Origin: Protoeuglena noctilucae
Taxonomy: Eukaryota
Direction: 5' to 3'
NCBI GenBank assembly: GCA_958009085.1
Contig: OY253671.1
Span: 1,364,001 to 1,428,000, forward strand
DNA: 64,000 nucleotides
The notes below the pieces were generated by a model. The model had not been told where the DNA came from. It did no database searches and was given only the letters and a program-made list of their open reading frames with translations. Below are positions 1 to 64,000 of the stretch, piece by piece; position 1 is the first letter of the stretch; the number at the start of each line of letters is the position of its first letter. The translations under genes and the position numbers were made by a program.

Positions 1-53
1 CGCGGAGCCTGGCGTCGGACGTCATCGACGCGCTCAAGGCCAAGGACATGTGA
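1..53 (+). CDS. 3' end of an unidentified gene, truncated by the window edge
   Basis: Open frame RSLASDVIDALKAKDM ends in TGA at 51-53. TGTAA, the chlorophyte-type poly(A) signal, follows at 67-71. Confidence 0.45.
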   Translation, partial: RSLASDVIDALKAKDM

Positions 54-172
54 CTAGGGGCCCGGATGTAAAGCGAAGGGTCTGGGAGGCCGATGTTCGT
101 TTGAATGGGGCGCCACACTCGCTGGCCGCCTGCCAGCGAAACTCTCTCTATGCGTGGGGACGAGGGGGGCGC

Positions 173-1336
173 CTACTCGAAGAAGAACTTGACGACGATG
201 CACGATATGTTGTCGTTGCTTCCTCGCTGGTACGCCTGCTCCGCCAGGTCCTTGGCGGCGTCCTTCGCGGACTGCGCCTTCTCAATGATCCCCCGAGCAT
301 CCTCGTTCGTGATCACGTCCCAGATGCCGTCCGTCGCCTGCGGACACGCGCCAAACCTCGCCCCGTCTCAGCCGCGCGGCACTCGCGCCCTTGCCCCCAG
401 GCATCCCCAGCACCCTCTCCGCCCCTCACCAGCACGACAGCCACGTCCCCCGCCCCCAGCTTCTCGTGGCGGAGGTCCGGCCGCGCCACCACGAAGTCCT
501 TCAGCAGTCGGTCCCCGAAGGCCCGCGACACCGCCAGCACGCCCCCCACGCGCCACGTGCCCGCCCAGATCACCACGCCCCCCATCTTCTCAATCCTCTC
601 GCGCTCCTCCGGGATGTTGGGCTTGTGGTCGTTCGACAGCTGCACGCACTCGCCGTTGCGGAAGAGCACGGCGCGCGAGTCCCCCACGTGGCCCAGGTAC
701 AGGTCCTGCTCCCGGATCACCATCGCCGCCGCCGTGCAGCCGTCGTCGCGGTCGTTGGCGCCCTGCGGGATTGGCACCGGGGCGCGACCCTCCCGTGCCT
801 CGGATCGCACGGCATGGCGCAGCCCAGTTGCGGCACCAGCCTCTGCTGCGGTCCCACCTCGGACGCCAGGTACTGCTTGTCCGTCTCCAGGAACGACTCC
901 TCGATGGCCTTCTCGGGGTAAGCGTTGAAGTCCTTGTGTTGCATGATGTTGTGCAAGAGGCGGTCGCGGACAAAGTGCGCCGCGTCGGGGCCCCCGTGGC
1001 CGTCGAACACCCCAAAGCACCCGACCTGCCGACCTGACGCGTCCCTCACGAAGTCGGCGTACGTGAAGTCCTCCATTTGCGACCGCTTCCCCCGCATGAG
1101 CGCGTACCCGTACTCCACCTTGCCGTCCTCGCGCTTCTTTTCGCCGCTGCGACGTGGTGCACGGCGGACAGCTTCACGTACCAATACTGACGCCGTATCG
1201 GGGCCCGGGACGCCCCGGCGCGGCGCGGCCGGCCAGGGGCCCTCCGTCGCCGGGGCGTGGCGCATGCCCCGCTACCGCGCTCTCACCACTCGACCTTGCT
1301 CCCCCCCGTGTCCCCCATGGCTTTCGCCACGTACAT
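173..1336 (-). CDS. Protein phosphatase 2C (PPM family), 4 exons
   Basis: Spliced product has RGKRSQMED, FGVFDGHGG, DGCTA, GHVGDSRAVL, LSNDHKP, GVLAVSRAFGD, ATDGIWDV and GSNDNISCIVV. Start is ATG 1336 or 1318. Confidence 0.95.
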
Positions 1337-2687
1337 CCTAAGCACTCCCCTGGGAGGGCGTTCCAAGCCCCGGACTGCGGGCGCAGGGGCAGCACGTCGT
1401 CGTGGAGCAGCCTGGCAGGGCGCCGCGGCCACCCGGGGGCCCACGCGCCAACCGGCGTGCGACAGGAGCGGATCGAACCCCTAAAAAGCCCGCGGAGTGA
1501 CCAGCGGTGTCCTACGCGAGGACGGGGCACCTGCCCGGCCCCCCCCCCAGCCTGTTCGCGCTCTCGCGGCTACCCCGAGCCGCAGTGATCGTCGGCTGCT
1601 GTGCTCGCTTTCGTACGCCACGAGACGGTGTCCGCACGGAGCGAGGAGGCCCGGAAAACGCTCCTCTCGCGGAGGGTGGCCCGAAAGTCAAAAAAGCCGC
1701 CCGCGCGGGCCCGAAACGCGGTCCCCGTCGCAGCGGCCGCGTGAGATTTCCACGCGTGAGCCGGGGGGTACAACATCTACCGGTTTCCCCTCCTCAAAAA
1801 GCTCTCGAGGTCTCGGTCAGCCCCCCCGCGATTCGCCACCTGCACCAAGCCAAAACCCCAACCTCTCCGCCCTCGATCGGAAGATCGCGAGGGCCGAGCG
1901 CACCGCCCAACCCAACGCTGAGACAGCGCGAGAGTCCGAGCAATGGAGTTGCGGAATCGAGAGAAGAGCAAGCGAAAGGGAACCTCACGGACGGGAAAGT
2001 GCGGTTGGCGGACCGCCTGGAGGCCCAGGAAAGGGCGGTCCGCCACATGCACAGCGGTCAGGTTGTGGCACGCATGCGGCGCGCGGATGGGGCACATCCG
2101 CGGTCGCTGGCGGGCCAGGAGTCTCCCACCTGTCGAAAGCTCGCGCTCTGTGACGCAGAGCGCGGAGCCCAGGCAGCTGAGCCAGCCTATGGTTTTGCGA
2201 CGCCTCCACAGCCCCGGTGCAGGGCACCCTGTCCGCTGCTGCCCGGCTCTGGATTCTTGGGGCCAGCCGGAGCGCAGAGCAAGCAGCCGGGGGCGCACCA
2301 GAGCGGGGGCGGATAGCTGAGCCCAGAGCACACTTTGAGCGCTCCCAACCGGCTTGTGGCGCTGAGCCGGCTGGCACGATGGCCCATTGCCCCACAGAGA
2401 AGCCGTCGGAGCAGTCAAATCATGTTCTCGCCGCTTTGCCAGGTTTTGGCTCTGGCACGAAACCGCCAGCCGAGCACGCCGTGCTCAGCAGATCGAGAAC
2501 CACGGGGCGGCAGGGGGCATCCGCGACCCTTTCAACACCAGGAGCAGGGGAAACACACATTGCCATGTCAGTGCTTCGTTCATCGCCAGCGGCATTACCG
2601 CTCGGTGGACACGGCCGGGGGCACCTCTGGCTTGGCTGCCTCAAGCCGCCCAAAGTAGCCCACGGGCGTCAACAGCCTCAGCTGCAG

Positions 2688-5600
2688 TCAGACGGAGGCG
2701 CGGGAGCGTGAGAAGCATTTCTCGCACGCTGCAGCCGCCCGCCAGACGTGCATGGCGCCCCCTCTCGCCTTGGTGGACATGAGTTGGAACCGCTCCCATG
2801 CCATGTCCTCTGCAGACGCGGGATCCCGCTCCATCTGCTGCTCGACCGCTGCCACGCGCGAGTCCAGCTCCGAGGCCAGGTCTGCGCAGGGAGCAGGCGC
2901 GGGCATGAGCAATGAGAGCGGCAGTCGCGCCGGGGCTGTGCCAAGTTACCCTGCCGCGCCCAGGCCCCCACGCACCTTCCTCGCGCTCAGCCACGCGGGT
3001 GCCCAGCGTGCTCAGCACGCCCACGACGCTCCGCTTGACGTGCACCTGCACCCGCTGCCGCCACCGCTCCACGTCGATCTCCACGGGCACCTCCACCCCA
3101 GCATCCTTCTCCTCCTCCTTCCCAGCCCCCTTCTTCCCACCCTTCTTGTCCTTCAGGTCCTTCTCCTTCTCTTTCTCCTTCTCCACGTCCTTGGCTGGCT
3201 GCGGCAGAGACAAGCGCAGGTTGTGTGCCGACCACGGCAGGCGTGCGCAACCCCGCGCATGCCAGGCCAACTGCAGACGCCCCGCACCTTCTTCCCCTTC
3301 TTCTCCGCCTCTGCCGCTGCCGCCGCAGCAGCAGCCGCCGCCGCCGCCGCCGCCGCCTCTGCCGCGCCCGCCTCGGCCTCAGCCGCTGCTGCTGCCAGCC
3401 GCTCCTCTTCCGCCTTCTTCCGGGCCTGCACCTCCGCCTCCCCCCGCAGCTTCTCGGCGATGTCCTCCAGGTCCGCGAACGATGCGACCAGGGTGTCGCG
3501 GATGGCCATCAACACCAGGCCCCGGCGCGTGGGAGGCAGCACGCACGCCGCCAGCGCCGCGCCCACCGCGCCCCGCAGCGCCGCCCCCGCCGCCGTGCGC
3601 GCCGCGGCGTCCGGGCGCGCCGGGGTCGTCGGCGCCTCAAGCTCTGCCGCCAGGGCCTCCGCCTGCGCCACGCTCAGGCCCCACCGTTCCGGGTACCTCT
3701 CCAGCAGCTCCTCCGGCACGGGCACCTGACCCTTCTTGGCGTCCGCCGGGGCCGCCAGGAAGCGGTGTCCGGCAGTGTAAGCGTCCCTGCGAGCGTCAGG
3801 CGATGGGTGCGAATGCAGGGCGACCGTGCCCTTGGCGCCGTGGGCTGTGCCGCAGGTGCCTCGAAAGCGCGCTTTTTACCGTATGGCTTTCACGTGGCTC
3901 GGCCAGTAGTAGAGCGTCCGAGCCCGTCCGGCGTTGGCCGCCAGCCATGCGTCCCCCTCGCCCGCCACCTCCCCGTCGACGTCCTGGCAGGGCGGAGGGT
4001 ACCGCGTCTCGTCGGCAGCGTCATGCACCACGCGCTCGAGCACGGCCGACACGGCGGCGCTGCGCTCGCGGTCCCGGAGAGCGCCGGCCACGGAGGCGCG
4101 CTGGAGCTTGGCTGCGTACGAGGGACCGGGTAGGGTAAGGGTCCTGGGGCGGTGCCGCTGCGATGGCCACCATGGGCAGCGCCTGCCATGCCACAGCTGC
4201 GGGTGGCACATCGCCAGTGGTTGACTCACTGCGATCGTCGGACGTGGCGACGCCCCTAGCGACGATGGTCACGTTGCGGCGCGCCCAGGGCATGGTCCGC
4301 AGGTCCCAGGCACGCGTGAACATCCCGAGGTCCTTGGGTCGGAAGCTGATGGCGATCTCGACGGAGTGGCCGGGGAGGACGGAGCCGTGAGTGGGCGACA
4401 GCGCGAACAGCGCCTCGGCGCCTGCGCGGGGTAAAGGTAAGGGCGGCTGTGAGCCGGCGGCGATGGCCTTGACGCAAGTCAGCCAGCGGTGGCATAGCAG
4501 CCCTCGCCTGTGCTCGGCATGCCCGCAGGGGTGGGGTCCTCCGCGCGCCACTCGAAGGCCAGCGCCGTGGTCCCCGTGTTGCGCAGCACCACCCGCGTGT
4601 GCGCCATGCCCCCGGGCCCCGCGTGCAGCACGACCCGGTCCCGGTCCACGTCCAGGTCTGGGCCCTGGGGCGGCTCGGGCTCCTGCTGGGGCGCCGGGCC
4701 CACGGAGCGGCCGCCCAGCGACACGCTGCTGGGCTCCGTCGCCAGCGCCGCCCGGGCCGCCATCCAGGCGTCGTAGGCGGGCCGGTTAGTGGCCTTCATG
4801 ACCTGCTCCACGTCCTCGAGCGTCACGTCGCGGGACGCGCGGTCCCACAGCACCTGCTCCATGCTGCGGCCCTGCGAGGGGAACAGTCCAGCACAGGCCG
4901 ACGTGGGTGGCGAGGCGTGTGGGTCGTGGCCATAAGCAGGTGGAGCGCGCCAGTGCAGGTGCTGCCCATGGCAACTTGCGCTCTCTGTCTCGCCCATCGC
5001 GCGGCAAACCCTGCTTACCTGGACAAACAGGTCTGCGACGTCCGCGATGGTGCCTCGAAGCTTGGTCAGGCGCTTGGCAAGCGTCCGCTCCTTCTGCTGG
5101 ATGTACTCCCCATTCTCCCACGAACGCCTCCGCGTGCCCGCCACCGACGCGCGGACCGAGCCCGTCCCGAACGGAATGGACTCTGCGGGGGCGATGGATG
5201 ATGACGTCACATGCTGCTCAGGCCAAGGGCAGACTCCGATGAACCAAGCGCGCACGGATAGCCATTCAGACGCCATAACCATGCCGCACAGTCAGCCAGC
5301 GCGCCAGGCAGCCCCCTCATGTAAACGCAGGCACGGGTATCGCTGCCATGCGATGAAATGAACCACGCACCTGCCCACTTGGTGGGAGAGAGCTCGGACA
5401 CGGTGGTCCCGAGCTCATCCGTCACCACCCGCGGCTTCCCCACGCGAAGGAGGGGTTCCCTCGCCGATTTGGGCTCCCCCGCCGTGAGGAAGATGCCGAG
5501 GTGGAAGTACCCCACCTCCACCGCCCGCTCGTGGTTGTTGCTGCATGGCACAAGGGGCACAGAGAGCACGTCAACAACAAGCAGGTGGCGGGACAGTGAC

Positions 5601-6677
5601 GAGCTCGACGTGATTCACGGATGTGTTGCAGCCCTGCATGCGTGGGCTGGCACTTACCGCAAGGACATCCGCCAGATGTCGTTCCCGTACTTCTCGTGCA
5701 TCATCTTGACGCGCTCCAGCTCCTCCCGGTGCTCCACCTCCAACCTGGGTGCACGTGGCAGCGGCGACGCACATCACATCAGCTGTGCATGCCAAAACTG
5801 CTTGACGTGCTTTGCCGGCGGCAACCCCGCCCACGGCGACTCACCGGAAGCCCTCGATGCGGTTCATGACCGTGTCCGTCACCGCCCGTCCCGTCCGCGC
5901 CGCCAGCTCTTCCTGCACGGCATTCCACGACGCCACCTGACGCTCCCACCGCGCCAGCGCCCCCTGCCCCTGCCCCAGCTCCACGGCCTTGTCGGGGCGC
6001 AGGGACGCACGCAGGGCGCGGAGGGCGCCCACGTCCTGGTCCTGCATGTTCCGGTGCGCCCGGATGTCCACCAGGGACTCTCGCATCGAGGCCCTGCGTC
6101 GTTCGAATCAGTGTCGCGGTGAGGTCGACGAGGCCTACGGAGGGGCGGAAGGAGCGGCGGCACGCGTCGTCGCGTCCCACGCACCTCTCCTCAGCCACGC
6201 GGCTGTACACCGCGAGGATGGCCTCTTTGTGCTCTGGGTGACACTCCGCCTCCGCGGCGACGTCCGGGGACACGTCGTGGAGGAACGCGGGCGAAGGCCC
6301 GCGCTGCCGTGGCGACATGGGCGAGCGCGGGGCTTCCTGCTGCACCTGCGAGAAGGGAAGGCGGGGGCGGGCGCGTGCTCCCTGGCGAGCCGGACCTGGC
6401 CGGGCGCTCAGCTCGCGGCCCTGTCGCGAGGCACCTGCGCATCGAACTCCCGGGGATCCCCGAGCACGAGGAAAGGGATGACCGAGCCCTGCGTGTCGCG
6501 CACGCGCGTCGCCACGTCCGCGGCGAGAGCGTCGGGAGCGTGAGACAGGCACCCCACTGGACCCGACGGCATGCCGTCTCGCAAGCTGGCCTCGATGCCT
6601 GGAACCTCGTCGGTGACTTTCCGCCGCACGAGGACGCGGCGGACGCGCGTCGGCCGCGCGGTGGGGTCCTCCGTCAT
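2688..6677 (-). CDS. MYCBPAP: MYCBP-associated protein (MYCBPAP-like, ciliary), multi-exon
   Basis: Exons encode WERQVASWNAVQEELAARTGR..TVMNRIEGFR, WRMSLR, LRNTGTTALAFEW and GSVLPGHSVEIAISFRPKDLGMFTRAWDLRTMP, matching the MYCBPAP ASH-like domain pattern. KKGGKK-rich tail. Gene ends approximate. Confidence 0.75.
3310..3396. repeat. GCN trinucleotide tract encoding poly-alanine in the MYCBPAP-like gene
   Basis: Run of gcc/gca/gct triplets, read as AAAAAEAEAGAAEAAAAAAAAAAAAAAAEAE on the minus strand. Confidence 0.8.
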
Positions 6678-7211
6678 CGCGTCACCTGCGAGCGTGCGAA
6701 ATGCGCGCTTCTCGTCGCCTCCTGCGGCACGGGCCATGCAAGCGAACAGAAAGTGACTTTTGTGCAGCTGCGGCCGCGAGGTGGCCGTCCGCCCAGGGGA
6801 ATCCAGCGAACCCCAGCGCGAACCGCGCTCATACCGGGTGACAGACAGCCCGGTGGGCCGTCGGTGGGCGGCGGGCCTGCGTGACCTCCCCCAACACGTC
6901 ACAGATTTCCTGCGGTCTCAACGCCGCAAGGGCGACTGGCCGGGAGATCCTCAGCGCGCGGACTCTCCCGCATGCATGTCAAGCCTCGCTCCCGGCACTC
7001 CTGCGAAGACCTACCCCACGCGGCGGGTACGCGCTACTCAGGTGATCCACGAGCTTCTGTTTCGCCACCGGGGGCTGCGGCCCGGCTTCGGTGCGGGCGG
7101 CCTTGCCCTGCGCCAGAAACGGCAACCAGTCCACTCATATCCCGCGGCGAGTCGATGCGCATTGCGTTCGCTGCGGGTGCCAGCGTGCATAGCCGGTCCC
7201 GCGCGGCGAGC

Positions 7212-10200
7212 ATGGAGCGGGCAGGCCCGGGGGGGTTGCGGCAGCCGGCCGATGGCCGTCGGAGTGCGGCAGAGGACGGCCCGGATGGCGCCCTCGAGTG
7301 TCGCATTTGCGGGGAGAAGTTCCACTCCGCCCAGCAGCTGAGCGGGCATCAGATTTCCCATCAGAACGACGGCAGCTGGGTGAGGGAGCGCATATACGTG
7401 GCCTTTCGCAGCTGCGACAGTCTCCTTAATGCAGACATGCCATCGGGGGTGCGGGGAGCGTCATCCCGGGCCCAGGGGGGCCGAGACATGCCGCAAGCTC
7501 AGGCCCCGTGCCTTGGTGGCGTCTGTTCGCTTCCGGAATCCCAAATCGATCGTTTGGGGCGGGAGGGAGCGTCGGACTGGGTATCTGCCCGCAGGAGGAG
7601 GAGGAGGCAGGAGCCAACGACGAAGGAGTCGTAGCGCCCGCGCATACGCCCTCCGAGCACCGGCTCCGTTACGGCGCAAACGGTCGGAGGCAGGAGCAAA
7701 AGAAGCCGGCGCCCGCCGTGCATCAGAGGACGAGGCCGACGAACAATCAACTGCTGTGAGTGGGGGGTCTGAGGGGCGCCCGGGCCGCCCGGGCAGGGCC
7801 CGCACGCGTGTCGCGACGTCGAATCGGTGCTTTTGATGACCGATTTTGATCACCTGTGCGGCCCAAACGGCAAGGCGGGACGCGGCCGCTGCGGGCGGGG
7901 GGGGCACCTTCGACACCCCGAGCCGGGTGGGCCGCATCGGCGAGGCGACCCGCCCCGCCTGCGCCGCGTTCGCTTTTTCGGGAGCGGTTGTGGGGCCTCG
8001 TAACGTCGGAACGCTCTCGCGGGCCCGGCGGCAGCTCGACGCCGGGGATCACTGGCCGGCAGGGCCAGAGATGGGGTGACGGTCCCCACCGGCCCCCCGC
8101 GCCTCGACGGCCGCTATATTTTCGATCTGCCTTGCCGGAGGGGGACATCGCCCACCCCCGCGCCCGGGCGCGCCTCCTCCGAAAAGGGGCGGCGCTTCCT
8201 CCCACGTCCCGGCTCCTTTTTTGGGGGAGGGGAGCGGGGACCCCGCGCAGCCCGCCCGCCCGCTCACGTATCTCGCCCCCCCGTCCGCGCAGGTACAAGG
8301 TGTACTTTCGATGGGAGCACTACCAGCACCCCGGTGAGCCGCGCGCGGGGCGCTGGGCTGCACAGGCGAGCCACCTACGCGGGCCCCACCGACCGTCTCC
8401 CCCGGACCCCGGCGACCGCAGTGACGGAAAACGTGGGCCTGCCCGATGAGACGGAAGCGTGCGCGTCCGTCACGGCGGCCTTCCTGAGGTGCCAGCGCGC
8501 CCGAAGGCCGCAGCGCGCTGCCGCGTCGGGGTTCCGCGCCGGAACGCGCCGCCGCGCCTCCCCCGCGACGCAGGGTGCTCGGGGCCCTCTTCGACGCCGA
8601 GTCGCATCGGCGGGGCGGCGCGCGCAACATCCTCCGGCAGCTCTCCACGCACACGCGCCGCACGAAGGTCGTGGAGCTTTCGTCGGGCACGCACCGCGTC
8701 CCGGACGAGCTCCGGCGGCACACCCTCATGGACGCGAACGGGCACCAGTACTCGACCAACCTCGACCGCAACCGCTACGGCTCGGACGACAATTACCTGT
8801 CCACTGTCATCCGGTGCGTGCCAGCGCCACCCGCGCGCCACACCACTGTGGCGTGCCGCGGCCGTCGGGCGCAGCTCATTCGACTGCGTGCTCCGTCGCA
8901 GGTACGACCTGGAGTTCCTGGGCCTGTGCCCGGCCCTGGTGGACGTGGAGATCATTGACTCGAAGAACAAGGGGAAGGGGCAGATCGTGTCGGTGGGGCC
9001 GGCGGGGTGCACGTGCCGAGGGGGGCCCCCGACGCAGCCGCACACGCCTCAGAGCGGGGCGAGGGCGACGCGGGCGGGGCAGGACCGGGCGCCGGGGGGC
9101 CCCGACCGATCGGGACCTTCGGCCTCCACGGCTCCCATGCCCTCGCTGCCGGTGCCCGCCGTGGCGCTGCCCGCCGCGGCCGTCGCGGAGGGGACCGCGC
9201 GGCACAGTGGCCGCGAGGAGGGTGCTCCCTCGGGGTCCCTCTTTGACGCCCTGCTGGCGGCCGCCACGGGGTCGGGTGTGGACGTCGAGGCGGACGAGTC
9301 ACCGGCGGACGCCGGCGAGAGCGCGCGGGCGGACGAGGGCGCCGAGAGCCGTGCGCGGCGCACGTCCCGCCTGGGCAAGCGCGTCACGCGGCCTTATGGG
9401 GGCGCGGGGGTGGAGGCGGAGGAGGAGGGGCGGGGTCTGCGCCACAAGCGCGCACGGCCCGCCCTCGCCGCCGGGCCCACACCCAGGGGCGGCGGCGGGG
9501 GGCGCAACGCGGCGGAGGTGCCGCCGGCCGTGGCCGCGGAGCTCGAGGCGTTGCGGCGGGAGGTGGCGTACCTGCGGGGCGCCCTCGAAGCGGCGCAGAT
9601 TTATTCTGCCGAGGTGAGGGCTGCGGTGATCGCTGCCAGCCGCTGCGTCCGCTTCCACCCCGCGTCGCTGACACCGGGAACTTGCGCCCTGCACACCCAG
9701 GAGTCCCGGCGGGCGTCGGAGGAGGCGGGGATGCGCATGGAGCTGCAGGCGCTGCTGGAGATGCTCCGTGGGGGGGAGCGCGCCGCTCTGCAGGAGATCA
9801 TCCGGCTGCGGATGCTCCTTCGGGAGGCCCGCCAGGTCAACGCGGCGTTTCAGGCGCTGGTGGCGGGGGCGCGGCAGTGGAAGGGCCTGCCGCCCAAGCC
9901 GGCGGTGGACGACGCGCACCTGCCGGAGTGGCTGAGCGGGCACCCCTCGCTGCACGCGTATGCCCACGACGAGGCGGGGCCGTCGGGGGCTGCCCCGGAG
10001 ACTTGGCGCACGGGGGGACAGGGGAAGGCGACAGGCGAGGGCGTGGCTGTGGGCATGGCCACGGGCGTCGCTGCCCACCTGGGCGGCTCGGAGCAGCGGC
10101 GAGGCGACGCTCCCGAGGCCCGGGGTTCGGGTCTGGCGGGGCCTGAGGCGGTGGTGGTTGCTGGGCAGGCCGCGCCGCCCCGGGAGGGGCCCGAGGACGT

Positions 10201-11370
10201 CAAGCCGAGCGCGGCGCCGAGCGGGGCGGGGGAGCGCGGCGGGGCTGGGTCCCCCCTCGACGCTGCGGGCGAGGACGGCCGGGGGTCGAGCGTCGAGGGC
10301 AGCGCGGAGTGGGCCGCGCTGCGGGACGCGCAGGTCCGCATCATGCTCTCGCAGTTGATGCAGAGCCCGTTCGGGCAGGCGCGCCTGGCCGCTGCGCTGG
10401 GCGAGTTCGTGCCGCCTCACCTGGGCGAGCGAGGGTACATGGGGACGGAAGTGGCGGCCACAGCGGCCGCAGCCACGGCTGCCGCTGCGGAGGGCGCCCT
10501 GGGGAACCGCGGGGCGGCCATGGCGCTGGCGCTCGACTTGCTCAAGCGACACGCGGGGGCGGGGGCGGGGGCGGGACCAGCCCCGGCGGCGGACCGTCTC
10601 ACGTCGCCGCGGCTCATCCCCGCCATGAGCGCTCAGGGCGCCGCTGAGGTGGCCCACGAGGCGTCGGGCCGACTCGGAGGGGCTTTGCAGCCGACGAGCA
10701 GTGGGGTGTGGGCGGGTGCGTCGAGGTCTGCCCTTCATGCTGCCCCATCCGCGCTGGGAGCCGAGGCTGGCGAGGGGGTCGCTGGGGACGCGTCAGGGCG
10801 CGCCGAGGCGGGGGGCGAGTCTGGGGGCAGCGGGGGGGACGGGGCGGAGGCCGCACGCGGGGAGGGCGAGCGCGGGGGCGGCGCGGGGGCTGGCGGGTAC
10901 AAGACGGGGGCAGAGGATGGTGGGGCTGCGGAGGAGGAGTCGGTGGGGGCGAGCATGAAGGAGGTGAGGCTGGGATACGATGGCGACGGATGTGCGGATG
11001 CGAAAGGGGCGTGGGTCGTGAGCACCTGCCATGTTGACGCGGCGTGTGGGTATCTCTGCAGGGGTCCGGAGCGACCAAGAGTGACCGTCCGGAGACGGAC
11101 GTTACGACGTCACCCCTGTCTGAACTCCCCACGCCAGCAGGAGCCCGCAGCCAGTCGGTGGCAGGGGCGCTCATGGAGGGCAAGGTGACAAGCTAGGGGA
11201 TGTACCCAGGCTTGTGCATTGGAAATAATCGGTGACAGGGACTTGGGCAGGACGTGGCAGTTACCGTGGCATGAAGTGACACCTGTCTGCCCCCGCAGGT
11301 GCCTTCGGAGCTCCACTGGGCTTTCGCCGCAATGGCGGGGATGGTGGAGCGGGGCGCAAACCCCAAGTAG
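7212..11370 (+). CDS. C2H2 zinc-finger protein with an uncharacterised globular domain, a coiled coil and a long low-complexity tail
   Basis: Exon 1 has ECRICGEKFHSAQQLSGHQISH, similar to the plant QALGGH finger. In-frame GT-AG junctions traced at 7756-8292, 8333-8421, 8489-8573 and 8814-8901. Last exon ends in TAG at 11368-11370. The exon 2-3 junction is unresolved. Confidence 0.65.
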
Positions 11371-12158
11371 GTGCGGGTTGGGACATTCCATGGAGGTGGC
11401 GCATGTTCAATAGCATCTCCATTTACTCCAAACAGCCGGGCGTGTCAGGAGGACATGCCGCAACGCTGGGGTCGTCGCTATGTGCTGTGGCCAGCGCCTG
11501 TATGTATGTGTTTTGGGAACCGAGCCCTTTCCTTCTCTGTCGGCAGCACCGTGCCCGGTCCACCCGCGAGGCAGGTGTGCGCCGTCGAGCAACGATCGCA
11601 TCGGACGCAGGGACGGGCGCAAAGCCCGGCCCCTGCGTTTTTGGGGATGCGGTTGCATGACTTGCTGCGACTGCCGTTCACCGAGCAAACATCCTTTTTG
11701 GATTCGCGTGAGGAGGAGCGCTGCGCGTGGGTGTGAGAGACTCCGTGCTTGCTTTTGCGTCCCCCGTAGCCCCTCGCCTTTTCGCCCCACTCCCGGCGGT
11801 GGGGAGGCTGCCCGAGCGGCGATACCTGCCGTGTGCAGCCCCGATCGTCCCCTTTGCATCCACCCCCGTCCGTTAAGTGTGTTTCTCTTGACTGCATCCC
11901 GTGCTGTTCCTGACCCAAGGCCTGGCGCTGCCTGGGCTTGCACTGCAGACCGTTTCTGGCGCAGTCAGACGCCGCTGCCGCCGGTTCTAGCTCTAGCTCT
12001 GAATTCTGCAGAACCCACGCCTTCAACTCCGCGCCCGGGGACGCCGGCAAAACCAGAAACGACCGCAGGGGCCAACCTCGCGTGCGGCACGACGCGTTCC
12101 CCTCCGCGCACTCGCGCCCCGTGGCGCCGCCTCCCGGCGCCGGCTCGGCCCTCTTGCC

Positions 12159-13165
12159 TCACTCGTCGTCCTTGCGGAGCATGGCGGAGGACCCCGTCTT
12201 GCGACCCGTGCGGCGGGCGGCCACCAGACCGACCTTCTGGCCGGGCGGGGCCAGGCGCTTGACCGTCGAGGCGTGACCGATGTGCTGGTGGTTACCACCA
12301 CCGTGGGGGTGCTCCACGGGGTTCATGGCCACACCACGCACGCGCGGCCAGGCGTTGCGCTTGGCGCGGTACTTGTGGTACGCGCGGCCAGCCTTGAGCA
12401 TAGGCTTCTCCGTGCGCCCGCCGCCCGCCACCATGCCCACCATAGCGCGCGCGCTCGAGGGGATGACCTTCTTGGCGCCTGCGGGAGGAGGGGGCGACGC
12501 ACGCAGTCAGAGACGGGCGGCACATGGCGCCCGCTGTGCGCCCGTCGTGCCGCTCTCCCGACCCGCACCCGAGGGGAGCTTGACGCGAGTGATGCCGGCG
12601 TCCGGGTTGTGCGCGACGATGATGGCGTAGGCCCCCGAGGCGCGCGCCAGGCACCCGCGGTCGCCCGCCCGCTGCTCCACGTTGCACACCACCGTACCCT
12701 CCGGCATCTGGCCCACGGGCAGCACGTTTCCGATCGTCAGCGTCGCCTTCTTCCCACAGTGGATGAACTGCCCCGTGTACATGCCCTCGGCCGCGACCAT
12801 CAGGTGCTTGTCGTGGCGGTAGAAGATCGGGTGGCGGAAGTCCACCTGCGCGGACGCCTCGCGTGGGAATGGTCGGGCCCATTCCGCCCACGAGTCACGG
12901 AGGCCGCCAGGCGCAAGGGGCCGGGCGCAGAGCGGGCCCCGCTGCGAGAAGGGCCGAATGCCGGCCGAGCGCGGCCCTCCCTCACCTCCGCGAGGGGAGC
13001 GCCACGGCCCGAGTCGTGCACGATCTCCTGGACGCAGCCCTTGATGTACCCATTGCGCTCCGCGTAGTCCAGCTTGCGGAGCTTCGCCGCGCCCTTGCGG
13101 AGGACGGTGTGGGCCTTGAAGATCCCACCCCGACCCTTACGCTGGGTCCTGATGACGCGCCCCAT
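12159..13165 (-). CDS. RPL8: 60S ribosomal protein L8 (uL2), 3 coding exons plus a 5' UTR intron ending just before the ATG
   Basis: [68 protein letters not shown]. Confidence 0.98.
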
Positions 13166-13745
13166 CTGCAAAAAGAGCAAAGCAGCGCCGTCGCGTAAGG
13201 GCGGGCGAGGGGGAGCCGCGACAAGCCCTGTCGACCGCCCGAAAGCAAGCCAGGGCGCCAGACGCCGGGAAAGAGGGCCTCGGACGGCCAGCCCAGAGAT
13301 GAATCGGGCGAAAGGCGCCACATGACGTCCGCAAAGCCCCGCCGGCCCCGGGCTGTCTGACAACCGGGGCCCTCGAGGGCGCTCTCCCACGGCGGACACC
13401 GGCATGGCCAAGACGCGATGCATTCGCCAACGCCAGCGCAGAAGTCGGAGCCCGGGAGCCCCCCGTCTGGCCCCGTTGCGGCGCCGAGCGTGGAGGACAG
13501 CTGCGCTGCGCGCCGCCCACCTTTGCGTCCCCCCAGCAACGTGAAAGAGAGAGGCCGTGTGCGCGAGCGCGCAGCCATAGCGCGAGCGGGTGCGGCGTGG
13601 CTGCCAGAAACGTCCCGATGCTAGAAAAGGGTGTAGCAGGCCAGGCCCGAGGCCTCGCGCGAGGACTGGGTCCGGACGCACTTTCATCGACTGCTACAGC
13701 ACTGCGAGTTGCACCACGTTCACATAACACGAAGCGGCAAGCCCC

Positions 13746-15550
13746 TCAGGCCGAGTCCCCGTACCACTGCCTCAGCAGCCGGGGGCACTCGTGCTCGGCC
13801 CACCGGTCCTTGTACTCTATCCACTTGTCCAGAGGCATCCCGAACACCTTGGCGATGCGGCTGTCGAAGGGGATGCACATCTGAAAGGCCCGCTCGCGCC
13901 ACTCCATGCCGTCCCGCGCGCCGTCCCACTGCTGCGCCAGCATCGTCAGCCGGGGGCCCAGGCGGTTCTCGAGCGAGTAGGTCAGCAGCTGGGGGTGCCG
14001 CGCGACCTCATGCATGCCGATCCCCATTGACTCGAGGAAGCGCAGCTTGTTGCGCGCGCTCTTGCCCTGCACGTTGAGCGACAGGATCTGGGGGCACGTC
14101 CGCACGGCCCCCGCCACCTCAGCCCGCGTGAGGCCCTTCTGCGGAGGCGGCAGGACGCGCGGCAGCGTCGGACGGCCTACGGCGACTGCACGCAAGGGTC
14201 GCCCCGGCGGAGGTCGTCCGCAGGTCGTCACCTCGAGCAGGAACGTGAGACTCGGGCGCAGCTTCTCGTCGAGGGAATTGCCCATGAGCGAGGGGCAGCG
14301 GATGGCGACTTGGATGGCCTCCTCGCGCGTCAGCCCCAGCTCCTCAAAGAGGCGAAGGCACCCCTCGACCTTGTCGTCGTGCACCAGAAGGCACCCAGGC
14401 CATTTGCGGACCATGCGCGCCAGGTCCTCTTTGCTCAGCTGCAGCCGGTCAGCGAGGGCCGCCGCGCGCTCAAGGGCGGGCGAGCCGTCGCGCAGCACGG
14501 TTGGCTGGTGGCTGAGGGCGGAGAGGGCAGTAGCGGGGGCATCTGAAGAAGCCGACATTAACCCCAACCGTGCCGTCCCGCGGTCATGCCCCAGGTGCCC
14601 TGATGGCCCCAGCTGCCCGCTCCTCACCGGATGATCTTCTGTAGGTCCTTCTCATCCAGGCCGAGGTCGCGCAGGAACTTGACCACGTCCAGGCAGTGGA
14701 TGGCATCCGTCATGCGCAACACCACGTCCGGGTTGCACTGCAGCAGATCCGCCTCGCCCGCCTCCTTCCACACGCGCGCCAGTGACTGGAGCTCCTCCAT
14801 GGGGCGCCAGACCCATGAGTTCACGCGCCTCCGATGCCGCTGCGAGTGAGCGGGCGAGCAGCGATGGCGCAACTGGCCCAGCCCTGGGGCGCCGGCCCTG
14901 AGCGCTGGCCCCACCCGCGCCGCGCACCAGGCTCAGCAGGTCCAGGACCCGGGGCGCCGGGAGGTCGACACGGTCAGAGAGGAACCGCACGCGCTCCAGG
15001 AAGTCTTCCGCCAGCCGGTGCCGCGCCGGGTGTCCCACGGGCGTGCGCGGCAGCATCCGCACGGCCAGGAGGTGGAACTCCTCCTCGACAACGACCCGCC
15101 TCGTTCCCAGCTTCTCTGCTGCCTGGGCAAGCACCGCCACTATCTCGGCCTCCAAGGACGCTTCTACGCCAGGCGAACTGCGTCGCGCAGAAGACGCTGC
15201 AGTCGTCGCGGCCCGAGCGAGGGTAGCCTGTTCGCTTTGCAGGCGCCGGGGCAGCGAACCACACCTCTTGACATCCGCAGTTTTCCTAGTAGGTCCCTTG
15301 TAGGTAATTGACGTTCGTGCGACCAAAGGCTTCGCCGCACACGGCTTCGCCCACCCCAAGCGTTCCCTGCGAACCACGAGCACGCGCCGAAACCATGTGC
15401 CAATTCTTCTTACGCCGTTTCGTTCTCAGGTCTCGCGTCGGGCCGGCGAGCCGCAGCTTGGGCGCACCTGTTCCACTCTCTCCACATCCATGGAGTGCGC
15501 AGCCGCGCAGGGGCAGCGCTAGCAGAGCCGCAACCACATCGCGGCCACAT
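13746..15550 (-). CDS. mTERF-repeat organellar protein, multi-exon (5' end uncertain)
   Basis: Repeated mTERF-like units: RCPSLMGNSLDEKLRPSLTFL, TCPQILSLNV..KLRFLESMG, RHPQLLTYSLENRLGPR, VVKFLRDLGL. Confidence 0.8.
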
Positions 15551-16001
15551 ATCGTTCCGATGAAGCGATATTGTCGGCCAGGGGTGCATCTGGGGCCAGC
15601 CGCCGCTTAAGCCAGCTGGGCCGGCACGTGGAAGGGAGTTCCGGCCCCCGCCGCCCCCTTTGTCGCGAGCACAGAGCCGCCACTTCGGCGTCAGCACACA
15701 CTACCGATCGTCAGCGGTCGCGCCCAGAACCATGCGCTGCAACAGGTGGTCACGCCGTCTGGATGTGGAGTCACGGCCGCCTGGCGAATGCGGGCTCGAA
15801 GCGCTCTCGTGGATGCAATAGCTAGCAGTGGCAGCGAGCAAATGGACCACATTCTAGCCCTGCTCAGCCTGGGCGGGCCAGTGACCTAGCGTTTCCTTGC
15901 GCTCCCGAACTGCCATCAAGGGAGGCTGGGAGCGGTATGCAGCTGCGTGTTGGTGTAAATGTCTTCACGAGCGCTCGCTGGTAGCTCAGGCGATACGAGA
16001 G

Positions 16002-17486
16002 ATGCTGCGGGCTCTATCTGAGAGGGCGGCGTCCTGCTCGCACCGGTGCGAACGGACGCTTCCTGCGCCCCGGGTCCTGCAGCGCGCGGCTTGGTTGAGA
16101 GCGTACCGGGAATCAGGACGCGAGGCATCGACGCAGCCCGGCGAGGGGGTGGAGCAGGGCTGGTTGTGGCAGTCCCTGGCGGCCGGGCGGACGCGGGAGA
16201 AGCTTCAGCAGCACGGGATCAAGGCCAGGAAGGCCCTGGGACAGAACTTTCTCACGGACGACCAGGGTGCGGGCTCGCTTTGCTCGGGAGACAACCAGGC
16301 AGCCGGTGGCCACGTGCTACGCACGTCAGCGCCCTTGTGCCCGCAGTCCTGCAACGCATCGTGCGCGAGAGCGGCGTCCAGGCGGGCGATGCGGTGATTG
16401 AAGTCGGGCCTGGTACGGGGAACCTCACGCGGCACCTCCTGGCCGCCGGGGCACGCGTGACGGCCATCGAGAAGGACCGCCGGTTGTTCGAGGAGCTGAG
16501 TGCGGGCGGCGTGGACGCCTCGCAGCTTTCGCTGGTGTGCGACGACGTGCTGCGGGTGGACCTGCGCGCCCTGGCCCGACAGATGAGCGCGGCGTCGGGG
16601 GGCGAGAACGTGCGCGTGGTGGCCAACCTCCCTTACAACATCACTACCGACTTCCTGAAGAAATCCCTGCCCCTGGGAGACGCCGTCACGGACCTGTTTG
16701 TCATGGTGCAGGACGAGGTCGCCCAGAGGTGAGGCCTGCGTCATCGGCGGCCCAAACGGTGGTGGGGCCCAGGGCGCGCCTCAGCACCTATCTCCGCCCC
16801 CGCAGGCTCACGAACCTGGTGCCGGGGGGCGCCGAGTACCGAGCCATGAACATCCGTTGTTCGCTGCTGTCGACACCGGAGTACCTCTTCTGGATCCCCC
16901 GCACCGCCTTCTACCCCTGTGAGCCCGCTGCACACGCATGGAGACATTGCAGGCTGTGCTGGGGTGCGCCGTCATGCGTGGTGCATGACATGGTACCCAG
17001 ATATCCTCAGTCTAACTCGGACGGCCCCCTCGCCATGCCCGACAGCTCCCAACGTTGACTCTGCGCTGGTCCGTTTCCGGCTCAAGCGCTCCGACCAGCT
17101 CCCCGACCTGGGGCGCACCCCGGCCCAGTTTCTGGCGCTCGTGAACCTGGCCTTCTCCTCCCGCCGCAAGATGCTCAAGAACAACCTGCGCGCGGCGTAC
17201 CGGGCCGAGGTCGTGGACGGGGCCATTGCCCAGGTGGGGCGCAGACGCGGCACCGGCGGAGCAGCGCTGAAAGAGCCCACGTCGGTGCCTGTGACGGTGG
17301 CCTCAGCGGGACATGGAGTTGCGATCGCAGGCGGGGCTGGAGGCGGATGTTCGGCCACAGGAGTTGTCAGTGGAGGATTTTGTGCGGCTGAGCAGGGCGC
17401 TGGCGAGTGGGGCGGGTGCGGAGGGAGGGGTGGGCCAGGAGGATGCAGATGGGAGTGACGGCACAAATGGAGAGGAGGATGAGTGA
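16002..17486 (+). CDS. rsmA: SSU rRNA dimethyladenosine transferase (KsgA/RsmA, PFC1-like, organellar)
   Basis: ARKALGQNFL, VIEVGPGTGNLT, AIEKD, VVANLPYNITT, MVQDEVAQRL, PNVDSA, AFSSRRKMLKNNL, RPQELSVEDF. N-terminal extension resembles a transit peptide. Confidence 0.93.
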
Positions 17487-17600
17487 CACGGCGACAAACA
17501 AAAAAGGTATCGTTTCAACAAGTCAACGGTTCACCTAGCAAGGCGCACGCGTGGCCAGTGCAACTACTGAGTACTATGCCTCGCTACAGCGGCGTCCATG

Positions 17601-20600
17601 TCATGGCATAGTCGAGCTCGATGCTTGTTGGGCAAGCGCCGCATTTGCCTGTTCAATGAGATGGTGGCAGTCTCCCACGTTGGTGCTCTGGTCGTCCGGG
17701 AGACGCTGGAAGAGCGCCATCGCCTGCTCGGCTCTCTCGCGCGCTTTTGCGTGCCGCTGAGCCCGGGACAGCGCTTTGGCATCCTGCAAGAGGGCCAACG
17801 CGGCACGGAAGAGGGCCTTGGCGGCCATGGTGCCCTGAGGGTCGCGGCGTTCGTGCACCTCGTGTTCCTTAAGGAACCACTTAGCCGCCTCTCCTCGCTC
17901 CTGGAACTCCTGGCACTTGTAAGCCAAGTTCCTGTACAGATTGGCGAAGGCCTCCTCCCGAAGGGGCGGCTGCTTCTCGTAGCCCCTTAGAGCGTCGAGG
18001 AACATGCCCCGTGCCGTGTCGAGGTCGTCGCAGCACGTCGCAATGTCGCATGCGGCGCTCAGGGTGCGGAAGTGGTCGGGTCCAAACACGTGCTCGTTGA
18101 TGTCCCGCGCGCGCTCGTGGCACTGGCGCGCTCGCTCGCGGTACTCGCGCGCCCTCTCGCGGTTCTGCCGTGCTTGCTCTCGCTCCTCGTCTGTGGTGGG
18201 CTTAGTCGTTGAGCGCTGGATGTGCTGGCGGAGGTACTGGTAGCATTTGCCCATGTTCGAGAGCACCATGCCGACCCTGCTGTGCTGGGAACCGAGGGAC
18301 TCCATGCCCTCCAGCGCTTGCTGGTAGACCTGCACGGCCTCCTGCAGCATCTCCACGCTGCTCTCTCGTGCGCCTATCTCGCGCAGACACGTGGCCTTGT
18401 TCATGACCGCGTTGCACGTTCTTGAGTGCTTGGGGCCGAATGTCGTCTCGAAGTTGGCAATCACGTCGTTGTACGCAGCAAGGGCCTCCTTGTACTTGCC
18501 GTCACGCATGTAGCAGCGCGCCACGAGCGCCAGCGCGTTGGCCGTCCGCGAGAAGTCCTCCCCAAAGCTCTCGCGGAGGCGCCGGTGGACCTCCATGGCA
18601 ATGCGGAGGGCCTCATCAAGGCGGCCGCAATCCCTCAGGTGGCTCGCGAGACTGCCCCACGATGTGAGCGTCCGCGAGTGCGACTCGCCAAAGGCTTTCC
18701 TCTGCACCTGGTGCGCCCTCTCCTGCATCTTCACTGCCAGGGCGCTGTCGCCCAGGTCGTGATAAACCTTGGCCAGCTCTCCCAGGACGTTGCCCACGCG
18801 TGGGTGCGACGCTCCCAGCTGCTTTGTAAGCTCCTCCAGAACCTCCTCGTATGCTGCTCGGGCACCCTTGAGGTCCTGCAGCATTTTCATGCTGCTGGCG
18901 GCCTTGCCTCGCACCAGCAGCACCAGGCACGTGTGGATGCGGCCCCGCTGTGGTGCAGGGGTTGCCTCCAAGCGGCGCTGCAGGTCCTGCACGACCGCGA
19001 AGCTGTCCTGGTGCCGGCCCAGTTCGGAGAGGCATCGCAGGTGCCCCAGCAGCACCGCCGCCACGCGCAGCAAGTCGTCCTCACTGCCTTCTGCAGTGCC
19101 GGGGCCGAGGAGACCTGCAGCACGCTCGTACAGCGGCAAGGCGTCCTGGGTCCGCATCTGGGCAGCCAGGGCGAGCGCATGCCAGGCCAGCGCGAGGCAC
19201 TCGCAGGCCGTGCCGGGGCGGGTGCGGCTGGCCCAGGCCAGGGCCACGCGGGCGGCGGGTTCGTGGCCCTGCAGCCTCATGTCGAGGACATCCGAGACCA
19301 CGACGGACCCCAGCGCACGAACGAGGGCCTCCATGCCGACATCCGACACCGTCGCGGTGGTGTCGCACACGATGGCCAGCGCCCGCGAGAGGACGTCGCT
19401 CTGGGCGTCCATGAGGGTCAGCGCCGCCATGTACGAGCCCGTCAGGTACAGCCGGTGGGCCTCGTGCACCGTGTCGGCCGCAAACGACAGGAAGCGCCCC
19501 AGGGCCCCGGGTGTTGGACTGTGCTTCCGCAGCTCGTCTCGCGCTGCGCTGCTGAGCGTGAAGCGCCCGCCGTGGCTGTCGTGGCTGACGATGCCAACGT
19601 TCGTGGCCTGCCGGAAGTCCGTGAGGGAGCACAAGCCCACCGCTCCGATGGCATCGGCCGGGAAGGACCCCGGGAACAGGGCAAGGCTCTCGAGGGCCCG
19701 CTGGAGCCGCGCAGGCAGGCGGTTGAGCTGGTCGGCGACGTTCGCACAAGGACCCTCGCCTGCACCCTGGGTCTTGGGGCTCTGCAGCTGCTCCAGGAAG
19801 CTCAGGAGCGCCTGCACACTGGAACCTCGCATGTGTGTGTTCTGCAGCTGAATCTCGGCGAGCTCCAGGTGCCACTCCATGCACGCCCGCACGTACGCCA
19901 GGACGTCCTCCTCATCAAATGGACCCACCGAGACCCTCTCGACACGCACGCCGGGCCACTTCGCCGGGGTCTTGGCTCTCTCGGCAACCGCCGCGCCGGC
20001 CGTGATTAGAAGGCGGAGATCCGGCACGCCCGCCAGGGCCTCCATGATCGCATCCACGGGTGCATCCTGCCCCGGCTCTGGCCCCTCCACCTTGTCGAGC
20101 ACCAGCAGGACAGGACCACCTGCCGCCGCGCAGTGCTCGGCGACGAGCAGGTGCAGGTTCCCCGCCAGCTCCAGCGTCGAGGCGCCAGGAGCCCCGGTCC
20201 CCGCGCTGCCCCCAGCGTCAGCGTCCTCGTCGTCGCCAGCCCTGTCCGCGTCGCCCGCCCCGGCGCTCAACACGAACCCCAAGTCCGCTCCGATCTTGCG
20301 CAGCACGTCGGCCCCCGTGCGGAAGCCCTTGAGCGTACACAGGTGCGCCCCGCCTGGGCAGTGCCCCGCGTCTCGCAGCTGGTGGGCGGCGACGAGCGCC
20401 AGCGTGCTCTTGCCAGTGTCTGGCGCTCCCGTCAGGAAGGTGACCGTCTCGCAGTCTGCCCCCGCCAGCTGAGAGACGACCCGGCCCTCGAGGGCCGGGC
20501 GCCGGACCAGCAAGCCCGGCAGCTGGGGGAGGCTGTCGGGCACACGCACCGTCCTGATCACGGAGCGAAGCGTGGCCACGAACGACACCTCCACGCCGAA

Positions 20601-23600
20601 CAGCCGGTTCAGATCCAGCATCCGCACCTCCTCGCCAGCCCTGCGACGAGTAATACGAGAAGAGGTGGATACGCGGGGCACATAACAGGCGATGTGAGGC
20701 TGCGGTGGAGTACTGCGAGGCTGGCTGCCCACCTGTTGCCCGTGAGAGCACGCAGAAGGCGCTGCTGGGCCTCTGTGTTGGACCGGATGCCGTCGGCCAG
20801 CTGGCGAAGCCCAAACTCTGCGGCCAAAGAAGGGACATCTGTCATGCAACGGTGTCCATGTCAAATGCAGCAGCGTGCCCCGACCTCAGGCGGCGCTCGT
20901 GTGCTCACCGCACTCCAAATGATCCGCCAGATACGTCACAAACTCCCTGCTCGGGACCAACTCCTTGGGCAGACAGTACTCGCTCCAGAACACCCTCGCA
21001 TCTGCGCGTGTCAATGGGGCACGTCGCTCAAGCTCGGGACGACGCGCAGCAGGCAAACTTTCAGAACATGTGCAGGGAGCGTCGTTGGCTCACCCGTGTT
21101 GTAGATGACTCGCTTCAGATCATCACGGGTAGGAGCGCGCTTGTCCTCCTGCCGGCTGGGCCGCCCCGCTGTCTGGCGCTTGAGAGCCTGCGCCACGTCA
21201 CGAGGGTCAGACCTGAGTCGTCCAGTCAAACCGACACTTGCAGTGCATGTCAAGGCCCACCATGGAGCGCTCACCAAGTCGTCGACTTCGAACAAACTCC
21301 CGCTGTCCAGCTGCGTGCGCAGGCTGGCGATGGCCCGCTTGCATGGGACGTGGTGGCTGGTGTTCACGAGCCCCTCCGCCTCGGCGACGATCTCGGTCGA
21401 GATGCGCAGCAATGGCTGCTCCTCCTCTGACGCGCCTGCAGCCGGCTGCTCCTCCGCCACCAGAGGGTCCTCCAAACCCTCCAGCAGGGACAGAGCCTGC
21501 TGCAGAAGGCCCTGGATGGACACGACCGCGTCGAGCTTGCCCGGCAGAGAATTTTGGGACGCGTGAAGGGCGCCCAACAGTACCTCCACCACCCGCCCCA
21601 TGTGCCGCCAGCTCCGGGACCTGCCCCCACCCTGCTGGGCGCCCACCAGCACCCGGGCAGCCAGCGCGAACAGTGGGAGCAGCCCGGGCATGGCTTGAGT
21701 CATCGACCCGAACAAGACTCCCAGGGAGAAGGCCGTGGCCGTGTCTTGGCCCCGCGGCTCCGACTCAATAGCGCCCTCGCCCGCCCCTGTGTCCTCATGC
21801 AGCAGCCTCTTCGCCAGCTCGATTTCGCCAGTGGCCAAATCTGCCGAGAGGTCTCGCTTGGTCTGGGGCACCAGTAATGACGGCTTCTGCGGGACATTGG
21901 TGGGACAAGGGCGGCGTTGGATGGGTGGAGGCTGGCACACAGTTGCAGAGAGCGCGGCACATGCGTTGCTCACCGTCAACGTCGCTGTCGCTTGCTCTCC
22001 GGTGCCAGACGTCCGCCCGCGCAGCCGCGTGAGATATTCGGCGCATTCTGCAGCCATTGGCCGCTGCATGGGGTCGGCGGCGAGACATCTCCGCACGAGG
22101 GCGAGCAAGTTGCGCCCGTCCGGGCCTTGCATCGCCTCGTAGATGGCGTGCTTGCCGGTCGGGCTTTGCAACTCTGTGAGGTCTTCCACCTCTCCCAACG
22201 ACCTTTCAGAAGGCAGGGCACCCGTCACGAGGCGAAGCATGAGCGCCCCAAAGCCATACATGTCCGCAGCAGCTGTCGGGTTGCCTCCTGCGATCAAAAG
22301 GAGCAAGCAGTGACGCGGGGCCGCAGTGCACAGCAACACAGGCGCCGGCTTGTTCCAACTGTGTCTCACCAGCAGCAGCCTCTGGGGCCCTGTACGGGGT
22401 GCCGGCCCCGGGTCGCCTCTCCACGGCTCTGCCGTCCTTGGTGGCGGCAAAGGGCACCAAGTGGACATCTGCGAGGTCCCGGCCGCCCTCGCCAGCACCC
22501 GGGTCACGGTAGTTGACCGCCACGGTCGCCGGCCGCACGTCGCCATGCACCGCCTCGCTGCCGTGGAGGGCGGTCAGGGACGTGGCCACCGCCAGGCTGA
22601 CCGCCACGGCCTCATGCAGCGACCTGGCCACCGGACAGCCGGCCTCCTCGCTGAAATGCTGCTCGAGCGTGGTGTCGTACTCCAGTGCCACCAACAGCAC
22701 CACTCGTCTCCTGTCCCTGTCGAGGGCCTCCCGGTACCCCACGAACCGCATCAGTCCCGCAGCCGCCAGCACCTCGCACATGGCTGGCTCGGCCCACCCG
22801 TCCTGGATGAACAGGACTCGAACTGCGGCGGCTTGGGATGCCAGCAGCATGCGGCGAATGTTCCCCGATGCGACGGTGGCCTCGAGCCAGGCATTCGGGC
22901 CACTCACGCCCTCCCTAGTGGTGAGGGAGAGGAACTCGGGCAGCTTTCTGCACGTCAAGAAAACAGCATGGCTCTGATGGATGTCACCACAAATCCCCGA
23001 TCGCCACCAAAGGCGCAGGCCGTGGTAACAGATGCATTGGCAGCGAGTTACCTTGCCGGGACGGGCACGTCACTGTGCTGAGCCTCCGCCCCCGATCCGG
23101 CCGTGCCAATTTGCAGGGCCGCGAGCACCTGCGTGGAGGAGATCAGTTGCACCTAAGCAACTGCAAAAACACGTAAGCAGAGCATGCCTTGTGGCGCTGC
23201 CGCGCTCCCCATACCACCTGCATGAGCTCCTCGACGGCTGGGCTGCCTTGCGTGGTGACACTTCCCTTCCACGACGCCTCCGACAGCAACAGCAGACCTC
23301 GGTACAGCGCCCTGGCAGCGCTGTCCAAACGACCACCCAAGTCGCCGGACCCTGCATCCTCGAGGCCCAAGCACATCTGCAGGGTCGCCCGCGCATAGTC
23401 CCTCAGCCGGGCACCCTCGCCACCCTCGCCACCCGCGACGAGCCTGTCCAGCGACGTGGTCAGCGACGCGATGACCGCAACCACCGGGAAGCGATCCAGG
23501 GCCTTCACGTGGTCCCTGAGCGTGTCTGCTACGTCCTTGGTGCACGACCGCAGGACGGTTCGCAAGCACATGTCCCGCCACAGTGCCTGGCCAGCTTCAG

Positions 23601-26600
23601 GGCCGGGCTCTTCTAGCAAAGCGCGACGCTCGTCCTCCAGATAGGCCTCTGGGAGCACGGAGGGTGTTGACGCATGTTTCTTCCCTTGTATACAAATGCC
23701 CGGCTCCACGGAAGCTGCTGCGGCGGGTGTGTGGCACCTTGGAGCTCCACGGCCGTCTGCGGGATGCGCTTCATGGGGCGCTGGAGGAAGCCGCCGGCCG
23801 TCAGGGCGCTGCACGCGAGCTGCGATGCACGGCGGAAGCCACGACAGTCGCTATGCGTGCCCAGCGGCCGCCCCGTGACTGCGCCGCCAGCCAGCCCTGT
23901 CAGCGCACCTTGTGAAGGACGGCAGGGTACGCGATGCTGTGTGCGCCGTTGGACGCGTGGATGAGGCCCGCCAGCACCACCTTCTGCTGCGGGTTTGGCG
24001 ACCGCGTCGCGCTCAGGGTCAGGGCTTGGAGGTCCGCCTCCGCCAGGTCGAACGGCGGGAACACGTACGTCGATCCCGCGGGCAGCCCAGGGCACTCCAG
24101 CACTAGCGTCGCATCCTCGGCAGACCGCACCACCACAATTACACGAACCGCTGGCACTGCTCGCCGGACGGCCGCCATCACCCACGCCATGCCCACGCAC
24201 TCGTCCGTGCTGCAAGTGGCCACGACCCAGGCGACGCAGCCCTCGCTGCTCATGGCCCGCAGCCTTTGTAGCAACAAAACCTCCCACGCCTCGTCCACAG
24301 ACACGAGCCGCTGGCGGCACACGTCTCGCGCCAGCTGGGCCACAGCAGGGCCATCGTCCTCCACCACCTGCGCCGCCACGCCCAGCACGGCCGCTAGCTT
24401 GGCCTCGTCCGCCTCTGCCCAGGGCAGCCGCTCCACGCCCTGCAGCTCGCACTGCGCCGCCACGCACGCCTTCACGAGGTCCCGCACCGGGTCCCCTGCC
24501 ACACGGCCTGCCTCCCTCACCTCCCCATGCAGCCCCATCACCACAGCCACGCGCTCGCCAGACACCCGCAGGTCCCTGGCGAGGCTCGAGGCGATAGAGA
24601 CCCGCAGGCGCTCACTGCCTCTGGCGCACCATCCCCAGTCCACATGTGGCAGCGAAGGGCCGGCGTTGTGCTGTGCGGGATCCGCCAGGTACATCAGGCC
24701 CAGTGCGTGCGCGCCCATCGCGCCAGCGAGCGCAGAGCCGTCCACGCACTTTCTGCCGCCTGTCGTCGCATCTCCCGGCGCACCCCCAGCGACGAGCTGG
24801 TCGGCCGGCACGGTGCCACGTGTGGTAGGCTTTTCCTCGACAGCCTCTGCCACGGGGCCTGCCTTGCGTCGTGCCTCGGGGCCAGGCGACGCTGTAGTTG
24901 ATTCCTCACTGGAGGCTCTCCTACGCTGCCGCGGGACCCGCGGAACTTGGACGCGCACCCATTCTGAAGAGACGTCCTCCCGCACGCGCCTGCGTTTCAC
25001 GACTCTGACGTGGCTTTCCACGGCAATTTCGTGGGAGAGCGGCCCCGAGCTCGAACCTGCCCCGTCCCCCGGGGAGTAGGAGCCGTGGGAGGAAGCCACG
25101 GACGTTGTGTCGACCTCGGGCTCCCTCGGGGCGACGGGTAGAGGGCCAGTGCCGGCACCTGTGTCCGGGAGCAGCGCCAGCAGCCCTTTCCGCTCATCTA
25201 CGGGGAGCAGCTGCAGGTCGGCGTTGCACAGCTCGTACATCAAGTCGCAGTAGCCAATATGATCCGCAGCGTCTTGGAGGTCAACAATCGTTTCCTGCAG
25301 GTGCGCAGGCGGACAGCAGGTCACTCTCCTCTTCCACGAGCGCATGGTCAGTGCGCTCGTGTGCTGATGCCACGACGGAGCTCGCCTCGATGTCAGCCCC
25401 GACCGCTGCACGCAACCGTGCATAGAACTTCTTCAGGAGCTGCGTGAGCTTCGTCGCAGTCACGGCCATCTCCTCCAAGTCGTTATCAGGCTCCCGCTCG
25501 TGTCCTTGCCCGTAAAAGTGCTGTTTCCACGTCGACACCCGCAAGATGGGTTCCCCGGACCGACGCTTCAGGTGGTACGACTGCGGACCACGGGGCTCGC
25601 TGGCGTCACATCGTCGCGTGCGTGCATGCAAGTCATCGCCGACCCGCAGGCAATGCCAGTCAGCCTCGCCTCCAACATGGCGTCGTGCACGTTCTCCCCA
25701 AACTGGCGAGTGCTGAACGATTGAAAGAGGTCCATGCTCTCCTGCCAAGCACCCTGCAGAATCACAAGGACACTGCCGGGTGTGGAGGGCAAGCGCCGGC
25801 TCGCCGACAGCACGGCATGGCAGCAGGGTGTGCCGGCGCCCCCTCACCGACTTGCAGAAGTCCCGGACTGCCTCCTCAAATCGCCAGAATTCCACGTCCC
25901 TCTCACGGAGCCCCAAGCAGCATACTAACTCCCCGATCTCCCCCTCGGAGGGCAGCAAGGGCTCGACTAAGATGTCCTGCACTCGACTCAGGTCCTCGCA
26001 CAGCGTCCAGAAAAATTGGCGACAGTCCTCGGCCCTCGGCCGATCCGCGGGGTTTGCCACCCAGCAGGTCCGAAGGAAGTCCCACAGCCTGCGCCCCTCC
26101 GTCGTCCACCGCAGCTGCCGATGTACCTTGGCCTTGCAGAACGCACTTCCCTCGCTTGCGTGGGAGGTCGCGATGTCGACTTCGCCTTGCATGACACGGT
26201 CTGCCAGCTCCTGCCGATTCCCAAGCTCCACGCCGGTCAGCACCTCCCACATGAGGAGCCCGAAGCAGACAATGTCCGTCTGCACTGAGAGCCACCTGTG
26301 GATTGCCTGCTCTGGCGCCCTGTATCCCGCCGTCCCAACATGGTAGTCGCGGCCTCTCAGCCACTGCGAGCTGACCCCAAAATCTGCCAAGTGAATGTCC
26401 GCCAGAGCGCCCGCCCCCCGCGCCCCCACAATCGGCACGGCATTGACAAGAACGTTGGCCGGCTTGATGTCGAGATGGGGAAACAGGACCTCGTGCATGC
26501 AGGCCAGGGACGTGGACACGGACAGCCCGATTGAGGCCGCCTGGGCAAGGTCCACGGCGGCCTTGCATCCAGGCGCAACGCGGCCGAGGTGCTCCCGCAA

Positions 26601-27352
26601 GTCGCCCTCGTACTGGCGCATGCGGAGGATCCACCAGGTCTCGTTCCCAGCACGGGGGTAGCATGCGAAGCCCACGTAGTGCAGCAGCCCGCGCTGCCTC
26701 AGCCGATCTGCCAGGAACACCTCCACGTCCAGATCGCGAAGCTGGAGGCCAGGCACGCCCTCGGGCGGAGGCTGCAGCAGCATGACCTTGGCCACCAGGG
26801 TCTCTTGCCCGTACCTCAGCTCCACCACCTGCATGCAAAGCACATGACGGCAGGATGAGGCAGCCAGGATATGCGTGCGCTGGGTGGCAGATGCCCAGAC
26901 TGCCTGCTCACCCTCGTCCCATCAGCTTCTTCTATGTTTTTCTTCATAGCCTGGGGAAGGGAAGATACTCCTGCAGGCCTTCGCTCCCCCAGCGCCCCGA
27001 ACGGCGCAACCTCTACCCCCAGGAAGCTCTTATCCGGCACTATCGCCGTGAAGACTTGACCTTGCGATGGCGATGTCCCCAGCACAGCAGCGTCCGCGAC
27101 GAATGTGCAGGCGCGGCCGGACAAGCAGGATTCGCACCCCGTAATCCATCTGCGAGTGATACGCAAGCAAATATTGACTGCACTACAGCGAGGGGCCTTA
27201 GATCGGGACACGCGCTGATGCAATGAGGGCGGCAAGCCACTGCATGCACTGTTGCGCGCGTTCCCGCCTGACCTCACACTGTCGCCGACCACTTGTACGC
27301 CGAACTGATTCAACACTTGGATCATAAGACCGTCGTCGTTTGGCAGGTGCAT
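17601..27352 (-). CDS. Giant NLR-like protein: Ser/Thr kinase - degenerate alpha/beta region - helical bundle - pseudokinase - MLKL/Cbl-like four-helix bundle and EF-like region - STAND NTPase - TPR array
   Basis: Kinase: VAK, HLDIKPAN, DFG, GTAGYRAPE. Pseudokinase: HGDVRPAT, RAPE, DMYGFG. Walker A GAPDTGKST, Walker B LLVLDKVE. About 42-aa TPRs such as LGASHPRVGNVLGELAKVY and FGPKHSRTCNAVMNKATCL. The separate ORFs join in frame through introns including 23908-23820, 23737-23649, 23217-23129, 23051-22948, 22369-22288, 21093-21002, 20908-20839 and 20732-20641. Confidence 0.8.
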
Positions 27353-27731
27353 GGCCGCCCCTCCACGAGCGAGGCGGCGGCCTCGAATGAGCGCCTCGGG
27401 GCGCGGCTCCATCCTCGCCGGAGAGGGGGCGTGCGCCCCCTCGCGCGACGCTCAGGAGCTACCTATCAACCAAGAGTCAGATGTATACGACTAATCGTTG
27501 GCGGGGTCACACCATGGGCGCCGAATTGCAACCGTGCTTCATGCACTGGCCCGGCACGGCCGATGACCGGCCGCAGGCTCGCACCGAGGTACGCTGCATA
27601 CGACAAATGCTGAGATCTTTCAACGCAGCGGCAAAATCCCGCGGGGCCGCTGACTCTGTCAGAGCAAATTGCATGAAAATACCTGCCCTGCCCGCCAGCG
27701 CCAACGACTGACACAGGAGCTAGTCGTCTGC

Positions 27732-28993
27732 TTAGTGCGAGAGGTGAGACTCGAGGGCGTTAAAGGCCTTGATCCCCTCCTCGTCGCTCTGCAGCCATGC
27801 TGGGCATCGCGTGACTCGCTCGTGCCCGGCCCAGCGCCCCTGACCGGCCCGCCCTCTCCCGCGCGCGCACTCACCGCATCTAGCCACTCCTCCACCTCGC
27901 GGACCTCCGGGATGTAGTGTTTAAGCATGTTTTCCACCCCCGCCTTGAGCGTGACGCTCGAGGAGGAGCAGCCCCTGCACGCCCCCACGAGCTTGAGGCT
28001 CACGACGCCCGTCTCCTCGTTAAACCTCTTAAAGACAATGTCGCCGCCGTCCTCCTGCACGGCGGGACTGCGGAGGCAGACGCGGGGGACGTCATGCACC
28101 CTGGGAGGCACCCACCCTCGCCACCAGAGCCATGCCCCGCACGCCGCACCGGATCCTCGTGTCCAGCAGCTCCTTGATCATCGCCACAACCTCCGAGTCG
28201 TCCTCTGAGATGTGCGTGTCCTGGCTCTGCAGCTCCGCTCCCTCTAGGACCTGCCAGGGGCCAAGAGAGGCTGGGTGTCGAGCAACGCAGCCTGCGGAGC
28301 CTGTCGACCCAGCTCCAACAACGCCTCGCATTGTCACATCACTCACCAGCGGCTCCCCCGATGAGAAATGGTCCATGATGGCTGCGAAGACCTCCGGCTT
28401 GACGATGCCCCACTCGGCTGCCTCGTCCTTGGACACGGTGATGAAGTCCGACCCGAAGAACACATGGCGCACGCCGTCGATGAGGAACAGCTTCTGCGGA
28501 AAGGGTTGAACCGAGGGAGTCGACCGGGAACACCCTCCTGCCACCTTGCCTGGCCAGCGCATCTTGCTAGCCCCAGCGCAATGCGAACCTTGGCCAGCGG
28601 GGACGCCATCGCAGACCGCGCGTCCGGGAAGTCGTACGAGCCCTTCTCCACCACGGGGCGCCCCGGCAAGAACATCAGCGAGTGCTCGTTTGGTGTGTCC
28701 TGGGTCTGAATGAACATCCCCCGCGCTTGCCACAAGCTTCCCTGGAGCGGGCGCCCATCACAGCCCAGCGCCAGCCGAGATCCCGCCGGGTTCGCCCATG
28801 CGCGTCCGAGGGCGCGAAGCCCTGCCAGGTGCGCCCGCGCCCCTTGCGCCGCGAACAGCCAGCGTGCGGACGGCGCCCGGCGCTGCGTCACCGCGCGAGA
28901 GCACGCGGCCGGACCTCTCGTGACGGTATCGAGGCACAGCTGCTCGAGCGCAGTCGAAAGCTGCGCGGCAGCTCGTCGCAAGGCCGCAGTCAT
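27732..28993 (-). CDS. NFU1: Mitochondrial NifU-like Fe-S cluster carrier (NFU1/NFU4 type)
   Basis: [72 protein letters not shown], preceded by a long presequence. Confidence 0.95.
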
Positions 28994-29482
28994 GGTTCTC
29001 TCAGCGTACACCGCGCACCGCCCTCTCACAACACCACGACAACAGCGCACGGATATCCTTTGACGCCGGCACGACTACCGGTAGCCCGGGGATCAAGAGA
29101 TTGGTGAGAAAAGAAGGCGAGGAAATCCTTCCCTTCCTTGCCGCGCAGAATCGAGGTAAAACCGTCGCCAACTGCGCAAGGGCGGGTCCACACAGTCGCA
29201 GATGGGATGGGTTGTGACGGCATTCATGCATGGCGCGAGTTGGGCAACGTCGTCAGCCCCGACGCCGCCAGTGGTGTCAAATGCATCGTCCATTGTCCTG
29301 ATCAGCTTGCCTGCCGAGCAGTTTGTGGCAGCGACCATGTGCACTGAGCTACATTCTGCGCCGGCCTGTGACCCGTAAGCAACGCGAGGAGGCCCAGGCG
29401 TGGCGGCGGCCCACGCCTAGTGGGCCCCGACGCGCGGGCATCCACCCAGTAGCGCTGCGTGTGTCACGGATGAACTGTGTCA

Positions 29483-30370
<888 letters not shown>

Positions 30371-30669
30371 GGCGCGGCGACCGGCGTCCACGATGAGCCT
30401 CACCCGAAACGGGGCTCACTGACATGGGGCCGCGGCTTGGGGCCGCCCGTTTTACGGCGAAGCTGAATGTCATTTACAGCATCTCTGCTCAACGTCCGGC
30501 GCGTCGACCGTGTTAGCTCCGAGAAAACTAGAACACATTTTGAATCCTGCCTGCGCTCCGCGGCGGGCGTTGCGCCCGTGGTCACGGAGTCCTTGCGCAT
30601 AACTTCTTGTCTGGACTCGTGCGCCGGTTTTACTGCGGCGCTTCCGCGGCGCTCGCTGGCGTGCCAGGG

Positions 30670-33600
30670 ATGGCACTAGCAGGCGGGAACCCGCTGCTAG
30701 GGAAGGACGTCCAGCGCGAGCGTGCCGAGCAACTGCGCCAGGAGCTTCGGGAGGAGTACCAGAGGTGTCGCCGGCATGAGCTACGGCGCGATGCTCGCAA
30801 ACCGGGTCGACGCGGGTCTCATCCCTTGCGCCCGAGTCTCGCTTGGCGCAGGTACGTCCAGGCTCAAGGGACGGACCGCCCCCGTATTCACAAATCGAAA
30901 GTAGACGATGGTGGCCTCCAAATCAAGCCGCACCAGGAGCCCGCTCCCCTCCCCAGCGCCCGCAACGCGCCGTCCAGTGCCCGCCAAGCCCCGGTGCGCC
31001 CGCGCCCCGCCGCAAGCGTCCGCTGTCGACAAATGGTGGCTCTGTGCGTGACGATGGCTTCCTTCGCCAGTTGCAGCGGAGGGACGCTGGCTTTGAGGAC
31101 GCCAGGGGTCCGGTGCTGAACCGTCGAGCGTCGGACGACGTGGGGCGGGGCGGGGAGTATGGGGCCGTGAATGGGCGGTGAGGGAGTGTGCGGCGTGACT
31201 GGCGTCAAGCTGGGCTGTCAACTGCCCTAAGTTGTGCCCTGATTTGTGCGAGGCGGTCAGCCATAGCCCCACATGCTGTGCAATTGCAGGGGCGCTCCTG
31301 CTGACAAGGTCGACCCGAAGAAGGCGTACGCAGAAGAGCTCCGTCAGCAGATGCAGGAACGGGAGGAGGCCAAGAAACGCGAGAGGTGCTTGGCATGGCT
31401 TGGACCCCTCGGTGCATCAACGCATCGCTCGTGGCATGTCATCCCTTCCCAATCCACGTCCCGGTCGCAGGGCTGACCGCCTGGGCCTCCCCGCTGGCCC
31501 CCCATCGCCTTCCCGCGCGCCCCGGGCAGACGACCGCCGCCGCCCCGATGCCCCCGCCGACCGCGACCACGGCGCCGGGGCCCGGGACCTCGGCTCGCGC
31601 CTCGAGCGGGCCGATCAGAACGACGCGCGCCGCCAGGAAGCGAGGAGGGAAGAGTCGCGGCGACCGCCGGCCGACCCCTACGCACTGCGGGGTCCCGACC
31701 TGTACGCACCGCCGGGGTATGGCGGCGGGTACTACCCCCCTCCCATGGGCTACCCGGCCCCGGCGTACCCCTCCTACCCGCCCATGCCCTACGTGCCTCC
31801 CATGCCCTACGTGAGCCGCCCGCAGCATGCGCGCCGCGCCTCTCCGCATGCCGCACACTGCGTGGCTGGCCGCCACTGTGGTCCCTCGTGATGTGCCTGC
31901 AGAACCCGTACGCCGCGCCGCCCGCGTTTCCCCCGATGGACTACGGGGGCTACGGCGGCCGCGGCCCGGACGCCTTCAGCCGCGCCCCGCCGCCCGCGTC
32001 GGGCCCCTATGACCGCGACGGGGCACCGAGGGCGGTGCCTCGGGACGTCGTCCGCTTCGGTGAGAGATGAAACATGCTTAGGTGGCGAAGGATGTGAGGG
32101 CCGTGACGCGTTGGGCAGCTTTGTCGTAAGAGCTGTGCGGTGGTCATCCTGCTGGTCCCATGTCTCGCAGCGGACCACGCGGGGGAGGAGCCGCCGCGTC
32201 GCGTGGCGTTGGATCTCGAGACGCCCCGGGACCGGGAGGCTGCAGGGCGGGACGGCGCGAGCGACGGCCGGGGTGCGAGGGGTGGGGGCGGGGCGGGGCG
32301 CGGGGAGGACCCCGGGCGTGGCGCTCTGGCGGCCATTGGGGGCACTCCCTCGGTGCGGGACAAGCGGGCGGAGGAGAGCGATCGCCGGAAGCGCGAGTAC
32401 GCGGACGAGCTGAGGCGGCAGGTCGAGGAGAAGGAGCGCAGGTGTGTGCGAGCATGCGTGGGTGCATGCATGCGTGGGTGGGGACGTGGGCGAACGAGCC
32501 GCACATCTGGGCGCGCAGGAAGCGGGAGGAGAAGGAGCGACTGCGTGCGGAGGAGGACAGGCTGGAGAAGGAGATGCTGTCCAGGCAATGTCACCGCGTA
32601 GCCAGACCTGCCGTCACATGCTTGTCTCCTCTGTTCAGCTCGTCGCCCTCATTCGTTGTACCCCTCCCGTACCTTGCGCAGGGGCGAGTACGGCATCCTG
32701 GGCCGCCGGCAGGGGGGCGGGGGAGCGCCCCAGACGGACGCGGCGGGGAACTTGGTGGCGAGCCTGCAGGAGATGCACTACCATCCCGTGAGCCACGCGG
32801 GGTCGCGGCAGGAGGGGTCGTACGGCAGGGGAGGGCGCGCGCCAGCCCAGGGGTCACCCGGCGGGGCGCCCATGGCTCAGGCCCCGGGGGGTATGGGTGG
32901 CATGGGGCCTCCGGAGGGCGGCCGCGGCCCCGAGCGATCATCCCCCGGCGCCCGCGCGTCCGGCCCGAGCACGAAGGAGGACATGGAGCCCAACTTCCGC
33001 TTCCGCACGGACGACGCGTGGCTGACGCGGGAGGAGCTGGAGCGTCGCCAGAAACAGAAGGCGAGGGAGCAGCTGGGGAGGGAGCAGCTGAGATTTCATG
33101 CCTGTTCACTTCCGGCGGGGAGGCTTGGCGTGCCGTGGGGGGGTGGGGCATGCCGTGTTATGGGTCTTTCGTTGGTCCTTGCAGATGGAGATGCAGGAGG
33201 TTTTGAAGGCACAGATCGAGGAGAAGAAGCGGAGGGATGGGGAGGAGAAGCGGCGGAGGGCGCAGGAGGAGGAAGAGGAGGCGGCGCGGCTGGCAAGGTG
33301 ATGGGCTGGGGTGGAGGCGGATAGCGTGAGGACGGATGCGGGATGGCAAGCGGGATCGCTTGGCTCGCATCTGACCTCGGTGGCGCCGCGCCGCTGCGCC
33401 GCAGGGAGGCAAGGGAGCTGCAGGCCAAGCTGCAGCGGGAGGTGGACGAGGAGAAAAAGAAGAAGGACAAGGAGGACGCCCAGGCTCAGGTGGAGGCGGC
33501 GTGGGCGCAGGCGAACAGTGGGGCGGGGCCCAAGGGCAAGGGTCTCGCGGCCAGGGCCCGGGCGGCGGCGGAGGAGGCGCAGCGGGCGGCTGCGGTGGCA

Positions 33601-35618
33601 CCCGCGGCGGCCCCGTCGCCGCCCCATGCCCCGGCGCACGCGCCCGCACCGCCGGTGCCGGACCTCGACAGGCGCCTCAGGTGCGAATGCTGCCGTTAGA
33701 CGCTCCTGGCCATGTGCCTCGCTCTGCCGTGGGGTGGTCATGGCCCACCTGCTTGGTTGCGCCCGCAGCCGCGCCCACTCGCGGAGTCAGAGCCGGGGTC
33801 CTGGGGAGGACGGCGCCCTCCACGCGGAGACGTCCTTCGAGGCGGCGCCCGTGGACCCGCGCATGGCCGCCAACGCCGGCCCTGCGCTGCGCCGGGAGGG
33901 GCCGGGGCCGCGGACGCAAGAGGCGATCGCCATCGCCGCGCGGTGCGTCTGGCGGCGCGAGACATGGCGCTGGCGGCGCCCGGGTAGGCCGCGCGTTCTG
34001 AGAGCTTCTGAGAGTAGGCTGCCCTGTACCTCTTGCAGTCGCGCTCAGGAGGAGGCGCACCTGGAGGTCGAGAAGCTGAGGATGGAGATGGAGAGGCAGC
34101 TGCGGAGTGCCGTGCAGCGACAGGAGCAGGCAAGTGGAGCAAGCCATGCGCGTAACCATGGCGTCTTGGAACGCAGTGACAGTGGCCTAAGACACCTGCA
34201 ACGATTGAGGTGGCGGGTTGCATGGCGAGCGGATTGCGAGCGGGGCTGTCGTTCGCAGGAGCTGCATGAGCTGCGGCAGCGTGCGCTGCGGGCGGAGATG
34301 GAGGTGGAGCGCGGGCGTGCGGAGCGCATGGAGCTGCAGATGGCGGTGGAGTCTGCGAACAAGGCATTCGACGACCCCGTGTCGATGATGTTCGCCAACC
34401 CCGCCAAGTGAGGCGACAGCACAGCCCCGGCGCGAGCTAGCCCTGCAAGGTACCGATCGCATCACACGTTCTCTCCCCTCCTCTGGCGTCCGCAGTAACG
34501 ACGTGTGGGGTGGCCGGCCCCCCTCAGCCCTCGCGCGCCCGGGCACCGTCGCTGCGTCATTGGCTGCCGACTCGGCCTTCATGCCCATCGGTGGCGGGGG
34601 CGGCATCAGCCTCATGTCCCGGGACGAGTCCATCCGGTGAGTGTCAGCCAGGGCGAGACAATGCACAGGCCCGTAGGCCAGCGGACTGCAGTTGGCGGGA
34701 CTTGAGTTAGCATTGCATAATCTCCCTCGCTCCCTCGCTCGACAGAGAGCTCCTGGAAGCCCCCATCGGCGCCCCTCGCGGCGGGCGCGTGCGGGGCTCT
34801 GCGGAGGTGCGGGGTTCGGCAGAGGCGCGCGGCGCTCCGTCAGCGCTGGCGACGGTGCTGAAGAGCCAGCCCGGCCGCCGCGAGGGCACCCCCGCGGACC
34901 TCGACGCAATATACATGCGGAACATGGCCAAGGCAGAGGCCCTCGACCGCCTCCTGCACGAGGCAAGCGGCGTGGCAATGCGGGCCGAGCGTGCCGTGAC
35001 TGTGCACAGAGTATTGCGTCCACACTTGCCGGCTGGCACTGCGTATTCCATGGCTGATCAAAATGGAGCGCGTGAGCTGACTGTCCGCAGGGGGACGCCC
35101 CGGCGCCCGCGCATGGGCACGTGGAGGCGCCTGGTCCTGGGGCGCGTGGGGCGCCGGTGGGGCCGGAGGAGATGGACCGCTTTTTGGTGGAGTACTCGAG
35201 GGCAGGCGGGGCGAGGGCGTCAGGTGAGAACCGTGGTGGCTAGCGGGCTGACAGCTGGCAAAGTAACTTCGGGTGGCGGGATGGTGCAGCCCACGCCTTG
35301 GGTGGGTGGGCTCGTGAAGAGGCCTGCAAGGGTGCAAAGGTCGTGCTGTTGCCTCGCGCGCAGGTCAGGGCCCCGCGGGCGGGGCGCCGCGGGACAGCGT
35401 GCGCCTCAGCGGGACGTTCGCCAACATCCCTGGGCCGGGCTTCGGGGACTCCCCGCACGGCGCGCATGGAGGGAGCAGGCCAGGTGCGGAGGGTGGAGGG
35501 GGTGTCCCTGGTTCCTTGCCAGTCCCGGCGCAGTGGTGTCGCACAAAGCGAGTCTCACCCTGTGCTGTCCGCAGACACGGCGCTGCCTGGGGTGTCAGAG
35601 CTGCTCCGTGCTGGGTAG
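30670..35618 (+). CDS. CSPP1: Centrosome/spindle-pole-associated protein CSPP1-like (CCDC66/CSPP1 family), many exons
   Basis: Repeated KKAYAEELRQQMQERE, REYADELRRQVEEKE and MQEVLKAQIEEKKRR coiled-coil motifs, plus GRRQGGGGAPQTDAAGNLVASL resembling the CSPP1 GGGGAP-RD-GN motif. Confidence 0.65.
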
Positions 35619-35763
35619 CGCCCTAGGGTGGGGTGATTACTGATAGAATTTGCCATCAGAGGACCCTGGGCTGCAACTGCTTGAACTGGTGGGCCTGAGG
35701 ATATCAAAATGCGGAGTCAGCACTTGTTGAACTGAATGGCGGACACAATCGCACGGCATGGCG

Positions 35764-37114
35764 TCAGTCGCCCTTGGGACGCCCCAACCGCCCTCCATCG
35801 CCGCCGTCCCTCTTAGCAGCGGGCGGTGTGTCGTATGCCTTGGCGTACGTGTAGAGCAAAAAGCCGCCCGTTGCCACTGCGGCCATGCGACACTGGTCAG
35901 GGCTGTGCAACCTTACTCCTCTGGGCGCCTGCTCGCATCACAACAGCGCCACTGGCATGCGGCGGCCTCGCCTGTGTACCCCAGGACCTGTGCTGGGGTG
36001 ACGGACTCTTGGTAGGCGAGGACGCCAAGCAACACGATGGCGACGTTGCGCACCGTGGCCCACACCTTGACCGTGAGAGACCCAGCAGCACGGACGGCCA
36101 GGAAGGCAGTGGCCTGCACGGCTGCCGAGGACAGCACCTGCGGCAACGGACGACAGTGTGAGCGCGGCAGAGCGGGCACGACGGCCGAACCGGGGCGCAG
36201 GTGGCAATTGTGCTTAGTATCAAGTCACCAGCAGGGAGAAGAGGGCCGGGTGCCTCAGGACCGGCCACATGGGGCCCCTGCTGCCTGGGGTGCCCCCCGC
36301 GAGGTCCGCCTCGTGTGCAGCCTGGAGACGCAGGATCTCTGGCACCTCGTACATACCCGCAAAGATCCCTGCGAGGAGAGGGTCGTGGGCCCATGCCACA
36401 CGCGTTGCGGCGGGAGCAACAGCACTATGCACGCCCACCCTCTGCGCTGCGCTGCGCACCGAGCATGAGTGCCTGGAGGGGTGCCACGAACGCCAGCGCC
36501 TCGACGGTGTCGAGCCCGCGTGCCCCGTGCATGTTGGCCTGCATAAGCACGACCCGCAGGCTCTCGGCAAGGACGGACGCCATCATCGCAGCGATGCCGA
36601 GGAGCGAGAAGCTGGGCTTGTCCGCCTCGAGCAGCGCGCAGGCGCCGGTGCCCGCGGCGATGAGGGCAACGCCGGACGCGGAAGCCAGGGACCAGGGCTC
36701 GAGGCCGCACGCCACGAGCATCGCCATCGTGACGGCGGGCATGGCGGCTTTGATGATCTGGATGAAGGCCATGGAGAGGAGACCGTAGCTGAGGTTGCCC
36801 AGGTACAGCGCAGCTGCCCCGAGGGCCGCCATGGGCACGATGGCCGTCAGGGAGCGGTGCAGGGACGGGACGATGCGTCGGGCTGGGGGGCGCGCCGACC
36901 ACAGCAAGGCGCCGGCGAGGCCAGACGCGGCTGAGCCTGCCACGCACAGCGTGCAGGGGAAGTTGAAGCGGAGCTCCACGGCTGCAGTCCGCTGCAGCAC
37001 GACCATGAGCGACGAACAGCCCATCCACAGGGCCACGCTGGCTATGGCCGCTGCGAGAAGGGCCGGGGCGGGGCTGTGTGCTGCGGAGGATGTGAAGCTT
37101 GGAAGACATGGCAT
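35764..37114 (-). CDS. TPT / nucleotide-sugar transporter family membrane protein
   Basis: FNFPCTL, LYLGNLSYGLLSMAFIQIIKAAMP, LAESLRVVLMQ, GSLTVKV, and after splicing QVLGYTVATGGFLLYTYAK. Many hydrophobic helices. Confidence 0.85.
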
Positions 37115-37619
37115 CAATCTGCACGATCCGCACCTCCGGCGCGGCCCATCCCGCTGAACAACGACATTGGTCGTTCACGCTTCGCATCGAGCGTCGGCGA
37201 GCACGTCGAGGACGTCTCCGCATGTCCTGCTGCTGCTGCTGCTGTAGTCAGGACGTTTGTAGAGGCCGGGGGCACCACTTTCGGCCGCAATTACCACTTG
37301 GAGTGTCACTCCTGGTGAGCCAAACGTTTTCCACAGTTTGGTGCTCGCGTCCACGCCAACCAGGGCTAAACTTGGCCAATCCGTTTCACAATGCTACTTA
37401 TCGCGGATTTCTTTACTGCAATGATGACTTGGCAACTGGCGAAGCTTCAGCCCCACGAGCTCGAATGCAGGAAACGAGGCGACACACTTGCGAGGAGCGA
37501 CATTTGCACATGCCCGGCTGCAAAGCACGGCTGTGTTGCATGGCTCATCAGCTGGCTACCAAAGAAACGGAGGGGCTGAACGGGGCGGGTGTGGATGGCA
37601 AGGTGGCGCAAAGCAGCCG

Positions 37620-40600
37620 TCATGCGTTGCGTGCAAACTTCTCAGGTTTGGCCCAGATGCGCTTGGCAATGTCGTCCTTCGGGTACGGAAAGAGCTTGTC
37701 GACGATGCCGATCAGATTTGCGCGGCGCTGGACCTCCTGCGGGCCGGCACGGGAGGCCGCTGTCCGCAGTGCCCAGCAGCACTGGCAAGGAAGCCACCAG
37801 TCACCCACAAAGTCCTTCTCGCCTGGAGTTTGATCTGCTCCTCGTCCGTCAATCGCGGCACGAGCGCCCCCGGCGTGTTGTCCAGCGATGACGCGTAGTT
37901 GCCCCGGTGGGTGCGGAAGGTCGTCCCCCCCCGAGTAGTGAAGCGCTGGTAGTTGATATCGTACTTCTCGTGGAGCGCGCGGAGGATGGGCTCCGTGTAG
38001 TGCAAATTCTCAAGCGTCTCCCTCTGCGCGGACACCGGGCGTCGCATCACGCCCGTGTGCACCTCGCAATGCCCACCTCGCAATGCCCACCTAGGCACAG
38101 GGCTTGCGCAACATCCCTCGCCTTTGCCAGATCCTTGTTAAGCTTGTGCTCATGAAGACGGTGCGCGCTGAGCGAGATGCGGGCCTTGAACCGTGCCAGC
38201 TCACCGTTGCTCCGCGCCTGTGTCACCAGCACCTCCCGCAAATCCCGGGCCAGCTGCCCGTCCCACTCTATCTTCACGTTCCCGCTCGAGGGGATGAACT
38301 TGATGCGGGCGTTGCGGGGATTCCTGCAGCGATGGCGACGCCCCTGGCATGTCCCGCCCGGCCCCACCCCAGCAGTGCAGCCCGGCGCAACCCCACCCCA
38401 CGCACCGGAGCCTCCTCCCCTGCAGCAGCAGCTCCAGGGCGTCGTCCATCGTCCACTGGCTGCCCTCAGACACGGGCACCCACCGCGTAACCCCGCCCTC
38501 GCCCTGGACCTCCTCGTGCCGCGTGACGGGGAACTGGAAGAACACGCGCGCCTCGACGGGGCGTGGGGACCCGCGGAGCTCGAACAGCATCGACTGGAAC
38601 TGCCTCGCCAGCTGCTCGGCCCGGGTGGGGTCCTCGACGAGGGCCAGGGCGTGGCCGGTGAAGCGGCCGGTGACGGGGTCGCAGACCAGCGACACGCCCT
38701 TGATGGATGCGAACTGGGACAGGGAGTCCTTGAGGTTCTCCTCTGCGGACCGACAGGCACGAGGCGTGGCGGACAGGAGCCAATGCGGGTGGGGGTGCGT
38801 GCAGGAAGGCGACTGAGCGCACGCGCACCGGGTGTCTGGGTGGAGATGTTGCTGCCGAAGGCGGGCGACAGGCGGGAGAGCAGCACCGCGTGGAGGCAGG
38901 GCTGCGGCGCCACCTCCTCCACCTCCTCGGCCCTCAGCTGGTCCGGGTACTTGTCCCGCAGCAACGCCTCCACCTTTTGGATGTGCTTGATGCGGACCTC
39001 CTTGCGCATCTCCCGGAATACCAATTGCATCTGCGAGCCGGGAATGCGCGGGGGGCGCTGGTCCTGGCCGGCCCGGCATACCAAGGCCGCAGCGCTGCCC
39101 CGCTCAGGGCCCGCCCCGCCCTCGCCTGCCGCCACTGCAAGGCGAGGTCGTACTCGACGGTGTTGGTCTGGCAGAAATGTGCAGACTCGTGCTCCACCGG
39201 CACCACCTCGAGCTGCTCGCCGAACGCCCCCGACAGCGTCGCCCCGTCCGACATCTTCAGCACCCTCAGGTGGCCGGAGAACTTGCCCTTGGTGCTCGTG
39301 GCCTGCAGAAACGGACGCGAACAGGGTTGGGGGCGCCAGGGACGCCAGATTGGCAGGCATGCATTAACAGCGGCCACGATAGCTGCTGGATCCACACCTC
39401 GTACGTCCACGTGGGCCGATGGGCGAGGACGGGTCGCAGGATCGGATCCTTCGGGCCTTTGACGTAGGCGATGTTCAGGACCCGAATGGCCAGCCCCGCT
39501 GACGTCTCGTCGGCAAATTTCGCCCACGCCCACCCCAAGCAGCGGCGCACGTGCTGCACCGCCTCGCCCGGCCCCTGGGCTTGCTGCCAGGGGGCCGCTG
39601 CGTTCTCCGAGCCCAGCACCGCCACGCGCGCCTCTTGCGGACGCAGCCATTCGGGCAGCTGCTCCAACAGCACCCACAGGGCGTCGTCGTCAAAGTGCTC
39701 GCCCAGGTTGTCCAAACAGACAAACGCGCGCGTGGAGGGGTCGACGCCCTCGCCCCACAGGCCCAGCTTCTCGGGCCCCAGCGCCCCGAACCTCCTCTCC
39801 AGCAGACCCAACGCGGCCTCGACCCTGTCCTTGGCGTCTCGGAGCTCTGGCGGGGCATGGCTGGGCACCCAGTCGGGCGCAGACGGGGCGACCGGCCCCA
39901 CTCTTGGCGGCGGGGGCGGGGGAGGGGGTCCCGGCGCGGGCGGGACCCCGCCGTTTGCCACCCGGGGCGCCGCGCCAGGCCTCCGTCGAGGGTCCCGCGG
40001 CGCAGGGCCCACCCGGGCCCCCGCGGGCTCCTCCCACATGGCGATGGGCCCAGCGAGGCCGAGGGGAGACGCGGACGCGGACCCGCCCGGCGCTGGCGGC
40101 GGCTGCACTCGTAAGGGCGCCACAAGCGCGGCTGCAGGCCCCAACCCAGCCCCTGCGCTTCGCCCCGCCGCGGTTGTGGGCGCTCCCTCCCCCTCTACCG
40201 CTCCGTCCCTCTCTTCCCTCGCATGCCCCAACGCGTTGCTCTTCGCCGCCACGTGCAGCTGGTGGCTCTTGATGTCCCCCGTGAAGTCGTTGGCGTTGTT
40301 TTTGAAGTGCTTGGCGACCCGCTCCTCCGTCCACAGCGGGTACTTGTCCTTGAAGACAGGGTCTGCCGCGATGGCCTTGGAGCTGAGGCCGTGCTTGCGC
40401 ACCATGACGTGAAGCTCGTCCAGCAGATCCTCAGACACGCGCGGTGCCACCGACTGCGCCCAAGGCCAGAGACGATGGTGGGCCCGGGCAGAACGGGCAT
40501 GCCGCAGACGGGGCTGCCGCGCACAAACAGCCCCGTCAGCTCTGCGCCAGTGGGTGCGCCAGTCGCGCTCACCTTCTCCATCCCCCGCTGTTTGACGACG

Positions 40601-42810
40601 CCACCGCCGGCCTTGGCAGCCAGGGCCGCCCCCATCCCTCCATGCTCCCGGCCTTTGGCCCCCACAGGGACCGTCGACTTCCTGACGCGATTCCCCATAA
40701 GCTGCCCCGGCTTCGACCCCATCCGCTTCAGCTGTGGGGCTGGCCGTCTCTTCATCACGTCCAAGTTGGCAAGTGCCCCGGCCCGGAAGATGCCGTTGGG
40801 CCGCCCCTGCGCACAGCGGGCGCCATGATCGGTGTCTATTGCCTGCATGCGATCTGGGGTCCCCGCAAACACCGCAGCAGCACTGCCCGCCATCGCAGCG
40901 CCAGACTTGCGCCCACCTCGGCTGTCGCTGCCGGCCTTCGCTCCGCGCCCCGCGATGCCCCCATCCCCACTTTGACGACCCCCGCCCCCGCCGATCCGTC
41001 TTCGCTGCTCTCTGACTCGCTGCTGTCCGAGTCTGACGAGCTCTCCTCGCTGCTCCCCTCGCCTCCCCCAGCCGAGGTGGACCCCCGCGAAGTGCTCTTG
41101 TCAGAGACGTCCTTGGAGTCCTCTCGCACACGCTTCACCTCCGCACGCCTGCCGCCTGCCGCCTGCACCTGCTGTCGAGGCCCCGCCTTGGCCCCCGCCT
41201 CCCTGGACCCACCCCGGCTCTCCGCGTCCCCGACATCCTCGGCGTCCACCCTGCCGGCCTCGCTGCCCCGCAGTGTGCCCCCGTCGCCCACCTCCATCAA
41301 CGCTCGCCTCTCCACGCCCCGACCCGCCTCCGTCTGGGGGCCAGCAGGGCCAGCTCCGGGCCCTGATGCCGGGCCAGCCACCCCCCCGCGGCCCTCGCTG
41401 GCCCCGCGACTCTTCTTGCGGGCCTGTGCCTCCCCGAGAGAAGAGCCCCCTGGCTGCTCCCTCCCTGCCGACCCGGGCCCCGTCTCCGCCGCCGCACTCG
41501 CCCGCCCCCCCTCCGTCGCCCCCTCCTCGGTTCCCTGTGACCCGGCCTCCTGCCCCGATGCCGCCCGCCGCCGCTCCCCCCGGGCCCTGCCCCCCTGCCT
41601 GCCGCGCTTGCGGGGCGTCCTCCGGTGCACCAAGTCGGAGAAGTCCTCCCCGCTGCTCTCCCCGCTCAGCAGACCCGCCTCCTCCTCCGCCCTCTTGCGC
41701 ACGTGCTCCGGCCGCCGATCCTCCACCACCAGCTCCGTGCCCATCGCGGGGTCGCCCTCCCTCGGCTCGTACACGGCGTCCTGGACGATGCGAGCGAGAA
41801 GGTCTGCGAGGCAGCCATAGGGGAGGGAGGGAGAGGACCCGCACAGGGGGCGCGGCTCGCACGCACGCGGCACCCTCCCCACGCTCGCCTGGATCAGACA
41901 CCTCCTCCTCGGTCCACTTCTTCCGCCCCTGCCTGTGAAAGACAACCGTGGGGCGTGCCGCGCGCAGGTTCACGTCCATGTCCATGTGCACACTCGTGGG
42001 GTCGAACGACTCCACCTCCTCCACCCGCACCACGTGCAGCTTGCCCTGGTGCCCCGGCATGAGGGGATCGCAGTAGACATAGAAGTCGCCGGTCTCCTCG
42101 ATGCGACACACCCATCTGGGTGGGCGAGAGGGGAGGCGGCTCTGAAAAACCCGTCCTGGGGTCCTGATAGCTGCCGTCATGTGGTCAGCCCACATGCCAG
42201 AGCTGCAGGCCTGCCTATCGGGCCCATGGGCGCCTATGGCACGTGTCGCCCAGCCTCACCCTGCCCACCACGTGCAGTTCCACAGCAGGTCCACACCCAC
42301 GCCGAGCTTCAGCCTGTTGAGGTCCAGGCGCTGATGTGGGGGTATAGGCCTGCGCAGGGCCAGGACTGCGACCTTGGGAACCGAGGCCGTCAGGCCCCAC
42401 GTCACTCGTGGCTGCGCGCAGACGCGCGTTCACCTGAGGCTCTCCAACGGAACAGCCTGTTCGTCCTTATCGGTCGCCACGGTCGTGTACCAGCCGCTGG
42501 CACCGTCCCTGGTCCACCGGCCATCGCGGACGTCTGGTTGAACCTCGTGGAGCTGGAGGCGCATGACAAGATCGCACGAGTAATATTCGCGCTCTTCTTC
42601 CGAGTATCGCCGGGGGTTCTTGAGCACCTTTGCGGGCCACCAGGAGCTTCCACAGCCTGCGGACACGGGCGGGCACACGTTCCGCGCCTCCGCGTCGAGG
42701 GATGCGCAAAGCGCCAGGAGACGCTCACCAGCTTCACGACATCCCTCCATCTCGACGTATGCGCCTTTCTTGGCCCACTTGGCCCACTCGGGCGGTGACG
42801 CTGGCCCCAT
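37620..42810 (-). CDS. Tandem Agenet + Myb/SANT-like + ASI1-like RRM module + AIPP1-like RRM module, about 13 exons
   Basis: Agenet: GAYVEMEG..GSSWWPAKV..LRPIPP and VDLLWNCTWWAGWV..FYVY. Myb-like: MVRKHG..IAADPVF. RRM1 followed by KFSGHLRV and HFCQTNTVEYDLALQW. RRM2: AVLLSRLSP..EENLKDSLSQF..FELRGSPRPVEA. All junctions traced in frame. Confidence 0.8.
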
Positions 42811-43055
42811 CGCGCCCGAGCGGCGAGCACCGCGGGCCTTCGTCAATCCGATGGCTCAGCCGTTTGCTTCGCCTCATTCCTCTCGCGGAACTAGAGACGT
42901 TCCAGCCCAGTCCAGAGAGTTTAAACTCAGTTTCTTTTTCACTGGCAAGTTGGCGCTAGAACGTGTTTGTTTGAAGCCGTTGTCAACCCCCGAGGCGCTG
43001 CTCCACCCGACACCGCGCTGAGCCCTCCTTCTGCGCGAATGGCGAAAGGCGGGGC

Positions 43056-43817
43056 ATGACGGCGGTGCTTTGGGGGGGGCATGTGGGCTGTCGCAGCTCC
43101 AAGCCGTGCCCCTCGCCAATCGCGCTCCGACGACTTGTGACTGGCGATGTGCTGACACGCCCCGGAATCCATGTGAAACGGCGCGGCAGGCTATGCGCCG
43201 TGTCAAGGCAAGGCGGTGGCGCTGTGTGAAGTCACACGACCTCGGGACCCGTTTTCGATGCGATCTCGCGCCGTGCTGCCCGTCACAGGCGTCCCGGCAT
43301 CGACTACGGGCTCCTCGTCGGTGATGTCGTCGTCCTCCTCGCGACGCTGGTCGCATCGGACCGCATCCCCGCGTCGTCCGAGGTGCCGCTTGGCAGCATC
43401 CTCGTCGGGTGCTGGACTGCAGTATCGATGGCGAAGGGGGACTACCGACGGGGCGCCGAGGTGGACGGCCAAGGCAGCATGGTCGACTTTACGCTCGGGT
43501 TCGACGCGACGAAAGCCCTGGAGGACGTGCTGGGCACGTGGTGTCTGTTCGCCCCGATGTCCATGCTGGTCTGGGCGTACAGCAGCTGGGGCTCTGACAT
43601 GCAGTTCAACGTCGTGCCGACGGAGCGAGCGCACCCTCCAGAGGCCGAGGTGTGACCTAGCTGCTGCCGCCTGCTGGGGCTGCGTGCTGCCTCACCCTGG
43701 CTAATGACCGCACCAACGTCCCCTGTCCTCGTGATGCAGGTCGTCGTTGCCGTCTTCATCACCGCGCTGTGTTGGCGCCTTTCGTGGTGCTGGCTGAATC
43801 CCCCACAGCAGGAGTAG
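43056..43817 (+). CDS. DUF3054-like small membrane protein, probably plastid-targeted
   Basis: LLVGDVVVLL..CWTAVSMAKGDY..TWCL..VVVAVFITALCWR resembles DUF3054. Exon 1 resembles a transit peptide and joins through a GC-AG intron at 43208-43288. Confidence 0.55.
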
Positions 43818-44091
43818 GGCTCTGAGGGGCTCTGACGTGGCTGGTACGAAGTACCGTACTTGTAGTGTCGTCCTATTGCCCTAGGTTTTCAAGCATTCGC
43901 TCCCCTTTTTCCCCCCGGTGAGCCTTAAAACTTGAACAGCACGGGAAGAGCGCTGCAGCTGCCGCCAGGGATGCTGTCCAGGCGTCTGCAAAAGGCATGA
44001 ACCCGGACCCCCGGCCAATTGCACTGCTGGCCGACTGATCAAGGCCGACCGGGGGAGGCGCGCGCACCCCGCCAGCAGCCAACTCCTTCAC

Positions 44092-47000
44092 ATGGCGGAC
44101 GTGGAGCATCGCATGGCTCTTCACCATGAACGGCTCGCGAACGCGTCCCCCACGCCTGTCCGGTGCACATCAGGTGCGTGGCCACGATGCGCGGCCAAAC
44201 ACGAGCACCGAATGCAAAAACGCGACCGCATGGCATCGGTCCCGGTCGCAAAGCTGCATCCTTGCCTCCGACCGCGCAGTGGACCATCGCACCCCAAGCA
44301 CGATGTCTATGTCGCACCTCACGACCAGGGCGAAGCAGAAACAGATGAAGGTAAAGCTACTTTTGCACGCGCGGGCGGAAGGGGCAGCCGCCCGAGCTTT
44401 GGGCGGCCAGCACCGAGCCGTTGCCATGTAGTGCCATGTACTGCCTTGCCATGTACTGCCCGCGTACCGTATTGCGCAGGCGGATCGCGACGGCGAGGTG
44501 GAGAGAGAAAACGGTCGCCTCGCAGGGCGTCTTGCGGGCATCGCTGTGCGCGAGATCGACCAGATGGCCCGGCCTCCGACGCACCGGACTTCGTTGGGTT
44601 CCGAGCATGCAATGCATGGGTACGTCCGCCTCGCCGGCAGCCGATACGGAGCGCTCCACATCCGCCTGACCCTCTGCTGCTGCTGTGTGTGTGCCTACGT
44701 GGCCGTGACTCCCGGCGCTGCAGGACGGCGCTGAGCTTCGACTCGTACCCCTTCATCGACTGCCGGCTACGTCGCCCCCCCAACCCCGTCCGCAACGGCC
44801 TAGCGCGGCACAGGCAGGATCGGGCCGACCGCATCTACCAGGAAAACCTCAAGATCCTGTCGCGCCTGGAAACCACGCCCGCGACAGAGATGCTGTCCAC
44901 GGTGGGGGCGCAGGGGGTGGGCCTCCGACTTCAGGCTAAGCCAGGCGCACGCAGACCTGGCGTTCACGCGCCCTCGCCTGTCCCCGCACCCGCAGCGTCA
45001 CCTGCGCAAGACGGCCCAGCGCCAGGAGCAGCGCATGCGCATGGTGCGCAGCCCCACCGTGTCGAGCCTGGGGTCCCACCTGTTCGCCACGGCGCGCCCC
45101 AACGGCCGCTTCCACGTCCTGGCGCGTATGGCGGCCACGTCCCCCGCCAAGCTCGGCGAGTCCGGGGTCCCCAACTTCCTCCCGTACGCCGGCCTGTCCC
45201 ACGGGGCGAGCCTGCGACCGTCGCGGCCCTTCGACAGCGACCCTGACCCATGGCCCCGCGGAGCCTGGGACGGGCCGGCGCCATCCCGATCGCGCAGTGC
45301 CGGCGACGGCCCTGCCCAGCCGGGCGACTGGCGGGAGTATCTGCCGGAACCCGACACGCACACCGGCGACGACGCCAACGCGGGCTGGGAGGCCCTGGGC
45401 CCGGCGTGGGCCGAGGCGGCGCAGGACCCCGCGAGGCGCGCGGCGCTGAAGAGGGAGATCAAGTACCGGTCAGTGCTGCAGTGAAAGCGGTGATTGAGAC
45501 GCGGCCTTGCCCGTCTTGCCTGACCGGTGGCTCTCGACCCCGCCGCAGGCGCAACCTGGAGTTCATGATGTCCGGTCGGCCCCCGGTGGGGTATGCGGTG
45601 GAGACGAGCTTCGCGGGGTACCGCCCCCCGTCCACCTACGTCACGGGCCGGCCCGAGTCGCCGTCTCTGCCCCCCATGGGTTCCCCTGACGCGACGGGGC
45701 GTGCCGGACGCCCCTGGCGACAGGCGCGCCCGCCAGCCACGGCGCCCGCTCGGCAAGGCGGCAGCCCCTGGCGCCCGGCGCCTCCGGAGGGCTCGGGAGG
45801 GGAGCCTGGTGCAGAGGGTCCCTTGGTGGTGCCGACTGCGCGGCTCATCCGACAGAGGCTGGGCAGCGCGGCGATGGGGCAGTACGGCCAGTCGCGGGTG
45901 CTGCTCGTCGGGGCGCGGAGGGCCGGACAGGCGGCGTCCACCCAAAGCCCGAACGCTGCCGGGGAGGCGACGGCGGGCGCGTCGCTGCAAAGTCGCTATG
46001 AGCGGTACGCGCGGCCACGCAGCCGCAGCCCGCCGGGGAAGAGACCGGCCAAGGCCCACCCGCATGGCCACGGCGCGCGTCAAGACGAGCCGGGGACCGC
46101 TGCCGACCTGGCCGACGCTGGGCAGCGGCCCTCGGACGTGCAGGGCGCGGGGGAGAGCCGCGCGGCGAGCACGCCGCTGGGGAAGCCGCAACCGAAGCCC
46201 CGGTCGCGCCCGGCTGGGTCTTCGGGAGCGCGTGTGTCCCCTGCGAAGGGATCTGCGCGTGCCAAGGGAGAGGTTGCAGTGTCCGAAGCAGCGGCGAGTC
46301 CCGGGCCTGCGCCGGGGCTGGCTCCCGTTCCGGGTGTGGTGAGCGACACGACAGATGGGGGCGCACGTGTCCAAGCGGAGCCCTGGGTGGGAGTGGGAGG
46401 AGAGAGTGGGAGCGCCGTCGAGGGTGCAGGGCAGGAGACGTCCCCTGCCGGGGCGGTGGGGCCAGAGGAACTCACCCCGGCGTCCCACAACCTGGCAGAC
46501 GATGGGATGGGCAGGGAGAGGGAAGAGGCGGGAAGCCACTACGACGAGGACTTTAAGGCCGAGGCGGAGGAGGGGCCGACTGGGGAAGCCGTGGAGGGGC
46601 CGGGAGTGGCGACGGAGCAGGCGGTCGCAGGGAGTGAAGGCGAGGGCTCGTTCGTGGAGCCAACGACTGGGGGCAGTAAGCCAGCGAATTTGGTTAAGGA
46701 TCCAGTGTCTGCGGGCGCTGACATTGTGCCCGCATTGGATGAGGGGAGCACGGGCGGGGAGGCCCCAGTGTCAGATGAGGCCCCGGTGTTGGCAGATGAG
46801 GCCCAGGTCTCGGCAGAGGTCCCGGTGTCGGATGAAGCCCCGGTGTCGGCAGAGGCCCAGGTGTTGGGTGAGGCCCCTGTGTCTGCCCAGGTGTCGGCAG
46901 AGGGTCAGGTCTCAGATGAGGTCCCGGTGTCAGACGAAACCCCAGTGTCGGCAGAGGCCCAGGTGTTGGGTGAGGCCCCTGTGTCTGCCCAGGTGTCGGC

Positions 47001-49215
47001 AGAGCCCCCCTCCGTGCTTCCGGAGGAAGTAGTGTCGGCTGAAGACGCAGTGCAGACCCAGGGAGGTGGGGTTAGGGAGTCGGAAACCGGGGAGGGCGAC
47101 GTGGGCCTGGCGGGGCAAGCAGGGGAGGAGACCGGCGGGGATGTGGCAGCGCCGCACGAGTCGCCTGACGCAGTGGCCCAGGAAGACCAGGCCCCGCTTG
47201 ATGAGGGGATCGACGAGCCAGCTGCCTCGGGTGCCGGGGAGGTCGCCGCCCCGGAGTTGGCGGGGGCGGAGGTGGTGGAGGCTGAGAAGGCAGAGCCCGC
47301 GCCAGGGGCAGACTCAATGGCAGGGGCTGGCCCCGTCGGGGAGCAGCGGGCCCTGCGTGCGGTCGCCAGCCGCGTGTCTCTGCTCCTCAAGCAGCGGAGC
47401 CGGGAGGCGTTGTCCGGGGACGCTGGCGGGCGGGAAGAGGGCGCGGGCAGAGTGGAGGCCGTACCGGAGGCGCCAGCGGAGGGGGACGGCGAGGAGGAGG
47501 AGGACGAAGACGGGGGCGGTCTGCCCCAGACGGTCGAGGACGCGCAGTGGCTGCTGGGGCAGGCGCAGGGCCTCCGGAGCGCGGGGGACGCCCCGGACGC
47601 CCTGTCGGTGGCGAGCATGTGCGTCAAGGCGACGGCGCTGCTGTGCGCGGGGGGCGACGACGAGGCGGTGGAGGCGCACACGGAGGCGCTGGAGCTGATG
47701 CAGGGGTGGCTGAGGGAGGCGGCGGTTGATGAGGGCGTGGAGCGCATTGTAACGCTGTGCGACAGGGCGGGGGTAACCGTCGACTCGCTCCACGGGCACG
47801 AGGCGGCCCTGGTGGGCAAAGTCGTGTCGCTTCCGCCCGGCGTCCACCGCCTCACGACCCTCACCAGCTGCGCTGTCGTGGGCGCCCCCGGCCCCGACCC
47901 CGTGGTGCTGGAGGTGCAGGGGGAGACCGCCGTCACGCAGGTGGCCTTCGTCAACTGTGCCTTCCGCGCCCCGCCCGGCACGCGGCTGGAGGTCGCCTTC
48001 TGCACAGTCCTGGCGCCCGACGGGGATCGCCCCGCCGTCCTTGCCGAGGGCGGAGGTGTGACACGGGTGGCGCACGGCAGCTCATGACGGTGCCTCGGTG
48101 CTGCATCTCATCCGCGACCACCCCTCCCCTGCCCCCGCAGCTTCCCTGGCCATCGAGGAGTCCTTTTTCGAGGCCCTGCCCCGGGACTCTGCCTCGCCTG
48201 CCCTCGCCCGTCCCGCCCCCGCCCTGCTCTTCGACTCCCCCTCCGGCTCCCTGTCCCTCTCGGGTGTCGACTTCTCGGGGTTCTCCGGCGGGGCGGTGCA
48301 CGTGGCGGCGTGCGCGGCGGCGGAGGCGGACGGCGTGCATGTGGCGCGGTGCCGAGTGCCGGACCAATCGGTGGGGCTCGTGCACTGCGGCGGGGTATTC
48401 GAGCGCGGCGTGGGGCACGCGCATGGCGTGGCGGGCGGCGACCCAGATGACCTGGGCCCCCCGGGGGAGGCGGAGGAGTGGGCGCGGCCAGTCCGAGTGG
48501 CAGCCACGGCGCGGGACGTGGTGGTGGCGGCCTGCACGGGCGCCGCGTTCATGGCGGGGCCGGGCGGCGCGCTGTCCCTGCAGCGTTGCAAGGTCAAGGC
48601 CGCGACGGTGGGCATCGTGGCGGCGGGCGGGGGCAAGGTCGACGCCACCAACGCAGGTGAGGGGACCGCTACGCTGCGCTGCTCGTTGCCTGGGGTGACG
48701 CCTGCTGCGATGCGGCCGTCGATGTGACACCACCTCTCCTGTCACAGCCATCACGAGGTGCGCGGGCGCGGGCGTCCAGGCCTCGCACCACGGCGCCGTG
48801 GTGCTCCGATCCACGACCATCTCCGAGTGCCCTGTGCCAGTGGCGCGCATCTCCATGGGCACCGTGGATTCGCGGGGGGCCGTCATCAGGTGCCAGTGTG
48901 CGAGGCGCTGGGGCTTAGGAGCTGGGTCCGCCTAGACCCCTCCCTTAGCCGACCTCTGCGCATCGCGCCGCTTGCAGCAAGGCCGAGGGAGAGGGAGAGG
49001 AGAGTGGGGAGGACGGTGCGGAAGGCGGCAGGGACGGGGCTGCAGGTGGGGACGACTCGCCGTCGGAGGTGCAAGGGGAGCTGCGTGCGGCAGTGGTCGA
49101 GGAGGAGGAGGAAATGGGAGCCGGCATGGGCGAGGGAGGGGCAGAGCGCGACTCAGGAGAGGGGCAGGCGGTCGGCGATGAGCAGAGGACGGAGGGGGAT
49201 CAAGAGGCCCCATGA
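44092..49215 (+). CDS. CFAP97/KIAA1430-like N-terminal domain, long acidic linker and C-terminal right-handed beta-helix-like domain
   Basis: HHERL..VDHRTP..SHLTTRAKQKQMKADRDGEVERENGRL and RADRIYQENLKILSRLE match the KIAA1430/CFAP97D pattern. C-terminal GAAFMAGPGGALSLQRCKV, GIVAAGGGKVDA and GVQASHHGAVVLRSTTISEC look like beta-helix rungs. Junctions traced in frame. Confidence 0.65.
46758..47004 (+). repeat. Coding minisatellite: degenerate 18-bp unit (EAPVSD/EAQVSA) with a 60-bp exact higher-order duplication
   Basis: gtgtcggcagaggcccaggtgttgggtgaggcccctgtgtctgcccaggtgtcggcagag occurs at 46843-46902 and again at 46945-47004. Confidence 0.9.
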
Positions 49216-49294
49216 ACTGGTTGTGGTTCAATGCCTAGGCTAGCCCATTAGGAGAGTATCAGAGTATTAGAGTGTCGATCGCAGAATGAAGATC

Positions 49295-49882
49295 TCAAAT
49301 CCTGCCGTCCTTCTGGCGCACGATGTGGGCACCACCAGCCAGCGCACGTAGCAGGCTAGCCACGTCCCCCAGGGGCCCTGACGACCGTTGCGCCTGCGTG
49401 GCACAGTAACGGGCGCACGTGTGCACCTTCAGGACCCCTCCCATGGGCACTTCTCGCGAGGTGGCTGGGAGACGCACCTTGGACGCGTCGTCCATCTGCC
49501 CTCCCGCGTTCAGAGCTGCCACTGCCTCGGCGTTGAGGTCCTCCTCCCCGGCGCTCGCGTTGATGAGGTCCGCGTACGCTGCCTCCGCCTGCTCTTCCGC
49601 CGTGCCGAGCCCCGCGCCGGGGCTCAGTCCTGCGAGAGTGCCGAGTCTGTGATGACGGACGAGGTTCTGAGGGACATAGAGCAGCCAAACCTTGATTTTT
49701 TCGACACCTTGCTGGGCCTGCCGCTTCGCATTTTCGAGTGCTTGGGCCAGGAAAGCGTCACGGTCGTCCACGCCTGCGGACCGGCGCAGGTGTCGGTGCC
49801 GAGTTGCAGATAAAGGTGACGAGCGGGCGGGAACAATCAGTAACGTCGATAGCATCGGCGCAGAAACATTCGTGGCACGCAT
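49295..49882 (-). CDS. Small hypothetical protein, probably plastid-targeted
   Basis: Ser/Arg-rich N-terminus, then GLSPGAGLGTAEEQAEAAYADLIN and LLRALAGGAHIV. Two plausible in-frame GT-AG introns. Confidence 0.55.
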   Translation of the reverse strand: MRATNVSAPMLSTLLIVPARSSPLSATRHRHLRRSAGVDDRDAFLAQALENAKRQAQQGVEKIKVWLLYVPQNLVRHHRLGTLAGLSPGAGLGTAEEQAEAAYADLINASAGEEDLNAEAVAALNAGGQMDDASKVRLPATSREVPMGGVLKVHTCARYCATQAQRSSGPLGDVASLLRALAGGAHIVRQKDGRI

Positions 49883-50082
49883 GACTCAGTGCAGCGATGC
49901 GTCGCTGTCCAACGCACCGGCGGTGAAGCTCCGGCCGATATCACACCGGTCACTGACCGACGGTGGCGCTGCCGGTTGCCAGAGACATCCTGAGCCGTTT
50001 CTCCGCCGGGGGTCGACTGTCCTCATTACCCCCATCTCGTTTGCTCTGAGCATGGGGCCCTAGTGCCGCGCTCTTGCAGCGG

Positions 50083-53000
50083 ATGTTGCGGCGTGGTCCT
50101 CCGCTTGCCCGGCTCGCCGCGGGCCTCCTCGGCGATGCGGGGGGCATAGCTGCTGCCTCCGTCAATACTTCTGTCTCAAGACCGTCCAGGTAACGCCAAA
50201 TGGCCGCGGCGCGGGGGCCAGGCGCAGAGCAGCACCCAGCTAACTGCGCACGCCAACACACCATCGTGGCCCTCGCCTGCCAGCCCCCGCTCGTGGGAGG
50301 AGACGATGCATGTATACTCCATCAGCAATGCGTTGATCGCTCCGCAGGGGTGCGGCATCTGAGGCCGGCGCGGCAGGCACTCGACGACGCTTCGTTGCGG
50401 AGCCCGCCGAGAGGCGCGGTGACGCGGACGATGCCTCCAGCGATGGAAACGTTCTTCCATCCCTGAAGATTCAGGTGGGGCTGGCACCCCACTCGGCGCT
50501 GCTGCGGACCAGACGGCAGAGCTTTCCGGGCAACGCCTCGCCGTTCAAACTCTCCGCAGCCCCGAAAAGGCGGCTTCTTTGATGTGCGCCGTCTAGAGAC
50601 CCCATTGGCGCATGCGGAGGAGAGCGGCGAGCGAGAGGGGCGGTTTCACGCGACTCCCTCTGCACCAGGGCCGTCCCAGCAGGCTGGAGGGGAAGACCGC
50701 GTGCACATCGTGGGCGGGGAGATGCCCACGGTTCGGCAGACCACTCGCACTCGCGCCCGAGACCACCGGGTTACCAGGGCCGCACTGGAGGACACCCAGG
50801 GTGCGGCCGAGAGCGACGGAGGGTCGGCTCTGGCCATGCCGCATGCCTCCCGGGCGCCTGCAGCGACGGGCTCGGCTGAGAGGCGTCCGCCGGCGTCGGC
50901 TGCGGTTGTCGGGGCGTCGGCGATGGCCGAAGGCGCGCCTGGCTCTCCCGGCCACGAGGAGGGCACGTGCCGGCCGCCCAGTGGGTGGCAGGCGCAGCCA
51001 CCGAAGACGTCAGCGCCGGAGGCCACGCCGAGTGACGAGCGCAGGGGCCCCGCGGAGTGGGCCATAGGCCGAGGGGCCGGCCTGGTGCGGCTGGAGACGA
51101 GGGCGGGGCGTGGCGGCGGTTCCACCCGTGCCGATGACACCGAGGCACCCGGGAGGGCGACTGCAGCCATGTCCATCGACGCGGCTTCCACTCCAATGGC
51201 AAGTGGCGCTGGAGTGAGCCGGGGGGCACCCTCGCGTCCTTCCCAGACAGGGGCGGGGCAGGAGGCGTTGGGTGCCACGCCGCGCGTACGATTGGCCGAT
51301 GCCGTCGAGAAGAGTGGCTCAGACGATGGCAGAGGCGTCGGCAAGAGGACGCGCAGGGCGCGAGGAGGGAGAAGCGCTGGCGCTGGGGACGAGGCCAGTA
51401 GCAGCGTCGGCGCAGGCGCGGGCGTGGGTGACTCGGGAGATCTGCGAGTGCCTTCCATGAAAAAGCACCTCGACGGAGCTCCCGTGGGGGCCTCCAGGGC
51501 GGGGCAGGGTGCGCGGTCACTGGCGCCGGGCGAGGAGGTGGTGCCGAGGGAGGGTGCCGGGAAGGGGCCGATGCTGCGCGTCAGGTCACAGGGGGACCAG
51601 ATCGTGCTGGGCGGCAGAGCAGCGGACAGGCCAAGGGATGGGGGGGATGGGCACATGCCAGGGGCCCAGATGTCTGCCGGGGCAGCACGGACGGTGCCGC
51701 ATGGGGGTGGGGGCCCAGTTCCGGGTCTTGGCGCGCCTGGGGCGGATCTGGACGTCGCGGCGCTGGAGCGTCGCGTGGCGGATCTCGAGCGCAAGGTGCA
51801 GCTGTCGCGGCGGGTGCTGGACCTGGAGCGGGCGCTGCAGCAGACGCTGGACGAGATCAACGCCTTGAGGGGCCGCGCTCTGCCCCCGGCTCCTGCCGAG
51901 GCCGTGGGGACGGAGGCGGGCGGCGGGAGCACAGCGGACGGGCCGGCCGGCAGTGAGCGAGACACAGGGCCGGGCCTTCGGGGAAGCATGGGGCCGGCCA
52001 CAGCCGAGGGTGCAAGAGACGCCGCGGACGGGGGCGATGCAAGCTTGACTGCGTGAGTGTGGTGGAGTGGCTGACTGTGCCTGGGGACCTGCCGCGCGTG
52101 GCGTGGGGCGATGGTCGCACCGACCGTGCATGCAGGGAGAAAGCGGGATACCGGCGGCGCCTGGCAGGGCTGCGTGCGCTCTTGCCAGTGGCGCCGGTCG
52201 ATGATGCCGTGGAGCTGTCGCGATGGGTGCTGGGCGGGGGCAACTTGGCGGGGGCGGCCGGGCTGCACAAGGCGAGATGCGGTCGCGTGGTGCTGGGCGC
52301 CGCGTCGATAGCGTGCCCGCAGAGCGCGAAGCTGGTGGCTGAGATTGAACTCGCAGAGCTCCTTTCCGGCGCAGATTTGGACCCCCGGGGCGGAGGGCCA
52401 GCAGTGGAAAGGGCGCGCCCACGGCCTGACGATGACGCAGGCACAGGCGGCATTCGCCACCATTCTCATTCAGAGAGTCTTGACCCCCCTGGAAGTGGCG
52501 GACGCAATTACCCACCGCACTGCCGACCCATCCGATGCCGCGCGTGTCCGGTGAGCGCGGGGTGCATCAGAAGGTCTTGCTTGCAACACGCCCACTGCGT
52601 ATGGATCAGGCTGTGAGTTTGTGATGACAGCAAGTGCTAAAACTGGACACGCAGGGCCGCGGCGGACGCTGGGCACCCCGAGGTGCGCCGGGCTGTCCTA
52701 TCGCTGCTGTCCATGCTGGGCCCCGCCCGCGCCGTCAAGAGTGCGGGCTCCGCAGACATGGTCGCCCAAACGCTTGCCGATTTCGTGCGTCGTGACGGCG
52801 AGGGCCTCCGTCAGGCGCGGGCGGGGCGCCGTGGGACTGCAGGGCCCGTCGCAGAGGACGGGGCTGGCGGAGGGGACCCGGTGGGCAGGCTGTGGGAGTC
52901 GACCGCGGCGCTTGCGGACGTCGTGGCGGCCACGGCGTATGCGCCGGGTCCCGAGAGTCGCCTGACGAGGCGGGCAGAGCTGGCACGCCGGCTGGCCGAG

Positions 53001-55579
53001 GCCGAGGCGCTGGTGTGGGAGGCGGGAATGGATGTGCCCGTCGACGCGGGCGCGGCCGAGGCTGCGGCCGATGTCGCGGGCCTCGCGCACGCCTCGTGGT
53101 GGCGTGGGGGAGACCTGGGGCCGAGGCTGACGGCGTTGGAGCGAATGGAGGCGGCGCTGGCGCAGCTGAGCGTGGAGCCCCAGACCACGGGCAAGGTGAG
53201 CTGCCAGCGCGACACGGTACGCTGTACTGCGGTGTTTGAGCGGGTGCCGATAGCATCGATTTGTGGAGCTGCGTGTCCAGACGGGCCTTTTTCGACAAGC
53301 CGCGAGTCGTTCCTCTGCAGAGAGACACGCTTGAGCCCGTGGTATGGGACGGCGGGCCAGCTTCGGATGAGCCGCAGGCAGGCCCTGCCCCCACCGCCCC
53401 GCGTCACGTGTGGCGCACGCGCGCCGGCCTCTCTGCCTTGACTGAAAGCCGAGGAGGGGCTGTTGAGGCGGCGCCCGTGGGCAGCGTGGCTCCTGCAGTG
53501 CGCGAGGTGGCGCACTGGGCCGACGTGGGCGCAGCGGAGGCCCGTGAGCTGCTAGGTGACGCACGCGATGACGCAGAAAAAGCGGGGGTTGCGTCGCTGC
53601 AAGGATGGAGCCCCGCTGAGCGGTCGCGGCTGGCGGGGGCGGAGGACTTTGCGGACATGCTGGAGGGCGTGGCTGAGAGGGCGCTGGCTCGTGCGAAGGG
53701 CATGGACGACGCCGCGTTTGCCTCGTTGTTGGATGCGCTGGTGCCCCACGGCCGTCAGCCGATGAGCGCCCGGGTCAAGACCGCCGTCAACGGTGCGGGG
53801 CTCCAGAGGCTGAGGGAGCGGGCACGGAACGAGCCCCTGGGCGCTTGGGAGCTCTCCGTGATGCTGAGGTGACGGGCGGCGTGGCGCTGGCAGCGGGTGG
53901 TGCAGTTCTCATCAACGAGAAGCGGCGCATGAAGCGGCCGTGGCCCTGCCCCTCAGGTCCGCGACGCACGCGCTGATGGCGATGGACGAAGGCGAGCGGG
54001 TGGCGCACCTGCCCTATCTGGATGCGGCGGTGGCAGAGTGCGTGCGTACCGTGGGGGACATGGAGCAGCTGGGGCAGCTGGCCTCGGGAGTGCAGAAGGT
54101 GAGAGCGAAGGATCGCAACGTGTGCAAGGCGACGCGTACGTTTTGTTTGACCCTTTTGGAACCGTGCTCCGCGCTCTCCATCCTCCCGCAGCTCTGGGCA
54201 GTCGTGCCTGGCAGCCCTTCCGTGCCCCTCCTCCTGCTGGACCGCATGAGGGACCTGGCCTCCCAGGGACATCCCACCACGCCCCAGTGCCTGGCGTCCG
54301 TCGCCTGGTGCCTGGCGCGGACGCCCGCGCCGCTCAGCCCCGACGCCGCCACCGCGCTCGCCGCCGCAGCCGGCGACCCCGCGGCCGTGCGGGGGCTGTA
54401 CCCCGCCAGCGCGGCGGCGGTCCTGGCGGCGCTGGTGGGCAAGGGCGTGCGGCCCTCACAGCAGGCCGTGCTGGCGCTCTGCGACGCGGCGGTGGGCCCA
54501 GATGCCTCGCCGGGGCGCCGTGGGGCGACCGGGTCCCGCCGCTACTCGCTGCCCCTCTGGGCCCTGGCGTCGCTGGGGTTCGCTGCCCCGGGCCCCTTCG
54601 TCGCCGACGCCGTCCGCCGCCTCCTCGCCTCGACCCCGCGGGTGTTCCCCCCCGACGCCGGCATGGCTCTCTGGGCCATCGCCCGCTGCCGAGACCTGGC
54701 CGTCGAGCAGGGAAGGCGGGAGCTCACGGGCACGCGCCTGGGCGTTCCCCCGGGTGTGCCCATGGACCACGTGCTGACGCTGGCCTCCTACGTCCCCGGG
54801 CGGGCGGGGGACTTCATGAACGTGGGGCAGCTCGCCGCCGCGTGCTGGGGGCTACGGCGCCTGGGCGGATGGTTCGGGTGCGCGTGCGCGTCACGCTGTG
54901 GGCAGCTGTCTTAGGAGAGTGATGTCGTTCATCCCATGACCTGGCACCCGTGGCCGCCTCGCAGGTCCCCGCGACACGTGCTGTGGACGCTGCAGTGGGG
55001 GCGGGACCTGGCGCTGCGGGACACGTCGTCGCCCTGGGGAGACGTGGCGGCCATTGTGCTCGCCTGCGCCGCGAAGCGCCTGTGCGACCTGTCCCCGCCT
55101 GGAGGGCACCCTCGCGAGGGGCAGGGCCCCGCAGGCGAGGGCCACCCGGCGCCCACTCTCAAACATGCCCGGGCATCGCCGGGGTTTGAGAAGCAGAGTC
55201 CTCGCTTACCACTCTGGCCCATGTGGCTCGCAGAGCCGTCGGAGGGAGCGACCAGCATTGAGCCCGCGACGTCCTTCGTGGAGCAACGGGAGGCCTTCGC
55301 GTCGCTCGTGCGGCTCGCGGGGTCGCGGGGCGCCCCCCCCAGCGCCGTGGTGCGTGTATAACTGTGCGTGCGCAGCGTCTCGCGGAGCGTGGCGAGGAGC
55401 CAAACCAGCTTCTTCTGCGACTCTGCACGCAGGCCGTGCTGCAGGCTGCCGCGGACTCGGCGTGTGCCGGGGGGGACGGCCACGACGCCGAGCATATCCA
55501 GGCCCGAGTCCGTGATCTAGATGCCACCCTCGAGCCGCGGGTGTTCGTTTTCCGACTCTCTGACGGGAATGCCCTGTGA
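50083..55579 (+). CDS. Large organelle-targeted helical-repeat protein with degenerate octotricopeptide (OPR)-like motifs
   Basis: Presequence-like MLRRGPPLARLAAGLLG splices in frame into ORF 50584. C-terminal half has TPQCLASVAWCLAR, YSLPLWALASLG, PPDAGMALWAIAR and VGQLAAACWGLRRLG. Middle junctions not all resolved, so this could be two genes. Confidence 0.5.
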
Positions 55580-55861
55580 GTCGGCGCCTTTGCAAAGCTC
55601 TCGCATCGTTTACGCTGTTGGCGCAAGCAAGGATTGAAGAAACGTAGGCGAACGAGACCCGGAGCGCGAAGGATAGGCGCGTGCACGCCGAGTTCGTTGG
55701 CTGACTTCACATCTCGGCCGAAATATCGCACGAACCGAGCAGTCTATGGCGCATCTGGCTCTTCAAGCCTGACTATAGCTTGTCACGAGTGCCATCCACG
55801 CCACGGTGGCCGGGTTCGGGCCGATGCGCGACCACCTGCCCCCCCCCCCGCAGGCGACACC

Positions 55862-56922
55862 ATGAGAGAGGCGAAAGAAGAGCCCCCGCGGTCGGCCGGC
55901 TCCCTCGCCAAGCGGCTGGCGTGCCAGGTAAATTGATTCGACGATGGGCCAGCGGGCGGGGGCTTTCAAGGCTTAGTGCACGAGCTGTCCCGCGGCAACC
56001 GCAGGCCCTAGTGGTTACGGCGTTTGTCGCGGCCACGTATGCCGACCTGGGGCTGGCGTCCTTCGTCGGCAGCGTCCCATGTCGGTTCCACGACAAGTTC
56101 GCCATCCCGCCGTGGGCCGGCATCTTCGCCCGCTCCCTCGACCCCACGTTCGACCGTTCGGGCCCGCTCCGAGTGCCGTACAAGACGGCGGCGTTCGACC
56201 TGCTCCTCCTCCTCGCTCTCGCCGTCCAGCACAACCTGATGGCGCGGCCTGCGGTCAAGCGGATGTACTCCTCCATCCTCCCTGCCGGCTCGGAGCGGGC
56301 GGCCTTCACGCTGGTGTCCTCGGCCCTGGTTAACGCCATCGCCATGAACTGGCGGCCCATTCCGACCGTGGTCTGGGAGCTACCTGACGCGTACAAATGG
56401 GCCGGGTGGGCCGTCTACTTCGGGGGACTGGGCATGTGCCTGTACAGCCAAATGCTCCTCGACCCGGCCCAGGTGCTCGGGATGTACGAGGCGTTCGGGC
56501 GGGGCCGCGGCGCCCGCCTCCAGCTCCAGAGCCTGTACAGCTGGGTCCGGCACCCGATGTACCTCGGGCTCTTCGGCATGCTGCTGGGGGCGCCGGTCAT
56601 GACGATGGGCCGGCTGCTGCTCTCCATGTTCTGGATCTCCTGGGTCGTCTTCTCCGTGGTGACCTTCGAGGAGCCCGACATGGTGCGGGAGCACGGCGAC
56701 AGGTACCGCTCGTACCAGGACGCCGTCCCGCGCTTCTGCCCTTTCTGGCCCGCGGGGACCGGCATGATGCAGGCCGGCTTCGTCCCGCACAAGGAGGAGG
56801 CCCCGCACAAGGAGGAGGCCCCGCACAAGGAGGAGGCCACGGGCCAGCGCGGGGAGGCAGCTGCCACGCCGGCCGGTCCAGAGGGCATCCGCGTGGGCGG
56901 CGCAGAGAAGAAGGGCAAGTAG
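55862..56922 (+). CDS. Methanethiol S-methyltransferase MddA / nurim-like membrane methyltransferase (ICMT superfamily)
   Basis: LAVQHNLMARPAVKR, ERAAFTLVSS, WRPIPTVVW, LYSWVRHPMYLG, PVMTMGRLL, EEPDMVREHGDRYRSYQDAVP. One 5' intron at 55928-56003. Confidence 0.8.
56785..56838 (+). repeat. Three perfect 18-bp tandem copies encoding PHKEEA x3
   Basis: ccgcacaaggaggaggcc repeated three times. Confidence 0.9.
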
Positions 56923-57479
56923 GGGGGGGGGGGGAGGGGTTATGGTGCATGGCTGCACTACAGTACATGCATTGGTGGCTTGCATTCCTTGCTCTGCGGG
57001 CAGGTCGTTGGCGGCCCGGGCTAACCGACGGCCCGGCTTTGGCGCCAGCGAATGCGTGTAGCATGGGTAGGGTTCCCCTGACGGGGTTTGTTCCTGTCCC
57101 GTCTGCCACGATTTCAAGCTGCTTGAACGACTGAGCGCGGCGCCCACGTCTGGCAGATGGCCGGCGAGGCTTCTGCCGTCACCGGTCTTGGCGAGTAACA
57201 ACGGTTACTGCACACGCGCCGCTGACAACCCGAGTGCGCCGGGCGGGGGTCGTCGAGTTGGCCAACACAAACTGCAAACACAAACCTTTCTCCCAGCTGT
57301 GCTATAATCTCCCAAGGCGGCCACGCGGCGGAGGGGGCAAGAATTACCACTGTTGTGAGGCAGCGCGCGTGCGATTTCTCCTGGCAAGATGTTGCTATTC
57401 GTGCTGCTTGGTTTTCGACCGCATAACTGCCGCTGTCGCGACCCGTGGTTTGCAGAAAGAGGACCTATCCGAGTACAGG

Positions 57480-60400
57480 ATGGCCCTGGCCGCGGCCCTG
57501 CAGCAGCATGTGGGCGCTGCGGAGCTCCGACCCGTCCCGGAACTGCCCAACACGATCGGCCATTTGCACGGTCAGGGAGTCCAAGTGCCCCCCCCGGGCC
57601 TCCCGCCCCTCCCGCCGTCCTTGCCGGGGCTGTCCGCCGTGCCACCTCGGCTGGACGTCCCGCCCCGCCCCCCTGCATCCCCTCTGACCGCGGCTATGGC
57701 GCCATGGGAGGCGGGAACACCCTCGGTGACGCGGCTAGGGGAACCGCACCCTGCCGGGCTCCCCTCGGCCGGTGGCCTGCCCCAAGACCTGGCGGGGGCG
57801 GCCCTCCCTGACCTGGCATCGCTGGGCCTGCAGCCGCTCCCGGCGTTGCCGCCGCCCTTGTCGGGGGGACTCCCTCTGCCCCCCCTTCCGCCCCTGGCGT
57901 CCCTGCCCCCGCCAACCACGGACGCTGAGAGGCGGGGCACGGGGCGCGATGCCACCACCAGCGGGCGGCGGCACTTCGAGGGGAGCCACATGCTGTCCCT
58001 CCATGTGCACCGCATCCATCGCCTGCATCTGGACCGCAAGCTCACCAAGCCCTGCGTGCGCGTGCACCTTATCTCCGAGAAGACGGGGGCGCACATCCCC
58101 AGGTGCGTGTGCTCCCCAGGCGTGGGGCGTTCGTCTAAACAGGCGCCCATTCGCTTCGTCACCTGCTCTTATCGCTGTCACTCCCGCAGGAGGAGCGTGG
58201 GGGGCAGCCTGGCCGTGGACGGGGAGGCCCAGGCGGCCATGATGGAGGCGCCAGGGCGGCCCGACCTGGTGGGGGCACCCGTGACGGGCGAGAGGAGGTG
58301 GCAGCCGCAGCTCATGACGTACGTGCCGGCCGCACAGACGAAGCCGCGGGTGGTGTACCACGACGAGGGCAGCGGGTCCCTGCGCGTCGACTACGACGAG
58401 GAGTTGGCGCTGTTCCACGACCTCCAGGACGCATTGGGTGCGTGGCGCCTCGCATGGGGCCTTTGCCTGGACATGCTTTGGCTCGCATGACGGCACTGCA
58501 GCCCATGCTCCGCTCTCACGCTGGTCATGCAGATGAGGAGGGCGTGCTGCTCTTCCAGCTCCTGCAGCCCCCCAACTCGTTCCGCCACCGCAACGTCGAC
58601 GGGCGACTCTTCGATCGGGAGGGCGGCACCTTCCGCCACGTGGCATGGGGCTTCCTGCGTCTCAAAGGGCCCGAGGTGAGGGGCGGAATGGCTGGCGGCC
58701 CCTGGGAGGTTGACTGCCGCCGGTGAGGTGATGGGCCCCACCTGTCGTCGCCCGGCGCAGGAGCAGTTCCTGGAGGGGGAGCAGAGCGTGCAGCTTTATG
58801 CCTATCGAAGGAGCCAGCGTGGCCGGGGGCACGAGTACGCCGTGAGGGAGGCGTTCGAGACGTGGGCGCGGAGCATGCACGCGGGGGCGCGGGCCCTCAC
58901 GCGACTCAAGCTTCTCGCATCCCTCAGCGTCGCCGTGCGAGCCGAGCCGCGTGACCGGCCCATGCCTGTCGTGAACGACGCCGCCAAGGTTCGGCGCGAG
59001 GGGCATCGCAGGCCGCCTCGGCCACCGCCTCCCCCGACCCCCTGACACTGGCTTGGCCACCTCCCGCCCTCGCAGGGCGTGCGCCCCTGCGTCCCCGCTG
59101 GAGCGGGGTGGGGCTGGGACGTGGGCCGTGACGCGCGGGGCATGGCGGCCCTGGGGATGGCGACGGAGGTCGTGCGGCTGCGTCAGCTGGCTGGGCTCCC
59201 CTGGCTGGAGGGCGCCGCGGCCGGGCAGCTGCGATCGCCCATCGCCGGCATCGGGCACCCCACGGGAGAGGCCGCGGCGCGCGTGGTGCGCTTCGAGGGC
59301 GGGAGCGGCCTCCCCGGGGCGCGCCGGGAGCCGGGGGAGCCTTGCGAGCTCCCCAACCGCCCTCTGTACGCGCTGCGGGGCCACCCCCGGGGTGCGCTGG
59401 CGGTGTCCTTTAGCCACCGCGGCGACCTGCTGGCGGTGGTCGGCGGCGACATCCCCGAGGCCACCCTGACGGTCTTCCGCGTGGACTCGGGGGTCCCCGT
59501 GGCGACCTTCGCGGGGCACAAGGGCATGGTGTACGACCTCGACTGGTCGCCCGAGGGGGACCGCCTGGCCACGGCGTCCGCGGACCTGACCGCCAAGGTG
59601 TGGGCCATGCCAGACCTGGCTGAGCGGGGGCAGGGCGCGGGGCATGGGGGCCCGAGGCGCCTGGAGGTGGAGCGGGCGTGCGTGGTCATGCAGCACGCGT
59701 CGTACGTGTACGCGTCGTGCTTCTCGACGCTCCCCGGCGACGTCGGCGTGGTGGCCACGGGGGACTTCACGGGGACGCTGCGGCTGTGGGACGGGCGCGA
59801 GGGCGTGCAGGCGAGGGGCGGCGCGGGGGCTGGTCGTCTGGGTGCGTTCACTCATCGCACCGGCTCACATCCTTCGTCCCGGCACACCCCCGCAGCTGAC
59901 CAAGCTGCAGCTGGCCTCGTACGTGTCGTCCCTGGCCTTCCACCCGCTGGGTCGGCGCATCTACGCCGGAGACGGCAAGGGCATGGTGTACGAGATCGCA
60001 AACGAGGTAGTCCCGCGCTACGGGGGCCAGGGCGGGTCCCGGGAGGGCCCCGACCCGGCCCTGGCAGCCCTGATGCTGCCCCCGGTCTCGGCGGGGGCCA
60101 CCGTCGAGGGCTACGAGCGTCGCCTGGCGGTGGTGCGTGAGTCGGACGCCCTCCTGGGCGAGCGCGTCACGAGCGTGAGGGTGTCGCCGCAGGGGCGGCG
60201 CGTGCTGGTGCTCACGCGCGGGAGCCGCATGGTCACCTTCACCGCCTCCCAGCTGGCGGTTGCGCGGCAGTTCCATGGTATCGTGTGCCAGGCCCTCCCC
60301 CTGCGCCCGTGCTTCTCCCCTGACGGGCGCTGGATCCTCTCGGGCTCCGAGGACGGCTCCGTGGTCGTGTGGGACGTGGACGCCGGCCACGCCTACCAGT

Positions 60401-61241
60401 GCCCGGCCCTCAAGGCGAGCGAGACGCAGCGCTGGGGCGGGAGAGGTGGCAGCAGACGCTTGCCTCACCTTCCATTAGTGGTCTGAGCCCCCGCAGATGG
60501 GGAAGGACCCCGTGCTGCAGTTCGCCTGGTCCCCCATCGACCACATCCTCGCCTCGTGCACCCTGTCTCCCGCGAGACCCACGGTACTCCGCATCCACGA
60601 TGTCAAGGCGAGTTCTCCCGACTCGTCGCTGCACCGCCGCATCCCCGCTTCTCTCACGCTCCCTGCCGCCCTTTCGCAGGTCGACCCGGTGCTCCTCCGG
60701 AAGATGGGCGGACCTGACGACGGGGAGGTGCGCGCCCTGCGGCAGCTGCGCAGGCACGGGGTCTCCGAGGACGCCGGGGGCGACGAGGGAGGCCAGGCGG
60801 CGGCAGAGGCCGACGCGCTGAAGGACGCCCTCACTCCGGCCGACGTGTCGCGCATGCTCGAGCGCATGCGTATCCAGGTGAGTCTGCCGGGACCCCGCTG
60901 CCGGCAGGCGCAGGCGCGGGCTCCCCCTGGCGCAGCTGCAGACGGGACCCGCCCGCGTGCCGCGGGTGCAGGTGCGCGCCAAGCGGTGGTACGACGGTGA
61001 GTTTCAGTCCCTGGTGGTGAAGCTCAGCGTCGACACGCGCCTGGGCCCGGGTGGATTCGGAGGATTCGCCGACTACTCCAAGGATTCGGGGATGGCGCAG
61101 ATGCAGGTGCTGCCCCAGGGGCCCGTCACCGTCCGGCGACTCTCGTCCGAGGGTGCGCGGTCCTCGGGGCTCCCCGGCACGCCAGCCGGTGTAGGCCGCT
61201 CCAATCACGGCAGCGCGCTCGCCGCTGCGCTGATGCGGTGA
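57480..61241 (+). CDS. AHI1: Jouberin/AHI1-like ciliary transition-zone protein (C2 + WD40)
   Basis: LSLHVHRIHRLHLDRKLTKPCVRVHLISEKTG and VLLFQLL..RHVAWGFLRL match the AHI1 C2 domain. WD40 repeats include GHKGMVYDLDWS..LATASADLTAKVW and FSPDGRWILSGSEDGSVVVWD. Confidence 0.8.
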
Positions 61242-61423
61242 CCGTGCCGCATGTGCTGCACGTGATGCCCTTTGCCAGTGGCCGTTAGCTTGCCTGGCGC
61301 ACGTATGAGCTCTCGAAAGCAACGTCGTGGCTCACAGTCTTCAGTGGAAGCGGCGCGCTTGCGAATCGTCGCGGTCCCGGGTTTCCCAACTGTGAAACGC
61401 GTCCTGGGGCAAGTTTTGCGTCT

Positions 61424-62382
61424 ATGCGTGCCACAGTTGGCTTGAATGCATCCCGTGGTAGCCTCTCGCGATGGCAAAGCCGCACTGCATCCATACGGCG
61501 GGCGGCGTTGGAGGGTGGCAGCAGCGGGGGTTGGGTTTGGCCCGAGGAGACCCGCCCGCTGGCGCTGAAGGAATGGAATGTGACCGTTGAGGCCCTCGTG
61601 GACGGGTGGACGACTCTCTTGCTTCGGAAAGGCGGAATTCGAGAGCCGCACTTCGTCCCGAGGTGCGGAGGCGGTTGTGCACGCGGGCCTGTCTCCATTC
61701 CACTGCCACTCTCTGTATGCCCCCACCTGGGCCGGCGTCCGACGCGGCAGGACAGCACCGTCGGGGCAGCATCCTCAGAGCAAGCTTGTCCCCCGCACCA
61801 TTGCAGGGCAAAGTCGTTCCTGCTGTTCCCCACGAGCTTCCACACGGACGCGAGCGTCCTGCAGGCTGACGCAGCCGGCAGGTACCAGGACCTGCTGTCG
61901 TGGGAGCTGGGCAGCGAGGTGCCGTTTACGGTGCTCGCGGAGGTGACAGGTCTGTGGACGACCATGGACCCGGAGGGGATCCTGGATGCGACGTCGTCCT
62001 TCCACATCTGGGGCCCCAAGTTTGTCGAGACCCGTCTCAAGTGGCGCAAGACGCAGCCCGTCACGGTTATGGAGCTTCGGGCCTACCGGCTGCGGGAGCC
62101 CATGGTGCTGCCCAGGCGAGAGGAGTACGCAGGATGCTTCAGGCAAGCCGGGCTGCTAGGCACGAGCGCTGCCCAACGCTCGAGCGGGCGCCGAGCTCAC
62201 ACGGCCCTGCCCGCAGCTGGGTGGAGCCCGTGTCGCAGAGGCTAGACGACGGGCTGATGCCCCTCCGCGCTACGTCGACGCCCGCAATCGCCAACGGGGA
62301 ATTCGCCGGCCGGCAGCGCCGTCTCCGGGACGTGCTGGAGGCGGTCCCCTTCACCGAGCTGCTCTACGACGGGCTGCAGTAG
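61424..62382 (+). CDS. DUF1802 family protein, probably plastid-targeted
   Basis: ALKEWNVTVEAL, LLLRKGGIRE, FLLFPTSFH, ETRLKWR, and after splicing YAGCFSWV. Confidence 0.85.
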
Positions 62383-62479
62383 CCCGGCAGCAATGGCTGC
62401 CATGTGCAGAGACGAGCAGAGTCCACCCCTACCGTAAGCGCGGGGGCCGTATCCGTGCGCAGAGTAGTGCCTGCCCGCG

Positions 62480-62990
62480 CTAGTCTGACCCCCGCATGCC
62501 GTTAATCTCGCTCTCCAGCGCCATGGTGGCTCTCTTCTCCGTTATTAGCGCCGACTCTAGCTGGCGTATCCTGGACTTGAGGTCGTGCCGCTTCCGGTGC
62601 TTTGCTTCCATGTCCTGGGTGGCATGCGGGGCGAGGGCGGCGGTCAGTCTCACGGGCTGTATCGGGCACTCGCAGCTCTGCTCCCCGTCGCAACCATTCG
62701 CATGGTCCGACCTTCTTCATCCCCTCCAGCTTCTGCGTGGCAAGGTCCAGCATCTTCTCCTCCGAGTGGAAGATGCGCTCCTTGGTCTGAGGACCCACGT
62801 CCTCCAGCTTGCGATCCCTGCGCGGTGGTTCGGCCGGGCGACGGTCGACGACATGGCGCGACATGCCAGTTGGCCATGGCAACTGCTAACGCCGCCCGCG
62901 AGAGCGGCGCAGAACTAACTCAGGCCCTCAATTTTTTGTAACTCGTGTGAAACTCGCGGCGTCACCTGGCCGGGCCGCGGAGACCCGGGA
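62480..62990 (-). CDS. Small coiled-coil hypothetical protein; 3' exons only, 5' structure unresolved
   Basis: Exon DRKLEDVGPQTKERIFHSEEKMLDLATQKLEGMKK splices in frame to DMEAKHRKRHDLKSRIRQLESALITEKRATMALESEINGMRGSD-stop. Confidence 0.45.
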
Positions 62991-63393
62991 GCTTCCCCTT
63001 GGCCCGCATCGCGTTTAGGAACTCATTCTTTACCCATGAGTCCCAGACGGGGTTCGCCTCCCCCCTCCCCATCTGCCACTAAGACTGCTGATACCAGCGA
63101 TGGGCAGAACAGGAGAAGCCAAGGCGTTGTTGCCCTTGAACAGGTCACACCTGGGGACGACGGGCGAGCTACCCAGTTGCAGAATGTCGAAATGCCGCAC
63201 GATGACGCGACCGGAGACGCTCGTTTCAACGACGTTTGCGCTGACAGGTTTGCCCTAGCCGGAAAGCAGTGTCGCCGTCGAGGAGAGCCTCGAAGGGCCC
63301 GTTTGTCGCCACCGTTCCGCAATCGCGTAGCTGTTCTTACGGACCAGGCTTGAAAGGGACCAGCTGGACCGCAAGCTGCTAGGCCGCTCGGGA

Positions 63394-64000
63394 ATGGCGT
63401 CCGTGGCCCCGGTTGCGCGGCCGCTGGCTGCCCGGCCTGTCGTCCAGGCCACTTCTAGCCGGGCTCATCATGTGATTTGCATGGCGAACTCCAAGGTCAT
63501 GCAGGCAGAGGTGCGGGGCGGCCGGCTCGGATGTAGCCTCCCTGCGGCCTCGTGGGAGCGCGCCTCCTTGCAATCCCGAGATGCCAAGCTGTCGTACCGG
63601 CCTTTCTTCGACGCTTCTGCCTCACGTCCGCGTTCGGGCTGGGCGAGGGTCGGGTTTTCTCGCCTTGCTCGCTCGTCTGGCTGCCCCTCCTCTGGCTCGA
63701 CAAGGCGATTGACCATGTCGGTGTCTATCGGTGTCGGGCGTGCGGTTCTCGCGCGAGGAGCGGCCCGCGTCGGCGTCCGGCCGCTGCTGGATAGAGGCAG
63801 GCCCCTTGCGAGGCCTGGCGACGCCGGGGATGCGCCTCATACAATGAACTCGTTCTTGGGATCCTTATCGAACGGGTGGGACCACCGACGAGCCTCCGCG
63901 GCCGCTCCTCGCGCGCGCAGGTGGAGGTGCGGCCGGGCGAGCCCTTCGATGCGGCCATGCGCCGCTTCCGCCGGAAGGTGACGAACGCGGGGGTCATCAA
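63394..64000 (+). CDS. PRPS21: Plastid ribosomal protein bS21, partial (runs off the window)
   Basis: Transit peptide MASVAPVARPLAARPVVQA in exon 1. Exon 2 from 63921 reads VEVRPGEPFDAAMRRFRRKVTNAGVI, the S21 signature. Confidence 0.85.

Follow-up and report, generated by a model that had tools for sequence, protein, structure and literature searches.

One Protoeuglena noctilucae gene with two tandem RRM units, the first akin to land-plant ASI1 and the second a candidate AIPP1 counterpart

According to our analysis, the 64,000-nucleotide stretch of DNA studied here (the window) encodes one gene, with a single spliced mRNA and a single reading frame, for a protein built of two tandem RRM-containing units. 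The reading that we favor, with a probability of roughly 60%, is that this gene specifies a nuclear-type chromatin-to-RNA adaptor that resembles the DBHS proteins and combines an ASI1-like first unit with an AIPP1-like second unit. Land plants would then have two genes, ASI1 and AIPP1/EDM3, for what this organism has as one. The two units would pack together like the chains of a DBHS dimer, with the NOPS motif of one seated against the other's RRM and the helices paired, and the N-terminus would read a chromatin mark and tie it to nascent-RNA processing, as the ASI1-AIPP1-EDM2 complex does.

The host is described as a GC-rich marine eukaryote. The gene model was assembled from the joints seen in RNA contigs, canonical intron ends and the presence of one open frame once spliced; the RNA evidence comes from three metatranscriptome runs, all of one study (X1, X2 and X4), and X6 is a DNA run. 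P0001 (625 aa), translated from a Logan RNA contig of 2208 nt with 100% identity to the window's exons, is identical to residues 720-1344 of the model; as its contig is truncated 5', it begins at an internal Met (40039). The gene extends upstream of the interval originally noted, to about 42810, and has the following parts:

37620..42810, minus strand: whole gene model, 13 exons and 12 introns, with a 1344-aa open frame from the ATG at 42810 to the TGA at 37622-37620
41896..42765, minus strand: tandem Agenet-like N-terminal region, a putative chromatin reader (model residues 16-205; local HMM)
39407..39739, minus strand: RRM1, divergent (P0001 residues 101-211), ending in the stretch ILRPVLAHRPTW
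39126..39302, minus strand: exon with the FSGHLRVLK stretch and the NOPS-a motif (SAHFCQTNTVEYDLALQWRQ, 39126-39185)
39031..39125, minus strand: GC-AG intron separating the two halves, with ends GCGAGG..CAG, skipped in X1, X2 and X4 and present in X6
38950..39158, minus strand: helix a, linking the halves (P0001 residues 263-300; AF2 pLDDT 76-91)
38534..38898, minus strand: RRM2 (P0001 residues 318-410), split by the intron 38743-38828 and ending GSPRPVEA
38420..38476, minus strand: NOPS-b-like stretch (PVSEGSQWTMDDALELLLQ; family consensus GxPxGSQxVFDRAL), a putative assignment
37961..38265, minus strand: long, coiled-coil-like helix b (P0001 residues 473-541), containing the GC-AG intron 38024-38121
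37623..37948, minus strand: C-terminal tail (P0001 residues 546-625), containing the GC-AG intron 37737-37822

The 12 introns of the gene are RNA-supported, and four of them are of the GC-AG type. The introns that the original prediction had placed at 39125-39031 and 38828-38743 are both removed in RNA contigs of all three RNA runs and retained in the DNA run X6, and the first proved to be GC-AG. All six introns from 39397 to 37737 are likewise skipped in RNA contigs of the three RNA runs (one study); record 5 of X2 covers 37402 to 40151, and record 8 of X4 covers 37450 to 39699. GC-AG introns were also found in RNA contigs at 38121-38024 and 37822-37737. The GT-AG ends naively assigned to these last two introns were wrong, as the RNA puts the GC-AG donors further upstream. 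The interval 41380-41603 is spanned by no RNA contig of X1, X2 or X4; the evidence for the 5' linkage is therefore the open frame and the domain layout of homologues. All the strings quoted in the original prediction (the RRM1 strings, FSGH, SAHFCQTNTVEYDLALQWRQ, AVLLSRLSP, EENLKDSLSQFASIKGV, FQSMLFELRGSPRPVEA, RIKFI, KDLAK and RETLENLHY) map to the minus-strand interval from 39760 to the TGA and are contiguous in one product, P0001. Its central claim, that the two halves form one polypeptide, is borne out by RNA contigs of X1, X2 and X4, in which they share one spliced transcript and one frame.

The encoded protein consists, in this order, of the Agenet-like N-terminus, a long acidic, serine-rich disordered stretch and the two tandem units, each formed by an RRM with a PRP-stretch end, a NOPS-type motif and a long helix. 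The Agenet-like region was recognized in the spliced model by a home-made HMM as a weak match (23.5 bits, E 2.6e-9 against one target); this HMM was built from the Agenet-bearing N-termini of P0006, P0012, P0017, P0019 and P0022, four of which (P0006, P0017, P0019 and P0022, but not P0012) carry Agenet by Pfam. Pfam searches with the window's single exons found no Agenet in the N-terminal region, and no BAH domain was found by Pfam on any window exon or upstream ORF, whereas BAH was recognized in the plant controls L047 and L050. A Myb-like domain ahead of RRM1 was considered and dropped: the match in the relative P0004 is weak (E 0.0036, below the cut-off), and Pfam gave none in the window.

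RRM1 has no Pfam match at E<=1; its AF2 model (pLDDT 77-89) shows the RRM topology, with VIA-align Z values of 8-9 and an rmsd of 1.4-2.3 against solved RRMs, and hhalign aligns it with the RRM of ASI1. The NOPS-a motif aligns with the NOPS motif of SFPQ, NONO and PSPC1 (family profile) and with the conserved ASI1 tail. RRM2 is recognized as Pfam RRM_1 at P0001 residues 333-394 (E 2.5e-7), across the splice junction 38828-38743, and the RRM2 part of the family profile matches RRM2 of the DBHS proteins, including its TPRPV end, with 52 bits. In the AF2 model, helix b is composed of helices 473-530 and 532-541 (pLDDT 69-92). The C-terminal tail is kept in the ORF P0009 of a relative (46% identity), and its pLDDT is mostly low.

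The double-unit layout is common to at least 18 other library proteins. An exhaustive phmmer search with P0001 gave 27 matches at E<=1e-3 among 1.84 billion representatives, and 18 of the 26 non-self matches (P0006-P0008, P0010, P0012-P0019, P0020, P0022, P0023 and P0025-P0027) carry the same ordered motif set, with both units in one chain; like the Pfam RRM_1 match across a splice junction, this goes beyond what chance would give. The fused members with Agenet (P0006, P0017, P0019, P0022 and others) have 21-26% identity to P0001 and repeat the whole architecture of the algal protein, including its putative N-terminal reader. The N-terminal modules recognized by Pfam differ among the relatives: Agenet in these, RAMA in P0026 and the weak Myb-like match in P0004. 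Pfam NOPS matches on P0010, P0017 and P0027 are weak (E 0.006-0.01, below the cut-off). On metagenome contigs, the C-half follows the N-half at a distance of 1-2 kb, in the same orientation, in seven of nine loci of the GHFMQPN group and in L014; no reader domain was found by Pfam on the upstream ORFs of the fused-type loci L014, L017 and L030. Searches with one exon and with the family alignment recovered only P0001, their word filter probably missing relatives of ~25% identity, and a protein-atlas search with each half gave generic RRM clusters or low scores only, and no AIPP1. The C-half-only protein P0024 has a good fold model (pLDDT 78.8); the Foldseek matches of this isolated C-half are weak (DBHS at E 2e-3, rmsd 12), and the DBHS chains alone among them spanned about 200 columns. 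No description of these Agenet-RRM-NOPS-RRM proteins was found.

Profile comparisons identify the first unit as the specific counterpart of the RRM and C-terminal tail of land-plant ASI1/IBM2. Plant loci were fetched by a degenerate motif scan (65 loci, 52 of land-plant type), and 19 orthologues made up the ASI1 set for profile comparison. Its identity is supported by L047, whose ORF contains BAH and RRM and whose relatives are named "protein ANTI-SILENCING 1" in the sources, and by the control search of the PDB, in which the ASI1 profile retrieved 7xpj and 7xpk, solved structures of the OsASI1 BAH domain (E 1e-77); the rice BAH domain was the only solved part of ASI1 found in the PDB searches. 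The ASI1 motifs given in the original prediction were exact and are present in fetched plant transcripts with relatives of that name.

In hhalign, the algal family matched ASI1 with a probability of 99.2-99.5% and E values of 1.5e-19 to 5.6e-23, colinearly over about 155 columns. For the whole family (99.2%, E 1.5e-19), P0001 residues 98-300 correspond to ASI1 494-669 of 673, and the plant ASI1 C-terminus is the equivalent of about P0001 residue 300, at the end of helix a. The N-half alone gave E 5.6e-23; the plant-fishing motif supplies part of the ASI1 score, and the N-half minus this motif gave E 6.7e-10 over 102 columns. The C-half matched ASI1 at just E 2e-4 over 60 RRM columns and had no real match in any of the 52 plant loci, the single row for L022 being the same RRM cross-matching. 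P0001 runs 325 residues past the end point of ASI1, into the second unit. With phmmer, P0001 alone matched neither ASI1 nor an evident AIPP1 among the 1.84 billion representatives, and the plant link therefore needs profiles. Since the algal protein is without BAH, it is not a fusion of whole ASI1, and the RRM-tail module is the common part; the original assignment of an ASI1-like half thus holds for this module and not for the entire plant protein. Rice ASI1, according to the available part of one report, has 502 aa and its RRM at residues 340-416, so that about 86 aa follow as the tail (PMC10106862).

The same comparisons connect both groups with animal proteins. The tail motif common to the algal family and plant ASI1 is, as judged by alignment, a NOPS motif, newly recognized here, and both are related to the RRM2-NOPS-coiled-coil dimerization core of the DBHS proteins; the algal protein would therefore carry two such units. 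Against the PDB, the profile of the algal family matched SFPQ, NONO and PSPC1 (E 3e-22 to 4e-19) in alignments that take in RRM2 and NOPS, and in hmmsearch chain 7lru_B gave 52 bits for RRM2 and 22.8 bits for NOPS plus helix. The ASI1 profile matched NONO and SFPQ at E 1.6e-6 to 1.3e-5, ASI1 469-624 being colinear with NONO 100-244. At the structural level, residues 319-544 of the P0001 fold model are colinear with SFPQ 370-555 (RRM2, NOPS and coiled coil) at Z 9.3 and an rmsd of 4.8 over 159 residues. DBHS chains top the structure-match lists; this likeness is moderate, its Z of about 9 being barely over that of single-RRM matches (Z 8-9). A complex prediction with the N-half 95-305 and the C-half 315-545 scored 0.00, with the alignment unused and the partner fold uncertain, and speaks neither for nor against the packing. 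In DBHS structures, the NOPS motif holds the RRM of the partner, and by this analogy the conserved tail of ASI1 may be a NOPS-type partner-binding motif. Our literature search, which included plants, green algae and Arabidopsis, found no published link of ASI1 to NOPS or DBHS.

The case for the second unit is of a different kind. Its motifs (AVLLSRLSP, EENLKDSLSQFASIKGV, FQSMLFELRGSPRPVEA, KDLAK and RETLENLHY) were likened to AIPP1 motifs in the original prediction. On this likening and on the logic of DBHS-type pairing, the second unit is a candidate counterpart of AIPP1/EDM3. The published accounts, in their available parts, describe a direct interaction of the RRM proteins ASI1 and AIPP1 in both Arabidopsis and rice, and their evidence for the ASI1-AIPP1-EDM2 complex consists of pull-downs and two-hybrid tests only (PMC10852260; PMC9292364; PMC10106862). 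AIPP1/EDM3 binds ASI1 directly and bridges to EDM2, and ASI1 promotes distal polyadenylation over intragenic heterochromatin, as stated in the accessible text of two of them (PMC10852260; PMC9292364).

The adaptor reading has to be weighed against three others. In hhalign the two halves are alike (probability 91%, E 1e-6), which makes duplication inside one gene plausible; the second unit could accordingly be a paralogous duplicate that land plants lost, AIPP1 being an independent RRM protein recruited later, and the locus would then encode a relative of ASI1 with one domain more and be no Rosetta stone for ASI1 and AIPP1. The phmmer search with P0001, which matched no plant RRM protein, agrees with this account. 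We nevertheless consider it rather unlikely, because ASI1 retains a NOPS-type motif, whose role in DBHS proteins is that described above, and the exactness of the ASI1 motifs in the original prediction lends some credit to its AIPP1 motifs. Moreover, the direct partner of ASI1 is itself an RRM protein, according to the portions available of two reports (PMC10852260; PMC9292364).

A general splicing or surveillance factor of the DBHS or UPF3 type, with no tie to heterochromatin or polyadenylation and with its likeness to ASI1 due to shared descent of the module, is improbable. The PDB matches to SFPQ, NONO and PSPC1 (E 3e-22) are as strong as the ASI1 link, and UPF3B also has a NOPS-like module, as far as the accessible part of the source describes it (PMC9177958). 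However, the match of the N-half to ASI1 (E 5.6e-23) is much stronger than that of the ASI1 profile to DBHS (E 1e-6), and the chromatin-reader-type N-termini of family members, either Agenet or, in plants, BAH, speak for chromatin-linked action. It is still harder to believe that two adjacent genes were fused by an assembly artefact or by read-through: although record 1 of X1 continues from the gene into the downstream TPT-family gene, the splice junction 39126 to 39030 joins the halves in all three RNA runs with the frame open throughout, and the identical colinear order recurs in 18 other proteins.

Beyond the adaptor reading itself, it is possible, at odds that we put slightly below even, that an ancient "double DBHS" protein, a single chain with an RRM-NOPS-helix unit in each half, exists in land plants split into ASI1 and AIPP1, the heterodimer re-creating the intrachain packing and the targeting module having been swapped in evolution. 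This module would be Agenet in algae, BAH on ASI1 and a PHD supplied in trans by EDM2. If the double-DBHS reading is true, the plant AAE complex would have a core related to the animal paraspeckle proteins SFPQ, NONO and PSPC1, and a residue-level model of how the complex holds together would follow. The original prediction had also held that the module predates land plants; for the RRM-tail module this appears sound, and it would be older than the land-plant BAH-RRM protein, if the fused family is algal. The locus connects the animal DBHS family with a plant pathway that controls RNA 3' ends at marked chromatin, and it offers a concrete, testable model of the ASI1-AIPP1 interface, namely DBHS-like reciprocal NOPS-RRM packing; this natural single-chain version could be expressed for structural work.

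Among known systems, ASI1/IBM2/SG1 shares with the algal protein a divergent RRM, then stretches of the PRP-like and F-x-G-H types, then the H-x-x-Q-P-N..E-[FY]..A..W motif with a short helix after it. Both also have a long disordered linker ahead of the RRM and, at the N-terminus, a domain of the chromatin-reader type, a putative one in the algal protein. The plant protein has BAH, whereas the algal one has the Agenet-like region without BAH; ASI1 stops about 40 residues past the motif, whereas the algal protein adds a second RRM, a NOPS-like stretch, a coiled coil and the tail. AIPP1 contains an RRM, as does the algal second unit (Pfam RRM_1, a generic feature), and the gene span of At1g05970 (AIPP1), given as 1512 bp in the available part of its source (PMC9910501), is of a size compatible with the second unit plus tail of the algal protein (roughly 310 aa).

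The DBHS proteins (SFPQ, NONO, PSPC1 and C. elegans NONO-1), described to our knowledge from animals, have in common with the algal protein an RRM2 with a TPRPV end, NOPS and then a coiled coil. Their order is RRM1-RRM2-NOPS-coiled coil with one NOPS, whereas the algal order is RRM-NOPS-helix-RRM-NOPS-like-helix, and in the algal protein the best NOPS sequence match precedes the RRM that best matches DBHS RRM2. Finally, the DBHS proteins are without Agenet or BAH, in contrast to the algal protein with its Agenet-like N-terminus.

According to our analysis, the two modules are encoded by one gene on the minus strand, in a window with a GC content of 64-75% (2-kb bins) and short spliceosomal introns. 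The peptide strings quoted in the original prediction were all present on this strand (37000-40500 reverse complement, stop-to-stop frames). A word-based search with the RRM1 exon returned a sole protein, P0001 (625 aa, from a 2208-nt Logan contig), with 100% identity to the query and a sequence corresponding to the spliced window exons. In the sequencing-run search, five RNA rows contained part of the stretch. Four of these were marine metatranscriptomes of one study that covered 47-64% of the words sampled; in the fifth row, the share was 6%. DNA runs of "organism A" hold the entire stretch. Contigs of three metatranscriptome runs (X1, X2, and X4) and of one DNA run (X6) were aligned to 36900-43600, and the intron ends were adjusted to canonical splice ends. 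Twelve minus-strand intervals were absent from the RNA contigs and retained in the DNA contigs.

Introns of the gene, from the RNA contigs
42657-42728, minus strand, intron
42350-42433, minus strand, intron
42116-42259, minus strand, intron
41804-41888, minus strand, intron, GC-AG
40807-40916, minus strand, intron
40454-40572, minus strand, intron
39303-39397, minus strand, intron
39031-39125, minus strand, intron between the two halves, GC-AG
38743-38828, minus strand, intron
38324-38405, minus strand, intron
38024-38121, minus strand, intron, GC-AG
37737-37822, minus strand, intron, GC-AG

The six introns within 37620..39760 were spliced in 3/3 RNA runs, including 39031-39125 and 38743-38828, which had been proposed for RT-PCR. 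GT-AG ends for the last two introns (38024-38121 and 37737-37822) were ruled out, since the RNA contigs show GC-AG. With the 12 introns removed, a single open frame of 1344 aa remains; it starts with an ATG at 42810 and closes with the TGA 37622-37620. P0001 is identical to residues 720-1344 of this model (script comparison); its start at Met 40039, within the frame, merely reflects the end of its contig at 40151. The RNA contig cover was lowest in exon 40917-41803 (887 bases, ~295 residues), which is low-complexity and Gly/Ala/Glu/Ser-rich, including a SSEESSSDSDSSESESSED run; no RNA contig of X1, X2, or X4 bridged 41380-41603 within it. RNA contigs at this locus can merge neighbouring genes: record 1 of X1 (4131 nt, its longest contig) extends from the RRM gene into a downstream minus-strand gene of the triose-phosphate-transporter family (36900-37348, 36428-37174; Pfam TPT, E 3e-9), owing either to overlapping UTRs of packed genes or to neighbours joined in assembly. 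The N-half (RRM1, the FSGH stretch, the NOPS motif, and a helix) and the C-half (RRM2 onward) are on one RNA molecule, because the 39126-39030 joint is a splice junction. The spliced RNA contigs and the open frame, i.e., one mRNA and one frame, thus bear out the claim that both halves form one polypeptide.

A GC donor (GCGAG) replaces GT in 4 of the 12 RNA-supported introns, far above the ~1% usual for GC-donor introns in eukaryotes. Intron 38024-38121 carries a 14-base unit, GTGGGCATTGCGAG (minus strand), in two direct copies at 38063-38090. The repeat contains a pair of decoy GT donors, and the RNA contigs use neither. If intron 39031-39125 were retained, the frame would stay open for ~63 more codons, as far as the stop 38934-38936, yielding an N-half-only product that ends soon after the NOPS motif, like plant ASI1. 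No such isoform was seen among the RNA contigs of X1, X2, and X4, all of which are spliced there.

Pfam recognized a single RRM (P0001 residues 333-394, E 2.5e-7) and no domain in or upstream of RRM1. An exhaustive phmmer search against 1.84 billion representatives gave 27 matches at E<=1e-3, 26 of them non-self. These included unspliced ORF calls from the same genome or a close relative (P0002, P0003, P0005, and P0009), the first large exon from a relative (P0004), a fragment with the C-half only (P0024), and generic multi-RRM proteins (P0011 and P0021). In 18 of the 26, the N-half is followed by the C-half within one chain, with a common layout.

Layout common to the 18 proteins, from the N-terminal side
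RRM1 (CxDNxG ... GWA..F)
PxPRPL..H.P.W, then PGHL
PHFxQPNxIEFExAxxWR
helix
RRM2 (..AFxQF..DPVT....GHA..MxFxLGGTPRP)
GxPxGSQxVFDRAL
long helix

The front modules vary within the family: Pfam Agenet was found in P0006, P0017, P0019, and P0022, RAMA in P0026, and a Myb-like match below threshold at the N-terminus of P0004; P0020 has an additional canonical RRM between the two units. A custom HMM of the relatives' Agenet-bearing N-termini matched residues 16-263 of the spliced model with 23.5 bits, which lends weak support to a full Agenet-type architecture, probably present in this gene as well. The N-half and the C-half are similar to one another (hhalign probability 91%, E 1e-6), and we read the protein as a tandem of two RRM-NOPS-helix units. 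The gene belongs to a family whose members combine a reader domain with RRM-NOPS-RRM-NOPS-like units and a coiled coil, in that order.

The collection of metagenomes was scanned with one degenerate pattern, H-x2-Q-P-N-x2-E-[FY]-x2-A-x2-W, giving 65 loci. The majority (52) were of land-plant type, with low GC and the motif AVSTSHCSQPNTIEYDMAMEW or near variants; several of them were spliced transcripts. Nine formed a GHFMQPN group with an algal-type PRP-W-PWG context, and L014 was a further algal-type locus. The remaining three look like chance, two having a stop within the motif and one lacking an HMM match. In plant locus L047, Pfam places BAH (residues 54-168) and RRM (509-574) in an ORF of 683 aa that stops ~40 residues past the motif; L050 is similar. 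A protein search with this ORF found 45 proteins, the named ones being "protein ANTI-SILENCING 1" from Cryptomeria (55% identity, 98% coverage), Telopea, Papaver, Coffea, Chenopodium, Magnolia, Impatiens, Humulus, and Salvia. The ASI1 motifs given in the original prediction proved exact; plant locus L022 has the FSGHIKL stretch and the motif variant named there.

A profile of land-plant ASI1 orthologues (A4; 19 proteins from the L047 ORF search, including P0037) retrieved, as a control, the solved rice ASI1 BAH domain (7xpj and 7xpk, E 1e-77). In a profile-profile comparison, the algal family matched A4 with a probability of 99.2% (E 1.5e-19), P0001 98-300 being colinear with Cryptomeria ASI1 494-669 of 673, i.e., reaching the ASI1 C-terminal end. 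Since the plant loci had been fished with the motif, the comparison was repeated without it, and RRM1 with the PRP and FSGH stretch still matched ASI1 (E 6.7e-10, 102 columns). The algal C-half matched the ASI1 profile at E 2e-4 only, over 60 RRM columns. At the level of sequence, these comparisons show that the first unit is specifically homologous to the RRM-tail of ASI1, as had been proposed for the N-half.

Searched with the C-half HMM, the 52 plant loci yielded a single row, in L022; it falls on the RRM already matched by the N-half and is a cross-match. In 7 of the 9 GHFMQPN loci and in L014, by contrast, C-half exons follow 1-2 kb downstream in the same orientation. The contigs of the GHFMQPN group (L004, L013, L016, L017, L023, L025, L027, L030, and L041; e.g., L017:2032-5317:+) have ~45% GC, many short introns, and the motif GHFMQPNSLEF, and encode a fused-type relative; Pfam found no reader domain within the 3 kb upstream in L017, L030, or L014.

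When all PDB sequences were searched with a profile built from nine members of the family, the animal DBHS proteins SFPQ, NONO, and PSPC1 were matched, with E-values between 3e-22 and 4e-19. The family RRM2 aligns with DBHS RRM2, including the TPRPV end, and PHFxQPN..EFE.A..WR with the next helix aligns with NOPS and the beginning of the coiled coil in DBHS proteins. The AlphaFold2 model of P0001 (17-sequence alignment; mean pLDDT 63, pTM 0.62) was confident for RRM1 (residues 101-211), a helix (263-300), RRM2 (335-410), and a second helix (473-530). SFPQ was its top Foldseek match (E 6.7e-6); in VIA-align, DBHS chains ranked first at Z 8.6-9.4, although single RRMs also reach Z 8-9, and model residues 319-544 superposed on SFPQ 370-555 with an rmsd of 4.8 over 159 residues. 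The model of the C-half-only P0024 (pLDDT 78.8) had weak Foldseek matches, among which only DBHS chains span ~200 columns (E 2e-3, rmsd 12). The A4 profile also matched NONO/SFPQ (E 1.6e-6 to 1.3e-5), ASI1 profile residues 469-624 being colinear with NONO 100-244 (RRM2 and NOPS). Judged by these alignments, both the algal family and ASI1 are shown to be related to DBHS.

In DBHS dimers, the NOPS motif of one chain holds RRM2 of the partner, which argues for an AIPP1-like C-half; the AIPP1 motifs given in the original prediction, whose ASI1 motifs proved exact, argue for it as well. So do the direct binding of ASI1 by AIPP1, an RRM protein, in Arabidopsis and rice (PMC10852260, PMC9292364, and PMC10106862) and the size of At1g05970, 1512 bp (a supplement row of PMC9910501). 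With AIPP1 represented by its description and by the motifs of the original prediction, we consider the C-half its counterpart with a probability of about 0.6. Overall, the predicted observation is confirmed and its interpretation partly supported.

The two units may pack against each other like DBHS chains, and the N-terminus may read chromatin. By analogy with the ASI1-AIPP1-EDM2 complex, which is reported to do so in plants, the protein would make decisions on RNA 3' ends or splicing depend on a chromatin state. In a literature search with bioRxiv supplements and subscription papers outside its scope, we found nothing joining ASI1, IBM2, or AIPP1 with NOPS or DBHS, nor any statement that plant ASI1 matches the RRM2-NOPS of NONO/SFPQ. 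The value added here is the identification of the ASI1 tail as a NOPS-type module.

ASI1 has a BAH domain and stops after the tail, whereas the algal protein is without BAH and continues past it; the gene is therefore not a strict member of the ASI1 family. Likewise, the protein is DBHS-like, yet it stands outside the DBHS family because its domain order is not that of DBHS.

Follow-up and report, generated by a model that had tools for sequence, protein, structure and literature searches.

An expressed, sequence-orphan RRM protein with a putative barrel-type N-terminus and a Myb/SANT-like module in a GC-rich marine alga

Does a minus-strand locus of Protoeuglena noctilucae, found within a 64,000-nucleotide stretch of its genome (the window), encode a single protein that links chromatin to RNA processing? 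The initial annotation had proposed an ASI1-like protein in which tandem Agenet domains and a Myb-like domain take the place of the BAH domain. Our best explanation, held tentatively and as a whole, is that the locus is one nuclear-type gene, from a GC-rich marine alga, with a lineage-restricted multidomain product, a possible scaffold in which N-terminal barrels and a SANT-like module would sit on marks while an RRM would sit on RNA or a ribonucleoprotein (RNP).

The whole gene lies on the minus strand at 37620-42810 and comprises 13 exons encoding a 1344-aa protein; in the spliced model a single open frame of 1344 codons runs from the ATG at 42810 to the stop at 37620 (Table 1). All 12 introns predicted from GT/GC..AG sites were recovered as joints in RNA contigs, and these joints give good support to an expressed gene. 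Intron ends were GT-AG or GC-AG, and the frequency of the latter (4 of 12) resembles the pattern reported for Emiliania huxleyi and pelagophytes; the host may accordingly lie outside the green lineage, which counts against an ASI1-type protein. In-frame GC3 ranged from 0.67 to 0.96 across the 13 exons, in a genome with a G+C content of 69%. The exon 1/2 joint (42655/42728) was observed in RNA contigs from two of four runs and the joints flanking exon 3 (42348/42433 and 42115/42260) in three of four, while the loose end of an X4 contig was identical to the start of exon 3. Two transcript-derived proteins from independent collections are identical to the downstream portion of the predicted protein, P0001 (Logan; aa 720-1344) and P0015 (JGI/IMG; aa 561-1344, beginning at Met561), and the exon 6/7 junction was found in P0015 too. 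ORF-style gene calls on this genome fragment the gene, with some fragments taking in intron sequence.

Table 1. Positions of exons and of verified or putative domains in the window.
Feature	Position	Strand	Residues (aa)	Remarks
Exon 1	42729..42810	-	1-27	start codon 42810-42808
Exon 2	42434..42656	-	28-101	SWWPA and WYT; most of putative barrel 1
Exon 3	42260..42349	-	102-131	WNCTWW; first half of putative barrel 2
Exon 4	41889..42115	-	132-207	FYVY; second half of putative barrel 2; followed by GC-AG intron
Exon 5	40917..41803	-	208-503	887-base low-complexity linker
Exon 6	40573..40806	-	504-581	basic
Exon 7	39398..40453	-	582-933	Myb/SANT-like module, Pro/Ala/Gly-rich spacer, possible degenerate RRM
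Exon 8	39126..39302	-	934-992	joints in 4 of 4 runs
Exon 9	38829..39030	-	993-1059	RRM begins
Exon 10	38406..38742	-	1060-1171	bulk of RRM
Exon 11	38122..38323	-	1172-1239	RNA joints
Exon 12	37823..38023	-	1240-1306	RNA joints
Exon 13, coding part	37620..37736	-	1307-1344	stop codon 37622-37620
Putative barrel 1	42346..42771	-	14-103	contains introns 1 and 2; pattern alone
Putative barrel 2	42013..42312	-	115-166	contains intron 3; W125, W130, Y144/Y146, D148; pattern alone
Myb/SANT-like helical module	40298..40432	-	589-633	AlphaFold, VIA-align
Possible RRM-like region with insertion	39479..39733	-	822-906	by eye only
Pfam RRM_1 match	38582..38853	-	1052-1113	spans intron 38743-38828

The four aromatic strings of the initial annotation were found where it had placed them, in minus-strand exons: SWWPA at aa 32-36 (42631-42645), WYT within aa 82-86 (42481-42495), WNCTWW at aa 125-130 (42265-42282) and FYVY at aa 143-146 (42073-42084). 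With W at 5.3% and F+Y+W at 10.1%, the N-terminal 207 aa are composed like a folded domain, and the first ~165-207 aa are most likely two small SH3-like or "Royal family" barrels whose likeness to Agenet is one of pattern. The spacing W125-x4-W130 ... Y144/Y146 ... D148 approximates the AGDP1 Agenet-2 cage of three aromatics and one acidic residue, given as Y122, W127, F144 and E149 in the available text of PMC6208443, a likeness of spacing rather than a placement of residues by alignment or structure. Judged from this spacing, a chromatin-reader role for the N-terminus is plausible. Among named language-model clusters the nearest were bacterial SH3 domains (0.90-0.91), a weak lead. The two N-terminal halves showed no detectable mutual similarity (Smith-Waterman score 31 versus 27.0 +/- 4.7, with 185 of 1000 shuffles reaching 31). 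For barrel 1, AlphaFold run on the single sequence produced an unusable model (pLDDT 45.6), with which a fold search, uninformative on such a model, reached no Z above 4.0.

No Agenet, Tudor, PWWP, SH3 or Myb profile matched the exon pieces, the exon 1-4 read-through or P0015 at E <= 10, a range in which the HMMER filters lose most matches above about 0.1; in the read-through query two intronic stops were replaced by X. Barrel 1 matched no Pfam family at E <= 10, whether submitted as exon 1 + intron 1 + exon 2 or as exon 2 alone, and barrel 2, which intron 3 splits mid-way, matched none as the exon 3 piece, the exon 4 piece or the exon 1-4 read-through. The absence of BAH noted by the initial annotation was confirmed, with no match to PF01426 in exon pieces, read-through or P0015. 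A further 100 long ORFs in the window gave no BAH or PHD match at E <= 1e-5. Two candidate readings of the N-terminus were rejected for want of a profile match, one as BAH and the other as PWWP (PF00855), the latter though SWWP occurs at aa 32-35.

Homologue searches were similarly empty. A database of 1.84 billion representative proteins, queried by phmmer with exon 1 + intron 1 + exon 2, yielded no relative of the N-terminus; the six proteins returned were the locus's own unspliced ORF and five unrelated proteins (RCC1, ephrin-receptor-like or other repeat or multidomain proteins), which we judged spurious by Pfam and BLASTP. Against longer proteins, none of nine candidates held up for exon 4, and exon 7 recovered the locus's own transcript protein alone; likewise residues 60-625 of P0001 recovered the locus itself alone and no named relative. 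Pattern matches were confirmed in none of 409 (exon 4) and none of 49 (P0015) cases in JGI metagenome contigs, and in none of 31 (exon 4) and none of 42 (exon 2) in viral contigs, while phmmer of exons 2 and 4 against the PDB returned no chain at E <= 10. At the level of sequence, the protein is an orphan. The designation "tandem Agenet" found no profile match in the submitted pieces, no homologue and no usable model to uphold it.

That profiles, homologues and structures give no support for any reader family would be expected if the N-terminus did not act as a reader at all, its fold being a lineage-specific orphan or some barrel, PWWP-like or otherwise, within a long RNA-metabolism RRM protein carrying extra low-complexity and helical segments. 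Trp-rich strings also arise more easily at 69% G+C. However, the N-terminus has the make-up of a folded domain rich in aromatics, the aromatic spacing at aa 125-148 resembles a known Agenet cage as far as the available text describes it, and SWWP plus A-K-V is a Royal-family-type string; we consider such a protein somewhat unlikely, though a serious possibility.

The Myb/SANT-like segment of the initial annotation received modest structural support. In the AlphaFold model of exon 7, residues 8-52 formed a helical bundle with pLDDT 74-84, the remainder of the model being unusable. The best structural match by VIA-align was the LUX GARP domain (5lxu; Z 6.7, rmsd 2.2, 54 of 57 residues); NCoR2 SANT2, CoREST SANT, ARR1, TRF1 and c-Myb R1 came next (Z 6.2-5.0), with 2ltp (Z 6.2), 6vyp, 8xas, 1w0t and 1mbe as the near-whole-domain matches after 5lxu. 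All of these Z values fall below 8, under which a match is possibly a common arrangement according to the tool's caution line. The predicted three-helix bundle of ~50 residues superposes on GARP/SANT/TRF-type domains (5lxu, 2ltp, 6vyp, 1w0t, 1mbe) with rmsd 2.2-2.6 over 51-68 residues. Myb repeats typically carry three spaced tryptophans, whereas the first two of these are not evident here, and the module further differs from the Myb/SANT families in its lack of a Pfam match and its Z of just 5.0-6.7. With the exon 7 model Foldseek had no match at E <= 0.001, its best being 1.2, and no Myb/SANT chain came up in phmmer against the PDB. The Pfam Myb scan was empty at E <= 10 for exon 7 and P0015, which at that threshold matched RRM_1 and, weakly, DUF7095 and nothing else.

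The RRM was verified by Pfam: P0001 matched RRM_1 (PF00076) with E 2.5e-7 over profile positions 4-64 of 70, its score of 30.9 bits exceeding the cut-off of 20.7. The nearest solved RRM sequences in the PDB were those of PUF60, hnRNP D and Musashi, at E 7e-4 and weaker. The RRM consensus has aromatic residues in RNP1. In the PUF60 alignment, K-G-F-A-F-V-E-Y is paired with T-G-H-A-L-A-L-V in this RRM, placing His and Leu at the normally aromatic positions, so RNA binding is not to be assumed; the RNP2 Phe is retained. As judged from its sequence, the domain is a generic RRM. Further upstream, aa 822-906 contain RNP2-like and RNP1-like strings in a region with no Pfam match and a low-confidence AlphaFold model. 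A C-terminal stretch of ~220 aa follows the Pfam-verified RRM.

An RNP1 without aromatics, together with nearest solved RRMs from the splicing factor PUF60 and a long R/G/S-rich linker, is also what might be seen if the RRM were a protein-binding pseudo-RRM and the N-terminus consisted of Tudor-type barrels with methyl-arginine or other protein ligands as their targets, like the Tudor modules of SMN, SPF30 and TDRD3. The protein would then be a scaffold for RNP assembly or splicing and not a chromatin reader. We think this unlikely, given that a Myb/SANT-like module would more usually be met in proteins associated with chromatin or DNA and that no Tudor/SMN profile matched.

Improbable, too, is a self-contained chromatin-to-RNA adaptor in a non-land-plant marine alga, in which a tandem Agenet-type methyl-lysine reader, a SANT/Myb-like module contacting histones or DNA, and RRMs would belong to a family too divergent for profile or sequence searches. 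If true, such an adaptor would do alone what ASI1-AIPP1-EDM2 or the RITS subunit Chp1 does with partners. S. pombe Chp1, the chromodomain H3K9me reader of RITS, carries an RRM. FMRP combines tandem Agenet with KH RNA-binding domains, as cited in the available text of PMC6208443. Both may offer a precedent for housing a Royal-family reader together with an RNA-binding domain in a single polypeptide, but their domain families and order differ from those here, with no demonstrated homology between them and the present protein. The plant tandem Agenet H3K9me2 readers AGDP1/ADCP1, as described in the accessible portions of PMC6208443 and PMC6318295, are similar in that two consecutive aromatic-rich segments occur here, the second with the cage-like spacing W-x4-W ... 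Y ... D. In contrast to AGDP1/ADCP1, no Agenet match or homology was found here, there is one segment pair rather than three, the segments are fused to Myb-like and RRM parts, and both fold and binding are putative.

Exon 5, which separates the N-terminus from these downstream parts, encodes a product rich in G/S/A/E/R, with basic clusters at aa 237-245 and 268-274, an acidic serine tract at aa 458-476 and few aromatics (F+Y+W 0.7%, W 0%). Its GC3 in the coding frame was 0.85 and it contained no in-frame stop; two of its six frames are open, so an open frame by itself is weak evidence. RNA showed both joints flanking exon 5 (4/5 and 5/6), and among the RNA contigs listed none bridges the two. 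Reckoned from the depth table, X1 contigs gave no cover at ~41257-41602 within this exon, where the sequence, very rich in G+C and of low complexity, probably does no more than interrupt assembly. The unbridged exon could point to two transcription units, one with exons 1-4 and part of exon 5 and the other with the Myb/RRM part, as could an X1 contig that departs at 40630 into 144 letters with no match anywhere in the window and the start of P0015 at Met561. This arrangement is quite improbable: an X1 contig shows RNA spliced at the exon 5/6 joint, a 16-letter X4 loose end is identical to the end of exon 5, and the exon 4 frame runs on into exon 6 through a stop-free exon 5 whose GC3 in that frame is 0.85. 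We infer that exon 4 continues into exon 6 through exon 5; with this, and with 12 of 12 introns seen in RNA, support was obtained for the claim that a single spliced frame joins the aromatic 5' exons to the Myb-like stretch and to the RRM.

Very unlikely is an ASI1-type protein in which an H3K9me-reading tandem Agenet and a Myb-like domain replace BAH and EDM2, for although BAH is absent and an RRM and cage-like aromatics are present, no evidence connects the RRM to ASI1, an Agenet profile match is absent, and the ASI1 BAH domain, in the available text of PMC9910501, binds an unmethylated arginine of SUVH6 and not a histone mark. On that account a methyl-lysine reader would not replace the BAH function, and the suggestion that the N-terminus stands in for EDM2/BAH found no support. 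Arabidopsis and rice ASI1 (IBM2) is a BAH and RRM subunit of the ASI1-AIPP1-EDM2 complex, whereas the protein here has no BAH, no detectable sequence relation past a generic RRM, a length of ~1344 aa, a Myb/SANT-like module and an orphan N-terminus. With the RRM as the sole common feature, PUF60, hnRNP D and Musashi as nearest solved sequences and no named relative found, the label "ASI1-like" is not supported, and the protein is probably not an ASI1 orthologue. As for ASI1, a chromatin-to-RNA role is conceivable.

In the multidomain scaffold that we tentatively prefer, the predicted order is N-terminal barrels, a disordered linker of ~370 aa with basic NLS-like clusters and the acidic serine tract, the Myb/SANT-like module with its three helices, a spacer rich in Pro, a putative degenerate RRM, the Pfam-verified RRM and the C-terminal ~220 aa. 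Its most likely mode would be that of a presumably nuclear scaffold, in which the putative barrels and the SANT-like module may hold histone tails or other proteins, perhaps methylated, and the RRM region may hold RNA or an RNP partner. The outcome would be a coupling of chromatin or protein marks to RNA handling. What is solidly established is smaller: the gene is expressed and well supported, and its product is a multidomain RRM protein and a sequence orphan. If its N-terminus reads methyl marks, the gene would provide a compact single-gene handle on the coupling of chromatin state to RNA processing in marine algae, a coupling with almost no experimental entry points beyond plants, fungi and animals.

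The flagged stretch falls within an intron-rich, minus-strand RRM gene, which is real and expressed. Its exons were predicted on that strand from GT/GC..AG sites and open frames, in a window of 64-75% G+C throughout, and were then compared over 36500-43600 with RNA contigs from four marine metatranscriptome runs (X1 to X4), which represent three samples of a single study, X1 and X3 being the same sample. All 12 predicted introns were recovered as contig joints (12/12; see table), with exact borders of eight GT-AG and four GC-AG, and three short loose ends in X4, identical to adjacent exon ends, further backed the joints of exons 2/3, 5/6 and 6/7. The spliced frame, 13 exons encoding 1344 aa, opens with an ATG at 42810 and closes with a stop codon whose last base is 37620. 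Two transcript-derived database proteins of other origin correspond to it, P0001 (Logan) being its C-terminal 625 aa and P0015 (JGI/IMG) its C-terminal 784 aa, the latter covering the Myb-like stretch as well as the junction of exons 6 and 7. A JGI/IMG transcript protein, P0013, lacks eight residues of a proline run relative to P0001 (aa about 755-763, window about 39900-39925), which looks like a length polymorphism in a low-complexity spacer. Upstream, an ATG at 42877 (minus strand) opens a 47-codon ORF (42734-42877) that runs over the main start codon in a different frame, possibly a uORF provided the 5' UTR extends there.

Splice joints and GC-AG introns of the RRM gene, and long ORFs of the window
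Feature	Coordinates	Strand	Evidence
Joint (3')	37735/37822	-	RNA, 4/4 runs
Joint (3')	38023/38122	-	RNA, 4/4 runs
Joint (3')	38322/38405	-	RNA, 4/4 runs
Joint (3')	38742/38829	-	RNA, 4/4 runs
Joint (3')	39030/39126	-	RNA, 4/4 runs
Joint (3')	39301/39397	-	RNA, 4/4 runs
Joint	40453/40573	-	RNA, 2/4 runs
Joint	40805/40916	-	RNA, 1/4 runs (X1; short side 41 letters)
Joint	41803/41889	-	RNA, 3/4 runs (X1-X3; X1, X3 same sample)
Joint	42115/42260	-	RNA, 3/4 runs (X1-X3; X1, X3 same sample)
Joint	42348/42433	-	RNA, 3/4 runs (X1-X3; X1, X3 same sample)
Joint	42655/42728	-	RNA, 2/4 runs
GC-AG intron	41804-41888	-	
GC-AG intron	39031-39125	-	
GC-AG intron	38024-38121	-	
GC-AG intron	37737-37822	-	
ORF, PP2C	316-1173	-	
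ORF, MYCBPAP	4024-4785	-	
ORF, mTERF	13749-14651	-	
ORF, rRNA adenine dimethylase	16022-16729	+	
ORF, TPR protein, 1094 aa	17604-20885	-	
ORF, protein kinase	25284-26921	-	
ORF, Nfu_N	28095-29074	-	
ORF, PEMT	55705-56919	+	
ORF, WD40	59046-60483	+	
ORF, DUF1802	61289-62242	+	

The initial annotation had placed tandem Agenet domains at the N-terminus. The aromatic strings it pointed to are present in frame (SWWPA, aa 32-36; WYT, within aa 82-86; WNCTWW, aa 125-130; FYVY, aa 143-146), and aa 1-207 (W 5.3%, F+Y+W 10.1%, I+L+V+M 20.8%) have a composition typical of a folded domain. The tandem Agenet assignment itself found no support in the searches run. Pfam scans (E <= 10) returned zero families in exon 1 + intron 1 + exon 2 (intron 1 being in frame and open), in exon 2, the exon 3 ORF and exon 4 as separate pieces, and in exons 1-4 read through in the genomic frame they share, two intronic stops being replaced by X, a negative that is weak for the second putative barrel (aa 115-166) because intron 3 splits it mid-way in the sequences scanned. 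Against 1.84 billion representative proteins, phmmer found only the unspliced ORF of the locus itself and five unrelated repeat proteins; the N-terminal exons had zero matches among PDB sequences and zero relatives among metagenome and viral contigs, and the two N-terminal halves showed no significant similarity to each other (185/1000 shuffles reached the score). AlphaFold without an alignment gave pLDDT 45.6 for the first putative barrel (aa 14-103), and a fold search on that low-confidence model reached a best Z of 4.0. The nearest clusters in a language-model look-up were bacterial SH3 (0.90-0.91, with low feature sharing), which hints weakly at a small beta-barrel. Both N-terminal segments are also similar to the Agenet pattern in general, with an L-R-P-x-P-P string following the first one; we take this as a lead only. 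No report naming Agenet was among the ten best matches of a literature search on Agenet with RRM in algae. The AGDP1 Agenet-2 cage is described as Tyr122, Trp127, Phe144 and Glu149, and the spacing of W125, W130, Y144/Y146 and D148 in the algal protein is close to it (PMC6208443). We lean slightly towards Royal-family-type barrels; membership of the Agenet family is doubtful, and the reading of a methyl mark unlikely. The most probable rival, an orphan fold that is not a reader, has the empty searches on its side and the cage-like spacing against it; a methyl-arginine/RNP scaffold comes next.

The Myb/SANT-like segment had zero Pfam and zero PDB sequence matches. Its AlphaFold model (exon 7) has pLDDT 74-84 over residues 8-52 (aa 589-633), with helices at 8-21, 25-37 and 43-52, and a fold search independent of Foldseek matched this part to the LUX GARP domain (5lxu; Z 6.7, rmsd 2.2, 54/57 residues), NCoR2 SANT2 (Z 6.2), CoREST SANT (5.8), ARR1 (5.8), PHR2 (5.6), TRF1 (5.5), MTA1 SANT (5.3) and c-Myb R1 (5.0), all below the tool's own caution line and interspersed with further helix-turn-helix proteins. 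Foldseek returned no match for the model. The segment proposed earlier receives modest support, as a predicted three-helix bundle of Myb/SANT type.

The RRM matched Pfam PF00076 (30.9 bits), with PUF60, hnRNP D and Musashi as nearest solved sequences. In the alignment to PUF60, His and Leu occupy the places in RNP1 where aromatic residues are usual, which leaves RNA binding uncertain. Another RRM-like stretch, with an insertion and recognised only by eye, was noted at aa 822-906. ASI1 is described as a protein of BAH and RRM domains that joins AIPP1 and EDM2 in a complex, and the ligand of its BAH domain as an unmethylated arginine of SUVH6 (PMC9910501; PMC9292364). The algal protein shares only the RRM among these defining features and differs in having no BAH domain, whose absence had been correctly called (zero BAH matches in Pfam scans of the exon pieces, the exon 1-4 read-through and P0015). 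The ASI1 model is unfounded.

Two separate transcripts would fit the lack, among the contigs listed for the four runs, of one spanning from the exon 4/5 to the exon 5/6 joint, and the open frame of exon 5 (887 bases, low complexity) carries little weight since two of six frames are open; one transcript is nevertheless favoured because RNA shows splicing at both ends of exon 5, the frame from exon 4 passes through without an in-frame stop and enters exon 6 correctly, and its GC3 (0.85) is similar to that of the remaining exons. A single transcript over 37620-42810 is very probable. Three RNA contigs diverge at 39110, 40630 and 42032 into 144-255 letters unmatched in the 64-kb window, and are probably chimeras formed in assembly where repeats are rich in G, alternative 5' or other ends being the less likely reading. 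The exon 5 product (F+Y+W 0.7%, G+P+S 34.5%, with clusters of basic residues and an acidic serine tract of 19 residues) looks disordered by composition.

All 12 introns (37737-42728) are short, at 72-144 bases. Introns 1-3 (42116-42728) measure 72, 84 and 144 bases, each a multiple of three, which leaves exons 1-4 in one genomic frame; with intron 1 open, ORF-style calls of 126-138 aa in public collections (P0002, P0008-P0010) therefore contain intron-coded residues. The GC-AG share recalls Emiliania huxleyi, with GC donors given as 56-65% (PMC4028052), and pelagophytes, given as 14-17% (bioRxiv 10.1101/2024.10.30.620910), and by this analogy the host may lie outside the plant lineage.

Over 36428-37735, a 4131-base X1 contig leads from the gene's exons past the gene's 3' end and on into the gene that follows on the minus strand. 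That neighbour codes for a TPT-family transporter (Pfam TPT, E 3e-9) and has an intron at 37051-37133. The two genes are either spaced very tightly or joined by read-through, and a contig over two genes is no proof of a single transcript. The divergent plus-strand neighbour (43177-43800, joint 43205/43287), encoding a small protein without a family match, had the top contig depth within 36500-43600 (up to 105 in X1). Judged by the family hits of its other long ORFs (see table), the window has ordinary eukaryotic gene content.

The gene itself is an orphan in all homology searches run. The favoured reading of its product is a putative nuclear scaffold. Histone tails or other proteins would be bound through the aromatic N-terminal module together with the SANT-like bundle, RNA or an RNP partner through the RRM region, and long disordered linkers would connect these modules. 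Chp1 of RITS, which carries an RRM, provides through its chromodomain a precedent for a reader and an RNA-binding domain in one chain. FMRP, described with tandem Agenet and KH in one chain, is another (PMC6208443). A self-contained algal chromatin-to-RNA adaptor would be the furthest-reaching interpretation of this protein, and we consider it improbable.
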